From: an uncultured bacterium
GTDB lineage: Bacteria > Krumholzibacteriota > Krumholzibacteriia > LZORAL124-64-63
DNA length: 64,000 nucleotides
Reading direction: 5' to 3'
NCBI GenBank assembly: GCA_937864225.1
Contig: CALMJK010000016.1
Location: 127,636-191,635, forward strand
In this document: in pieces, positions 1 to 64,000 of the stretch
How positions within the stretch are numbered: position 1 is the first letter of the stretch
How the letters are laid out: each line of letters begins with the position of its first letter
Made by a program: the position numbers and the translations under genes
Notes under the pieces: generated by a model
Databases searched by the model: none
What the model saw: the letters and a program-made list of their open reading frames with translations, nothing else
What the model was told of the DNA's origin: nothing

Positions 1-1
1 C

Positions 2-607
2 GGGCAGGATGCGGGCAGGCAGGTCGATGCCCGCGGCTCGGCCAAGGTCGGGCAGCTGGCGCAGCAGATCGATCAGCTCATGCAGAAGCTGGACGACAAC
101 GCCGCCTTCATGCGCAATCTCTCGGCGCGGGTCGATCTGCTGGCGACCCGCGCCGGCGTGCCGGAATTGCCCGCGCTGACCCCGGGGCCGGGCGCGGGCG
201 CGACCGCGGGCGGCGCCGAAGCGTCGCTCTCGGAGGAGGGCAGGGTCATCTTTCAGACGGCCTTGCGCGACCGCAGCCGCGGCAACGATGATCTGGCCCG
301 GCAGGGCTTCCAAGAGTTCCTGAGCCGCTATCCGCAGTCCGAATTGGCCGACGACGCGACGTATTGGCTGGCGGAGATCAACTATGCCGCCGGCGCCTAT
401 GCGCCGGCGCTCGACGGTTTTCATGATTTGCTGGCGCGTTACCCCTCCACCGAGTTGGCGGCCGCGGTGCTGCTCAAGACCGGATACTGTCAGCTGGCGC
501 TGGGTCAGGATCAGGCCGGCCGCCAGACTCTGCAGCAGCTCATCGCCGCGCATCCCGGTTCCGAAGAAGCCGCCTTGGCCCGCGACCGTCTCCATCAGGA
601 TCGTTGA
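2..607 (+). CDS. cpoB: Tol-Pal system protein CpoB/YbgF, 5'-partial
   Basis: Coiled coil followed by TPR repeats (FQEFLSRYPQSELADDATYWLAE; AAVLLKTG). The frame is open to the window edge. Confidence 0.85.
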   Translation, partial: GQDAGRQVDARGSAKVGQLAQQIDQLMQKLDDNAAFMRNLSARVDLLATRAGVPELPALTPGPGAGATAGGAEASLSEEGRVIFQTALRDRSRGNDDLARQGFQEFLSRYPQSELADDATYWLAEINYAAGAYAPALDGFHDLLARYPSTELAAAVLLKTGYCQLALGQDQAGRQTLQQLIAAHPGSEEAALARDRLHQDR

Positions 608-633
608 GTGCGTTTTCGCGCGAAGGAGCCATC

Positions 634-960
634 GTGCCGAAATGCCGAGTGTTGAAACAGGCCCGGATGCTGGAGCATGTCTTTCGGCCGGTCGAAATCG
701 CCGAGATCGACGGCGCCTATCATGCCTTCATCGTGCGCTACAGCGGCGACTACGTCACGCATCACCACCAGGCCGACGAGTTCATCTACATTCTCGAGGG
801 CTTGATCCTGATGGAAATGGGCGAAGAGCAGATCGAAGTGCGCCAGGGGGAGGGCATCCTGGTGCCGGCGGGCACGCCGCATCGCGCGCGCTGCCGGAAC
901 ATGGCGCTGGCTCTCGTCGTGGAGAAGAAGGGGCTGCAGCACGAGCGCGACGCGCGCTGA
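634..960 (+). CDS. Cupin domain protein
   Basis: Cupin motifs HHHQADEFIYILEG and VPAGTPH. GAAGGAG RBS precedes the GTG at 634. Confidence 0.85.
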   Translation: MPKCRVLKQARMLEHVFRPVEIAEIDGAYHAFIVRYSGDYVTHHHQADEFIYILEGLILMEMGEEQIEVRQGEGILVPAGTPHRARCRNMALALVVEKKGLQHERDAR

Positions 961-978
961 GCGCGCCGAGGGCCGATC

Positions 979-2013
979 TCAGCCCGCCGGTTCGCCGGCG
1001 GCGCGTTCCAGGCACTGCTCGATCCAGAGCACCGTGTCCCGACATCCGATGTAGAGCGGCGTTCGCTCGTGCAGGGCGCGAGGCGGGATGTCGAGAATCG
1101 CTCGACGCCCGTCGCTCGCGTAGCCGCCGGCCTGCTCGACGATGAAGGCGAGCGGATTCGCCTCGTACATTAGGCGCAGCTTCCCCTGCGGATGCCTTCG
1201 CGAACCGGGATACAGATAGACGCCGCCGTGGAGCAGGTTCCGGTGGAAGTCGGCCACCAGGGAGCCGATGTACCGCGCGGCCATCCGCGTTTCGGCTTGG
1301 CCGGCGCGGCCGTGCTTGAGCTGACGCACGATTTCGCGCACGGCCGGGCCCCAGTCGGGTTCATTGCCTTCGTTCGTCGAGTACACGGTGGCGCTGAAGG
1401 GGATGCGGATGTTCGCGTGGCTGAGCAGGAATTCGCCGATGCCGGGGTCCAGCGTGAAGCCGTGTACGCCGTATCCCGTGGTGTAGACGAACATGGTGGA
1501 CGAGCCGTAAATGACGTAACCGGCCGCGGCGAGGTTCCGCCCGGGTTGGAGCAGATCCTGGGACGAGACGCGGTCGCGGGGCGAAAGGCGCCGGGAAATG
1601 GAGAAGATGGTGCCGACGCTGACGTTCGCGTCGATGTTGCTGGAGCCGTCGAGCGGGTCGAACAGCACCAGGTAGCGCCCGCTGCCCTCGGCGGGCGCGA
1701 TGAAAACGGGATCTTCGTTTTCCTCCGAGGCGAGGGCGCAGACCTGTCCGCGTTTGCCAACGCAGCGCATGAACGTGCGGTTCGCGTACTCGTCCAACTT
1801 CTTGACGGCCTCGCCCTGCACATTCTGCGCGCCGGTGTCGCCCAGGATGTCGACGAGGCCGGCGCGGCTGACCTCGCGCGCCACGATCTTGGCGGCGAAG
1901 GTGATGTCGTTGAGCAGGCTGGTGAAATCGCCGCTGGCGCTGGGGTGAAGCCGCTGCATCTCGAGGATGTGCGACTCCACGGTCGTCAAGTTCGCGCCCG
2001 GTTCCCAGGTCAT
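979..2013 (-). CDS. fbp: Fructose-1,6-bisphosphatase class 1
   Basis: Motifs NVQGEAVKKLD, FDPLDGSSNID, RYIGSLVADFHRNL and GKLRLMYE. Confidence 0.97.
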   Translation of the reverse strand: MTWEPGANLTTVESHILEMQRLHPSASGDFTSLLNDITFAAKIVAREVSRAGLVDILGDTGAQNVQGEAVKKLDEYANRTFMRCVGKRGQVCALASEENEDPVFIAPAEGSGRYLVLFDPLDGSSNIDANVSVGTIFSISRRLSPRDRVSSQDLLQPGRNLAAAGYVIYGSSTMFVYTTGYGVHGFTLDPGIGEFLLSHANIRIPFSATVYSTNEGNEPDWGPAVREIVRQLKHGRAGQAETRMAARYIGSLVADFHRNLLHGGVYLYPGSRRHPQGKLRLMYEANPLAFIVEQAGGYASDGRRAILDIPPRALHERTPLYIGCRDTVLWIEQCLERAAGEPAG

Positions 2014-2222
2014 GCGCGTCTCCTCCGTCCCCGGCGGGGATTTCAGCGCCGAGCACGCCGCAGTCTAGCACCGGCCTAAAGCGGGCGCGACCTCGTTCCC
2101 TGCCGGCAAGTTGCCGTTGCCATCTCCCGCTCGGCGGCGCATCTTCGTCGGTGCACTGTGAGCGCGCAAGCAGTACGGGAGCGTTCCCGGCGCGGGGAGC
2201 GCGGTCTCCGGAAGGAGGAGCG

Positions 2223-3857
2223 ATGGATAACGCAGTCGTCAGGCCGCCCAGTCCACGCAACGAGCCCATCAGGGGTTACTTGCCCGGTTCGCCGGAGAAG
2301 GCCGAATTGAAGGCGGCCTTGCAGCGGCTTGCCGGGGAAACCGTCGAAATCCCGCTGTGGATCGGCGGCCAGCCGGTGCGGACGGGGAACCTGGGGGATT
2401 GCCGGATGCCGCACGACCACCGGCATCTGCTCGGGAGATACCACAAGGCCGGGGGCAAGGAAGCGCGCGCGGCGGTGCGCGCGGCCCTGAAGGCGCGACG
2501 CGACTGGGCCGCGACCCCGTGGGAGGCGCGCGCGGCCATTCTGCTGCGGGCGGCCGATCTGCTGGCCGGGCGCTGGCGCGCCACGCTGAACGCCGCCACC
2601 ATGCTGGGGCAGAGCAAGACCGTGTTCCAGGCCGAAATCGACGCGGCGTGCGAGCTGATCGATTTCTGGCGCTTCAACGTGCACTTCGCGCAACAGATCA
2701 TGAGCGAGCAGCCGGAGTCGGCGCCGGGTTGCTGGAACCTTCTCGAGCAGAGACCGCTGGACGGCTTCGTCTTCGCCGTCACGCCGTTCAATTTCACGTC
2801 GATCGCGGGCAACCTGCCGACGGCGCCGGCCCTGATGGGGAACACCGTGGTGTGGAAGCCCGCTTCGAGCGCGGTCTATGCGGCTCATTTCATCATGGAA
2901 ATTCTGCGCGAGGCGGGGTTGCCCGACGGCGTGATCAATCTCGTGCCGGGGAGCGGACGGGACGTGGGGGATCCCATTTTGGCGAGCCCGGAGCTGGCTG
3001 GCGTCCACTTCACGGGCAGCACGCCGGTGTTCCAGGGCATGTGGGCCACGGTGGGCGCGAACATCGGGCGCTATGGCTGCTACCCGCGCATCGTGGGCGA
3101 AACGGGCGGCAAGGACTTCGTCTTCGCCCACGCGTCCGCGGACGTGGAGGCGCTCGTGACCGCGCTCGTGCGGGGCGCGTTCGAGTATCAGGGGCAAAAA
3201 TGCTCGGCGGCGAGTCGAGCCTACATCCCGGACACGCTGTGGAAGAGCGTGAAGGAACAACTCGTGGCGGCGGTGTCGTCGATCCGCATGGGGGACGTGA
3301 CGGACTTCCGGACATTCATGGGAGCGGTCATCGACGGCGCCGCGTTCGAGACGATAAGCGGTTACGTGCGCGAAGCGCGCAAGGCGCGCGGGCAGGCCCG
3401 CATCCTGTGCGGCGGCGGGAGCGACGGAACGCGGGGCTGGTTCATCGAGCCGACCGTCATCGAGGCGCGCGATCCCGCCTATCGCACGATGCGCGAGGAG
3501 ATCTTCGGCCCCGTGCTCACGATTCATGTCTATCCGGAGCGGGACTTCGTGCCGACTCTCCGGCTTTGCGACGCGACCGCGGCTTATGCGTTGACCGGCG
3601 CCGTGTTCGCGCGCGATCGGGCAGCCATCTTGACGGCGAGCCGCGAGCTGACGGGCACGGCCGGCAATTTCTACATCAACGACAAACCGACCGGCGCCGT
3701 CGTGGGACAGCAGCCCTTCGGCGGCAGCAGGGCCTCGGGCACCAACGACAAGGCCGGTTCGCGCTTGAACCTGCTGCGGTGGACGTCGCCGCGCACGATC
3801 AAGGAGACCTTCGATCCGCCGCGCGACTACCGCTACGCGTACATGCTGGAGAAATGA
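2223..3857 (+). CDS. pruA: L-glutamate gamma-semialdehyde (P5C) dehydrogenase, stand-alone
   Basis: Motifs PFNFT, FTGST, GETGGKDF, FEYQGQKCSA, EEIFGP and QQPFGGSRASGTNDKAG. AAGGAGG RBS. Confidence 0.95.
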   Translation: MDNAVVRPPSPRNEPIRGYLPGSPEKAELKAALQRLAGETVEIPLWIGGQPVRTGNLGDCRMPHDHRHLLGRYHKAGGKEARAAVRAALKARRDWAATPWEARAAILLRAADLLAGRWRATLNAATMLGQSKTVFQAEIDAACELIDFWRFNVHFAQQIMSEQPESAPGCWNLLEQRPLDGFVFAVTPFNFTSIAGNLPTAPALMGNTVVWKPASSAVYAAHFIMEILREAGLPDGVINLVPGSGRDVGDPILASPELAGVHFTGSTPVFQGMWATVGANIGRYGCYPRIVGETGGKDFVFAHASADVEALVTALVRGAFEYQGQKCSAASRAYIPDTLWKSVKEQLVAAVSSIRMGDVTDFRTFMGAVIDGAAFETISGYVREARKARGQARILCGGGSDGTRGWFIEPTVIEARDPAYRTMREEIFGPVLTIHVYPERDFVPTLRLCDATAAYALTGAVFARDRAAILTASRELTGTAGNFYINDKPTGAVVGQQPFGGSRASGTNDKAGSRLNLLRWTSPRTIKETFDPPRDYRYAYMLEK

Positions 3858-3863
3858 GGCGGG

Positions 3864-3951
3864 TGGTGCCGGAGGTCGGACTTGAACCGACACGTCCCAG
3901 AGGGACACGGGATTTTGAGTCCCGCGCGTCTACCAGTTTCACCACTCCGGC
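3864..3951 (-). tRNA. tRNA-Leu(CAA)
   Basis: Reverse complement GCCGGAGTGGTGAAACTGGTAGACGCGCGGGACTCAAAATCCCG...GGTTCAAGTCCGACCTCCGGCACCA, with a long variable arm and encoded CCA. Confidence 0.96.
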
Positions 3952-3967
3952 ACCCAGCGTGGGCAGG

Positions 3968-3996
3968 ATGTTAGCTGGGACCGGCATCCCTGTCAA
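3968..3996 (-). promoter_or_regulatory. Sigma70 promoter for tRNA-Leu
   Basis: TTGACA-N17-TAACAT on the minus strand. Confidence 0.75.
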
Positions 3997-4015
3997 GGCG
4001 GTGTGCCGGCGGCGG

Positions 4016-4044
4016 TTGACACGCGGAGGGGACCGGTTCATATT
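4016..4044 (+). promoter_or_regulatory. Sigma70 promoter for tRNA-Ala
   Basis: TTGACA-N17-CATATT. Confidence 0.7.
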
Positions 4045-4067
4045 AGACTTCTGATCGGCTCTGGGGT

Positions 4068-4144
4068 GGGGCCATAGCTCAGTTTGGGAGAGCGCATGAC
4101 TGGCAGTCATGAGGTCAGGGGTTCGATCCCCCTTGGCTCCACCA
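4068..4144 (+). tRNA. tRNA-Ala(GGC)
   Basis: GGGGCCATAGCTCAG...CATGA-CTGGCAG-TCATG...GGTTCGATCC...TGGCTCCACCA, with the G3:U70 identity pair. Confidence 0.97.
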
Positions 4145-4305
4145 CCGTCCACTCGAGCGAATGCGCCGTTGCATTGATCCATTGAAGGCATGTCGATAAG
4201 GCCAATCGGAACGGTGACCTCCGGTCGCGGCGTTTTGTGCCTTGCGCAAGGGCTCGCAATCGGCTGAGCGCGCCGCGCGCCGTGGGAGGTCCGGGAGGAA
4301 CAGAC

Positions 4306-4953
4306 GTGCGCGTCGATCGCTGGATCAGGAAGCTCCTGCCGCGCGAAGACCAATTTCTGGCGCTGTTCGTGCAGGACGTCGAAAACATCGCCGAGGCCTG
4401 TCAAGTTCTGTGCGCTCTTTTCGCCGCCCCCGAGGATGCCGAGCGCGCGCGGCTGGCTTCGCGCATCGAGGATCTCGAGCATCGCGGCGACGAGATCACG
4501 CACACGATCTACCGCGAGTTGTCGCGCACGTTCATCACGCCGCTGGACCGCGAAGACATCAGCACGCTGGCCACGGCCCTGGACAACATCGTGGATCTCG
4601 TGGACCGCGCGGCGACCTGCACGCAGCTGTACGACATCACGTTCTTCGGCGAGCCGGAACGCGATCTCGCGGCGATCATCGAGAAAGCCGTCATGGAATT
4701 GAAGAAGGCGATCCCCTTGCTGCACGACCTGCGGCACGCCGACCGCATCCGGGAGGCCTGCGTCCGCGTGAACGCCTACGAGAATCAGGCGGATGAAATC
4801 TGCCATCGCGCGCTGGGGCGCCTGTTCCGCGAGGAGAAGGACCCCATCCGCCTGATCAAGACCCGCGAACTGCTGGCCATGCTCGAAGCGGCCACCGACC
4901 GCTGCGAAGACGCCGCCGTGCTGTTGGAAACCGTGCTCGTGAAGCAGGCCTGA
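4306..4953 (+). CDS. DUF47 / PhoU-like phosphate transport regulator
   Basis: Motifs LEHRGDEI, TFITPLDREDI, ENQADE and ATDRCED. Directly upstream of a PiT gene. GGAGG RBS. Confidence 0.9.
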   Translation: MRVDRWIRKLLPREDQFLALFVQDVENIAEACQVLCALFAAPEDAERARLASRIEDLEHRGDEITHTIYRELSRTFITPLDREDISTLATALDNIVDLVDRAATCTQLYDITFFGEPERDLAAIIEKAVMELKKAIPLLHDLRHADRIREACVRVNAYENQADEICHRALGRLFREEKDPIRLIKTRELLAMLEAATDRCEDAAVLLETVLVKQA

Positions 4954-4954
4954 C

Positions 4955-5941
4955 ATGCTGGCGCTCGCGGTCGTCATCATCATCATCGCGCTGGTTTTCG
5001 ACTATGTGAACGGCTTCCACGACGCCGCGAATTCCATCGCGACGGTGGTGTCCACCCGCGTGCTGACCCCTGGGCGCGCGGTCGTGTGGGCGGCCTTCTT
5101 CAACTTCGTCGCGGCGTTCGGTTTCGGCACTCACGTCGCCAAAACCATGGGACGGGGCCTCGTGCACCTGGACGCCGTCACGCCCGAGGTGATTTTGGCG
5201 GGGCTGTTGGGCGCGATCGCCTGGGACCTGATCACGTGGTGGTACGGCTTGCCGACGAGCAGCAGCCACGCGCTGATCGGAGGGTACGCGGGCGCGGCGG
5301 CGACGCACGCCGGATTGGGCGCGATCGTGTGGTCGGGCTGGATGAAGCCGGTGCTCTTCATCGTTGTCGCCCCGCTGCTGGGCCTTGTGCTGGGGTTTCT
5401 GTTCATGCTGGGCATCAATTGGATCTGTCGGCGCCAGACTCCAAGGCGCGTGGACAAACTTTTTCGCCGCTTGCAGCTGTTTTCGGCGGCGGTCTACAGC
5501 CTCGGGCACGGCACCAACGACGCGCAGAAGACGATGGGCATCATCGCGGGAGTCCTGTACACATCCGGTCTGACGCACGAGTTCAGCATTCCCATGTGGG
5601 TCGTCCTGGCCTGCCACGCGGCCATGGCGCTGGGCACGCTGTCGGGGGGCTGGCGCATCGTGCGCACGATGGGCATGCGCATCACGGAGCTGCGGCCCGT
5701 CGACGGCTTCGCGGCGGAAACGGCGGGCGCGATCACGCTCCTGGGTACCGCTCGGCTGGGCATTCCGGTCTCCACGACCCACACCATTACCGGGGCGATC
5801 ATGGGCGTCGGGTCCCTGCGGCGGCTCTCGGCCGTGCGCTGGGGCGTGGCGGCGCGCATCGCGTGGGCGTGGGTCCTGACGATCCCGGCGTCGGCGCTGC
5901 TCGCGGCGGCGGCCCTGCTGCTGCTGCGCCTGCCCCGCTGA
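4955..5941 (+). CDS. pit: Inorganic phosphate transporter, PiT family
   Basis: Motifs NGFHDAANSIAT, GLPTSSSH, HGTNDAQK and PVSTTH. Confidence 0.95.
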   Translation: MLALAVVIIIIALVFDYVNGFHDAANSIATVVSTRVLTPGRAVVWAAFFNFVAAFGFGTHVAKTMGRGLVHLDAVTPEVILAGLLGAIAWDLITWWYGLPTSSSHALIGGYAGAAATHAGLGAIVWSGWMKPVLFIVVAPLLGLVLGFLFMLGINWICRRQTPRRVDKLFRRLQLFSAAVYSLGHGTNDAQKTMGIIAGVLYTSGLTHEFSIPMWVVLACHAAMALGTLSGGWRIVRTMGMRITELRPVDGFAAETAGAITLLGTARLGIPVSTTHTITGAIMGVGSLRRLSAVRWGVAARIAWAWVLTIPASALLAAAALLLLRLPR

Positions 5942-6046
5942 GGCTTCCCGCCGAGGCGAATATTTCGGGCGTGCCAAGGTTATGTCAGTGGCGTCCGGTC
6001 CTTCCCCCGGGTCGCGGACGTCGCCGTCGTGAGGGAGGCCGCCGCG

Positions 6047-6349
6047 ATGTTCGAACTTGGCTTGCTCGTCCTCGTCCTGGCAGGGATTGGTCTGTCCGTG
6101 GGCCTGGCCGTCGCCTTGCTGGGCGCAATTTGTCACCTGCTGGCCATCCCCTTCGTGCTGCTGGGCTGGCTGCTGCGCGGGGTGCTGTGGCTGTTGGTGG
6201 CCCTGCCCGTGCTCGCGGCGCTGCTGGTCGTGGGCCTGCTCGCGTTGCCGGCCGCGCTGGCGGTTGTCCTGCTGCCCCTGGCGCTGCCGGCGCTCCTCGT
6301 CTGGCTCTCGTTTCGACTCCTGAGACGGCGGCGGGCCGGCGCGGCGTAA
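6047..6349 (+). CDS. Small hydrophobic membrane protein, function unknown
   Basis: Leu/Ala/Val-rich with a basic C-terminus. GGAGG RBS. Confidence 0.7.
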   Translation: MFELGLLVLVLAGIGLSVGLAVALLGAICHLLAIPFVLLGWLLRGVLWLLVALPVLAALLVVGLLALPAALAVVLLPLALPALLVWLSFRLLRRRRAGAA

Positions 6350-6431
6350 GGCGCGAAAGCGCTGGTCGTCGGTCACGTCCGGACTTACCATCCGTCTGCT
6401 CCGTGCCGACGTTAGGGCTGGGAGGTGCCGC

Positions 6432-7850
6432 GTGCCGCCGATCGTGGTCGTCTTCGAGGATCATTCCGTGGTGGATTTCCGGCCCTTGGCCTGGAGCCTG
6501 CCCCTGTATGAAATCCGCGGCGGCTTGCTGAACCTGCGCGAGCGTTTCGAGCGCGACTTGCCCGAGGTGGGAGGCCAGGCGCGCCTGGGCCTGTTGCCGC
6601 GCGGGCTGCTGGCGGCCTTGCAGGAGCTCAACTGTGAGCCCGGCACGGTGGTCGGCGTCGAGGCCTGTCGGGCCGCCGCGCAGCGCGGGGGCGCGCTCTT
6701 CGTCAACGCGCGCCTCGGCGCGCTGGCGAGGTTTCCTGGCGCTCTGTGCCGCGCGGCCGCGGGACAGGAGTGGGCGTGGGCGGACGAGGGCGGCCTGCTG
6801 GCCTGCGCGCTGGGCCCGGCGCGGGCCGTGGCCTGGCTGGCGGCTTGGGCGGATTGGGAGAAGCGCGCGGCGGCGGCCGGCGTCTGGAGCCGCGACGCGC
6901 GGCGGCCGGCGGCGTTCGCGCCGGACCTGGCGGATCTGGGGCCGTGCCCGGTCGATCCGACGGAGGGCCGGCAGCAGGGGGCAGCCTGGAGGGGCCTTTG
7001 GGAATTGGTGCCCGGCTTGGGCGAGGCGATCGGCGCGGATTGCGCGCTCACGGCGGCGCAGGCCGGCCTGCCGCCAAGGCGTCCCTTCGGGATCGTGCCC
7101 GACCCGGGCGCTTGGCCGGATCAGCCGCCCTGGGCGATGGGGACCACCTTGGCGAAGCTGGCGGGGGGCGCCCGCCCGGACCTGCACGTGCAGGGGGAAG
7201 TCTGGATCGGCTCGGAGGCGAGCCTGGCGCCGGGCACGGTGATCGATGGGCAGGCGGGGCCCGTCGTCCTGGATCGCGGCGTGCAAGTGCAGCCGCACTG
7301 CTACCTGCAAGGACCGCTGTACATCGGCCCGGCCACGCTGGTGAAGGCAGGCGCGCGGATCTATGGCGAGACCTCCATCGGCGCGGGGTGCCGCGTGGCG
7401 GGTGAGATCGCGGAAAGCCTGTTCTTGGACTTCGTGAACAAGCAGCACGAAGGCTTCATCGGGCACGCCGTGCTGGGAGCGTGGGTGAACCTGGGCGCGG
7501 GCACGACCTGCAGCGACTTGAAGAACAACTACGGCGCGGTGCGGATCGATTATGGGCTCGGGCCGGTCGACACCGGGTTGCGATTCGTCGGCGTGTCGAT
7601 GGCGGAGCACGCCAAGAGCGCCATCGGCACCCTGTTCAACACCGGCAGCGTGGTCGGATTCGCCAGCAACGTCTTCGGCGCCGGCTTTCCGCCCAAGACC
7701 CTGCCCAACTACACGTGGGGCGACCCGGCGGGTGCTCCCTACGATGCGAAAAGGGCGGCCGCTGTCGCCGCCACGGTCATGGCCCGCCGCGGGTGCCGTT
7801 TCCTGCCGGCGCACGAGCGACTCTTCCTGGACCTGGCGCGCTCGGACTAG
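6432..7850 (+). CDS. GlmU-like putative sugar nucleotidyl/acyltransferase with hexapeptide repeats
   Basis: N-terminal FED...FRPLAWSLPLYEIRGG. C-terminal left-handed beta-helix with NKQHEGFIGH, WVNLGAGTTCSDLKNNY and IGTLFNTG. Confidence 0.85.
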   Translation: MPPIVVVFEDHSVVDFRPLAWSLPLYEIRGGLLNLRERFERDLPEVGGQARLGLLPRGLLAALQELNCEPGTVVGVEACRAAAQRGGALFVNARLGALARFPGALCRAAAGQEWAWADEGGLLACALGPARAVAWLAAWADWEKRAAAAGVWSRDARRPAAFAPDLADLGPCPVDPTEGRQQGAAWRGLWELVPGLGEAIGADCALTAAQAGLPPRRPFGIVPDPGAWPDQPPWAMGTTLAKLAGGARPDLHVQGEVWIGSEASLAPGTVIDGQAGPVVLDRGVQVQPHCYLQGPLYIGPATLVKAGARIYGETSIGAGCRVAGEIAESLFLDFVNKQHEGFIGHAVLGAWVNLGAGTTCSDLKNNYGAVRIDYGLGPVDTGLRFVGVSMAEHAKSAIGTLFNTGSVVGFASNVFGAGFPPKTLPNYTWGDPAGAPYDAKRAAAVAATVMARRGCRFLPAHERLFLDLARSD

Positions 7851-8139
7851 ACCGCGCAACTTGCCCGCTGGCGGCGGATGCAGGCGCGGAATTGCATGCC
7901 GCTTCCCCATCTTCCACGGGGAGGCGGCGCGTTTCTCCTCGGCAAATGGCCGTCTGCCACGCCCGCTGGCCCGTACGGGCCCGCGACGCGGTTGGCACGC
8001 GCCTTGATACCGCGCATGGCACAAGTCTCCTGCGCTGTGCGCGAACTGTCCCGCGAATGCTTACACTCTCCGTGTGGTAGGCTTCTCTCGTGGGGCACGC
8101 GGCGGCAGTGGGGGACTTCTCCTTTTCCCCAGCCATGCA

Positions 8140-8169
8140 TTGACGCGCCCAGTTCGCCGGTGATAGCCT
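8140..8169 (+). promoter_or_regulatory. Putative sigma70 promoter of the BMC operon
   Basis: TTGACG-N18-TAGCCT with a TG extended -10. Confidence 0.5.
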
Positions 8170-8242
8170 GCGCCGGCAGCAGGGGCGTGGCGCCCGGTGG
8201 CCGGGTTGCCCGCCGCACTACCCCGAGGAGATGGAGGCGACG

Positions 8243-8530
8243 ATGAAGGAAGCCCTCGGCATGATCGAAACCCGCGGTTTCGTGGCCATGGTCGAGGCCA
8301 GTGACGCGATGGTCAAGGCAGCCAACGTGCAGCTGGTGGGCTACGAGAAGATTGGGGGCGGGTTCGTGACCGCCATCGTGCGCGGCGACGTCGCGGCCGT
8401 GAAGGCGGCGACGGACGCGGGTGCCGCCGCGGCCGGCAAAGTGGGCGAACTCGTCAGCGTGCACGTCATTCCGAGGCCGCACGGGAATTTGCAGGAAGTG
8501 CTGCCCATCGGGGGCGTGGCGGACGAGTAG
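8243..8530 (+). CDS. Microcompartment hexameric shell protein BMC-H (EutM/PduA/CcmK family)
   Basis: ALGMIETRG...[10 protein letters not shown]...KIGGG...[10 protein letters not shown]...VHVIPRPH. Confidence 0.97.
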
Positions 8531-8538
8531 GAGGGAAC

Positions 8539-8841
8539 GTGCAGCTGGCGCAGGTGGTTGGCACGGTCGTCGCGACCCGGAAGGATCCGAAGCTGGGCGG
8601 TGCGAAACTGCTTTTGGTGGAGAATTGCGAACTCGACGGCCGCGGCAAGGGCGTCTTTCTCGTGGCCGTCGACGCCGTGGGCGCCGGCGAGGGTGAGCTG
8701 GTGCTGTATGCGAGCGGCTCCTCGGCGCGGCTGACGAAGGCCACCGACGGTCGCCCGGTCGATTGCACGATCATGGCGATCGTGGACGTGGTCGAGACCG
8801 GTGGCGTCGTGCGTTACGCCAAAGGCGCGGGTAGTTCGTGA
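8539..8841 (+). CDS. Microcompartment vertex protein BMC-P (EutN/CcmL family)
   Basis: [11 protein letters not shown]...[12 protein letters not shown]...GSSAR...PVD...IVD. Confidence 0.95.
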
Positions 8842-10325
8842 AAGATGCCGGGCAACCCCTCCCCGCGGCGATCCGCGCCGCCGTGCGGCGCAACCTGGGT
8901 CGTGAAGGGGCCGCAAGGGCGGTGACCGAGACCGCCGCCGAGGGTTGGCGACGTTGGGACGACCCGGCTGCGCGGCGGTCAGCCAGTTCCGGGCAAGGCG
9001 AGGCGCAGCTGCACTCCGACCCCGCCGCGGCCGTCGCGGCCGCCAAGGCGGCCTTCGCCATCTTCCGCGACATCCCACTGCGCGATCGGACGGCCTACCT
9101 GGGCGCGATCCGCCGTGCGCTGCTGCCGCGGGCGGAAGAGTTGGCGCGCGCGGCGGTCCAGGAGACCGGCCTCGGCCGCGCTGCCCACAAGGTTCTGAAG
9201 AATCGTCTCGTCATCGAAAAGACCCCCGGCCCCGAGATCCTGGCGCCGGCCGCGATCAGCGGCGACGACGGCCTGACGTTGACGGAGTACGCCCCGTACG
9301 GGGTCATCGCCGCCATCACTCCCGTGACGAATCCCAGCGAGACGGTCATCAACAACGGTCTGAGCATGCTCGCGGGGGGCAACACGGTCGTTTTCAACGC
9401 CCACCCGAGCGCGCGTCGCGTGACGGCGCAAGCGATCCAGCTCGTCAACGCGGCGGCGCGGGAGGCGGGCTGCCCGGTCGATCTCCTGCACGCGTGCGCG
9501 GAGCCGAGCATCGAGTCCGCGCAGGCCCTGATGGCCCATCCCGACGTGCGCCTGGTCGTGGTCACCGGAGGCCCGGCCGTGGTGAAGGCCGCGCTGGGCT
9601 CGGGCAAGAAGGTGATCGCGGCCGGGGCCGGCAATCCGCCGGTGGTCGTGGACGCGACGGCCGACCTGGAACGAGCGGCGCGCTGCATCGTCGAGGGCGC
9701 CTCCTTCGACAACAACATCATCTGCGTGGCGGAAAAGGTGGTCGTCTGCGAGGCTGGTGTCAGATCGAAGCTGCTGGAAGCGATGGCGGCGCGGGGCTGC
9801 CGGGTGCTGTCGCCGGCGGAGTTGTCGCGCGTGGAGGCGGCGATCATCGCCAGCAGCCCGGGACCAGGCCGGCCGGCGCTGCTGCGGCGGGAATGGATCG
9901 GGCGCGACGCCGTCCGCATCCTGCGGGCGGCGGGCGTGGCGGAGGGGGGCGACCCGCCGCTGGCCCTGGCCTGCGTGCCGCCGGAGCACCCGCTGGTCTG
10001 GACGGAACAGATGCTGCCGGTTCTGCCGATCGTCGACGCTGCCGACGCCGATGTCGCGATCGAGATGGCGGTGCAATTCGAGCAGGGCAACCGTCACACG
10101 GCGATGATGCATTCTCGGGATGTCGAAATGCTGAGCAAGATGGCGCGGCGCATCGACACGTCCATTTTCGTGAAGAACGGCTCCTGCGCGGCGGGCCTGG
10201 GCGCCGGCGGCGAGGGGCCCACGAGCTTCACCATCGCCTCGCCCACGGGCGAGGGACTGACGGACGCGCGCACTTTCTGTCGTCGTCGCCGCTGCGTGCT
10301 GGTGGGCGCTTTCCGCATCGTTTGA
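8838..10325 (+). CDS. CoA-acylating aldehyde dehydrogenase (EutE/PduP family)
   Basis: Motifs [41 protein letters not shown] (catalytic Cys) and [11 protein letters not shown]. Confidence 0.95.
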
Positions 10326-10337
10326 AAGGGGCTGGCG

Positions 10338-10952
10338 TTGATTCCGGCGACTGGCGGCTTGCGCAGCCTGGGTTTCGTGGAGACGCGCGATCTTTCCCGC
10401 GGCGTGGTGATCGCCGACGCGATGGTCAAGACGGCACCCGTGCGCCTGGTCCTGTTGGCGCCGGTTTCGGGCGGGCGCATGCTGGTCGCGGTCGACGGCG
10501 ACGTGGCCTCGGTGGAGGCCGCCGTGGAGCGCGCCGTGGCCTTGGCCGCGTGCAAGCTCGTCGATGCGCTCTTCATCGCGGATCTGCACCCGGGCGTCCC
10601 CGAAGCCTTGCGCGCGGGGCGCACGCGAACGCCCGTGGCGGCGCTGGGTCTGGTCGAGACCTCGACGTGCGCGGCGGCGGTTCGCGCGGCGGATGCGGCT
10701 CTGAAGGCGGCGGCCGTCAGGCTGCTGCGTCTGAGATTGGCGCAAGGCATCGGCGGCAAGGGATTCTTGCAGCTGGGCGGGGAAGTCGCGGACGTGGAGG
10801 CGGGAGTCGCCGCGGCGCGCGCCGCCGTCGAGCACGAGGAGTTCCTGGTCGCGACGGAAGTGATCGCCGCGCCGCACGCGGATCTCCGGGCCTGGCTGGG
10901 GCGGGACCTGGCGGGGGATGCTCTCCCGGCCGATCCGCCGCCGGAGGCGTGA
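10338..10952 (+). CDS. Tandem-domain shell protein BMC-T
   Basis: Two BMC domains: LGFVET...ADAMVKTA and LGLVET...AADAALKAA...GIGGKG...VIAAPH. Start codon uncertain. Confidence 0.9.
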   Translation: MIPATGGLRSLGFVETRDLSRGVVIADAMVKTAPVRLVLLAPVSGGRMLVAVDGDVASVEAAVERAVALAACKLVDALFIADLHPGVPEALRAGRTRTPVAALGLVETSTCAAAVRAADAALKAAAVRLLRLRLAQGIGGKGFLQLGGEVADVEAGVAAARAAVEHEEFLVATEVIAAPHADLRAWLGRDLAGDALPADPPPEA

Positions 10953-10953
10953 C

Positions 10954-11241
10954 ATGCGGTTGGCCCGCGTGACCGGCACCTGCGTGGCCACGGTGAAGGC
11001 GCCCGGGCTGAGCGGGCATCGCCTGCTGGTGCTCGAGCCGCTGACCTTCGAGCTGCAGCCGGACGGGGCGCCGTTCGTCGCGGTCGACACGGTGCGGGCC
11101 GGTCCGGGTGACGTGGTTTTCTGGGTCGCCGCCCGCGAGGCCGCCAAGGCGCTGCCCGACCCTTTCAATCCGGTGGACGCGGCCGTGCTGGGGATCGTCG
11201 ACGAGGTTCGCTACGCTCCGTGGACGGGAGGCGGCGCGTGA
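10954..11241 (+). CDS. BMC-P vertex protein (EutN/CcmL family)
   Basis: MRLARVTGTCVATVK...VAVDTVRAGPGD...REA...PVDAAVLGIVD. Confidence 0.93.
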   Translation: MRLARVTGTCVATVKAPGLSGHRLLVLEPLTFELQPDGAPFVAVDTVRAGPGDVVFWVAAREAAKALPDPFNPVDAAVLGIVDEVRYAPWTGGGA

Positions 11242-11528
11242 AGGTCTGCATGGTCGTGGGCGAAGTGGTGGCGACCGTCAAGCATTCCGCGCTCGACGCC
11301 CGGAAGCTGCTGATCGTGCAGCCCCTCGACGCGGTCGGCCAGCCGGCGGGGGGGGCTCAGATCGCGGTGGACGCGGTCGGCGTGGGGCCCGGAGAGCGGG
11401 TGCTGCTGTGCGACGAGGGAGGCGCCGCGGCGGCGGTCCTGGGCCGGGAGGGGCCGGTGCGGGCCGTGCTGGTGGGGAGGGTGGATTCCTGCGTGGCCAA
11501 CGCATCATCCTCGGAAATCGACAGTTAA
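11238..11528 (+). CDS. BMC-P vertex protein (EutN/CcmL family)
   Basis: VVGEVVATVKH...KLLIVQP...IAVDAVGVGPGE...EGGAA...PVRAVLVGRVD. Confidence 0.93.
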   Translation: MKVCMVVGEVVATVKHSALDARKLLIVQPLDAVGQPAGGAQIAVDAVGVGPGERVLLCDEGGAAAAVLGREGPVRAVLVGRVDSCVANASSSEIDS

Positions 11529-11552
11529 TCGCATCTTGACGTAAAAAAACGC

Positions 11553-11580
11553 TTGCCGGATCGGACGGGATTGTCATAAT
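11553..11580 (+). promoter_or_regulatory. Putative sigma70 promoter of the HU/IHF gene
   Basis: TTGCCG-N16-CATAAT, preceded by an A-tract. Confidence 0.5.
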
Positions 11581-11659
11581 TGAGTCGCTGATACAGAGAT
11601 GCGCGCGCCACCCGTGCCGCGAGGGGGCGCGTGCAGGGACCTCAGAGCGGAGGGCAACG

Positions 11660-11947
11660 ATGACCAAGGCCGAACTCGTCGAAATGATCGCTGGCGTGAC
11701 GGGCGTGAGCAAGAAGGATACGGCGGTCATCGTGAACATGATTCTGGAGAACATCAGCCGCGCGCTGGAATCCAGCGACAAGGTCGAGTTGCGTGGATTC
11801 GGCAGCTTCAAGGTGAAGAGCCGGCGCTCAAGGACGGCGCGCAACCCGCGCAGCGGCGATTCCGTGATGGTCCCCGCCAAACTGGTGCCGTATTTCAAGG
11901 CCTCCAACGAGTTGAAAGCGCGACTCAACGGGGAGCCCACCGGCTGA
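11660..11947 (+). CDS. HU/IHF family nucleoid protein (IHF-beta-like)
   Basis: MTKAELV...VELRGFGSF...ARNPRSG...VPYFKAS. Confidence 0.95.
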   Translation: MTKAELVEMIAGVTGVSKKDTAVIVNMILENISRALESSDKVELRGFGSFKVKSRRSRTARNPRSGDSVMVPAKLVPYFKASNELKARLNGEPTG

Positions 11948-12064
11948 TCTCAAGCCCCTGGTTGTTTAGCGGCGCCTTGACGCTTATATTGACAGACTGC
12001 GAGCGAGGCTGCCTCCCCGGCTGACCGCGGCGAGGTGGCTTGAGGACCGGAAAGGTGGTTGACG

Positions 12065-12154
12065 ATGCCCAACGGCAGAAAACGGAAGCGCAAGAAGATC
12101 GCGACGCACAAGCGCAAGAAGCGCCTTCGTAAGAACCGGCACAAGAAGAAGTAG
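12065..12154 (+). CDS. 29-aa basic protein, AURKAIP1/COX24 (bS22/mS38-like) family
   Basis: Translated by hand as MPNGRKRKRKKIATHKRKKRLRKNRHKKK. AAAGGTGG RBS. Absent from the ORF track. Confidence 0.88.
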   Translation: MPNGRKRKRKKIATHKRKKRLRKNRHKKK

Positions 12155-12211
12155 CGGAAACGGCGCTGGATCCCGTCCATGCGTCCGCCCCCGGCCGGCG
12201 TCGCGCGCTGC

Positions 12212-12238
12212 TCAAGTCGGCGCGACGCCGGTCGATAA
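12212..12238 (+). promoter_or_regulatory. Putative sigma28 (FliA) promoter upstream of the PilZ gene
   Basis: TCAA-N15-GTCGATAA versus consensus TAAA-N15-GCCGATAA. Confidence 0.6.
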
Positions 12239-12279
12239 GAACAAGGGGGCGTGGCCGAGGCGGGCGGAAGGAGCCTTTC

Positions 12280-12675
12280 ATGGCAGCGACACAGGCCGAC
12301 CGGCGCAGAGCTCAGCGGGTCGAGGCCCGTTTGGGGGTCGAGATCTGGCTCCCGCGACGGGATGGCAGTCTCGCGCTGGCGAACCTGGAAACGCTGAACA
12401 TCAGTTCTTCGGGTGTCTATTTCCAATCCGACCACTTCATCGAGCCCATGACCAAGCTGGACATGCTGTTCCAGTTGCCGGTCGCGGGTCTGGACGGGGG
12501 CGCGCCGCGCGCGGCGGCCGTGAGATGCGAGGGCATCGTCGTGCGCAGTTCCCCCGAGTGCCCCGAGCCGGGGCGCGACCGCTACGAGATCGCCGTTTTT
12601 TTCACGCATTTTGAGCCGGAAGCCTTGCAACGCCTGGAAGAGCACATCGCGTTGCTGCTGACCGACGTCCCCTAG
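12280..12675 (+). CDS. Stand-alone PilZ domain c-di-GMP receptor
   Basis: RxxxR motif (RRAQR) and (D/N)xSxxG motif (NISSSG). Confidence 0.88.
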   Translation: MAATQADRRRAQRVEARLGVEIWLPRRDGSLALANLETLNISSSGVYFQSDHFIEPMTKLDMLFQLPVAGLDGGAPRAAAVRCEGIVVRSSPECPEPGRDRYEIAVFFTHFEPEALQRLEEHIALLLTDVP

Positions 12676-12722
12676 GCGCCATCGCCGACACGTTGAGCTT
12701 GCCCTCGGGGCCCGCCTTTCAG

Positions 12723-12750
12723 TAAAGGCGGGCCGCTGTTTTGCCGATAA
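12723..12750 (+). promoter_or_regulatory. Putative sigma28 promoter whose -35 overlaps an 11-bp hairpin (12709-12734)
   Basis: TAAA-N16-GCCGATAA. Hairpin GGCCCGCCTTT-cagt-AAAGGCGGGCC. Confidence 0.65.
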
Positions 12751-12803
12751 CGGCCCAGACGCGGTTCCGGGCGCGCAAGTCCGCCCAGGGGACCGGGAGG
12801 GGC

Positions 12804-14297
12804 ATGGAGAGCGAGCGGCGGCGTTCCATTCTCGTGATCGACGATTCGCGCCCTGTTTGCCAATACCTGAAAATGGTGCTGGAAAAGAGGGGCTACGACG
12901 TCCACCTCGCCTTCGACGGCGAAACGGGCGTGCGCAGCGCCATGGAATTGCTTCCCGATCTCGTGCTCCTGGACAAGGAACTGCCCGGCATGCACGGGTT
13001 CGCCGTGAGCCGCGTCCTGCGACGGTATCAGGAGACCAGCTTCATCCCCATCCTGATGATCAGTTCCGACAACATCAGCAGCGAACGCGTCCTCGGCCTC
13101 GAGATGGGGGCGGACGATTACATCTCCAAGCGCATTCCGGCCGAGGAACTCGATTCCAAGATCCGCGCCTTCATGCGGATCAAGGATCTGCAGGACAAGG
13201 TGCTGCGCGAGCGCGACAAGCTGAGCCAATTCTTCAAGCTGCTGCACGAACCGATCGTGATCTGTGACAGCTGCGACCGCGTGTCGCAGGCGAGCCAGGC
13301 CTTTCTCAACCTGTTTCAAATACCGCGTGAGATCGCCGAGTTCCGCACGCTCAAGGAGATCCTGCACGCGCTGGGCGTCGCCGAAGAGGAGATTCGCGTC
13401 CTTCGCCAGGGCACGCGCGAAGGGCGCCGCCTGAACTTGAAATTGGGCGGCGAAGACCGCGTGGTGACCGCCGTGGCCACGCCCATGCAACTGGGCGAGA
13501 GCGAGCCGGCGCTGGCTATCGTGTTCAATGACATTACGCAACAGATCGCGGACGAGCGCATGAAGGCGGACTTCTATTCGATGATCGCGCACGATCTGCG
13601 CTCACCGCTCTCCGTGATCCGCGGCTACGTCACGTTGCTGGTCGGGGGACGCGCGGGACCGCTCAACGAGGTGCAAAGCGAGTTCTTGAGCGGCGTTGAA
13701 ACCAAGATCATGGAGATTTCGTCGCTGCTCAACGATTTCCTGGACATCAACAAGATCGACGCCGGTTTCGTCAACCTCAACCGCGAGGCCATGCCGCTCG
13801 AAACCGTCGTGGAGGACGCGCTCAGGGATCTGGCGCTGTTCGCGGGAAGCCGGGGCATCAGCGTCTCGACCGACTACAGCGAGGGGCCCTTGACGGTCGA
13901 CGGGGATCCGTTGAGGGTCAAACAGATTCTGCTCAACCTGCTCAGCAACGCGATCAAATACAATTCCGACAATGGATGGGTCCGCGTGACCAGTCGGCGC
14001 GAGGGGACCTTGGCCGTCGTGGAGGTGAGCGACGGCGGGGTGGGCATCTCGGCGGAAGACTTGGCGGAACTCTTCAAACCCTATCGGCGCGCCGGTTCCG
14101 CGCAGCGGCAAATCAAGGGCGTGGGATTGGGCCTGGTCATCGTCAAGAAGCTGGTGGAGGCCCATGGCGGGAGCATGCGGGTCGTCAGCCAGCCCGGAGA
14201 AGGGAGCACCTTCTCTTTCACCCTGCCCTTGCGGGAGGCGGGCCAGGGCGAGGGGCGCGAGGGCGCGGCCCGCGCTGAACCGAGCGTCGCCCGTTGA
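12804..14297 (+). CDS. Hybrid REC-PAS-HisKA-HATPase histidine kinase
   Basis: REC (ILVIDD, LVLLD, DDYISK), H-box AHDLRSPL, NLLSNAIKY, DGGVGI and GVGLGL. Confidence 0.92.
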   Translation: MESERRRSILVIDDSRPVCQYLKMVLEKRGYDVHLAFDGETGVRSAMELLPDLVLLDKELPGMHGFAVSRVLRRYQETSFIPILMISSDNISSERVLGLEMGADDYISKRIPAEELDSKIRAFMRIKDLQDKVLRERDKLSQFFKLLHEPIVICDSCDRVSQASQAFLNLFQIPREIAEFRTLKEILHALGVAEEEIRVLRQGTREGRRLNLKLGGEDRVVTAVATPMQLGESEPALAIVFNDITQQIADERMKADFYSMIAHDLRSPLSVIRGYVTLLVGGRAGPLNEVQSEFLSGVETKIMEISSLLNDFLDINKIDAGFVNLNREAMPLETVVEDALRDLALFAGSRGISVSTDYSEGPLTVDGDPLRVKQILLNLLSNAIKYNSDNGWVRVTSRREGTLAVVEVSDGGVGISAEDLAELFKPYRRAGSAQRQIKGVGLGLVIVKKLVEAHGGSMRVVSQPGEGSTFSFTLPLREAGQGEGREGAARAEPSVAR

Positions 14298-14339
14298 CGA
14301 GCACCGTCTGCGGGCTGGGCGGGGAACGGAGACCTGAGC

Positions 14340-14828
14340 ATGAGCGCGCATTCTTGCCCAAAGGCCACCGATGCCTGCTGCTCGCCGCGGGACGTCATCA
14401 CCCTGCCGGACGGCCTGGTGGGACTGCCCCACCTGCGTCGCTGGATCCTGCTCGACATGGACCGCGACCTGCCCCTACAGTGGCTCCAATCGCTGGATGA
14501 GGCGGGGTTTGGTTTCCCGGTGACCACACCGGAGTATTACCATCCGCATTGTGCGCCCGCCATCCCTGTGGAACTCGCCGCTGGCCTCGGGGCGGGAGTT
14601 GCGGGGGAGGTTGTCGTTCTCATTGTCACCACCGTGCTGCCCGGGGGCGCGCGCCTCATCGGCAATCTCGCGGCGCCGCTTCTGGTACACACGGGCAGCC
14701 GGCTGGGAGTTCAGCACATCGTCGAGGATGAGGACCTGCCGCTGAGGCAAGAGATCGATTACGTCCGGTTTGAGCGGGCGGCGAGCCTGCGGCGAGAGGT
14801 CGGGCAGAGACAGGAAATCGGCGTGTGA
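14340..14828 (+). CDS. fliW: Flagellar assembly factor FliW
   Basis: ITLPDGLVGL...WLQSLD...NLAAPL...GVQ. Adjacent to csrA. N-terminus divergent. Confidence 0.82.
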   Translation: MSAHSCPKATDACCSPRDVITLPDGLVGLPHLRRWILLDMDRDLPLQWLQSLDEAGFGFPVTTPEYYHPHCAPAIPVELAAGLGAGVAGEVVVLIVTTVLPGGARLIGNLAAPLLVHTGSRLGVQHIVEDEDLPLRQEIDYVRFERAASLRREVGQRQEIGV

Positions 14829-14876
14829 TACAATGCGGCCGGGCTCGCTCTCGGCCCCCGCGGACAGGGAGGTCCC

Positions 14877-15164
14877 GTGCTCATCCTCAGCCGCAAGCGG
14901 AACGAGAAGATCATGATCGGGGACGACATCTCGATCATGATCGTCGACATCCGGGGCGATCAAGTCCAGATCGGCATCGACGCCCCGCGCGCCATTCCCG
15001 TGCACCGCTTCGAAATCTATGAAGAGATCAAGAACATCACGCTGCGGGCGGCCGGCTCACCCGCTCCGGACGTCGACGGTTTGCGCCGGAAAGGGCGGCC
15101 CGCCGAGCCCGGCGAGGCGACGGGGCGCGACGCGGGCGACCGCCCGAACAAGAAGAAGACCTGA
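14877..15164 (+). CDS. csrA: Carbon storage regulator CsrA
   Basis: [18 protein letters not shown]...[19 protein letters not shown]. Confidence 0.95.
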
Positions 15165-15349
15165 GCCAGCCCTCGCGCAGGCACCGAGCGGCTCGGCGCC
15201 GTTTCCCCCTTTATGACGCGGGAAGATCGCGTCGCGCGGCCTGGACCGGCCCGCGGCAACGGCCGAGCGCTTGCGCAGGCAGCGCAAGCTTGCTAACGTG
15301 CGATGGCGGCCAGGCGTGGCCGAAAGTCCTCCCGAGAAAGGGCAAGGCC

Positions 15350-15583
15350 GTGGTTCCCCGCATTCCCGGCAAGACGGGACAGCAGGACGCAAGGCAGCGG
15401 CTGGCAGGCGACCTCGCGGCGGCGAGGGAAGCGTTGGCGCGGCTGCCGGAAACGCGGGCAGGGCGCGTCGCGCGCGCCCGCGCCCGGCTGGCCCAGGGCG
15501 CGTACGGCGATGACGCGGTCCAAAGGAAGACTGCCGCGCGCGTGGGCCGAGTCGTTCGCCGGCTGGAGGATTTGCAGGACTGA
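15350..15583 (+). CDS. flgM: FlgM-like anti-sigma28 factor
   Basis: LARLPETRAGRVARARARLAQGAY resembles the FlgM C-terminal PxxRxxRVxxLKxxIxxGxY pattern. Flagellar context. Start uncertain. Confidence 0.6.
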   Translation: MVPRIPGKTGQQDARQRLAGDLAAAREALARLPETRAGRVARARARLAQGAYGDDAVQRKTAARVGRVVRRLEDLQD

Positions 15584-15714
15584 TCGGGAATTTCTGCCTT
15601 TTCCTGCGCTCCCCGCCGCTGGGGAGCGCAGTTTCGTATTGCAGGAACTGGCAAAAATTTTTACAGTAACCGCCGTCCGGAATAGGCTGGCGTGCTCAAG
15701 AGCTAGGCGGGCCG

Positions 15715-18000
15715 ATGTTGGAGTCTGCATCCGCGCCGCGGGCGCATTCCTGGCCGCACCCCCTGCCGCCGTGGACGGTGCTGGTCGGGCCGGCCGGCTC
15801 GGAGGTCGGCGAGGCCGGGCGCGTCGCCCGTGTGAAGGCGGCCGGTCCGTTGCTGGCCTCGGCGGACGCGCAGGCGGACGCGGCCGGGCCCGCCTGCCTG
15901 CTGATCGACGGCGCGCAGGTCGAACCGGGCGCGCGCGGCGGCGAATTGGCGCGACAGCTCGACGCGCTGCTGAGCGCCCACCCGGGCACGCTGGCCATCC
16001 TGCTGTACGACTCTCTGGACGCCGCCGACTTGGCGGAGCTGTTTCACGCGGGACTGTTCGCCGCGCTGCCGCGCCCCGTGGCTTCCGAGCAATGGGCCGC
16101 GACGCTGTCACGCGTGCGCGCGCGCCGCGCACGCTGGCGCGAAGGGCAGGCGTTGCGACTGCAGGGTGAGCAAACGGTGGATCGGCTGCGCGCCCATCGG
16201 CGCCAGCTGCAGGAGCAGCTGGCGCTCGTCGGGGAACAGCTCATCACTTCGCAGGCGCGGCTCGAGCAGTCCAATCAAGAGCTGACGGAACACATGGGGC
16301 AGCTTGCGCTGCTCTACAGGATCGGTCGCGAATTGAGTGGCGCCCGCAACTGGGACGCGACCCTCGAGAACCTGTTGGGAAACTTGGCGGGCTTTTTGGG
16401 GGCGCGCGGGGCGGCGCTGGTGCTGCGCGGCGCGCCGGACGCACCGTACACGCCCCGCCGGAGCTTTGGCTGGGAGGAGTCGGTCTGGGACCGCGTGCTC
16501 GTGCGGCTCGAGTCGGAGCTCGGACCGAGCGGCAGCGCGCGACAGCTTTCGCCGGGCATCTTCCAGATGGAACTGGCCGCGGCCGACGCCGGCCAACGCG
16601 CCATCACCGCCCTGCCCCTGGATCACCAGGACACGCGCCTGGGATTCCTGCTGCTGCTGGATTGGCTCCCCCCAAGCGGTGACGCCCGGGAGCGTCATTT
16701 GCCGTTCCTGCAGGCCGTCCAGGTGATTCTGGCGGATGAGGTCGCGGGCGCGCAGATGCTCGATCGCATCCGCGAATTGGGCGCCTTCAACGCCAGAGTG
16801 CTCGAGACCGTCCGCAGCGGGATCTGGGTCGTGGACGAGAGTGGAAGGACGATCTACTGCAACCGCTGTGGGCGCCGTCTGCTGACGGGCGTGGATCGAC
16901 AGGCCGCCACGGACGAGGCGCCGGACACGGAAATCGGTCGGGGGCGCGGCGAGGGGGGAGCGAGGGACGCCGAGGTTGCGCGCGATTGGCTGCCCCTGGG
17001 CCCCGATCTGCCGGAACTGTTCCTCGAAGGACGGATTCAGCTGACGGGGGTCGCAGGCGCTCCCTTCGCGCGCCTGTTCTGGAGCGAGACGGGCGTGTTC
17101 CGCGGCGAGGGCCGCCTTTTGCGGCCGGACGGCGCGACCATCCCGGTGCTCCTGCAGACTTCGCTGATGCCGGGGCGCGGCCGCGATGAGCGCTGGCTGG
17201 TGTTGGTGGTCGAGGACCTGAGCGAGGCCAAGCGCCTCGAGGCCGAGCGGGTTCGCGCGGACGGGCTGCAGGGCCTGGTGGAGATGTCCGCCGCCCTGGC
17301 GCACGAGATTCGCAATCCGCTGATGGGATTGAGCGCCCAGGCGGAGTTGTTGGCCGGACAATTGACGGCGAGCGATGCGCGCAAGCGCTACCTGGACGTG
17401 ATCATCGCCGAAGTGGAACGCATCAACGCCACGATAACGCGCTTGCTCGGTTTCGTGCGGCCGTATGAACCGCGCCTGGCCCGCGCCAATATCGCGGACC
17501 TGGCCGGCGACTGCCTGGCTCTTTTGGCGGCACAGGCGAGCCAGCGGCAGTTGCGCCTGCGGCTGGAGCTGTCGCCTGACGAACGCGATCCTTCCGCCTG
17601 GGAGCAGGACGTGGACGGCGGGCAGATCAAGCAGGTGCTGCTGAATCTCCTGCTCAACGCGCTGGACGCCGCGCCGCCGCGCACGGACATCGTCCTGGCG
17701 CTGCGTCTGGAGTCCGGGGTCGAATGGCGAGACCGACAAACGGGCGCCGGCCAGTTGGCGGAGGGAACGGTGCTCGAGGTGCGCGACGCGGGCCCCGGCT
17801 TCGCGGCGGGCGAGGCAGAGCGCCTGTTTCGACCTTTCTATTCCACGAAGAGCGCGGGGACCGGCTTGGGCCTGTCGATCTGCCGCAAGATCGTCGTGGC
17901 GCACGGGGGCGAGATCCGCGCGCTGTGCGAAAATGGGCAGACGATTTTCCGAGTTCTGTTGCCGAGGCAAGGCGCGGCGGGCGCGCGGGAGGAAGCATGA
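15715..18000 (+). CDS. Sensor histidine kinase (degenerate REC-like, coiled coil, GAF-like, PAS, HisKA, HATPase)
   Basis: Motifs AHEIRNPL, NLLLNA, DAGPG, FRPFYSTK and GTGLGL. Confidence 0.9.
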   Translation: MLESASAPRAHSWPHPLPPWTVLVGPAGSEVGEAGRVARVKAAGPLLASADAQADAAGPACLLIDGAQVEPGARGGELARQLDALLSAHPGTLAILLYDSLDAADLAELFHAGLFAALPRPVASEQWAATLSRVRARRARWREGQALRLQGEQTVDRLRAHRRQLQEQLALVGEQLITSQARLEQSNQELTEHMGQLALLYRIGRELSGARNWDATLENLLGNLAGFLGARGAALVLRGAPDAPYTPRRSFGWEESVWDRVLVRLESELGPSGSARQLSPGIFQMELAAADAGQRAITALPLDHQDTRLGFLLLLDWLPPSGDARERHLPFLQAVQVILADEVAGAQMLDRIRELGAFNARVLETVRSGIWVVDESGRTIYCNRCGRRLLTGVDRQAATDEAPDTEIGRGRGEGGARDAEVARDWLPLGPDLPELFLEGRIQLTGVAGAPFARLFWSETGVFRGEGRLLRPDGATIPVLLQTSLMPGRGRDERWLVLVVEDLSEAKRLEAERVRADGLQGLVEMSAALAHEIRNPLMGLSAQAELLAGQLTASDARKRYLDVIIAEVERINATITRLLGFVRPYEPRLARANIADLAGDCLALLAAQASQRQLRLRLELSPDERDPSAWEQDVDGGQIKQVLLNLLLNALDAAPPRTDIVLALRLESGVEWRDRQTGAGQLAEGTVLEVRDAGPGFAAGEAERLFRPFYSTKSAGTGLGLSICRKIVVAHGGEIRALCENGQTIFRVLLPRQGAAGAREEA

Positions 18001-19445
18001 GCAAGAGGATCCTGGTCGTGGACGACGAGGTGGCCATCCGCCAATCGCTGGCGGAGGCCCTCATGGCCGACGGTTACGAGGTGCAAACGGCGGACAGCGG
18101 CGAAGAGGCGCTGGCAAGGTGCCACGCATCCGCCTTCGACCTGGTGATCAGCGACTTGCGGTTGCCGGGCGTGTCTGGACTTGAGGCGCTGCAGGCGTTG
18201 CGACACCGGGGCGAGGCCATTCCCTTCATCCTGATGACGGCCTACGGCGACGTCGACACGGCCGTGGCGGCCATGAGAGCCGGGGCATACGATTTCATCC
18301 AGAAGCCGTTTCGGCTGAACGCCATCCGCGCGCAAGTGCGCGCGGCCCTGCGCGCGACGGAGCGCGCGGCGGCGGAGCGCGAAGAAGCGGCGCCGGCGCC
18401 GCGCGCGGTGCCAAGCGGCGAACGGAACGATGCCATCAGCATGATCCGCGATTGTCCGGGGCTGGCGGAAGTCGCCCGCGTGCTGGACAAACTCGGCGCC
18501 AGCCGCGCGGGTCACGACACGTCGGTGCTCATTCAAGGCGCCTCGGGTTCGGGAAAGGAGATCGTGGCCCGCGCCATCCACGAGGCCGGTGAAACGTGCG
18601 GCGAGCCGTTCATGGAGATCAATTGCGCCGCGGTGCCCGAGAGCCTGCTCGAGAGCGAGCTGTTCGGGCACGAGAAGGGCGCCTTCACGGATGCCAAGGC
18701 GCGCAAGGAGGGGTTGTTCGAACTGGCAGGGCGCGGGACGATCTTCCTGGATGAAATCGGGGAAATGGGCATTCTGCTGCAAAGCAGGCTGTTGCGCGTG
18801 ATAGAAAACCGCCGGTTCCGGCGCGTGGGTGGCCGCGACGAACTGTCCGTGCAGGCGCGCATCGTCGCGGCGACGAATCGGCGTTTGGAGGACGAGATCC
18901 GCAGCGGAGCGTTCCGCAACGACCTCTACTATCGGCTGCAGGTCGTGGAGATTCACATTCCCGCGTTGTGTGAACGTCCCCAGGACATCACGGTCCTGAC
19001 CAACCGCTTCATCCGGGAGTTCAACGCGACGCTCGGCACCGAGTGCGTACCCGCCGACGCGCTGCTGAGCGAAGCCTTGGGCCGCTATCCCTGGCCCGGC
19101 AATGTCCGGGAACTGCGCAACGTGCTCAAGAGGATCATGATCCTCGAGGAACCGAGGCGGATCGTGCCCGAGCACCTCCCGCCGCACGTGCGCGCCGGCC
19201 GCGATCCGCGCCTGGCGGATGAAGGCGCGGCCAGCGGTCCCGAGGCGGGCCTGGTCTGCCTGGCGGAAGTGGAACGGCGGCAGATCCTGTACACGTTGCG
19301 GGCGACGGGCAACAACAAGAGTCGCGCCGCCCGGCTGCTGGGCATCTCGCGCCAGACGCTGCGCGAGAAGCTGCGTCTCTATCATCAGGATGACGGCGAC
19401 GACGGCGACGGCGACGAACCGCTGGCCGCCGAAGCCCGGGAGTGA
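17997..19445 (+). CDS. Sigma54-dependent response regulator (NtrC family)
   Basis: REC domain, GASGSGKE, GAFTDA, FLDEIG, WPGNVREL and a Fis-type HTH. ATGA overlap with the kinase. Confidence 0.95.
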   Translation: MSKRILVVDDEVAIRQSLAEALMADGYEVQTADSGEEALARCHASAFDLVISDLRLPGVSGLEALQALRHRGEAIPFILMTAYGDVDTAVAAMRAGAYDFIQKPFRLNAIRAQVRAALRATERAAAEREEAAPAPRAVPSGERNDAISMIRDCPGLAEVARVLDKLGASRAGHDTSVLIQGASGSGKEIVARAIHEAGETCGEPFMEINCAAVPESLLESELFGHEKGAFTDAKARKEGLFELAGRGTIFLDEIGEMGILLQSRLLRVIENRRFRRVGGRDELSVQARIVAATNRRLEDEIRSGAFRNDLYYRLQVVEIHIPALCERPQDITVLTNRFIREFNATLGTECVPADALLSEALGRYPWPGNVRELRNVLKRIMILEEPRRIVPEHLPPHVRAGRDPRLADEGAASGPEAGLVCLAEVERRQILYTLRATGNNKSRAARLLGISRQTLREKLRLYHQDDGDDGDGDEPLAAEARE

Positions 19446-19498
19446 GGGCGGCGCGGATCTGCCCAGCTTCCGGCCACCATTGACAGGAGCTCGGCCGC

Positions 19499-19532
19499 GG
19501 CCCCGGCAGCAGCGTCTGCCGGGGCCATTTTT
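19499..19532 (+). terminator. Intrinsic terminator
   Basis: 11-bp stem GGCCCCGGCAG/CTGCCGGGGCC followed by ATTTTT. Confidence 0.75.
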
Positions 19533-19669
19533 CTGCCGAGGCTGCGGCGTTGGGCTCCCAATTCGTATGTTATGTATCACACCAATTGACAGCACATTAC
19601 ATAAATATCTTCAGATAATACATTAGGTTCATGACGGCTGCCGCCAGGGCAGGGCGCCGCCGCGGGCCG

Positions 19670-19685
19670 GGGCATGTGGCTTGCC
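19670..19685 (+). promoter_or_regulatory. Putative sigma54 -24/-12 promoter
   Basis: GGGCATG-TGGC-TTGC with GG-N10-GC spacing, downstream of an AT-rich tract. Confidence 0.6.
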
Positions 19686-19738
19686 CTACGGCCCAACGCC
19701 CTGAAGCGCGGCGTTTGTGCATGGAGTGAGCGAGAGCG

Positions 19739-20107
19739 ATGTCCAGGACCAAGAATGTCCAACCGGCGCTGAGCGCTTCGCTCGCGCTGTACGAGACGGA
19801 GATCCGTCTGTACGGCGAGGTGCTGGCGCTTTCGCGGCAGCAGGGCGATCTGCTCCGGTCCGGGGCCTCGCTCGCGGAGATTCGGTGCCTGCTCGAGTCG
19901 AAACGAGCCCGTCTCGACGAGATATCCCGTCTCGAACAAGAGAACGCGTCCTCAAGCGCCTCGTGCGAGGCGCAGCGGCACGCCTTGCGGGGCGCGACGG
20001 CGGCGGCCCTGCATCAAGCCTTGCGCGAAGTCGGGAACCTCATCGAGCAGATCCTGGAGTTGGAAGAGGCCAACGACCGCCTGTTGTTCGCGAAAACGGG
20101 GGCTTGA
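19739..20107 (+). CDS. FlgN/FliT-like helical flagellar chaperone
   Basis: All-helical protein (LYETEIRLYGEVLALSRQQ...LLESK...IEQILELEEAN). Flagellar context. Confidence 0.55.
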   Translation: MSRTKNVQPALSASLALYETEIRLYGEVLALSRQQGDLLRSGASLAEIRCLLESKRARLDEISRLEQENASSSASCEAQRHALRGATAAALHQALREVGNLIEQILELEEANDRLLFAKTGA

Positions 20108-20109
20108 GC

Positions 20110-20832
20110 ATGACGATGCTGGCGAGCGCGCAAATGGACCGGTCCGGACGCCCTGGCCGCCTCATGCGCGGCTATCTGCACAAGACCAGCAACAATCTGT
20201 GCGGGATCAAAGGCTATGCGAGCCTGATCGTGGCGGGAGCCGACGAGCAGCGCACGACGACGTGGGCGCGCCGGATCCTGGCCGAAGTCGCCCAGATGGA
20301 GGCGGTCCAGCGTTCGGTGCAGGATTTGGCGTTCCCGCGCCCGTCGTCGGCGCCGGACGGCACGCTGGACGCGGCCGTCGGCGCCTCCGTCGCCGAGGCC
20401 CGGCGCGTGCACCCCAGACTGGTGGCGAAGGTCTGCCTGGGCGCGACGGGCGCGCTGCTGCTGCCGGCGCGCGATCTCCAACTCGTGCTGGGCGAACTGC
20501 TGGCCAACGCGGCCGAGGCGGCAGCGTCGGCCCGGGTGGCCATCACGACGGTGGCGCCGCGGGACGGACGCGTGGCTTTGTTGCTGGCCGATTCCGGGCC
20601 CGGCTTGCCCCGGGAGATCCTGCCGGAGGCCGCGGAGCCGTTCGTGACCACGAAGGCGGGGCATCTGGGCATCGGACTGGCCCGCGTGGACACGATCATG
20701 CAGATGCACGGTCTGGCCTGGTCGCTGGCCAACGCGGACGAGGGCGGCGCCGTGGCCTGTCTCGAGGTGGCGTCGGCGCCTGGTGCCGCGCGTCGCGCGG
20801 CGTCCGGCGCACAGAAGGGGAGCCATGTCTAG
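20110..20832 (+). CDS. Sensor-less, degenerate histidine kinase
   Basis: Altered H-box YLHKTSNNLCGIKGY, plus ELLANA, DSGPG, EPFVTTK and GIGL. Confidence 0.8.
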   Translation: MTMLASAQMDRSGRPGRLMRGYLHKTSNNLCGIKGYASLIVAGADEQRTTTWARRILAEVAQMEAVQRSVQDLAFPRPSSAPDGTLDAAVGASVAEARRVHPRLVAKVCLGATGALLLPARDLQLVLGELLANAAEAAASARVAITTVAPRDGRVALLLADSGPGLPREILPEAAEPFVTTKAGHLGIGLARVDTIMQMHGLAWSLANADEGGAVACLEVASAPGAARRAASGAQKGSHV

Positions 20833-22201
20833 CAAGCAGAAGATCCTCGTGGTGGATGACGAACAGTCCATGCGTGAGTGGCTCCACGCCGCGCTGTGCG
20901 GGCGTTACGAAGTGCAGGTGGCGCGCGACGGCGCCGAGGCCCTGGGCTGCCTCGAACGCGAGTCGGCCGACCTGGTGCTGTCGGATGTGCGCATGCCGGG
21001 GCATGACGGTCTGGCCTTGCTCGATGCGTTGGCCGGCCGCGCGACCGAGCCACCCCTGTTGGTCATGATGACGGCCTTCGGCACGATACAAGAAGCCGTG
21101 GAGGCGACCAAGCGGGGCGCGTTCGCCTATCTGACCAAACCTTTCACGCTTGAGCAACTCGAGCACGCGCTGCACAGGGCTTTCGAATACCGCCGTCTGC
21201 GCGAGGAGAACCGGTCGCTGCGGCGGAATGTCACGGCGCGGCGCGAGCAGTGGGGTCTGCTGGGCAACAGTCCCGCCATGCGCGACCTGCGGGAAAAGAT
21301 CGGCATGATCGCGGACGCAAGAGGCACCGTGCTGCTGCAGGGGGAAAGCGGCACCGGCAAGGAGGTCGCGGCGAAAGCGATCCACCTGGCCGGGGCGCGT
21401 CGCGCCGGGCCGTTCATCCGCATCAACTGCGCGGCCATCCCCGAGACCCTGCTGGAGTCGGAACTGTTCGGGTACGAGCGCGGCGCGTTCACGGGCGCCG
21501 TCCAGGCGCGCAAGGGCAAATTCGAGCTGGCGGACGGCGGCACGCTGCTCCTGGACGAGATCAGCGAAATGCCGTTTGCCATGCAGGCGAAGCTGCTGCG
21601 CGTCCTTCAGGAGCGGGAATTCGTGCGCTTGGGCGGCAAGTACGCCACCAAGATCGACGTGCGGATCATCGCCACTACCAATCGTGTCTTGCGTGACGAG
21701 GTGGCGGCGAAGCGGTTCCGCGAAGACCTGTTCTTCAGGCTCAACGTCATCCCGTTGCATTTGGCCCCGCTGCGCGAACATCGCGAAGACATACCGATCC
21801 TGGCGCAGCACTTCGTCGAAAGTTTCTGCGCGGAAAACGGCAAGCCGTTGATGATGATCAGCAAGGCCGCGATGGCGGCGCTGGCCAAGATGGATTGGCC
21901 CGGCAACGTGCGCCAGTTGCAGAACATCATCGAGCGCGCGGTCATCATGAACAACGGCCTGCTGTTGGAGGAGTCGCTCCTGGACCTCGCGGAGGAGATG
22001 GAGCCGTGCGGCGCGGTCGCGGCCGGCGCGCTGCCGGTCGACATGACGTTGTCGGACATGGAACGCGAACTGATCCTGCGCAAACTGCGACAGACCAACG
22101 GCAACCGCACGCAGGCCGCGCGCCTACTGGGCATCAGCGTGCGCACGCTGCGCAACAAGCTTCACCTGTACAGCGATTCGGGCGTGGTGATCCCGCGGTA
22201 G
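20825..22201 (+). CDS. Sigma54-dependent response regulator (FlgR/FleR-like by position)
   Basis: REC domain, GESGTGKE, GAFTGA, WPGNVR and HTH GISVRTLRNKL. Confidence 0.95.
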   Translation: MSSKQKILVVDDEQSMREWLHAALCGRYEVQVARDGAEALGCLERESADLVLSDVRMPGHDGLALLDALAGRATEPPLLVMMTAFGTIQEAVEATKRGAFAYLTKPFTLEQLEHALHRAFEYRRLREENRSLRRNVTARREQWGLLGNSPAMRDLREKIGMIADARGTVLLQGESGTGKEVAAKAIHLAGARRAGPFIRINCAAIPETLLESELFGYERGAFTGAVQARKGKFELADGGTLLLDEISEMPFAMQAKLLRVLQEREFVRLGGKYATKIDVRIIATTNRVLRDEVAAKRFREDLFFRLNVIPLHLAPLREHREDIPILAQHFVESFCAENGKPLMMISKAAMAALAKMDWPGNVRQLQNIIERAVIMNNGLLLEESLLDLAEEMEPCGAVAAGALPVDMTLSDMERELILRKLRQTNGNRTQAARLLGISVRTLRNKLHLYSDSGVVIPR

Positions 22202-22280
22202 GAGCGCGGTCTGAAATGAGACGCGACGGGCAGCCGAAAGCGCGATGCGGTCAGATGGGCGAGGCTGTTGGAGGGCTCGC

Positions 22281-22472
22281 ATGAGCGGCCGCGTGTCCGC
22301 AGCGACGCTGCTCGATGGCCGCCGCTGCCGCCAAGCGTCCCCCGTCCCGCTCCGCCGGGCGCGGGGCGCGGCCAAAATGGCCACGGACGGCGAGCTGACC
22401 GTGGAGCTCATGCTCGAGATCCGCAGCCGGCTGCTGGCGTCCTACCAGGAAATCATACGGCTCGTGGTGTGA
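22281..22472 (+). pseudogene. fliE: FliE C-terminal remnant or mini-FliE
   Basis: ELTVELMLEIRSRLLASYQEIIRLVV* matches the FliE C-terminus pattern. The N-terminal part is unrelated. Directly upstream of fliF. Confidence 0.75.
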
Positions 22473-23557
22473 ATCGCCACGCGCTGTGCCGAGGTGGCCA
22501 CGTGGAAGGGAACAAAAAGGAACCGGGCAGCAGCGGACAGCGCGTGGGATGCCTGTCCGCCAAGCGAAAGCTCGCGGTGGGCGCGTTGGCCCTTGCCGCG
22601 ACGCTTGGCGTGTTGGCGCTGGCGGCATGGCGGAACGACGCCGACCAGGTCGGGCGGTCCGCGAACCTGTCCCCGCATGCCGAGCTTCCGCCGGATGCGG
22701 ACGACAAGGGCGCAAACGGACGGGGCTTCGACCTGAACAGCGCGGCCGGACAGCTCGCGTTCAAGAAGGACATCGAGGGCTATCTCGCGCTGAAAGCGCA
22801 AACGATGCTCGCGGAGGTGCTGGGCGAAGGTCAGGCCATCGTGCGCGTGGACGCCACGTTGAACTTCGAGCAATTGCAGGAGAGCCGCGAGATCTACGAC
22901 CCGGCCGGCGCTGTCGTGCGCAGCGAGGAGCACGACGAGTCCACGACGAACCAAAGCGCCGGCGCTTCCGAGAGATCGGCGACCAGCTACGAGATCAACA
23001 AGACGCTGCAGACGCTCGTAGGCGAGGTCGGGAACGTGCGCCGGTTGTCCGTGAGCGTGTTCGTGGACGGCCATCACCTGCAGCCCGGTGCCGGCGACGC
23101 AACCGGCTACGTGCCTTTGACGGACGACGAGCTGCGGCAGCTCGAGCGGGTCGTGCAGACCGCTCTGGGCGTGAATCCTGAGCGTGGCGACCGCGTCGAG
23201 GTGGTCAATATGCGCTTCCGCGGGCGCGGTGCCCGGCCGGCGCCGGCGTCGCAGCGACCGGGCGGGGCCTGGCTGCCAGCCGCGGCGCGAAACGTCGGCA
23301 ACGCGCTGCTCCTGGCGACGGGCGTGGCGTTGCTGCTCGTGCTGTTTGGCGCCTTTCAGAAGCCGCTTGGCCTTGGCGCGGCCGGCGCCCGGCGCGCCGC
23401 GGGGCGCGGCGACGGCACGGAGGCCGCGAACGGCGCGGCCGCCGCCGTGGCCGCGGCGGAGGCGGACCGCATGGTCGACGAAGTGAGGGATTATGCCGCG
23501 GGCAATCCCGAGGCGATGGCGGAGTTGGTCAAGGCATGGCTGGGGGAACGGGCGTGA
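22469..23557 (+). CDS. fliF: Shortened MS-ring protein FliF (TM1, RBM3/beta-collar, TM2, FliG-binding tail)
   Basis: Motifs QTMLAEVLGEGQAIVRV, VVRSEE, SYEINKT, RLSVSVFVDG, GVNPERGDRVEV and NPEAMAELVKAWL. About 350-360 aa. Start at 22469 or 22502. Confidence 0.88.
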   Translation: MNRHALCRGGHVEGNKKEPGSSGQRVGCLSAKRKLAVGALALAATLGVLALAAWRNDADQVGRSANLSPHAELPPDADDKGANGRGFDLNSAAGQLAFKKDIEGYLALKAQTMLAEVLGEGQAIVRVDATLNFEQLQESREIYDPAGAVVRSEEHDESTTNQSAGASERSATSYEINKTLQTLVGEVGNVRRLSVSVFVDGHHLQPGAGDATGYVPLTDDELRQLERVVQTALGVNPERGDRVEVVNMRFRGRGARPAPASQRPGGAWLPAAARNVGNALLLATGVALLLVLFGAFQKPLGLGAAGARRAAGRGDGTEAANGAAAAVAAAEADRMVDEVRDYAAGNPEAMAELVKAWLGERA

Positions 23558-23611
23558 CAGCGGCGGGGACGCCGCCGTGCGACGCCCAATAGCCGGCAAG
23601 GCGGTGGCGCG

Positions 23612-24610
23612 GTGAACGAACAACTGCGCAAGGCGGCGATTCTGCTGATTGCGCTGGGACCGAAGGTCGCGGGACCGGTGATCAAGCGTCTTCCCGAGGA
23701 GACGATCGAGAAGCTCACCCGCGCGATCGCCGGGGTGGGTCGCGTGCCCAGCGAGGAACGGACCAGGGTGATCGCGGAGTTCGCAGGACTGCGCCGCAAG
23801 ACCGGTGACGCCGACTACGGCGGGGAGTGCTGCGCGCGCGCAATGATCGAGGAAGCGCTCGGCAGACACAAGGCCGGCGCGCTCCTCAGCCGCGCGACCG
23901 GTTACAGCGGCATCCAGAGTTTCGAGAGTCTCAAACAGATCGATCCGGCGACGGTGGCGGGTTATCTCAAGAACGAACACGTGCAGACCGCGGCCGTGGT
24001 GCTGGCGCACATGGACCCGCGCTACAGCGGGCCCGTGCTCGCTCTTTTGCCGGCTCCGATGCAGGGGGAAGTCGCATACCGCGTGGCCACTCTGGAGCGG
24101 CCCGATCGGGAGGCGCTGGAGATCGTCGAAAACATCATCGCCCGGCAAGTGCAGGGGGAATTCGCGCAGGCCCGGCGCCGATTCGGGGGCAAGCGGCAAG
24201 TGGCCGAGATACTCAACGAAGTGGAAAAGGAAGTGTGGCAGGAGGTCCTGGAGGAAATCCGCGAGATCGACATCGACTGCGCGAACGAGGTCAAGAGCCT
24301 GATGTTCATGTTCGAGGATCTCGTGAATCTCGATGACCGCGCGATCCGAGAGATCCTCAAGGAAATCGACAGCAAGGAACTGACGCTGGCGCTCAAGGGC
24401 GCGACGGCGGAAATCAAGCACAAGATCTTCCACAACATGTCCAAACGAGCCGTTCTCGGCATCGAGGAAGACATGGAGTTCATGGGCCCGGTCCGGCTGC
24501 AGGACGTGCAGGACGCGCAGGCGCGGATCGTCGATGTCGTGCGCAACCTCGAGGAAGCCGGGGCCATCATGCTGGGCAAGGGAAGCAAGGGTGCGGAATT
24601 GGTGGCCTAG
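23612..24610 (+). CDS. fliG: Flagellar motor switch protein FliG
   Basis: Motifs KAAILLIALG, EHVQ, FGG...AEILN, MFMFEDL and NMSKRA...EEDMEFMGPVR. Confidence 0.97.
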   Translation: MNEQLRKAAILLIALGPKVAGPVIKRLPEETIEKLTRAIAGVGRVPSEERTRVIAEFAGLRRKTGDADYGGECCARAMIEEALGRHKAGALLSRATGYSGIQSFESLKQIDPATVAGYLKNEHVQTAAVVLAHMDPRYSGPVLALLPAPMQGEVAYRVATLERPDREALEIVENIIARQVQGEFAQARRRFGGKRQVAEILNEVEKEVWQEVLEEIREIDIDCANEVKSLMFMFEDLVNLDDRAIREILKEIDSKELTLALKGATAEIKHKIFHNMSKRAVLGIEEDMEFMGPVRLQDVQDAQARIVDVVRNLEEAGAIMLGKGSKGAELVA

Positions 24611-24716
24611 TCGCGGGCGATCGCGCGCGAGGCCCTGCCGTGGGCCGTGGACGCCTCTGATGTCGTGGCGTTGACCGGCCGGCAAAAGGAACGCCTGGCC
24701 GCGGTGGGAGGATTCC

Positions 24717-25244
24717 ATGCGCAGCGTGCTGGCGATGTCGATGATCACGTTCGTGCTGATCTTCGGCGGCGTGATCCTGTTGGGACGCGTGCTGGTGGCG
24801 CGCGCGCCGGCCGGGCCAGCCGCGGGCGGCGTCGCGATCGTCGCTGCCGCGGGGACGGCGCAAGTGTCCGCCGACCTCCTTCTGGAGCGGGACCAGGTGC
24901 GACTCGAACGCGAAGCGCTCCTTTCGCTGCGTGGCGACCTGGCGGTCGAAGCAAAGGAACTGGCCGAGAGGCAGCGCGCAGTGCGGGCGCTGTTGGATTC
25001 GCTGCAGGCGCGAGGCGGCGAGGCTCGCCGGCCGCCCGACCAGGCGTTGGCCAAGCTGGCGAAAATGTACGAGGCCATGAAGCCGGAAAAGGCGGCGCCG
25101 CTGTTGGCCGCCCTCGACATGGACACGATCGTGGACGTCATGCTCTGCATGAGGGAACGGCCCGCCGCCCGGATTCTCTCCCACATGGAAGAGGCTCTGG
25201 CCGCGCGGATCAGTGAGCGCTTGAGCCGTCGGGGGTTGAAATGA
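24717..25244 (+). CDS. MotE/FlbB/YlxF-like membrane protein
   Basis: N-terminal TM helix, coiled coil, then KLAKMYEAMKPEKAAPLL...AARILSHM. Occupies the usual ylxF position. Confidence 0.8.
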   Translation: MRSVLAMSMITFVLIFGGVILLGRVLVARAPAGPAAGGVAIVAAAGTAQVSADLLLERDQVRLEREALLSLRGDLAVEAKELAERQRAVRALLDSLQARGGEARRPPDQALAKLAKMYEAMKPEKAAPLLAALDMDTIVDVMLCMRERPAARILSHMEEALAARISERLSRRGLK

Positions 25245-25399
25245 TGTCCGATGCCGCCAGCCCGAGGACGCGGCCCGCGGCAGGGCCAGACCCGGAGCAG
25301 GCGCCGGCCGGCGGGCGGCCGACGGCGCTGCCGCGCGGCACGCGCGTGGTCACGACGGGGGAAGAGATTCTGCGGGAATTGGTCTCGATCCTGCGCTGA
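25241..25399 (+). pseudogene. flgE: FlgE (hook) C-terminal remnant, 52-codon ORF
   Basis: Translated by hand, ending TRVVTTGEEILRELVSILR*, which resembles the FlgE end SRVITTSDEILQELVNLKR*. Sits directly before flbD. Confidence 0.7.
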
Positions 25400-25435
25400 A
25401 CGGACCGGAGGGTGCGCGGCAAGGAGCTAAAGGTC

Positions 25436-25669
25436 ATGATCAAAGTCACGAAACTCAATGCGAGCGAGCTCGTCGTGAACGCCGATCTCATCGAGTTCAT
25501 CGAAAGCACGCCGGACACGCTCATCAGTCTGACGACCGGGCGCAAGATCATGGTCCAGGAGGCTCTGGACGAGGTCGTGCAGCGGGCGATCGCGTATCGC
25601 CGGGCGGCGCGGGCTTACGCCGTGCCGGCCGGTGGCGTGGGGTCCGTGTTCGAGGGGCAAGGGCGCTAA
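25436..25669 (+). CDS. flbD: Flagellar FlbD (SwrD) family protein
   Basis: MIKVTKLN...VNADLIEFIESTPDTLISLTTGRKIMV. Confidence 0.93.
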   Translation: MIKVTKLNASELVVNADLIEFIESTPDTLISLTTGRKIMVQEALDEVVQRAIAYRRAARAYAVPAGGVGSVFEGQGR

Positions 25670-25698
25670 CGGCCTTTGCGGCGCGTCAGGAGGCTCGC

Positions 25699-26496
25699 GT
25701 GGACATCGCGACGCTATTGGGCTTGCTCTGCGGCTTCGGCATCCTCGTCTGGGCCGTGGCGACAGGCGGTTCCCTGGGCCAGTTCTTCCATCTGCCTTCG
25801 CTGGCGATCGTGCTGGGCGGGACGCTGGCGGCCGTGCTGGCGAACTTCCCGCTGCCGCGGGTGCGCAAGATGAGCGCCGTCGTGCGCAAGACTCTCTTTC
25901 ACCGGCATCAGGATCCGCAGGTCATCATCGACAAGCTGGTCTCCTGTGCCGAGCGCGCGCGCAAGGACGGGATGCTCGCTTTGGAGGAGGACTCCGAAAC
26001 GGAGCGGGATGAATTTCTGCGCAAGGGACTGCGTCTGGCCGTCGACGGCACCGACCCGCAGCTGTTGGAAAAGATCCTCGACACGGACATCGCGCAGCTC
26101 GAGGCGCGGCATCGGGAGGGCCGAAAGCTGCTGGAAGCGGCCGGCATGTTCGCGCCGGCCTTCGGCATGATCGGCACCTTGATCGGCCTGATCCGGATGC
26201 TGTCGCACATGGACCGGCCGGAAATGATCGGCCCGGGCATGTCGATCGCGCTGATCACGACCTTCTACGGGGCGCTGTTGGCGAACGTCGTGTTCCTGCC
26301 GCTGGCGGGCAAGCTCGGCGCGCGCTCGGAAGAGGAAGTTTTGTTGCGCGAGATGATCATCGACGGCGTGCTGGCCATCCAGAGCGGCGATTCGCCGCGC
26401 ATCGTGGCGGAGAAACTGCGGTCGTATCTGACGCCGGACGTCCGGCGACGCCTCGAGGGCGAACGCGAACAGCGCCTGCACCGGCGCGCCGCCTGA
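25699..26496 (+). CDS. motA: Flagellar stator protein MotA/PomA
   Basis: Motifs SLAIVLGGT, ARKDGMLALE, APAFGMIGTLIGL and ALITTFYG. Confidence 0.96.
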   Translation: MDIATLLGLLCGFGILVWAVATGGSLGQFFHLPSLAIVLGGTLAAVLANFPLPRVRKMSAVVRKTLFHRHQDPQVIIDKLVSCAERARKDGMLALEEDSETERDEFLRKGLRLAVDGTDPQLLEKILDTDIAQLEARHREGRKLLEAAGMFAPAFGMIGTLIGLIRMLSHMDRPEMIGPGMSIALITTFYGALLANVVFLPLAGKLGARSEEEVLLREMIIDGVLAIQSGDSPRIVAEKLRSYLTPDVRRRLEGEREQRLHRRAA

Positions 26497-26509
26497 GGCG
26501 GGAGGAGCC

Positions 26510-27208
26510 ATGCCCGGACGTCGCCGCACGCGCCACGACGAGAAGCGGGACACCCAGGCCTGGGTCATGACCTACGGGGACATGATGTCCTTGCTGCTGG
26601 TTTTCTTCATCCTGCTTGTCAGTTTTTCGACCATCCAAGAGACCAAATTCCATGACGCGGCGGTGTCCCTGCGGGGGGCGTTCGGCCTGACCGGCCACCC
26701 GCCCAGCTCACTGCACTTGCCGGAGTTGGCCGCTTCACGCGAGCGGCCGCCGCAGCGGCAGATGGCCGCCAGACTGGCCCGCGAATTGGAACAAAGCCTG
26801 CTTGGCGCGGGGTTGGACAAGGAAGTGGACATCGACGTGGGGCAAGAGGGGATCGCGGTCCGGGTGAGCGCGCCGTGCCTGTTCGCGTCCGGGCAGGCGG
26901 AGCTCAAGCCGGAGGCGGCGCAGCTGATCGCGGGCCTGGCCCGCCTCCTCGGCGAGTTCACCCACCCGGTGCGCGTGGAAGGGCACACCGACAACATTCC
27001 CATCCACAACGGCCGCTTCGACTCGAATTGGGAGCTGTCGGCGGCGCGAGCGGTGGCGGCGGCGAGAGGGCTGGAGGCGGCCGGCGTGGCGGCCGAGCGG
27101 CTGTCGGCGGCGGGGTGCGGTGAACACCGGCCCGTCGCCGACAACGCGACGCCCGAGGGGCGGGCATGCAACCGGCGGGTGGAATTCATGATGGAGTGGC
27201 GCCGTTGA
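26510..27208 (+). CDS. motB: Flagellar stator protein MotB/PomB
   Basis: WVMTYGDMMSLLLVFF. OmpA-like domain with VEGHTD, SNWELSAARA and NRRVE. Confidence 0.96.
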   Translation: MPGRRRTRHDEKRDTQAWVMTYGDMMSLLLVFFILLVSFSTIQETKFHDAAVSLRGAFGLTGHPPSSLHLPELAASRERPPQRQMAARLARELEQSLLGAGLDKEVDIDVGQEGIAVRVSAPCLFASGQAELKPEAAQLIAGLARLLGEFTHPVRVEGHTDNIPIHNGRFDSNWELSAARAVAAARGLEAAGVAAERLSAAGCGEHRPVADNATPEGRACNRRVEFMMEWRR

Positions 27209-27240
27209 GCCGGCGGGGCTGGGCGCAGGATGAGGCGGAC

Positions 27241-27768
27241 ATGATGATCGAGATCGAGAAGAGGGACGCGACGCAACTGCCGGCGGCGAGACAGCCGGGT
27301 TCCGGCGGCCTGTTCGAGAACAAGGTTGTCCTGCTCGGCGTGATCGTGATCGCGCAGTTGCTCACGGCCGTGGCGATCACCAGGCTCTTCATCGAGCCCC
27401 GATTCGCGCCGCGGCCGGCGGCGGAGGCCGGGGCGGGCCGGGTGAGCGTGCCGAGCGGGCGCACGGGCGAACTCGTCGGGCTGGGTGAAATGATCGTCAC
27501 CCTGCGCGACGACAGCGTCGCGCCGCACTATCTGCGCACGAATGTCAGTCTCGAGGTGGCGGGGGCCAGGACGGTGGCGCTTGTCGGCGAACGGCGTCCC
27601 CAACTGCGCGACATTGTGATCATGAGTCTTTCGCAGCGGACGGCCGCGCACCTGTTGACGCCCGACGGCAAGGAAGACGCGCGCCGCGAGATCGCCGCGC
27701 GTATCGGCGAGAAGCTGCCCTTGAACGCGTTGATCAACGTCTATTTCTCGGATCTTATGATCCAATAG
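27241..27768 (+). CDS. fliL: Flagellar basal-body protein FliL
   Basis: Single TM helix, then IVTL...HYLR, PQLRDIVI, LLTPDGKE and NVYFSDLMIQ. Confidence 0.92.
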   Translation: MMIEIEKRDATQLPAARQPGSGGLFENKVVLLGVIVIAQLLTAVAITRLFIEPRFAPRPAAEAGAGRVSVPSGRTGELVGLGEMIVTLRDDSVAPHYLRTNVSLEVAGARTVALVGERRPQLRDIVIMSLSQRTAAHLLTPDGKEDARREIAARIGEKLPLNALINVYFSDLMIQ

Positions 27769-27800
27769 GACGCCGCTGGCGTCCAGATCGCGGAGACCCG

Positions 27801-35341: not shown

Positions 35342-37108
35342 TCAGCCGGCCCGGTCGAGCAGGGGCCGGCGCGCGTACAGGCGCTGGCCGGGCCGGATCA
35401 GATTACCCCGCAGGTCGTTCTCGCGCCGCAGGTGGGCGAGGCTCACGCCCAGCTTGCGGGCGATGCCGCTGAGCGTGTCGCCCCGGCGCACGCGGTACGA
35501 GACGCGCTCTGACGCGGCATCGGCCGACGCCAGGGACGTGGGCGAGGTCTCGGCGCTCAACCGCGCGTCCGCCGCCGCGCGTCCGCCGCCGGTGACCGGC
35601 ACCACCAGTTGCTGGCCCGGATGGATCAGGCTGGAGCGGCCAAGGCGGTTGACGTCGCGCAGCTGTTGAACGCTGGAGCCATACCGGCTGGCGATGAGGC
35701 TGAGCGTGTCTCCGCGACGGACCGTGTGCCTGAGCCAAGTCAGGCGCTCATTCGGGGGCAACGCGGCGAGTTTCGCGGCTGTCTCCTCGCCGCTGCCCGC
35801 GGGCACGCGCACGGCGTAGTCCGTGGCGCCGGGCGGGCTCACGCCGCGCAACAGGGCCGGGTTGAGCGCGCGCAGCTGCTCTTCGTCCACGCCCGCGCAA
35901 CGCGCCAGCACCTTCAGGTCGGTCGGCGTGTCGAGGCGCACGGTGTCGTACTGCAGCGGTCGGGGCTCGAGCGCGGCGAAGCCGTAGCGCGCGGGATCCA
36001 TCCCGATGCGGTAGGCGGCGATGAACTTGGGGATGTGGTGGCGAGTCTGTTCCGGCAGGGGCAGGCGCCAGAAATCGCGGTGACCGGCGCGCTGGATGAT
36101 GCGGTCGACGCGGCCTTCGCCGGCGTTGTAGGCCGCCAGCACGAGGGGCCAGTTCTGGAAGTAGGCATAGAGCTGACTCAAGTAGGTCGCGGCCGCGCGC
36201 GTCGAGAGCTCCAGATCGCGGCGCTCGTCGACCCACCAGTCTCGGCGCAGCGAGAAATGGCGCGCGGTGCCCGGCATGAACTGCCAGTAGCCGACCGCGC
36301 CCACGTTGGAGCGGGCGGTGGGGCTGAGCCCGCTCTCGATCACGCTCAGGTAGAACAGTTCAGGAGGCAGGCCGGCCTCGGTCAGGATGCCGGTCACGAT
36401 CGGCTCGATCTGCGCGCGGCGCTCGAGCCAGCGCGCGAAGTTCGCGCGGCCCGCGCCGCAGAAATGATCGATCCATTCGCGCACCAACTGGTTGTCCACG
36501 GCCAGCAGTTGTTCCTCGAGCGCGCGACGCGCCCCCTGCGGCAGCGTCACCAGCGTGTCGGGCAGGACCAGACCGCGCAGGTCGGCATAGACGCTCTCCA
36601 GGAGGGAATCGGCGGGGGCCCAATCGCCCCGCAGGGCTCGGGCCTCGGCGCAGAGCCCGGCCAACAGGATGAGGCGGCGGTCCAGGCTCTTGCGATAGGC
36701 GAGCGTGAGGCTGTCGGCCTCCTCGGGCGCCGGCAGCGCCAAAGTGCGCTTCAGTTCATACAAGAGGTCGTCCGCCGGATCGAGCAGATCCCGGGCGACG
36801 AGCCCGACGGCCTGGCGGTAGAGCTCCTCCATGTCGCTCACCTGCTCGTGCTCAGCCAGCCAGGCCTGACGCTCGGCGGGCAAGCTGGCCGCGCCGAGCG
36901 TGTCCCACATGGCCACCGGGTGCGCCGTGGCGTCCGTCGCGGTTTCGGCCGCGCCGTTGGTGCCGGCGCTGAGCTCGGCGTCGCGGGCCGGGCGCGTGGT
37001 GGCACAACCGGCCAGGCCGGCCAGAGCCAGCCAGCAGGCAGCCAAGGGAATCAGGCGACCGACCGCGGCGCGGGCCGGGTCGGCGGGTGGGCGGGGAGGG
37101 GTGGCCAT
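35342..37108 (-). CDS. MltD-like lytic transglycosylase lipoprotein with two LysM domains
   Basis: LAGC lipobox, IESGL, GYWQFMP, AAYNAGEG, and two VRRGDTLS LysM repeats. Confidence 0.92.
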   Translation of the reverse strand: MATPPRPPADPARAAVGRLIPLAACWLALAGLAGCATTRPARDAELSAGTNGAAETATDATAHPVAMWDTLGAASLPAERQAWLAEHEQVSDMEELYRQAVGLVARDLLDPADDLLYELKRTLALPAPEEADSLTLAYRKSLDRRLILLAGLCAEARALRGDWAPADSLLESVYADLRGLVLPDTLVTLPQGARRALEEQLLAVDNQLVREWIDHFCGAGRANFARWLERRAQIEPIVTGILTEAGLPPELFYLSVIESGLSPTARSNVGAVGYWQFMPGTARHFSLRRDWWVDERRDLELSTRAAATYLSQLYAYFQNWPLVLAAYNAGEGRVDRIIQRAGHRDFWRLPLPEQTRHHIPKFIAAYRIGMDPARYGFAALEPRPLQYDTVRLDTPTDLKVLARCAGVDEEQLRALNPALLRGVSPPGATDYAVRVPAGSGEETAAKLAALPPNERLTWLRHTVRRGDTLSLIASRYGSSVQQLRDVNRLGRSSLIHPGQQLVVPVTGGGRAAADARLSAETSPTSLASADAASERVSYRVRRGDTLSGIARKLGVSLAHLRRENDLRGNLIRPGQRLYARRPLLDRAG

Positions 37109-37243
37109 CCGTTGCGCTCCTCCGAGTGGCTTGGGCTGGATTTTTCGCCGACGCGAAACGCAATGCAAGAACGCTGCCGCTTGTACTCGGTTCCGTCCGG
37201 CGCGGGACGCGCTCATTGTCACGCGTCTCACCATATGTCATAA

Positions 37244-38722
37244 TTGATCATTGGAGCATTGCGAACCTCGCCGCCACGGTCAAGCGGTTTCGCACCGCCC
37301 GACCCGGGGGAGCAGATCTTGCCGCCAAGGACCTACGCCCAGCGCCTACTCGGCGGCATCTTGCCGCTGGAAAAGATCGGTCCCTCGCTCAGGCGAGCGG
37401 CGCGGCGCGCCTTGGCCGGTGGCGACCCTCAACGCGCCCGGCAGGTCGCCGTGGCGGTCGTGCGCGAGTTGGCGCGACGCGGCGACCTGGTGCGGGTCGC
37501 GGTGGAAAGCGGTCGTCCCGGGCGGCAACTCTTCCTGCTGCGGGGAGAGACCGGGCTGATCGACCTGGAGCCCTTGCTCGGGACCGACGGCGCCGCGGCG
37601 GACCTTCTGCCCGCGCCGGGCGTGCTCAATCCGGCGAACGCGGACGCCGAGTTCGGAGCGCCCTCCCTCGCGCGCATGCTGCAGGCCCTGAGCAATGACC
37701 GGAGCCTTCCCCTGGGCCAGCCCTTGTCGACCCACCCTCAGGTCGTGCTCGAGGGCATTCTGGAGCTGCTGGAGCGGGCCGTGCCGCAATTGCGGCTGGC
37801 GGTCGTGCTGGCCGAGGCGGCGGATCTGCAGGTGCCCCCGCGGCGCGTCCTCGGCAGCGACGCGCTGTCGCCGCTGCCACTCTGGAGCCGGCATCGCCAA
37901 CCCGGCAACGCGCTGTGGTTCGCGGCCGGGACGGAACTGCCGCCGCCCCTGGCCCGGGTCCTAGCCGCGCCTGGCGGTGCGACGCTCGTGGCGGGCGTGG
38001 TCGGCGTGCCGCTGGCGGCGCCTCCGGAATTGGCGGCGCAGGAGGGCGAAACCGGACCCGAGGCGGGCCTGCTGTTCGTGACGGCCGGTCCGCTGGTCGG
38101 CCGGGCGGCGCTGCTGGCGGACGGCCGACAGTTGGCGCGTTTCGTCACCGCGCGCTGGCGGCAACACTTGGGGCTGGCGCGCCTGGTTCACGCCGATGGG
38201 TTGACGGGCGTGCACAACCGCGCCTATTTCGACGGCCATTTCGGCCTCGAGGTCGAGCGGGCTCGCCGGCACGAATCGCCGCTATCCCTGGTCCTGGCCG
38301 ACATCGACCATTTCAAGCAGGTGAACGACACGTGGGGACACCCGGTCGGGGACCAGGTGCTGCGCAGCGTGGCGCGTGAGATGCAGGGAGTGCTGCGCCG
38401 CATCGACCTGATTTGCCGGGTGGGGGGTGAGGAGTTCGCGCTCATCCTTCCCGCCACGCCGGCGGGCGCGGCGCAGGAGGTCTGCCAGCGCCTGCTGGAG
38501 CGTTTCGAGTCTCTGCGCGTGAACGTGGCCGAAGTGACGGATCCGCTCCGCGTCACCCTCTCCTTCGGCGGGGTGACGTTCCCCGAAGGCGGCACCGAAC
38601 CGGCCGAGCTCTACCGCAAGGCCGACGGCATGCTTTACCTGGCGAAGCACCAGGGGCGCGACCGGTGCATGTTCTGGCGACCGCTGGAGGAACCCCTGCT
38701 GATCCTGCCGCCCGCCTGCTGA
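37244..38722 (+). CDS. Diguanylate cyclase with unrecognised N-terminal region
   Basis: Motifs DGLTG, DIDHFKQVND, I-site RRID and GGEEF. Start uncertain. Confidence 0.9.
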   Translation: MIIGALRTSPPRSSGFAPPDPGEQILPPRTYAQRLLGGILPLEKIGPSLRRAARRALAGGDPQRARQVAVAVVRELARRGDLVRVAVESGRPGRQLFLLRGETGLIDLEPLLGTDGAAADLLPAPGVLNPANADAEFGAPSLARMLQALSNDRSLPLGQPLSTHPQVVLEGILELLERAVPQLRLAVVLAEAADLQVPPRRVLGSDALSPLPLWSRHRQPGNALWFAAGTELPPPLARVLAAPGGATLVAGVVGVPLAAPPELAAQEGETGPEAGLLFVTAGPLVGRAALLADGRQLARFVTARWRQHLGLARLVHADGLTGVHNRAYFDGHFGLEVERARRHESPLSLVLADIDHFKQVNDTWGHPVGDQVLRSVAREMQGVLRRIDLICRVGGEEFALILPATPAGAAQEVCQRLLERFESLRVNVAEVTDPLRVTLSFGGVTFPEGGTEPAELYRKADGMLYLAKHQGRDRCMFWRPLEEPLLILPPAC

Positions 38723-41238
38723 GTGCCAGGCGGGCGTGCGCTCGTTTGGCGCTCGACGCCCGCCGCCGCTGGCCGCTGCTCTGGGCCCTCATCCACTTGC
38801 TTGCCTGCGCGGCCGGAGAATGGGACGCGGGCCGGCGGCCGGCGCCGCGCCGGCCCGCGCGCCCGCCGCCGGACTGGTGGGTGCGCGTGGGCTCGCTCGC
38901 GCCCGCGCTGCTGACCCTGCGGGCGCCCGGTCCGGCCGACCTGGCCGTTTGGTCGCTGGCCGGCGGCTTGGCCTACGGGTGGGCGCGGCAGGAGGCGTCG
39001 GCGCGGCGCAGCCGGCCGGACGCGATCTGTCCCGCCCCGTGGCAGCCCAGTCGGCGCCGAGTCTGGCGCGCCGGCGCGCTCGTGCGCGTGACCGGCTGGC
39101 CCGATCTCTCCGGCAACGGCTGGAGCGCTCCCGCGGTGCTGGTCGGCCTCGGCGGGCGGCTGACGGGGGACACGCGGCCGCCGCCGCGGGCCGGCGACGC
39201 CATCCTGCTGCGCGGCCAGGGCCCGGCGCCGGCCTTCGGCGCGCTGCTGGCGGGCGAGGTGGAGGGGGGCGCGGCGCCCGGGGCGACCACTCCGGGCGGC
39301 TTCGCCATGGCCCGTTTCTTGGCTGGACGCGGCGTGCTCTGGCAGGGCCGATGGCACGGCCCGGCGGCCGGTGACGCGCGCGAACGCGAGGCGCCCGTCT
39401 TGCCGGCACGCTGGCCGGGCGCGCTGGGGCGGGCGCTGCCGGCGCTGCGTGCGCGCTTGCTGGCGACCCTGGCCGCGCAGCTGCCCCCGCGCGAGGCCGC
39501 GCTGTTGGGATCGGTGCTCTTGGGCGAGCGCGACGCTTCGGCGCGGGCCAATCAGGCGCCGTTCACGCGCATCGGGCTGGCGCACCTGTTCGCGGTCAGC
39601 GGCTTGAACGTGGGCATCATCCTCGGCGTCCTCTTCACGCTGACGCGTGCGCTGCGACCCGGCTCCACGGCCCGCCTGCTGATGGCGCTGCTCGTTTTGG
39701 CGCCGTACGCGGTGCTGACCGGAATGACGGGCGCGGTGCTGCGGGCCTGCGGGCTGGGGCTGTGCGTGCTGGGCGTTCGGCTGGCGGGCCGCCGCCAGGA
39801 TCCGCTGCACGTGCTGGGCGTGCTGTTCTGGCTCAATGTGCACGCGCAGCCGTGGTGCGTGCTCGACGTCGGCTGCCGGCTGTCATACCTGGCCGCGGCG
39901 GGTCTGACGGTCGCGGTGCGCGGCGGGCGTCCGTTCTGGCGCCGGGCGCCGGCGCGCTGGCGCTGGCTGCCGCTGGGGTTGGCGGTGACCTTGGGCGCGC
40001 AATGGTTCACGCTGGCCGACACGGCGGCGGCGTTCGGGTGGATCCATCCGCTTTCGCCCTTGGTCAATCTTTACGCGGTCCCACTCTTTTCCGCGATCGT
40101 CTGGCTGGCGAGCCTCGCGCTGCTGGCCGCGCTCTGGTGGCCATGGCTGGCGGACGCGCTCTTCGCGGCGTGCTGGCTGTTGGCACGGCTGTTCGAGACC
40201 AGCACGGCGGCGATCGACGCCGCAGCTGCCTGGGCGGTCGGCATTCCGCCGCTGGGGCCGTGGCGCTTGGCCGTTCTGCTCTTCGCTTCTGGCTTGGTGG
40301 GCGCCGGATTGCAGCGCGCCGCCCGGACGGGTTCGGGCGGGCGCGCGTGGCCCCTGCTGCTGGCCGGGGCGGCGTGCCTGGCGGGCGTTTTGCCGCTTGG
40401 GCGCGCGGCCCCGGCCGGACGCCTGACCATCGCGCAGTTCGCGGTGGGGCAGGGGGACTGCGCGGTGTTCGTCTTTCCGGACCGCGAGGTCGTCGTGCTC
40501 GACACCGGTCCGCCGCTGCGCGCCGGCTCCGCCTGGGAGCGCAGCGCCGGACCGTGGCTCGTGCGGGAGGGGCTGCGGCGAATCAAGGGCGTCGTCTTGA
40601 CGCACGCGCACGACGACCACACGGGGGGAGCGCGGGCGGTGGCGACCGGCTTGCGGGTGGACACGTGGTGGTTGGGCGGCAGCTGCCAGGCCGCGGCGCT
40701 CGGTCTGCCCCCGGGGGCGGTGGTGCGCTTGCCGTGCGCCGGCGACACGCTGCATGCCGCCGGCGACTGGGCGCTGGTCTGCGTGCACGCGGCGGACCGG
40801 ACGGCCCCGCCGGCCAGCGAGAACGATGCTTCCGTCGCGCTGGCGCTCACCCGGCGCGGGCGGGCGGTGGGCTTGTGGACGGGCGACCTCGAGCGGCCCG
40901 GCGAGCGCGCCCTCTTGGCCGACTGGGCCGGCGTGGCGCCGCTGCAGTTGTGGAAGGCCGGTCACCATGGCAGCGTCAGCTCGGGCGATCCGGCGCTGTT
41001 GCACGCCACGCGGCCCGCCCTCGTCGCCATCAGCTGCGGGCTCGGCAACCGCCACCGCCACCCCAGCCACGGGCCGTTCACGGCGGCGGACGACACGCTG
41101 GCGCTGTTGCGCACGGACCTCGACGGGACGCTGTGCTTCACGTGGCGCGCCGACGGCTCGCTGCAGTGGCGCACGGGCCGCGGCCGTCGCGGCGTCGTGA
41201 GGGCGGCGTGCCTTGACACCCCCGGACCGCCTCCCTAA
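38665..41238 (+). CDS. comEC: DNA internalisation competence protein ComEC/Rec2
   Basis: GLAHLFAVSGLNVG. MBL domain with VGQGD, THAHDDH and GHHGS. The true start may be the TTG at 38746. Confidence 0.9.
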   Translation: MHVLATAGGTPADPAARLLSARRACARLALDARRRWPLLWALIHLLACAAGEWDAGRRPAPRRPARPPPDWWVRVGSLAPALLTLRAPGPADLAVWSLAGGLAYGWARQEASARRSRPDAICPAPWQPSRRRVWRAGALVRVTGWPDLSGNGWSAPAVLVGLGGRLTGDTRPPPRAGDAILLRGQGPAPAFGALLAGEVEGGAAPGATTPGGFAMARFLAGRGVLWQGRWHGPAAGDAREREAPVLPARWPGALGRALPALRARLLATLAAQLPPREAALLGSVLLGERDASARANQAPFTRIGLAHLFAVSGLNVGIILGVLFTLTRALRPGSTARLLMALLVLAPYAVLTGMTGAVLRACGLGLCVLGVRLAGRRQDPLHVLGVLFWLNVHAQPWCVLDVGCRLSYLAAAGLTVAVRGGRPFWRRAPARWRWLPLGLAVTLGAQWFTLADTAAAFGWIHPLSPLVNLYAVPLFSAIVWLASLALLAALWWPWLADALFAACWLLARLFETSTAAIDAAAAWAVGIPPLGPWRLAVLLFASGLVGAGLQRAARTGSGGRAWPLLLAGAACLAGVLPLGRAAPAGRLTIAQFAVGQGDCAVFVFPDREVVVLDTGPPLRAGSAWERSAGPWLVREGLRRIKGVVLTHAHDDHTGGARAVATGLRVDTWWLGGSCQAAALGLPPGAVVRLPCAGDTLHAAGDWALVCVHAADRTAPPASENDASVALALTRRGRAVGLWTGDLERPGERALLADWAGVAPLQLWKAGHHGSVSSGDPALLHATRPALVAISCGLGNRHRHPSHGPFTAADDTLALLRTDLDGTLCFTWRADGSLQWRTGRGRRGVVRAACLDTPGPPP

Positions 41239-41241
41239 GAT
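41213..41241 (+). promoter_or_regulatory. Sigma70 promoter of purC-purH-guaA
   Basis: TTGACA-N17-TAAGAT. Confidence 0.7.
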
Positions 41242-41304
41242 GCCGCCGACCCACGGGCCGGGCCTGCCGATCGCCCTTCCGCTCGTCTTGCCGACAGGAG
41301 TCCC

Positions 41305-42210
41305 ATGCGAGCGCTACGCAGCACCACGGAGCTCGGACTGGCCCCGGATTTCCAGGGCAAGGTCCGCGAGATCTTCGACCTGGGCCAGCAGCTGCTGATC
41401 GTCGCGACGGATCGCATTTCGGCCTATGACGTCGTGATGAACGAGGTCGTGCCGGGTCGCGGCGTGGTGCTGACCGTGATGACGCTGGCCTGGCTGGATT
41501 TCTTCCGCGACGTGCCCAATCACCTGCTCACGGCCGATCCCGAGGCGTTCCCGCCGCGCTTCCGCTGCCTGCGCGACGAGTTGGGCGGGCGCAGCATGCT
41601 GGTGCGCAAGGCGCAGCGGCTGCCGGTGGAGTGCGTGGCGCGGGGCTACCTGGCCGGATCGGCCTTCAAGTCGTACCAGCGGGAGGGGGCGATCTGCGGG
41701 ATCGCGTTGCCCCCGGGGCTTTCGCTGGCGCAGCAGCTGCCGGAGCCGATCTTCACGCCCGCGACGAAGGCGGACGTGGGGCACGACGAGAACATCGATT
41801 TCGCGCACGCGGCGCGGCTGCTGGGCGACGCGGACGCGGCGGCGGCGCGCGACTTCACGCTGCGTCTGTACGCGGCGGCGGCGCGGTACGCGGCGCCGCG
41901 CGGCGTGATCGTGGCGGACACGAAGTTCGAGTTCGGCCGCGTCGGCGGGCAGCTGGTGCTGATCGACGAAGTGCTCACCCCCGACTCGAGCCGCTTCTGG
42001 CCCGCGGGGGCGGCGCTGCCCGGCCGGGAACCGCCGAGTTGGGACAAGCAGATCCTGCGCAACCATCTGGACGCGTGCGGTTGGAATCGCCAGCCGCCGC
42101 CGCCTGCGCTGCCGGCAGAGGTACTGGCGCGTACGGCGGCGCGCTACCACGAGGTCCTGGCGCTGCTCTTTCCCGCGGAGGTGACGCGGTGGCGACCGTT
42201 CCTGAGCTGA
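41305..42210 (+). CDS. purC: SAICAR synthase
   Basis: Motifs GKVRE, TDRISAYD, ECVARGY, FTPATKA, DTKFEFG and DEVLTPDSSRFW. Confidence 0.97.
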   Translation: MRALRSTTELGLAPDFQGKVREIFDLGQQLLIVATDRISAYDVVMNEVVPGRGVVLTVMTLAWLDFFRDVPNHLLTADPEAFPPRFRCLRDELGGRSMLVRKAQRLPVECVARGYLAGSAFKSYQREGAICGIALPPGLSLAQQLPEPIFTPATKADVGHDENIDFAHAARLLGDADAAAARDFTLRLYAAAARYAAPRGVIVADTKFEFGRVGGQLVLIDEVLTPDSSRFWPAGAALPGREPPSWDKQILRNHLDACGWNRQPPPPALPAEVLARTAARYHEVLALLFPAEVTRWRPFLS

Positions 42211-43736
42211 ACCGGCGCCGCCGGGCGTTGCTGAGCGTGACGGACAAGACGGGCCTGGCCGACATCGCGACGGTCATGCAGTCGTACGACTACGAACTGG
42301 TCGCCAGCGGCGGCACGGCCGCCTTCTTGCGCGAGCACGGCTTCCCGGTGACGGCGGTGAGCGAGGTCACCGGTTACCCGGAGATCTTCGGCGGACGCGT
42401 CAAGACGCTGCACCCGGCCATCCACGGCGGCATCCTCGGCCCGGCGGAAGCGGACTTCGCCGCGGTGCGCGATCTGGGGATCGCGCCCTTCGACGTCGTG
42501 TGCGTGAACCTCTACCGGTTCGAGGAGGCGTTGCGCGGCGCAACGGCCGAGGGCGCGCTCGTCGAGGAGATCGACGTCGGCGGGCCAGCGCTGCTGCGCG
42601 CGGCCGCCAAGAACTTCGGCCGCGTCACGGTGCTCAGTTCGCCCGCCGATTACGAGGAGTTCCTGTGGGAACTGCGGCGGCACGACGGAGACGCCAGCGA
42701 GAGCTTCCGACGGCGCATGGCGGCCGCTGCCTTCGCGCGCACGGCCGGCTACGACCAGGCGATCGCCCAGTGGTTCGCGGGCGCGGAAAAGGAGGCGACA
42801 GGCGCCGTCGCGCTGCGCTACGGCGAGAATCCGCATCAGGGGGCGCGCCTGCTCGTGGGCGGGGCCCGCGATCTGACCGAGGCCTTGACCGCCTGCGGCC
42901 TGCGGCTGTGGGGCGGCAAGGAGCTATCGTACAACAACCTGGTCGATCTCGTGGCGGCGCTCAAGCTCGTCGCGGATTTCGACGAGTGCGCGTGCGCCGT
43001 GATCAAGCACACCAACCCGTGCGGCTTCGGGCTGGGCCCGTCGCCGGGCGCGGCGCTCGAGCGCGCGCTGGCCTGCGACCCCGACGCCGCGTTCGGGGGC
43101 GTTTTCGCCTTCACGTCGCCGATCGATCCGCCGGCCGCCGAGCTGCTCGCCGGCCGCTTCCTGGAAATCGTGGCGGCGCCCGCTTACGGCGCCGCGGCCC
43201 TGGCCACGCTGCGGAGCAAGAAGAACGTGCGCGTGCTCACGTGGGAACGGGACGCGTTCGCGACCGCCACCCGGGACACCAGCCGCGCCTTCGGGCGCCT
43301 GGTCCTGCAGCAGGACGAGGACGAGGGGTTTCCGGAGCTGGCCGAGCTGCGGACGGCGGCGGGCAGCGAACCCGACGCGCGGCAACGCGTCGCGCTGAAC
43401 CTGGCGTGGCGGGTGGCCAAGCACGTCAAGAGCAACGCGATCGTGCTGGCGGACGAAACGGGCCTGCTGGGGGTGGGGGCGGGACAGATGAGCCGCGTCG
43501 ACGCCGTGCGCCTGGCGCTGAGCAAGGCCGCCGCGCGCGGTTTCGACGTGCGGGGCGCCGTGGCGGGCTCTGACGGCTTCTTCCCCTTTCCGGACGGCAT
43601 CGAGCTGCTCGCTGACGCCGGCGTGGCGGCGGTCATCGCGCCGGGTGGATCGGTGCGCGACGCGACGGTGGCGGCGGCCGCGGCCGCGCGGGGCCTGACG
43701 CTCTGTCTGGCGTCGCGCCGGCACTTCCGTCACTGA
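42189..43736 (+). CDS. purH: Bifunctional AICAR transformylase / IMP cyclohydrolase
   Basis: Motifs ALLSVTDK, GRVKTLHP, LRYGENPHQ, LSYNN, KHTNPCG, VKSNAI and GAGQMSRVD. Confidence 0.97.
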   Translation: MATVPELNRRRRALLSVTDKTGLADIATVMQSYDYELVASGGTAAFLREHGFPVTAVSEVTGYPEIFGGRVKTLHPAIHGGILGPAEADFAAVRDLGIAPFDVVCVNLYRFEEALRGATAEGALVEEIDVGGPALLRAAAKNFGRVTVLSSPADYEEFLWELRRHDGDASESFRRRMAAAAFARTAGYDQAIAQWFAGAEKEATGAVALRYGENPHQGARLLVGGARDLTEALTACGLRLWGGKELSYNNLVDLVAALKLVADFDECACAVIKHTNPCGFGLGPSPGAALERALACDPDAAFGGVFAFTSPIDPPAAELLAGRFLEIVAAPAYGAAALATLRSKKNVRVLTWERDAFATATRDTSRAFGRLVLQQDEDEGFPELAELRTAAGSEPDARQRVALNLAWRVAKHVKSNAIVLADETGLLGVGAGQMSRVDAVRLALSKAAARGFDVRGAVAGSDGFFPFPDGIELLADAGVAAVIAPGGSVRDATVAAAAAARGLTLCLASRRHFRH

Positions 43737-43750
43737 GGCAGGAGACGCGC

Positions 43751-45298
43751 ATGGCGCTGGCCGGACACCCTCGCATCGTGGTGCTCGATTTCGGGTCGCA
43801 GGTCAGCATGCTGATCGCGCGCGGCCTGCGCGAGCTGGGCGTGTCCAGCGAGCTGTGGCCCTACCACCGGTGGCGCGACGCGGTCGACGATCCCCAGGTG
43901 CGCGGCATCATCCTTTCGGGCGGGCCGGCGTCGGTCACCGCGGCGGGCTCGCCGGACGTGGGCGACGCGCTTTTCACGGCCGGGCGGCCCGTGCTCGGCA
44001 TCTGCTATGGCATGCAGCTGATGTGCCGGCGCCTGGGCGGACGGGTCGAGGCGGGGGACCAGCGGGAGTACGGCGCCGCCACGATCACGGTCACCGGCGA
44101 GAGCCCGCTGCTGGCCGGCCTGCCCCGGAGCCAGCGGGTCTGGATGAGCCACGGCGATCGCGTGACGGCTCTGCCCGCGGGTTTCGTCGCGCTGGCGCAT
44201 TCGGAAACGATACCGTTCGCCGCGGCCGCGGATCCGGGCCGACGCTTCGTCTGCACGCAGTTCCATCCGGAGGTCGCGCACACCGAGCACGGCCTGCGCA
44301 TGCTGGAGGGCTTCGCGCGCGGCATCTGCGGGCTCACCGAGCAATGGTCCGCGGCGGAATTCGTGCAGGAAGCCGGCGAGGAGATCCAAGCGACGGTCGG
44401 CGCCGGGCACGTGCTGTGCGGCGTGTCCGGGGGGGTGGATTCCACGGTCGTGGCCACGCTCGTGGACCGGGCGGTCGGCGATCGTCTGCACTGCGTGTTC
44501 GTGGACAACGGCCTGCTCCGGCAAGGTGAGGCCGACGCCGTCGAGCAGGCGCTCAACGGGCAATTGCGGCGGCGGGTGCGGCGGGTCGACGCCGGCGCGC
44601 TGTTCCTCGAGCGCTTGCGCGGCGTCGAGGAACCGGAGAGCAAGCGCCGGATCATCGGCGCGACCTTCATCGAAGTGTTCGCGCGGGCGGCGCGGGAGGA
44701 GGGGGAGTTCGCCTTCCTTGCCCAGGGCACCCTGTACCCGGACCGCATCGAGTCGGTTTCGCTGTCGGGGCCTTCCAGCACGATCAAGACGCATCACAAC
44801 GTGGGCGGACTGCCCGCCGAGCTGGGCTTCGCGCTGGTCGAGCCGCTGCGCGATCTCTTCAAGGACGAGGTGCGCGCCGTGGGGCGGGCCCTGGGCATTG
44901 CGCAGCCGCTGCTCCAGCGCCACCCCTTCCCGGGACCGGGGCTCGCCGTGCGCATTTTGGGGGAGGTCACGGCGCGGAAGGTTCGCCTGCTGCAGGCGGC
45001 CGACCATATCTTCATGCAGGAACTGCGCACCAGCGGGCAGTATGATCGCATCTGGCAGGCCGGGGCCATCCTGCTGCCGGTGCGCTCGGTGGGCGTGATG
45101 GGCGACCAGCGCACCTACGAGGCCGTCGTGGCGCTGCGGGCGGTCACCAGCCGCGACGGCATGACGGCGGACTGGGCGCGCGTTCCTGACGACGTGCTCG
45201 GGCGCGTGAGCAATCGGATCATCAATGAGGTACCCGGCATCAATCGTGTGGTGTACGACATCAGCAGCAAGCCGCCCGCCACGATCGAGTGGGAGTAG
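43751..45298 (+). CDS. guaA: GMP synthase (glutamine-hydrolysing)
   Basis: Motifs LDFGSQ, GICYGMQ, QFHPEV, SGGVDS, IKTHHNVGG and KPPATIEWE. Confidence 0.98.
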   Translation: MALAGHPRIVVLDFGSQVSMLIARGLRELGVSSELWPYHRWRDAVDDPQVRGIILSGGPASVTAAGSPDVGDALFTAGRPVLGICYGMQLMCRRLGGRVEAGDQREYGAATITVTGESPLLAGLPRSQRVWMSHGDRVTALPAGFVALAHSETIPFAAAADPGRRFVCTQFHPEVAHTEHGLRMLEGFARGICGLTEQWSAAEFVQEAGEEIQATVGAGHVLCGVSGGVDSTVVATLVDRAVGDRLHCVFVDNGLLRQGEADAVEQALNGQLRRRVRRVDAGALFLERLRGVEEPESKRRIIGATFIEVFARAAREEGEFAFLAQGTLYPDRIESVSLSGPSSTIKTHHNVGGLPAELGFALVEPLRDLFKDEVRAVGRALGIAQPLLQRHPFPGPGLAVRILGEVTARKVRLLQAADHIFMQELRTSGQYDRIWQAGAILLPVRSVGVMGDQRTYEAVVALRAVTSRDGMTADWARVPDDVLGRVSNRIINEVPGINRVVYDISSKPPATIEWE

Positions 45299-48224
45299 CG
45301 GCGCGCTGGCCGGTCGCGCGGCGGCCGCGTTGCTCGCCGGCCTGGTCGGGACGTGCTGGGCGGCGGGGGCGACGGCGGCCCCGGCGCCCGTGGACACGAC
45401 GCTGGCCGCGCTGCGCGCGGCGCGCCGCGCCGACGTGCGCGCGGCCACCGCGGCGGCCACCGCCGTGGGCCGTCCGGCTCGCCTGACGCTGCTGGTGATC
45501 CCGGTGGATTTCGCGGACCACCGGCTGCCCGCCGACTGGGACCCCGGCGTCGCCCTCGGGGCGCGCCTGAGCGCGGTGTTGCCGACGGCGTTCGAGGGCG
45601 CGCAGGTCGCGGACGCGCCGCTGCTGCCCGCAGGCTCCCTGTGGCACTATTTCCGCGTGGCCTCTTGTGGAAGAGCGGACCTGGACCTCGTGCTGGCGCC
45701 GTTGGTGCGCTTGGCCGCGCCCGCGAGCGCCTATTCCGACCGCTGGCTGGCCGGCGCCACGCGCACGCGACGGCTGGCGCAGGAAGCGCTGGAGGGCGCG
45801 CGGGAGGCCGGCATCGCTTTCTCGCGTCTGGACAACGATGGGCCCGACGGCTTTCCCGGCACCGGCGACGACGACGGCGAACTGGACGGCGCGCTCATCC
45901 TGCACAACGAGATCGGCGACGAGAACGACGCGCAGGACGGGCTCATCCAGGCCCTCCAGTACTATCTCGAGGGGCCCGTGACGGACCGGGGCACCCTGGC
46001 CCGTCTGTACGCGGTGGCCAGCCTGCACAGCGAGCTCGGCGTCTGGGCGCACGAGGCCGCCCACCTGCTGGGGCTCGAGGATCGCTACGACCCGTTCCTG
46101 CCCGTCACGGGCAGCGAGGTCGCGGGGCGGGGCGGTCTGGGCGTGTTCAGCCTGATGGCGGCGGGCGCCTTCGGCTTCGGCGGGCGCGGGCCGGCGTTGC
46201 CCGACGCCTACAGCTGCGCGCAACTCGGTTGGCGCGACGTGGTCACGCGACGCGGCCTGCCGGGGGCGGCGGCGGACACGCTGCGACCGCCGCCGACCGG
46301 CGCGCAGGTCTGGCGAGTCTGGACACGGGGGGAACAAGGCGCGGAATATTTCCTGCTCGAGACGCGCGGCGATCCGGCGGCCGGGCTGTACGACCAGGCT
46401 GGCATGGCGCCGGGCGAACTGCTCGTGCTGCACGTCGACGAGAGCCTGCCCGAGCGCGCCCAATCCAGCCTCGACCCCGACACGCGGCATCTGCGCGTGC
46501 GGCTGCTGGAAGCGGATGGCGACGGCACGCTCGCCGAAGGCCTGGACGCGGGCGGACCCTCCGATTGCTTTCCCAACGCGGAGGGCGCCGACGCGCTGAC
46601 CCCCGACACCATCCCCGCCAGCAGCGGGTACGGCGGGCCGACCGAGGTCTCGCTCACCGACATCGCGCCGAGCCAGACCGAGGTCGCGTGCGTGCTGCGG
46701 CTGGTCGACAGCGCGACGCCGGCGTGCCTGGTGACCTTCGCCTTCGAGCCCGCCGAGGCGGGGGCCTGCTTGCTGCGCCTGGGCGCGACGGAGACCGGCG
46801 TGCCGATCGCCGGCCTGTTCGCCGAGATCGCCGTCACCGCGGGCCAGAGCTGGGGCTCGTTCGCCGGGGGCGCGCTGTCGGTGTCGGTGCCCCTGCTGCG
46901 CGACCCGGCCACACTCTCGTGGTCGCCGGCCGAGCCGCCCGTCTGGTACCTGGCGGCCGAGGGGGGCGAGGAGACCGCGTTGACACAGTTCGCGATCAGG
47001 CTGACGGGCGAGCCCGGTTTCGCGCAGGAGACGAGCCGCTCCTGGCTCTGGAGCCGCGCGAGCGATCCGCTCGACTTCGCCGGGGACTGGCCGCAGGAGT
47101 GGACGATCGAGGACGCAGGATCCCTGCCCGGCACGACCTGGCACCGCTGGAGCGACAGCGGCGTTGCGCGCGCCGACGGCGGTGCGGCCCTGGCCTGCAC
47201 CGGCACGGCGTACGTGGACGCGGGGTCGTGGCCGCTGGTGAGCTACGCCAACGGCGCGGACATCACGCTCATGTCGGGCCCCTTGCCGCCGGCGGCGCTG
47301 GCGGTGCGCCTGATCCACTCCATGCACGGCGAACTCGTGCGCCCAGGCATCGCGTTCGACGGCGGCGTCGTGGAGTTCCTGTTGCCCGACGGCAGCGTGG
47401 CGGCGGCGCAGCCGGTGGACGGCTATGACGGGCGCATCGCGCCGCAAGCGGCCTGCGCGCTGCACGACCGGCCCGCCTTCGCCGCCGAGGACTCGCTGGG
47501 CGCGCAGGGGGAGGCGATCTGGCGCGCCGATGTCTTCCTCGTGCCGCGCGCCGGCGCGGGCCCGGTGCGGCTGCGCCTGCGCTTCGCCAGCGACACGCTT
47601 TACCGCGGACGCGGCTGGCTGGTGGCGAGCCTGCAGACTTTGACCATGGCGCCGCAGAGCGCCTTCCCGGTCGCGTGGGAGCCGGCGCTCTCGCCCGACG
47701 CGGGAGGCGACCTCGTCTGGAATTGGCCGGGCCAAGTGGCCGCTTCCTTCCATGTCGAGGTCAGCGAGGACAATGGCGCGACCTGGCTGCCCGGCGGCGA
47801 CTGCCCGGCCCTGCCCGAGAGCGGCGGCGGAGCGTTCCACTTGGCGGCGGCGACGCCCGGCTGCCGGCGCCTGGCGCGCGTGCTGGCGTTGACGGCGCTG
47901 GGCCCGGTGGCGTCGCGCCCCGTGGTGGCGGGCGCGCCGCGCAGCGAGCGCGAGCCGCCGCCGTTGGGCTTGCCCTATCCGAATCCCTCGGCCGGAGCGG
48001 TGCGCGTGATGGTCGAGCTGCCGACCGAGGCCAGGGGACGGTTGTGGGCGTTGGATCTGCGGGGACGACGCGTGCGAGAGTGGCCTTTGGCGGGCGGGGC
48101 GCGCCTGCTGGCGTGGGACGGTCTGGACGGGCGCGGTCAGCGCGTGGCGGCGGGCCTTTACTTGTTCCATCTGGAAGAGGCGGGCGGCCGTCGCGCCACG
48201 CGCAAGGTGGTGGTGTTGCCGTGA
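45225..48224 (+). CDS. M6 (immune inhibitor A-like) metalloprotease with C-terminal FlgD-Ig / T9SS CTD-like domain
   Basis: HEAAHLLGLEDRYD, SLMA Met-turn, EYFLLE. C-terminal PYPNP...LDLRGRRVR...WDG...GLY...RKVVVL. Start uncertain, probably near 45300. Confidence 0.85.
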   Translation: MRYPASIVWCTTSAASRPPRSSGSSGALAGRAAAALLAGLVGTCWAAGATAAPAPVDTTLAALRAARRADVRAATAAATAVGRPARLTLLVIPVDFADHRLPADWDPGVALGARLSAVLPTAFEGAQVADAPLLPAGSLWHYFRVASCGRADLDLVLAPLVRLAAPASAYSDRWLAGATRTRRLAQEALEGAREAGIAFSRLDNDGPDGFPGTGDDDGELDGALILHNEIGDENDAQDGLIQALQYYLEGPVTDRGTLARLYAVASLHSELGVWAHEAAHLLGLEDRYDPFLPVTGSEVAGRGGLGVFSLMAAGAFGFGGRGPALPDAYSCAQLGWRDVVTRRGLPGAAADTLRPPPTGAQVWRVWTRGEQGAEYFLLETRGDPAAGLYDQAGMAPGELLVLHVDESLPERAQSSLDPDTRHLRVRLLEADGDGTLAEGLDAGGPSDCFPNAEGADALTPDTIPASSGYGGPTEVSLTDIAPSQTEVACVLRLVDSATPACLVTFAFEPAEAGACLLRLGATETGVPIAGLFAEIAVTAGQSWGSFAGGALSVSVPLLRDPATLSWSPAEPPVWYLAAEGGEETALTQFAIRLTGEPGFAQETSRSWLWSRASDPLDFAGDWPQEWTIEDAGSLPGTTWHRWSDSGVARADGGAALACTGTAYVDAGSWPLVSYANGADITLMSGPLPPAALAVRLIHSMHGELVRPGIAFDGGVVEFLLPDGSVAAAQPVDGYDGRIAPQAACALHDRPAFAAEDSLGAQGEAIWRADVFLVPRAGAGPVRLRLRFASDTLYRGRGWLVASLQTLTMAPQSAFPVAWEPALSPDAGGDLVWNWPGQVAASFHVEVSEDNGATWLPGGDCPALPESGGGAFHLAAATPGCRRLARVLALTALGPVASRPVVAGAPRSEREPPPLGLPYPNPSAGAVRVMVELPTEARGRLWALDLRGRRVREWPLAGGARLLAWDGLDGRGQRVAAGLYLFHLEEAGGRRATRKVVVLP

Positions 48225-50500
48225 AGCGGCAGCGGCACTGGCTGGCGGCGGCGGCCTTGCTGGGCAGCCTGCTCGAGGTCGGCCCCACGGCCGCGTCGCC
48301 CCTGGTCGATCCTTTTCTGGAGCGGTTTCGGGTCGGTCACTATCAGGATCCGGCGAGCGTGGCGTTGCAGGGGGGCTGGCCGCGCGACCTGTTCATGCCG
48401 TGCCGGATCGACGCGCTCTGGCAGGCCGCCGCCGAGAGCTTGCTAGCGGCGTGGAGCGGGCAGGCGCCGGCACAGGCGCCCGCGTTGCTGGTGGCCATCG
48501 CGGGCGGCCAGGCCGGGAGCGAAGGTTGGGCGCGGGAGCAACGCGCGCGGCTGCGGTACCTGGGCGAGCCGGCGCGGGCCGATTCCAGCCGCGCGTGGCG
48601 TGGCGGATGGTTATCTAAGGAAATACTTCAATTAAACACTTTATATTATTATGAAATTGGAGTTTATGATACGGCAACCGCCCGCGCAGAACTTCTGCTG
48701 GAGCGCGCCCAGAGCCTGGACCTCGCGCCGGAGGAGCGCTTCGTTTGGTCCTTGCGGTTGCGCCGGCTGCGCGCCCTGGCGGCGCCCGCGGCCCCGGACA
48801 GCGTGCCCTGGCCGGAGATGCTGGAATTGGGTCGCGGCGACGGCGCCTCGGCGTGGGCCATCTGGGTGGCGCGACAGCGCTGGCAGGGACAGCCGCTGCT
48901 GCCGCCGGGAAGCGGTTCGACTTCGCTGGCCCGCTTCCTGGTGCGCCTGCCGAAGACTTGGCTGGACGAGGCGTGCCTCGAGGGCGCCGGTTTTGCGGCG
49001 GACGAGGCGATCGGCGTGGGAGCCGCTTCCCTCGCCGACGCGCAGGCCCACGCCGCCTTCTACCGGCGTCATCCACGGCCGCCGGCGGACGGGGGTTTCC
49101 TGACGGTGTGGTTGCGCGGCCTGCTGCGCGGCGGCCGCACGTACGCCGCGCGCGCCGAGTCGCTGCTGGCCGCGCAGCCGTTGCCGCCCGCACAGGCGGC
49201 GCGCTTGTGGCGGCGGGCGGCGGAGGAACGGTTGCTCGCGGGGGATTGGGAGCGGGCGCTGGCCGACCTGCGCCGCGCCTTTGCCACGGCGTCCCCCGCC
49301 GCACAGGCGGTGGAGCGCGACGCCACCGCCGATTGGGCGCGGCAGGCCCTGGTGCTGGCCGCGGTGCGCGACCGACGGGCCGAGGCCGCGCGCATATTCG
49401 CCCTGGTCGACAGCAGCCTTTCGCCCGCGGAGCGAGCCGACTGGGCGCAGCGCTGCGGGCGGCTGCGCGAGCGCTTGGCGGGCGAGCAACCGGCGCCCAT
49501 CGTGAAGGACGGGCAGGACCTCAGGCAAGACGCGCAGACCGTGGTGCGCGCGGGCGCCGCGCTGCCGATCGGCGTCACGCCTGGCGAATGGGCGTGGCCG
49601 GCGCGGGGCAAGGCCTGGGTGGCCTGGCGCGCCTGGGGGCGCGCGCTGGCGGCTGGCCGGGTGGATTCCACCACCGACCCCGCCACGGCGATGTACGCCG
49701 CGGCCCTCGCGCGCGAGCCTGCAGCGCCGGCGGCCGACCCTGGCGAGGACTTGGCGCCGCCGGCCCTGGGGCAGTATCTGGCGCGGAGCCCGTTTCGCGA
49801 GACCGCGCTGACGTGGTTGCTTGCGCAAGCGATCGCCAACGCCGCGGGAGCCCAGGCAACCTTCGCCGCGGCCCGTCCCCCCCTGCACGCGGACAGATGG
49901 CCCGCGTGGCCCGAGCGCCATGCCCTGCTGGGCCTGGCCCTGGCCGCCGACGACGCCAACGCCACGCTGGTTCTGGCCAGCGGTCTGCCGGCGGGCGGCT
50001 TGTCGCTGCAGGCGCGACTGCCGCTGCTCTATCCGGTTCCCGGGGGAGCGGCGCTGCGGCGTCAGTTGGGCGAAACGGGCCTCGATCCGGCGCTGTTGCT
50101 CGCCGTCGCGCGCAACGAGTCCCTCTTCGATCCGGCGGCTCGCTCCGCGGCCGGCGCGCTGGGCTGGCTGCAGATCATGCCCTTCCATTACCCGGAACGG
50201 GGGGCGCCGTCCGGCCGGCCCATCTGGCGCCGGCCCGAATGGTCGCTGGCCACCGGCGCGCAGCTGCTGAAGCAGGCCGGCGTCGCCTTCGACGGCGACG
50301 CCTACCGGGTCCTGGCGGGCTACAACGCGGGCTTGGGCGCTGTCCGGCGCTGGCTCCGGCAGTTGGGCGGACCGGTCGCCCCCGACCTCTTCCTTATATG
50401 GATCGGCTATGCCGAGACGCGGGCGTATGTTGAAAAGGTATTGATCGACCGGGAGATTTACGGTTGGATATTGGCCGGGCAAGCTTCCGGCGCTTCCTGA
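48221..50500 (+). CDS. Secreted SLT-domain lytic transglycosylase with long helical N-terminus
   Basis: Signal peptide. ARNESLFDP, GALGWLQIMP, AGYNAG and YAETRAYV. Confidence 0.88.
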   Translation: MKRQRHWLAAAALLGSLLEVGPTAASPLVDPFLERFRVGHYQDPASVALQGGWPRDLFMPCRIDALWQAAAESLLAAWSGQAPAQAPALLVAIAGGQAGSEGWAREQRARLRYLGEPARADSSRAWRGGWLSKEILQLNTLYYYEIGVYDTATARAELLLERAQSLDLAPEERFVWSLRLRRLRALAAPAAPDSVPWPEMLELGRGDGASAWAIWVARQRWQGQPLLPPGSGSTSLARFLVRLPKTWLDEACLEGAGFAADEAIGVGAASLADAQAHAAFYRRHPRPPADGGFLTVWLRGLLRGGRTYAARAESLLAAQPLPPAQAARLWRRAAEERLLAGDWERALADLRRAFATASPAAQAVERDATADWARQALVLAAVRDRRAEAARIFALVDSSLSPAERADWAQRCGRLRERLAGEQPAPIVKDGQDLRQDAQTVVRAGAALPIGVTPGEWAWPARGKAWVAWRAWGRALAAGRVDSTTDPATAMYAAALAREPAAPAADPGEDLAPPALGQYLARSPFRETALTWLLAQAIANAAGAQATFAAARPPLHADRWPAWPERHALLGLALAADDANATLVLASGLPAGGLSLQARLPLLYPVPGGAALRRQLGETGLDPALLLAVARNESLFDPAARSAAGALGWLQIMPFHYPERGAPSGRPIWRRPEWSLATGAQLLKQAGVAFDGDAYRVLAGYNAGLGAVRRWLRQLGGPVAPDLFLIWIGYAETRAYVEKVLIDREIYGWILAGQASGAS

Positions 50501-50564
50501 GCGCTTTTTGCCCCACCGGCGGGTAGATTTGGGTCCTTTTTGCAAGGATGGGGCAGCGTTGGGA

Positions 50565-51320
50565 ATGCCGACAACCCGACCCGACCCCCCGCGAACCACG
50601 CCCGGCGCCCGCCGGGGCCGACCGCGGTTCCGCCGCCATGAGAAGCAAGCGACAGTCGCGCAGACAGTTCCCCGCGTGCAATTGCCGCTGCGCAAAGAGA
50701 TCGAATGGGATCGCAAGGGGATCCACCTCACTTCGACGCTCCTGGCTTTTTGGACGTATTTTCTCGATGAACCGTTGGCCACGGCTGGCCTGGCCCTTGC
50801 AACAATCTTTGTGATCGCCGTGGACTTGGCGCGATTGGGCTCGCGGCGCTGGGCGCTGTGGGTCTACCGCAAATTCCCCTTGGTCTTTCGGCGGGACGAG
50901 CGGCACGCGCTGTCGGGAGCCTCGGTCATGATGATCGGGGTCACCCTCGCATCGGCCGCCTTCCCCGCCAAGCCGGCGACGGCGGGCATTTTGTGCCTGA
51001 CGTGGGGGGACTCGGCGGCGGCGCTGGTGGGGCAGGCCTGGACCCACTGGGCTACGAAACGAAAGTTGCGCCGGGCGGGCCAGGCGAGGGGCCACGTGGT
51101 CATGAAGAGGGGTCGCAAGACCCTGGCCGGCACGTTGGGCTGCCTCGTCGTGTCCATGATGATGGTGCTCTTGGTCATGGGGCCGCAGCCCTGGCTGGCG
51201 CTCCTGGGCGGCCTAGCCGCCGCGCTCATGGAACGCTGGACCCATGGCCGCTGGGACAACCTGACGATGCCGGTGGGCACGGCGGCGGTCATCCAACTGG
51301 CCCTGGTCTGGATGAGGTGA
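50565..51320 (+). CDS. CTP-dependent polyprenol/diacylglycerol kinase family membrane protein
   Basis: Motifs RKGIH, RRDE, GDSAAALVG, KTLAG and DNL. Multiple TM helices. Confidence 0.8.
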   Translation: MPTTRPDPPRTTPGARRGRPRFRRHEKQATVAQTVPRVQLPLRKEIEWDRKGIHLTSTLLAFWTYFLDEPLATAGLALATIFVIAVDLARLGSRRWALWVYRKFPLVFRRDERHALSGASVMMIGVTLASAAFPAKPATAGILCLTWGDSAAALVGQAWTHWATKRKLRRAGQARGHVVMKRGRKTLAGTLGCLVVSMMMVLLVMGPQPWLALLGGLAAALMERWTHGRWDNLTMPVGTAAVIQLALVWMR

Positions 51321-51357
51321 GGCGCCTCCTCCCGGCCGGGCCGGGAGAACGAGGCCC

Positions 51358-52281
51358 ATGTTCCTGCGACAGCTCCTGCGCTTCCTGCCGGGCGGCCCGT
51401 ACACGGAAGGGCTGCGGGCCTACGATGTCGGCGACTACGCAGCGGCCAGGCGCGCCTTCCGCGCCTACCTCGCCCTGCCCGAAGGTCGCTATCGCGATAA
51501 GGCGGCCTTTCACCTGTGCGAGTCCTGCATCCAGGCCGGCGAGCACGCCCTCGATGAAGGCCGGGCACAGGAGGCCGTCGACTTCCTGCGCGAGGCCCTG
51601 ACGCTGCATCCCGAGTACGCCGACGTTCACAACAAGCTGGGAGAAGCCCTGCTGCAGTTGGGCAGCCGCGACGAGGCGTCCGCCAGTTTCCACGACGCGC
51701 TCGCCCGCAATCCCCGCTTCTACCGCGCCCGGCTGAACCTGGCCCGCGCGCTCTTGGCGGGGGGCGATTCCGCGGCGGCCATCGACGCGTTGGTGGAAAT
51801 GCAACGGGTCTGTCCGCCCTTGCTCAAGGGGCAGGCGGCGGAACTGGTGCGGCAATGCCGCGAGGGGGACGTCGCCCAGATGCAGGCCGCCATCGAGCAG
51901 TTCACCGGCGCGGCGCCGAGCGAATTGGACCTGCGCCGGGCCCAAGCGTTGGAAGCGATCCAGAGAGGCGACAACGGGCTGGCGGTGTCGATCCTGGCCG
52001 GGTTGTTGGAGTCGCACGGGCAGTACGCCGACTTGCATCACCTGCTGGGGCTCGCGTACGGGAACGCCGGGATGCTGGACGACGCCATCCTGGAATTTCG
52101 CCGCGCGCTGGAGCTGAACCCGCGCCTGAACAAGGCGCGCATCAACCTGGGTGTCTCGCTGCTGGAAGCCGCGCGCTATACGGAGGCCGGCGCGGAACTC
52201 CGACTGGCCGAGGAGGCGGAGCCGTGCAACCCGCTGGTCTTGAACGCCCTCAGGGAACTGACGACCCTGACGGAGGCCTGA
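51358..52281 (+). CDS. TPR repeat protein
   Basis: Repeated YADVHNKLG / YADLHHLLG...ALELNP...ARINLG units. Confidence 0.88.
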   Translation: MFLRQLLRFLPGGPYTEGLRAYDVGDYAAARRAFRAYLALPEGRYRDKAAFHLCESCIQAGEHALDEGRAQEAVDFLREALTLHPEYADVHNKLGEALLQLGSRDEASASFHDALARNPRFYRARLNLARALLAGGDSAAAIDALVEMQRVCPPLLKGQAAELVRQCREGDVAQMQAAIEQFTGAAPSELDLRRAQALEAIQRGDNGLAVSILAGLLESHGQYADLHHLLGLAYGNAGMLDDAILEFRRALELNPRLNKARINLGVSLLEAARYTEAGAELRLAEEAEPCNPLVLNALRELTTLTEA

Positions 52282-52282
52282 C

Positions 52283-53023
52283 GTGGCGGAGCTGACCTAC
52301 TACGACATCCTGCAGGTGCACCCGAGCGCTTCCGAGGACGCGATCCGTGCGGCCTACTTCAGGCTTGCCAAGATCTATCACCCTGACCTGCGCCGGCAGG
52401 ATCAGCGCCCCGAAGACACCGAGCGCTTCATCGAGATCAATCGCGCCTACACGGTCCTGTTGGATCCCGCGCGACGGCAGACCTACGACCTCGACCTGCA
52501 AGATCGCGGCGCGCCGCGGCAAGCGGACGGCGCGGCGAACGCGGCGGCGATCGAAACCCCCGCCGACGACGGCGAGCCCAGGCCCGCGACCGCCGCCCCC
52601 CGCCCGTGGGCGGGCCAAGGCGAGGCGGGCCGCGCCTTCATCAAGGCCGAGCAACTGGTCGACGAGGGGCGCGTGAAGGACGCCGCGCGTCTTTTGCTGG
52701 CGCTGGTGCGCGTCGAACCGGACAACCCCGGCTACCTCTCGCTGGCCGGGTACGCGCTGGCCAAGGCGGGGGAAAATCTGCACAAGGCGCGCGATTTCTG
52801 CCGGCGCTCCTTCGAAATGGAGCCGTACAACGCAACCTATTGCGCGCGGCTCGGATACGTGTACGTGGCCGCGGGCTTGCCCAAGCTCGCGGAAAAGATC
52901 TTCGCCGACGCGCTCAAGCTCGATCCGGCGCAGCCCTTGGCCCGACAGTACGCGGGGCGGGCCCAGGCGAGCGTGCCCAGCGGGGGCCTGATGACCCAGC
53001 TCAAGGGCCTGCTGTCTCGTTGA
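52283..53023 (+). CDS. J-domain plus TPR protein
   Basis: YYDILQV...AYFRLAKIYHPD...INRAY...YD, followed by TPR-like helices. Confidence 0.9.
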   Translation: MAELTYYDILQVHPSASEDAIRAAYFRLAKIYHPDLRRQDQRPEDTERFIEINRAYTVLLDPARRQTYDLDLQDRGAPRQADGAANAAAIETPADDGEPRPATAAPRPWAGQGEAGRAFIKAEQLVDEGRVKDAARLLLALVRVEPDNPGYLSLAGYALAKAGENLHKARDFCRRSFEMEPYNATYCARLGYVYVAAGLPKLAEKIFADALKLDPAQPLARQYAGRAQASVPSGGLMTQLKGLLSR

Positions 53024-53048
53024 CAGCGCCGGTCGTCCGTCCTAGCTT
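53020..53048 (+). promoter_or_regulatory. Sigma70 promoter of secA
   Basis: TTGACA-N17-TAGCTT. Confidence 0.65.
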
Positions 53049-53153
53049 CAGCCCCGGAACCGGCCCGCTCGCGCGGCGGGCGGCGCGCTCGCTACGGGTC
53101 TCGTCCCGGCCGGCCGGGAGGGACCCTTTTCTACGATCGGGAGGACGAAGCCG

Positions 53154-56219
<3,066 letters not shown>

Positions 56220-56328
56220 AGCGCCTCGACTTGCGGCTCGCCGCGCCCTGTGCTAGGGTGCCCGACCGTTGCGCCTAACGGAAGGGGCCGGCGCGCCACG
56301 CGGCGTGCGGGCGCCGGAAACAGGTGTC

Positions 56329-58545
56329 ATGACGAAGACGCTGCTGATCGTCGAGAGCCCGGCCAAGGCCAAGACGATCCAGAAGTACCTCGGACGCGGC
56401 TATACCGTGAAGGCCTCCGTGGGCCACGTCATCGATCTGCCGAAGACCAAGCTGGGCGTGGACGTCGAGCACGACTTCCGTCCCGACTACACGGTGATCC
56501 GGGGCAAGAACAAGGTCCTGAAGGAACTCCTCGACGCCGCCAAGAAGAGCGAACTCGTGCTGCTGGCCACGGACCTCGACCGCGAGGGGGAGGCCATCGC
56601 CTGGCACATCGCCAACCATCTGGAGCGCGCCGCCAAGCCGATCCGCCGCATCATATTCAACGAGATCACGCAGGCGGCGATCGCGCGCGCGGTCGCGCAG
56701 CCCGGCGAGATCGACGAACGCAAGGTGAACGCCCAACAGGCGCGCCGCATCCTGGACCGCCTGGTCGGCTATCAGGTCTCGCCCGAGCTCTGGAAACTCT
56801 TCTACAAGGGGCTCTCCGCCGGGCGGGTGCAGACGGTCGCGCTGCGGCTGATCTGCGAGCGCGAGGCGCAGATCGAGGCGTTCCGCGCGCAGGAGTACTG
56901 GACCGTGCACGCCCTGTTCGCGGCCCAGGGCCCCGAGGGGCCCCAGGAGTTCGCGACCGACCTGATCTCGGTCGACGGGGCGCGCGCGCAGCTGGCGGAC
57001 GAGGCGGCCGCGCAGGATGTGCTGGCGCGCGTGCGCGCGGCGGACAAGGACTTCCGGATCGCGCAGGTTGAGCGCCGCGAGCGCAAGCGGACGCCGCGCG
57101 CGCCGTTCATCACGAGCACCCTGCAGCAGGAGGCGGCCGCGCGCTGCGGCTTCTCGGCCAAGAAGACCATGGCGGTCGCGCAGGCTCTCTACGAGGGGCT
57201 CGATCTGGGCGAGGAAGGGCCGGTCGGGCTCATCACCTACATGCGGACCGATTCCGTGCGCGTGTCGGAGGAAGCATTGCGGCAGGTCCGGGAGCTGATC
57301 GGCGCCCGCTTCGGACCCGATTTCGTCGCGCCCCAGCCGCGCGTCTATCGCAGTCCCGCCAAGGCGCAAGACGCGCACGAAGCCATTCGGCCCACCTCCT
57401 TCGAACGCACGCCCGAAAGCGTGCGCGACCTGCTGCCGCGCGACCATTTCCGCCTGTACGAGCTGATCTGGCAGCGGGCCGTGGCGAGCCAGATGCCGGA
57501 CGCGCGCCTGGACCAGACGTCGATCACCGTCGCCGGCGGCGGACTGCAGTTCCGCGCGACGGGCTCCATCGTCACCTTCCCCGGCTTTCTGCGGGTCTAT
57601 CCGGACGCCGAGGCGGACGCCGAGCGCTTGCTGCCCGCGGTCGCCGAGGGCGCGGCCACGGAATTGGCGGCGCCGCCCGAGGGCAAGCAGCACTTCACCC
57701 AGCCGCCGGCCCGCTTTCGCGACGCTTCCCTGGTGCGCGAGCTGGAGACGAGCGGCATCGGCCGCCCCAGCACGTACGCGGCCATCATCTCCACGCTGAT
57801 CGATCGCGGCTACGTCGAGCGTGAGAGCCGCCAGTTCGTGCCCACGCGCCTGGGCCGCGAGGTGTGGCAGGTGCTGGGCGGGGCGCTGCCGCACCTGTTC
57901 GCCGTGGAGTTCACGGCCACGATGGAGGACGAGCTCGACCGCATCGAGGGCGGCGAGCTGCCGTGGCAAGAGGTCGTGCGCGACTTCTACGCGCCCTTCC
58001 GCGCCGAACTCGACGAAATGGAGCGGCGGCGCGACGACCTGCGGCGCGAGATCAACGTCCCGACCGATCTCGATTGCCCGAAATGCGGCCAGGCGAAGCT
58101 CGTGGAGCGGTGGGGCAGCAACGGCAAGTTCCTGGCCTGTCCCCGCTATCCCGAGTGCCGCCACGCGCAGCCGCTGCCCGACGAGATCCACGCCCTCGAC
58201 GAGCCTTGCCCCGCATGCGGGCAACCGCTGCAGATTCGCGCCGGACGCTTCGGGCGCTTCATCGCCTGCACCGGCTACCCGGATTGCAAGCACACGCGAC
58301 CGCTGCCGCTGGGCGTGGCCTGCCCCAAGTGCGGCAAGGACCTCGCGGAGCGGCGCAGCAAGCGGGGCCGCACCTTCTTCGGCTGCACCGGCTACCCGCA
58401 ATGCGACTTCGTGTCCTGGAATCGGCCCGTGAACCGCCCCTGTGAGAATCCCGGCTGCGGCAGCCCCTACCTGGTCGAGAGATTCAGCCAGGCCAAGGGG
58501 CGCCACCTGGTGTGCCCGCAGTGCAAGACGGAAGCGCTGGATTGA
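56329..58545 (+). CDS. topA: DNA topoisomerase I
   Basis: Motifs IVESPAK, DLDREGE, SAGRVQ, ITYMRTD and GIGRPSTY. C4 zinc ribbons. Confidence 0.98.
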
Positions 58546-59912
58546 CGACGGTGCCGGCTCGCCGCGCGGCCGTTCAGGTCGTGGGCGGCGGTCTGGCGGG
58601 CTGCGAGGCCGCCCTGCAGCTGGCGCGGTTTGGCCTGCCCGTCGTCTTGCACGAGATGCGGCCGGGCCGCACCACCCCGGCCCACCGCACCGGCGACCTG
58701 GCCGAGATCGTCTGCAGCAACAGCCTCAAGAGCCGCGAACTGGCCACCGCGTCCGGCCTGCTGAAGGCGGAGTTGGACCGCCTGGGCTGCCGACTGCTGG
58801 CGGCGGCGCGGGACGCCTCGGTCCCAGCGGGGGCCGCGCTCGCCGTCGATCCCGGGCTGTTCAGCCGGGCGGTGGCGGCGCGCGTCGCGGCCGAGCCCCT
58901 CATCACGGTCGCGCGCGATGAGGTGACCGCGCTGCCCGCCGACGACGGGACCACGTGGCTGTTGGCGAGCGGCCCGCTCACCTCGCCCGGCCTCGTGGCC
59001 CGGCTCGAGGAACTGAGCGGCGCGGCGGGTCTGCATTTCTTCGACGCGATCGCGCCCACGGTGACGCTCGACTCCCTCGATCTGACGCGGCTCTACCGCG
59101 CGGCGCGCTACGGCAAGGGCGAGGCCGACTACCTCAACTGCCCGCTCGACCGGCCGCAATACGAGGCGCTGCGCGAGGCCCTGGTGACGGCCGAGTGTGT
59201 CCCGACGCGCGACTTCGATCGCGCCGAGCTGTTCGCCGGCTGCTTGCCGGTGGAGGAGATCGCCCGCTCGGGGCCGCAGTCCTTGGCGTTCGGTCCGCTG
59301 CGTCCGGTGGGGCTGATCGATCCGCGGGACGGCCGCCGCCCGCACGCGGTCGTGCAATTGCGCCAGGAGAACCGCGCGGGCACGCTCTTCGGCCTGGTCG
59401 GCTTTCAGACCCGTCTCAAGCACGGCGAGCAGCAGCGGGTGCTGCGCCTGCTGCCAGGCCTGGAGCGCGCCGAGTTCGCGCGCTTCGGCCAGTGCCATCG
59501 CAACTTCTACCTCGACACGCCGCGCGTGCTGGACCGCGATTTCGCGCTGCGCGGCCACGGCCACGTGCGCTGCGCGGGTCAGATCACCGGCGTGGAGGGC
59601 TACGTGGAGTCGATCGCCTCGGGACTCGTGTCCGCCTGGCTGCTGGCCGGCCAGAGCCTCGGCGTGGAACTGCCGGACTGGCCGGCGCAGACCATGATCG
59701 GGTCGTTGCTGGGCGGTTTCCTGTTCGACACGACGAGTCCGCGGCTGGTCCCCATGAACGCGAATTTCGGCCTGCTGCCGCCGTTGCCGCAGGCCGTGCG
59801 GGGCCGCCGCGAGCGCAACCTCGCGCAGGCGCAGCGTTCGCTGGCGGCGCTCGACGCCTATCTGGCCGGGCCGGGCCCGCGCCGCCTGCTTGCCGCCGCG
59901 CGCGGCGGGTGA
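58542..59912 (+). CDS. trmFO: tRNA (uracil-5) methyltransferase TrmFO
   Basis: Motifs GGGLAGCEAA, EIVCSNS, FFDAIAP, YLNCP, FGPLRPVG and GQITGVEGYVES. Confidence 0.96.
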   Translation: MTTVPARRAAVQVVGGGLAGCEAALQLARFGLPVVLHEMRPGRTTPAHRTGDLAEIVCSNSLKSRELATASGLLKAELDRLGCRLLAAARDASVPAGAALAVDPGLFSRAVAARVAAEPLITVARDEVTALPADDGTTWLLASGPLTSPGLVARLEELSGAAGLHFFDAIAPTVTLDSLDLTRLYRAARYGKGEADYLNCPLDRPQYEALREALVTAECVPTRDFDRAELFAGCLPVEEIARSGPQSLAFGPLRPVGLIDPRDGRRPHAVVQLRQENRAGTLFGLVGFQTRLKHGEQQRVLRLLPGLERAEFARFGQCHRNFYLDTPRVLDRDFALRGHGHVRCAGQITGVEGYVESIASGLVSAWLLAGQSLGVELPDWPAQTMIGSLLGGFLFDTTSPRLVPMNANFGLLPPLPQAVRGRRERNLAQAQRSLAALDAYLAGPGPRRLLAAARGG

Positions 59913-59940
59913 TACATTCGCCGGCCCGGCGGGAGGCGGC

Positions 59941-60891
59941 ATGGAAGCGGATGTCCTGCGGGCTTTTCAGACCCATTTGCGCGTCGAAATGGGCGCCAGC
60001 CCGCGCACGGTCGAAGCGTACGGACGCGACGTCGCGGCCTTCCTCGCGCGCGCCCGTGCCGACGGGGTCCTGCGCGACGGGGGCGATGCCCGTTGGCGCG
60101 CCTTCGCCCAAGCGCGCACGCTGGTGCGCGATCATCTGGCGGACCTGCGCCAGGCCGGCCGGAGCCGGGCCACTGTGGCCAGGCAGTTGGCGGCGATCCG
60201 CGCGTTCTACCGCTGGCTGCGCCTGACCGCGCGCCTGGACGCGACGCCGGACACGCTGGCGCGCGGGTCCGGCGGGCGTTCGCGCCGGCTGCCCAGGGAT
60301 CTGACGGTGGCGCAGTTGGAAGCGCTGCTCGATCTACCGGCGCCCGACACGGCGCGGGGACGCCGGGATCGGGCCCTGCTGGAACTGCTGTACGGCCTGG
60401 GGCTGCGGCTGGCCGAGGTGGTCGCGCTCGATCTGCGGGACCTCGACTTCACGGGCGAGCGGGTGCGCGTGCTCGGCAAGGGCCGCAAGGAGCGGCTGCT
60501 GCCGCTGATCGGCCTGCCGGCCGAGGCGCTGGCGGGATATCTGGAGGCGCGGCTGGGCCCCGTGGCTTGGCTGGCGGCGCGCGAGGGGGCCCTGTCCGCC
60601 GCGGAGGCGCGCCAGCCGGTGTTCATGGGGCGCCCCGGCCGGCGGATCGGACGCCGCACGGTGCAGGCCATCGTGGCGCGCCACGCGCGGGCGCTGGGCG
60701 AGGCCACGGGGATTTCGCCCCACGTGCTGCGGCATTCCTTCGCCACGCACCTGCTCGACGGCGGCGTGGGCATTCGCGTCGTGCAGGAATTGCTCGGGCA
60801 CGCGCACCTGTCCACGACGCAGGTCTACACTCACCTGAGCCGGGAGCGCCTGCGCGAGGCGTTCCAAAAGGCGCACCCGCGGGCGCGCTGA
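59941..60891 (+). CDS. xerC: Tyrosine recombinase XerC
   Basis: Motifs RDRALLELLY, GKGRKER, HVLRHSFATH, LGH and TTQVY. In topA-trmFO-xerC-hslVU synteny. Confidence 0.9.
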   Translation: MEADVLRAFQTHLRVEMGASPRTVEAYGRDVAAFLARARADGVLRDGGDARWRAFAQARTLVRDHLADLRQAGRSRATVARQLAAIRAFYRWLRLTARLDATPDTLARGSGGRSRRLPRDLTVAQLEALLDLPAPDTARGRRDRALLELLYGLGLRLAEVVALDLRDLDFTGERVRVLGKGRKERLLPLIGLPAEALAGYLEARLGPVAWLAAREGALSAAEARQPVFMGRPGRRIGRRTVQAIVARHARALGEATGISPHVLRHSFATHLLDGGVGIRVVQELLGHAHLSTTQVYTHLSRERLREAFQKAHPRAR

Positions 60892-60917
60892 CAACGGCGC
60901 GAACGCCGGAGGGATCG

Positions 60918-61490
60918 ATGAGGCTGCGGGCGACGACCGTGGTGGCGGTGAGGCGAGCGGACAGCTGGGCCATCGGCAGCGACGGGCAGGTGACGCTGGG
61001 CGAGATGGCCGTCAAGCACGGCGCCGTCAAGGTGCGGCCGCTCGCGGGCGGCCAGGTCCTGGCGGGTTTCGCGGGCGGAGTGGCCGACGCGCTCAGCCTC
61101 TTCGAAAAATTCGAGGGGCATCTCGAGCGCTACCAGGGCCATTTGCGCCGCGCCGCGATCGAGCTGGCCCGCGAGTGGCGTCGCGACCGGGTGCTGCGGC
61201 GTCTGGACGCGCTGCTGTTGGTGGTGGGACCCGATGCGTTGCTGACCGTCTCCGGGGCGGGCGACGTGATCGAAGCCGACGGCGAAGCGGCCGCGATCGG
61301 CAGCGGCGGGGGCTACGCGCTGGCCGCGGCGCGCGCCCTCTGCGCGCGCACCGCGCTGACCGCCGCGGAAATCTGCCGCGACGCCCTGCACCTGGCGGGC
61401 GAGCTTTGCATCTACAGCAACGACCACATCACCGTCCTGACGGGCGGCGCGAAGGAAGCCAATGACGGCGGAGAATCCCTTCCCGCGTGA
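60918..61490 (+). CDS. hslV: HslV protease subunit
   Basis: Motifs ATTVVAV, DGQVTLG, GFAGG, AIGSGG and LCIYSN. Confidence 0.95.
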   Translation: MRLRATTVVAVRRADSWAIGSDGQVTLGEMAVKHGAVKVRPLAGGQVLAGFAGGVADALSLFEKFEGHLERYQGHLRRAAIELAREWRRDRVLRRLDALLLVVGPDALLTVSGAGDVIEADGEAAAIGSGGGYALAAARALCARTALTAAEICRDALHLAGELCIYSNDHITVLTGGAKEANDGGESLPA

Positions 61491-62817
61491 AGGCCTGGAC
61501 TGGACGTGCCGGGCGATCGTGGCCCAACTCGATCGCTGGGTCATCGGCCAGGATCCCGCCAAGCGCGCCGTGGCCATCGCGCTGCGCAATCGCTGGCGCC
61601 GGCTGCGCCTGGATCCGGCGCTGCGCGCCGAGGTGGTGCCCAACAACATCCTGATGATCGGCCCGACGGGCGTCGGCAAGACCGAGATCGCGCGCCGGCT
61701 GGCCACCCTGGCCGGCCTGCCCTTCGTGAAGGTCGAGGCCACGAAATTCACGGAGAAGGGTTACGTGGGGCGCGACGTCGATTCGATGGTGCGCGACCTG
61801 GTCGACGACGCGGTGGCGCTGCTGCGCCGCGCGCGGCAGGAGCAGCTGCAAGCCGAGATCGACGCCGCCGTCGAGGAGCAGCTGATCGACCTGCTGTTCC
61901 CGCCGCTGGCCGGAAGCGACCCGGAGCGCGCGCAGCGCTGGGAGCGCAGCCGCGAGAAGATCCGCGCGCAGCTGCGCGAGGGGGTCTTCGACGAGCGCGA
62001 AGTCACGATCGCGACCGAGACGCAAGCGCTGGCCCTGGGCAACGTCATGGGTGCCGGGGAGGAGCTGGAGGCGACGCTGGGGGAGGCTCTGCGCCAGATG
62101 ATGCCGCGCCGCCGGCGCGAACTGACCCTGCCGGTGGCGCAGGCGCGCCGCGTCCTGCGCGAACAGGAGCTCGACCGGCGCGTGGATCACGAGCGCCTGG
62201 GCCGCGAGGGCGTGGAGTTGGCCGAGCAGGGCGGCATCATCTTTCTGGACGAGATCGACAAGATCGCGACGCGGGGCGAGCGGGGCGGCGGCCCCGACGT
62301 CAGCCGGGAAGGCGTGCAGCGCGACCTGCTGCCCGTGGTGGAGGGCAGCAGCGTCAACACGCGCTACGGACCGGTGCGCACGGACCACGTGCTGTTCATC
62401 GCCGCGGGCGCCTTCCACATGAGCAAGCCGAGCGATCTGATTCCCGAGCTGCAGGGTCGGTTCCCGGTGCGCGTCGAACTGGAAAGCCTCGGCGAGGCCG
62501 ATTTCGTGCGCATCCTGGGCGAGACCGATGCCTCGCTCATCAAGCAGTACGCGTCGCTGCTGGCCGTGGACGGCTGCGCGCTGGAATTCAGCGCGGACGC
62601 GGTCGCGGAAGTGGCCGGCGCCGCCGCCGAATTGAACCGGCGGCTCGAGAACATCGGCGCCCGCCGGCTGCAGACGGTCATGGCCCAGGTGCTCGACGAA
62701 CTGCTGTTCACGGCGCCCGAAGGCGCGGCGGGAACCTTCGTCGTGGACCGCGGGTACGTGCAAGAACGATTGGGCGACATCATGCGCGACGAAGATCTCA
62801 GCCGTTACATCCTGTAG
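61462..62817 (+). CDS. hslU: HslU ATPase subunit
   Basis: Motifs GPTGVGKTEIARR, GYVG, DEIDK and ELQGRFP. C-terminal DLSRYIL. Confidence 0.97.
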   Translation: MTAENPFPREGLDWTCRAIVAQLDRWVIGQDPAKRAVAIALRNRWRRLRLDPALRAEVVPNNILMIGPTGVGKTEIARRLATLAGLPFVKVEATKFTEKGYVGRDVDSMVRDLVDDAVALLRRARQEQLQAEIDAAVEEQLIDLLFPPLAGSDPERAQRWERSREKIRAQLREGVFDEREVTIATETQALALGNVMGAGEELEATLGEALRQMMPRRRRELTLPVAQARRVLREQELDRRVDHERLGREGVELAEQGGIIFLDEIDKIATRGERGGGPDVSREGVQRDLLPVVEGSSVNTRYGPVRTDHVLFIAAGAFHMSKPSDLIPELQGRFPVRVELESLGEADFVRILGETDASLIKQYASLLAVDGCALEFSADAVAEVAGAAAELNRRLENIGARRLQTVMAQVLDELLFTAPEGAAGTFVVDRGYVQERLGDIMRDEDLSRYIL

Positions 62818-62856
62818 CGGCGGCGTGTCGCGCGCAGCGTTCCCTGAGGAGGGGGC

Positions 62857-63777
62857 ATGGCACTGAAGAACGGGAAGGATTTCCTCAGCATCGAGCAGCA
62901 CACGACGGAAGACCTGCGCCGCATCCTCGACCTGGCCAAGGCGCAAAAACCCCTGGCGCGCGCGCACAAGCTGCCGCCGTCGCATCCGGGCCGCGTGCTG
63001 GCGTGTGTCTTCGCCAAGCCCAGCCTGCGCACCCGCGTCAGTTTCGAGGTGGCCATCCGCCAGCTGGGCGGCACCTCGCTGTACATCACGGATCAGGAAA
63101 TCGGGCTGGGCAAGCGCGAATCGGTGCACGACGTGGCCAAGGTGCTGTCGCGTTTCGTCGACGGCATCATGATCCGCACCTTCAAGCAGGCGGACGTGGA
63201 CGGGCTAGCCCGGCACGCCACGGTGCCCGTCGTGAACGGGTTGACCGACCTGCTGCATCCCTGCCAGGTGATGGGCGACATCCTGACCATCGAGGAGCAC
63301 CTCGGCAGCGTCGAGAACAAGACCGTCGTCATGGTCGGCGACGGTAACAACCTGGCCAACAGCTGGCTCACGGCGGCCATGCGCTTCCCGTTCACGTTCG
63401 TGCTGGCTTGCCCCCGGGGCTACGAGCCGGACGAGCGGATCCTGCAAGAGGCCGATCGCGCGGGCGCGTCGTACGTGATCACGAACGATCCGCGCGAGGC
63501 CATGCAGGGCGCGCACGTCATCTACGGCGACGTCTGGACCAGCATGGGCCAGGAGGCGGAGGGCCAGAAACGGCTGCGCGATTTCACGGGCTTCCAGATC
63601 AACGACGACCTGTTGGCGGACGTCGACCCGTCGTGCATCGTGCTGCACTGCCTGCCGGCGCACCGCGGCGAGGAGATCACCGATGCCGTCATGGACGGCC
63701 CGCGTTCGGCGGTGTTCGATCAGGCCGAGAACCGCCTGCACGCGCAGCGGGCCATCCTGGCCCTGCTGATGGCGTAG
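62857..63777 (+). CDS. argF: Ornithine carbamoyltransferase
   Basis: Motifs SLRT, HPCQ, GDGNN, SMG and HCLP. Confidence 0.96.
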   Translation: MALKNGKDFLSIEQHTTEDLRRILDLAKAQKPLARAHKLPPSHPGRVLACVFAKPSLRTRVSFEVAIRQLGGTSLYITDQEIGLGKRESVHDVAKVLSRFVDGIMIRTFKQADVDGLARHATVPVVNGLTDLLHPCQVMGDILTIEEHLGSVENKTVVMVGDGNNLANSWLTAAMRFPFTFVLACPRGYEPDERILQEADRAGASYVITNDPREAMQGAHVIYGDVWTSMGQEAEGQKRLRDFTGFQINDDLLADVDPSCIVLHCLPAHRGEEITDAVMDGPRSAVFDQAENRLHAQRAILALLMA

Positions 63778-63780
63778 GCG

Positions 63781-64000
63781 ATGGCGGCCGGCGCGGCACG
63801 GCCGGGCACGAGGGCAGGCTCGCTGGCGGCGAGCCTGGCCCTGGCGCTCGCCGCGGGGTGCGCCAGCGTGGAGCCGCCGCCCGGCGGTCCCGAGGACCGC
63901 ACGCCGCCCCGGCTCGCGTCCGCCTGGCCGGAGTCCGGAACGGTCGGGTTGGGCGAGGTGCGGGAGCTGCTCTTCTCGTTCTCGGAGAAGGTGGAGCCGC
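63781..64000 (+). CDS. Ig-like domain lipoprotein, 3'-partial
   Basis: Translated by hand as LAAGCASVEPPPGGPEDRTPPRL...P...FSFSEKV (lipobox plus PxGGPxDxxPP motif). Confidence 0.75.
   Translation, partial: MAAGAARPGTRAGSLAASLALALAAGCASVEPPPGGPEDRTPPRLASAWPESGTVGLGEVRELLFSFSEKVEP

Follow-up and report, generated by a model that had tools for sequence, protein, structure and literature searches.

A reduced flagellar operon encoding a FliF without RBM1 and RBM2 in a Krumholzibacteriota genome: a possible export-free rotor

Flagellar genes of the locus

The window, i.e. the whole 64,000-nucleotide stretch of contig CALMJK010000016.1 that was analysed, carries flagellar genes (Table 1) including a short fliF that sits directly upstream of fliG, as in the related genomes G109, G045, G084 and G066. 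It belongs to a metagenome-style assembly (21 contigs, 2.87 Mb, 98.63% complete), the sole representative of its genus in the genome collection. In flagellated members of other genera within the family, the FliF encoded in this conserved neighbourhood has 500-527 aa. The rotor switch (FliG, FliM and FliN) and the stator (MotA and MotB) all give full-length Pfam matches. These proteins, as well as FliL, FlbD, FlhF and FliA, have their usual lengths; for example, the window and its relatives respectively encode 332 and 332 aa for FliG, 232 and 232 for MotB, and 334 and 336 for FliM. Alignments indicate that the plug and the TYGD segment of MotB, the channel segments of MotA, the N-terminal motif of FliM and the FliG sequence MSKRA...EEDMEFMGPVRL are conserved with flagellated relatives. 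The FlhF P-loop, which displays an Arg instead of a Lys, was considered as a sign of decay, but this was rejected because the flagellated G109 shares it.

Table 1. Coordinates of the flagellar genes, gene remnants and FliF segments within the window
Feature	Position	Strand	Characteristics
Upstream regulators, retained	15778..22201	+	histidine kinase, sigma-54 response regulator, short HATPase_c (kinase-type ATPase) protein, second sigma-54 response regulator
Weak FlgN-like ORF among the upstream regulators	19739-20107	+	
FliE C-terminus remnant	22377..22472	+	31 codons; tblastn with G109 FliE aa 76-103, E 6.6e-9; stop overlaps GTG 22469
Short FliF	22502..23557	+	351 aa (362 aa from GTG 22469); TM1, linker, RBM3/beta-collar, TM2, predicted FliG-binding tail; RBM1/RBM2 absent
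TM1 of short FliF	22559..22645	+	aa 20-48 (AlphaFold2 helix); dN/dS 0.24 vs L045
Periplasmic linker of short FliF, in place of RBM1 and RBM2	22646..22741	+	aa 49-80; contains the deletion junction
RBM3 with beta-collar insert of short FliF	22742..23221	+	aa 81-240; PF08345; core pLDDT >90; dN/dS 0.27
TM2 of short FliF	23270..23359	+	aa 257-286 (AlphaFold2 helix)
Cytoplasmic C-terminal helices and predicted FliG-binding tail of short FliF	23432..23551	+	aa 311-350; pLDDT about 93-96
FliG	23612..24610	+	332 aa; N, M and C domains complete; TIGR00207 301.9 bits, above cut-off
MgtE_N / FlbB-like membrane protein	24717..25244	+	175 aa; positioned after FliJ in relatives
FlgE remnant, just upstream of flbD	25325..25396	+	last 24 codons; tblastn with G109 FlgE aa 662-685, 62.5% identity, E 1.6e-6
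FlbD	25412..25669	+	PF06289, E 2.5e-25
MotA stator subunit	25699..26496	+	PF01618; 73% identity to G109 MotA
MotB stator subunit	26510..27208	+	plug and OmpA-like domain; PF13677, PF00691
FliL	27196..27768	+	PF03748
FliM	27801..28805	+	334 aa; PF02154, PF01052; N-terminal LSxxEIDxLL motif retained
FliN	28802..29170	+	122 aa; PF01052
FlhF-like SRP-type GTPase	29521..30582	+	next after FliN, at the FliOPQR-FlhB-FlhA position of relatives
FliA-type sigma factor	30704..31579	+	Sigma70 r2, r3, r4; 81% identity to G109

In G109 and G045, the gene order is HK-RR-x-x-HK-RR-FlgB-FlgC-FliE-FliF-FliG-FliH-FliI-FliJ-FlbB-like-(FliK)-FlgD-FlgE, continued by FlbD-MotA-MotB-FliL-FliM-FliN-FliO-P-Q-R-FlhB-FlhA-FlhF-FliA, and the neighbourhood is otherwise collinear with the window. 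The locus is a formerly complete flagellar operon: relative to these genomes, five separate deletions (FlgB-FlgC-FliE; RBM1-2 of FliF; FliHIJ; FliK-FlgD-FlgE; FliOPQR-FlhBA) removed type III export, rod, hook and filament while sparing every rotor and stator gene. No new genes lie at the deletion junctions, and a scan of the intergenic regions there found no remnants of FliH, FliJ, FliO or FlhA. Of fliE and flgE, the 3' ends persist directly upstream of fliF and flbD, respectively. The FliE remnant matches the FliE profile weakly; it is also found in L045, a metagenome contig sharing the fliF deletion, with only 3 differences over the last 69 nt. The deletions thereby spared the translation signals of fliF and flbD.

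The losses extend to the whole genome. The export gate profiles FliP (PF00813), FHIPEP (PF00771) and Bac_export_2 (PF01312), which matched 4 of 14 control genomes, have no match in this 98.63%-complete genome, and family searches for Flagellin_N and for Flg_bbr_C (rod and hook) gave none either. Likewise, tblastn searches of the genome with FlgB, FlgC, FliH, FliJ, FlgD, FlgE, flagellin, FliO, FliP, FliQ, FliR, FlhB and FlhA from G109 returned no match. Furthermore, no MCP gene was found in the genome and CheW matched only below threshold; therefore, the known inputs of the switch are gone.

A FliF protein devoid of RBM1 and RBM2

The open frame spanning the short fliF (22268-23557, + strand) includes two in-frame GTG starts, 22469, which was chosen in the initial annotation, and 22502, which has a Shine-Dalgarno-like motif (GAGGTG) 7 nt upstream and is the start implied by a 351-aa FliF sequence in a public collection. 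The TM1 string and the C-terminal string, NPEAMAELVKAWL, agree with the initial annotation. The latter also claimed that RBM1 and RBM2 had been lost in frame, TM1 being joined by a linker to an RBM3 followed by beta-collar, TM2 and tail, and predicted that Pfam would find YscJ_FliF_C but not YscJ_FliF. All of this is borne out. The sole Pfam match is YscJ_FliF_C (PF08345, E ~1.6e-32, profile positions 1-147 of 147), YscJ_FliF (PF01514, RBM1 and RBM2) being without a match, and the protein has 351-362 aa versus 500-527 aa in relatives. It scores 87 bits against the equivalog model TIGR00206, below the cut-off of 129.75 bits.

HMMER comparison with FliF from the PDB aligns residues 71-140 and 145-240 (351-aa numbering) with residues 223-290 and 345-438 of Salmonella FliF, whereas the alignment of P0003, the nearest full-length relative, starts at Salmonella residue 22. 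The missing stretch maps to Salmonella residues ~59-222, i.e. RBM1 and RBM2. Residues 1-58 are collinear with full-length relatives (placed by eye, since MAFFT misaligned the short N-terminus) and clear homology restarts at residue 84, equivalent to residue 234 in full-length relatives, with ~25 linker residues in between. DNA-level alignment of the junction with G109 and G045 is too noisy, owing to divergence, for base-exact breakpoints. The disordered linker region has a pLDDT <50 over aa 46-74 in the AlphaFold2 model; it also carries the allelic variants N45S and AN71-72TS, and the DQxGxxL hinge motif was not visible in the linker on comparison with relatives. Both TM helices line up with TM1 and TM2 of the relatives. 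The tail motif D/EYAxxNPEAMAELVxAW is common to the short FliF and full-length relatives; the HMMER alignment of the tail with residues 529-555 of Salmonella FliF is not significant.

The best sequence and fold matches are canonical MS-ring structures. The RBM3 core is modelled confidently (pLDDT >90) and the best Foldseek matches of the model are RBM3/collar of Salmonella FliF, with TM-scores of 0.63-0.65 normalised by target. When four copies of aa 78-255 were modelled together, self-association was predicted with an ipSAE of 0.62, against 0.00 for the best control; the runs displayed at least 92% contact agreement and a partner pLDDT of at least 76. Among proteins of solved structure, 20 of 30 with same-chain pairs and 1 of 23 with single chains attain this ipSAE mark. 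This prediction may reflect memory, because MS-rings are solved structures. One study describes isolated Salmonella RBM3 as oligomerising by itself (PMC8786727), and another assigns to RBM2 the inner ring housing the export complex (PMC11739650). Conserved RBM3 and tail, a confident RBM3 fold, the predicted self-association and published RBM3 oligomerisation together suggest that what is left of FliF could form a hollow ring that anchors a C-ring.

Reliability of the locus

All of the 7 distinct alleles of the short FliF (cluster at >=90% identity) have 351 aa and an intact reading frame, on contigs of 14.6-280 kb from several sources. The same deletion junction is carried by L045 (1545 nt, 85-88% nucleotide identity, coverage only about 2x). 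A 1925-nt contig of run X1, which comes from another study, covers 22200-23390 without any gap, and contigs from another study also cover 23450-30152 with one gap. Run X2 bears an RNA-Seq label, yet probably consists of DNA. Synteny with relatives is unbroken on both flanks of the operon. Because the genome was assembled in metagenome style, into 21 contigs, an artefact (assembly collapse, chimeric bin or gene-calling error that made fliF seem short and the operon seem reduced) had to be considered, but the alleles, the identical junction, the contigs from another study and the flanking synteny make its probability negligible. The assembly collapse that the initial annotation feared is thereby ruled out. 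It had also held that a full-length fliF in this genome or in close relatives would contradict its claim. Neither a second fliF nor a PF01514 match was found in the genome itself. Among 60 other genomes of the family, from other genera, 59 encode a full-length FliF with PF01514. These full-length proteins show that the deletion is derived and are not evidence of misassembly.

Selection and substitution rates

Post-deletion selection was measured on fliF, by comparison with L045 (dS about 0.3). RBM3 and collar display 26 nonsynonymous and 28 synonymous differences, a synonymous excess (P=1.8e-5); dN/dS is 0.20 in a neighbouring response-regulator control and, given the ~2x coverage of L045, is estimated at 0.41 for the whole gene and 0.60 for the linker. 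By this comparison, RBM3 has been under purifying selection since the deletion. With the closer strain of run X1, the FliF differences listed include 10 nonsynonymous and 7 synonymous ones (P=0.12), which is indistinguishable from neutrality. A FliG search for the L045 lineage led to the cluster of the window's own FliG, with 2 distinct sequences, followed by one at 78% identity, and was discarded as unfit for measuring selection.

The rotor proteins evolve about three times faster in the window than in relatives. At sites where G109, G045 and G084 agree, unique substitutions in motor genes amount to 219 in the window versus 78 in G109 and 75 in G045, whereas those in housekeeping genes amount to 219 versus 207 and 248 in the others. 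Outgroup distance ratios are 1.43 for FliF, 1.34 for FliG and 1.25 for FliM, compared with 0.78-1.07 for the housekeeping genes identified by name and a maximum of 1.15 among the other non-flagellar control genes. This acceleration is compatible with relaxed constraint. MotA, MotB, FliL and FlbD display near-normal rates.

Short FliF proteins in other lineages

The initial annotation proposed a search for the same architecture in other genomes and a test for co-absence of fliPQR. In-frame deletions inside RBM1/RBM2 were found in two Desulfobacterales genomes, i.e. in another phylum than the window. In the metagenome-assembled genome G167, FliF has 383 aa and lacks RBM2 only, RBM1 being kept (cluster of 13 members); fliF is followed by fliG and then by unrelated genes, and a second contig carries MotA-FliM-FliN-MinD-like-FliA. 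In G242, FliF has 409 aa and is deleted from within RBM1 to near the end of RBM2, and the gene order FliF-FliG-orf-MgtE_N mirrors that of the window. Both proteins retain TM1, RBM3, TM2 and the tail, like the short FliF of the window, but the deletion boundaries differ, both the beginning of RBM1 and the end of RBM2 being still present in G242. Neither genome (completeness not reported) yielded FliP or FlhA, versus 4 of 4 order relatives with a full-length FliF; flagellin and Flg_bbr_C were not found in G167 either. The nearest relative found for G167, G290, has the canonical order FlgC-FliE-FliF(521 aa)-FliG-FliH-FliI-FliJ-MgtE_N-FliK. The in-frame deletions of G167 and G242 are independent. 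FliP, FlhA and FlhB were not found in the genome carrying the window, where RBM1 and RBM2 are missing too; together with the co-loss of FliP and FlhA in G167 and G242, this supports the earlier proposal that the lost FliF domains are those serving the lost export gate.

Three other short FliF proteins, P0155 (396 aa), P0128 (415 aa) and P0057 (365 aa), are unplaced; their RBM1-RBM2 region is shortened in frame while TM1, RBM3, TM2 and tail are kept. P0057, a single Krumholzibacteria-like sequence, was not found among 208 genomes of the phylum. Most of the short matches from the representative search were fragments that had lost their N-terminus and began inside RBM2; these were discarded.

Comparison with known systems

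Two TM helices, RBM3/beta-collar, a C-terminal tail and a fliG directly downstream are common to the short FliF and to canonical Salmonella FliF (6SD1, 6SCN, 7BK0, 8T8P), from which it differs by the absence of RBM1 and RBM2, about 150 aa. The Salmonella MS-ring includes an inner 23-mer ring and cog-like RBM1/RBM2 structures (PMC11739650); since both domains are absent, such structures cannot form here.

The Chlamydiaceae FliF is also naturally short (about 330 aa, as a FliF-FliG fusion) and occurs in a non-flagellated bacterium with only a subset of flagellar genes (Bergeron 2016, PMC4768692). It is the converse case: an RBM2-like part is kept, the SpoIIIAG-like RBM3 is absent and export-type genes (FlhA) adjoin, whereas the window keeps RBM3 and has lost all export genes. 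Buchnera is described as a non-motile bacterium with reduced flagellar basal bodies and type III export (PMC8109811), i.e. the opposite subset to that of the window, which lost the export machinery and retains rotor and stator. SpoIIIAG, from the Bacillus sporulation channel (5WC3), resembles the short FliF by its one membrane anchor, its linker and a single RBM with beta-insert, which forms a large ring in SpoIIIAG. However, it is devoid of the second TM helix, FliG-binding tail and motor context; the fold match is weak (Foldseek E 0.022, TM-score 0.50 normalised by target) and HMMER detected no sequence relation. In the literature search, which covered main texts, no account of a FliF reduced to RBM3 or of a comparable gene set came up.

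Interpretation

In the textbook view, the torque-generating and secretion parts of the flagellar motor cannot be separated, since one and the same MS-ring holds the export gate and bears the C-ring. Here, evolution split the two, and did so more than once: the gate-housing domains and the secreted parts are gone while rotor and stator are conserved. The loss of the gate-holding domains and of the export, rod, hook and filament genes next to intact rotor and stator genes suggests that a motor was kept for a use other than swimming. The reading preferred here, with a probability of roughly 0.5, is a selected, export-free hollow rotor with stators. The short FliF would still be inserted in the membrane through its two transmembrane helices and its RBM3/beta-collar would still build the S-ring; the centre of this ring, with neither an inner RBM2 ring nor FliPQR, would be devoid of an export gate. 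The cytoplasmic tails would still template FliG and hence the FliM/FliN C-ring, and the MotA/MotB stators, together with FliL and FlbD, would still engage FliG, leading to a proton-driven 'hollow rotor' under selection for a non-swimming role.

The most serious alternative, although a less probable one, is a decaying relic. Under this reading, the loss of swimming was followed by that of the export, rod, hook and filament genes, which were costly or exposed and were eliminated first, by selection or by chance, while the functionless rotor and stator genes have not been disrupted yet. The accelerated substitution of FliF, FliG, FliM and FliN, the loss of chemoreceptors, the small genome (2.87 Mb) and the balance of nonsynonymous and synonymous differences (10 to 7) from the near strain fit such a decay, and a published survey reports incomplete motors that are possibly remnants (PMC12199754). 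However, all five deletions spared rotor and stator genes, which keep normal lengths, the deletion in FliF is in frame, and wherever the 3' end of a deleted gene includes the start region of its downstream neighbour, it was retained. Furthermore, the purifying selection on RBM3 after the deletion, the 7 intact alleles out of 7 and the near-normal rates of MotA, MotB, FliL and FlbD argue against decay, and the same state was reached through different in-frame FliF deletions in three lineages from two phyla.

The machine could also be functional but static, the short FliF, FliG, FliM, FliN and FlhF forming a polar landmark or regulatory platform, for example for control of the division site or polarity, with no rotation. 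In Campylobacter, MS-ring and C-ring proteins are involved in division-site control; FlhF is kept in the window, and a MinD/FlhG-like ATPase adjoins FliN in G167. A static scaffold needs no stators, so that the retention of MotA and MotB, with conserved channel and plug segments, near-normal rates and FliL and FlbD at their side, counts against this, as does the presence of MotA beside FliM in G167; the platform is thus improbable. That the short FliF works with a highly divergent, unrecognised export gate or rod in a persisting secreting or filament-bearing machine is very improbable: nothing argues for it beyond the fact that very divergent proteins can escape profile searches, the gate profiles that match control genomes find nothing in this one, the junctions hold no new genes and the gate-housing RBM2 is itself missing.

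Beyond the window, the preferred export-free rotor can be tentatively extended to a recurrent, selected class of machines. At least three lineages from two phyla would have independently cut the RBM1/RBM2 region in frame and dropped secretion, rod, hook and filament. What they retain would be a hollow MS-ring with its C-ring and proton-driven stators, as an inner-membrane rotor with a cellular function other than propulsion. If the remaining complex assembles, it would offer structural and biophysical studies a minimal rotor without export, and a natural experiment on whether RBM3 is enough to set ring size and to template FliG. For annotation, the locus implies that a genome positive for FliF, FliG, FliM and MotAB is not necessarily that of a flagellated bacterium.

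The short FliF and its domains

The short FliF lies on the + strand in an open frame with two in-frame GTG codons, one at 22469, where the initial annotation placed the start, and one at 22502. The latter stands 7 nt downstream of a GAGGTG motif and is the start implied by the 351-aa FliF of public collections; residue numbers below refer to this 351-aa form. The initial annotation had described an in-frame FliF devoid of RBM1 and RBM2 but keeping TM1, RBM3, TM2 and the tail, and this is confirmed by the Pfam scan, by mapping on PDB chains and by an AlphaFold2 model. Indeed, as it had anticipated, YscJ_FliF_C (PF08345) is present, being the sole Pfam domain of the protein (profile positions 1-147 of 147, E ~1.5e-32), and the scan found no match to YscJ_FliF (PF01514, RBM1 and RBM2). 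Against the NCBIfam FliF equivalog, the protein scores 87 bits, under the cut-off of 129.75. In an HMMER comparison with PDB chains, residues 71-140 correspond to Salmonella FliF 223-290 and residues 145-240 to Salmonella FliF 345-438; the alignment of P0003, the nearest full-length relative (508 aa), starts at Salmonella residue 22.

Over residues 1-58 (N-terminus, TM1 and the 'NLSP' at the beginning of RBM1), the protein runs collinear with its full-length relatives. Clear homology restarts at residue 84 (residue 234 of the relative), with about 25 linker residues of unclear origin in between. Read side by side with full-length relatives, the short FliF lacks the DQxGxxL hinge motif and shares the C-terminal motif D/EYAxxNPEAMAELVxAW. 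The top Foldseek matches of the AlphaFold2 model, which was built from an input alignment of 42 sequences, are the RBM3/collar regions of Salmonella and Vibrio FliF (target-normalised TM-scores 0.61-0.65); SpoIIIAG matches weakly (E 0.022).

Coordinates and sizes of the features discussed (model, AlphaFold2 model of the short FliF)
Feature	Position or size	Remarks
Open frame carrying short fliF	window 22268-23557	+ strand
FliE C-terminus remnant	window 22377-22472	31-codon ORF; FliE aa 76-103 at 22386-22469, E 6.6e-9
FlgE C-terminus remnant	window 25325-25396	last 24 codons, directly upstream of flbD; G109 FlgE aa 662-685, 62.5% identity, E 1.6e-6
TM1	FliF aa 20-48	helix in model
Linker	FliF aa 46-74	disordered, pLDDT <50 in model
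RBM3 core and collar strands	FliF aa 81-240	core pLDDT >90 in model
TM2	FliF aa 257-286	helix in model
C-terminal helices	FliF aa 311-350	confident in model
P0077	383 aa	complete short FliF, partial PF01514
P0155	396 aa	complete short FliF, partial PF01514
P0128	415 aa	complete short FliF, partial PF01514
P0057	365 aa	single sequence, 13.6-kb contig; Krumholzibacteria-like; RBM1 kept, RBM2 missing; PF08345 positions 94-147 only
TPR protein of G242, 737 aa	L061 (G242:C83) 1115-3328	directly upstream of fliF
Unannotated 161-aa ORF of G242	L061 6036-6521	between fliG and MgtE_N gene
CheW match	G000:C5:196369-196749	20.8 bits, sub-threshold; within 719-aa open frame
FlhF	window 29521-30582
FliW (PF02623) and CsrA (PF02599)	window 14340-15164
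HDOD-domain gene	window 31613-32524	after fliA
Shell-protein-like ORFs	window 8231-11528	adjoined by 495-aa ORF

Deletions in the flagellar operon

The window was compared with 100 kb each of G109 and G045 and 60 kb of G084, three flagellated relatives from other genera of the family. The downstream gene order (PurH, GuaA, SecA, TopA, HslUV) is wholly kept. The operon of the relatives reads HK-RR-x-x-HK-RR-FlgB-FlgC-FliE-FliF-FliG-FliH-FliI-FliJ-FlbB-like-(FliK)-FlgD-FlgE-FlbD and continues with MotA-MotB-FliL-FliM-FliN-FliO-FliP-FliQ-FliR-FlhB-FlhA-FlhF-FliA, whereas that of the window reads HK-RR-x-HK-RR-[FliE tail]-short FliF-FliG-FlbB-like-[FlgE tail]-FlbD-MotA-MotB-FliL-FliM-FliN-FlhF-FliA. 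Five separate deletions therefore took every export and axial gene. The genes kept have the lengths found in relatives (window/relatives, in aa: FliG 332/332, FlbB-like 175/175, MotA 265/264, MotB 232/232, FliM 334/336).

At two junctions, the final codons of the gene deleted upstream survive, and both remnants, of FliE and of FlgE, are the stretches that precede a retained start, those of fliF and flbD. L045, a low-coverage metagenome contig from a diverged lineage with the same fliF deletion, differs from the FliE remnant at 3 positions in the last 69 nt, against 12-15% in the flanks, and by 6 amino acids in the first 8 codons. The stop of the remnant overlaps GTG 22469. The fliF start region looks conserved at the nucleotide level, and the remnant may be kept as part of it or as a coupling ORF.

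A hollow rotor, a relic or a scaffold

The preferred reading, to which we give a probability of about 0.5, is a selected, export-free hollow rotor with stators. According to published work, RBM2 forms the inner ring holding the export complex (PMC11739650), isolated RBM3 adopts the native oligomer (PMC8786727) and FliG attaches through its N-domain to the C-terminus of FliF (PMC4768692). An S-ring/collar with a C-ring is therefore the most likely product: we infer that the short FliF would form a ring that each subunit anchors with two helices and that lacks both inner ring and gate, and that its tails would anchor FliG and template a FliG/FliM/FliN C-ring. For four copies of FliF 78-255, association is predicted (ipSAE 0.62 versus 0.00 for the best control), although the model may be reproducing MS-rings that have been solved. 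Of proteins solved as same-chain pairs, 20 of 30 attain this level, compared with 1 of 23 among those with single-chain structures. At least 92% of contacts are shared between runs, pLDDT is at least 76, and the contacts are helix-on-sheet, plus strand-on-strand in the collar.

That the rotor/stator remainder is instead a decaying relic is rather unlikely, yet several data speak for it. With G084 as outgroup, distance ratios in the window are 0.78-1.07 for named housekeeping genes and at most 1.15 for other non-flagellar controls, and rise to 1.43 for FliF, 1.34 for FliG, 1.25 for FliM, 1.20 for MotA and 1.16 for FliN (~1.0-1.1 for MotB, FliL, FlbD, FlhF and FliA). At motor-gene sites where three relatives agree, unique changes number 219 in the window, 78 in G109 and 75 in G045; the same kind of sites in housekeeping genes gives 219, 207 and 248. 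FliF differs from that of the strain in X1, a sequencing run of another study, by 10 nonsynonymous and 7 synonymous changes among the differences listed (P=0.12). A genome search found no MCP gene in G000, the genome of the window; MCPs are present in its relatives G109, G084 and G066. The input from chemotaxis was apparently lost together with the filament.

Against decay stands the selection that followed the deletion, measured on fliF alone (Nei-Gojobori) between G000 and L045, which both carry it (dS ~0.3), the low coverage of L045 weakening this point. RBM3 plus collar has a dN/dS of 0.27, from 26 nonsynonymous and 28 synonymous changes, a synonymous excess with binomial P=1.8e-5; TM1 stands at 0.24, the linker at 0.60, whole fliF at 0.41 and a control, the C-terminus of the neighbouring response regulator, at 0.20. 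Furthermore, alignments show that the MotB plug and TYGD segment, the MotA channel segments, FliG MSKRA...EEDMEFMGPVRL and the FliM N-terminal LSxxEIDxLL match flagellated relatives, motifs whose functional meaning we presume. Both points were counted for maintenance.

The remainder could also be functional but static, as a polar scaffold. This is improbable: the retention of MotA, MotB, FliL and FlbD at near-normal substitution rates argues that stator engagement, hence ion-driven rotation, still matters, and a rotating hollow rotor was therefore ranked higher. No candidate output partner was found at the deletion junctions.

Absence of the export gate and reality of the short gene

G000 (2.87 Mb, 21 contigs, 98.63% complete) is the single genome of its genus, its nearest genomes by FliG identity being G155, G045 and G109 (73-74%). 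FliG homologues of about 60% identity carry source names that fit a placement in Krumholzibacteriota. Among 151 genomes of the phylum, PF08345 and PF01514 each occur in 86 and FliP in 85. G000 alone has PF08345 without PF01514, a domain that 59 of the 60 remaining family members possess, and only G000 and two assemblies 84-86% complete have the FliF C-domain without FliP. Family searches of the whole G000 genome gave no match for PF01514, FliP, FHIPEP, Bac_export_2, Flagellin_N or Flg_bbr_C, and tblastn with G109 FlgB, FlgC, FliH, FliJ, FlgD, FlgE, flagellin, FliO, FliP, FliQ, FliR, FlhB and FlhA found nothing, which makes a hidden, divergent export gate in G000 very improbable. The view that the lost FliF domains are those serving the lost gate is thus supported, G000 being devoid of RBM1/RBM2 as of FliP, FliQ, FliR, FlhA and FlhB.

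An assembly or gene-calling artefact, the collapse that the initial annotation named as a possible refutation, has a negligible probability, as separate sources all carry the short fliF. Seven distinct FliF sequences in a cluster of at least 90% identity (ENA, Logan, NCBI; contigs of 14.6 to 280 kb) are each 351 aa and vary only at N45S, AN71-72TS and A338G. L045 (1545 nt, 85-88% nucleotide identity) has the same layout, from the response-regulator end through the 31-codon FliE tail to residue 260 of the short FliF. Two X1 contigs, of 1925 nt (covering 22200-23390; 31 differences, 0 gaps) and 6702 nt (23450-30152; 161 differences, 1 gap), jointly bridge the fliF junction and the remaining operon junctions.

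Short FliFs in other lineages

The FliF of Chlamydiaceae is the converse case, with a RBM2-like part kept, RBM3 lost, a FliG fusion and export genes alongside, as described in PMC4768692; in Buchnera, basal body and export machinery are kept (PMC8109811). The term FliF is absent from the main text of PMC12199754, whose accessible part holds no domain-level analysis. The literature search brought up neither an RBM3-only FliF nor a rotor-stator gene set without export genes, although supplementary tables may list such cases.

Of 1.84 billion representative proteins searched, 3720 matched at E<=0.001. Among the best 150 of these 3720, inspected for short forms, most short matches were rejected as fragments starting inside RBM2, and four are complete short FliFs with TM1, TM2, tail and a partial PF01514 match (Table). 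One of them, P0057, was not found in any of 208 phylum genomes and may be a further independent reduction.

P0077, from a cluster of 13 sequences, is encoded by the Desulfobacterales MAG G167, in which a complete FliG comes after FliF, the next genes being unrelated and on the opposite strand; a second contig carries MotA-FliM-FliN-MinD-like-FliA. Searches of G167, of unreported completeness, did not find FliP, FlhA, flagellin, Flg_bbr_C or MCP genes. P0077 is matched in 59 of 121 sampled genomes of the order, and nearly all the matches listed have open frames of 512-598 aa, the short exceptions among them being G167 (400 aa), G242 (411 aa) and G294 (188 aa, N-terminal part only). G290, the closest to G167 among the matches listed (54-66% identity), has the canonical order FlgC-FliE-FliF(521 aa)-FliG-FliH-FliI-FliJ-MgtE_N-FliK.

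The FliF of G242 (409 aa) has a complete PF08345 and only positions 145-178 of the PF01514 profile. Its gene order (sigma-54 activator, TPR protein, FliF, FliG, unnamed ORF, MgtE_N protein, unrelated genes) has FliF-FliG-MgtE_N in common with the window. The unnamed ORF lies where relatives have FliH, FliI and FliJ.

The deletion removed RBM2 only in G167, RBM1 and RBM2 in G000, and in G242 the part from within the first RBM1 helix to near the RBM2 end; these differing boundaries indicate independent in-frame events. FliP and FlhA occur in 0 of 2 short-FliF Desulfobacterales genomes (G167 and G242, completeness unreported) versus 4 of 4 with full-length FliF, and, with G000 and four comparators added, in 0 of 3 versus 8 of 8, these genomes being kin and not independent samples. 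These counts agree with the proposed tie between RBM loss and gate loss.

Other observations

The FlhF P-loop, GxxGxGRT with Arg for the usual Lys, was rejected as a decay sign: flagellated G109 has the same P-loop, which is therefore a clade trait. FliW and CsrA are kept in the window; FliW's usual partner is missing, since no flagellin gene was found in G000. The CheW match listed in the Table is the sole one in G000. After fliA, the window has one HDOD gene only; G109 and G045 have counterparts plus extra ORFs, some HDOD-like, and a small response-regulator-like ORF (gene finder; Pfam on the window gene only). Elsewhere in the window, small ORFs resemble microcompartment shell proteins (BMC-H-like, EutN/CcmL-like) by translation.
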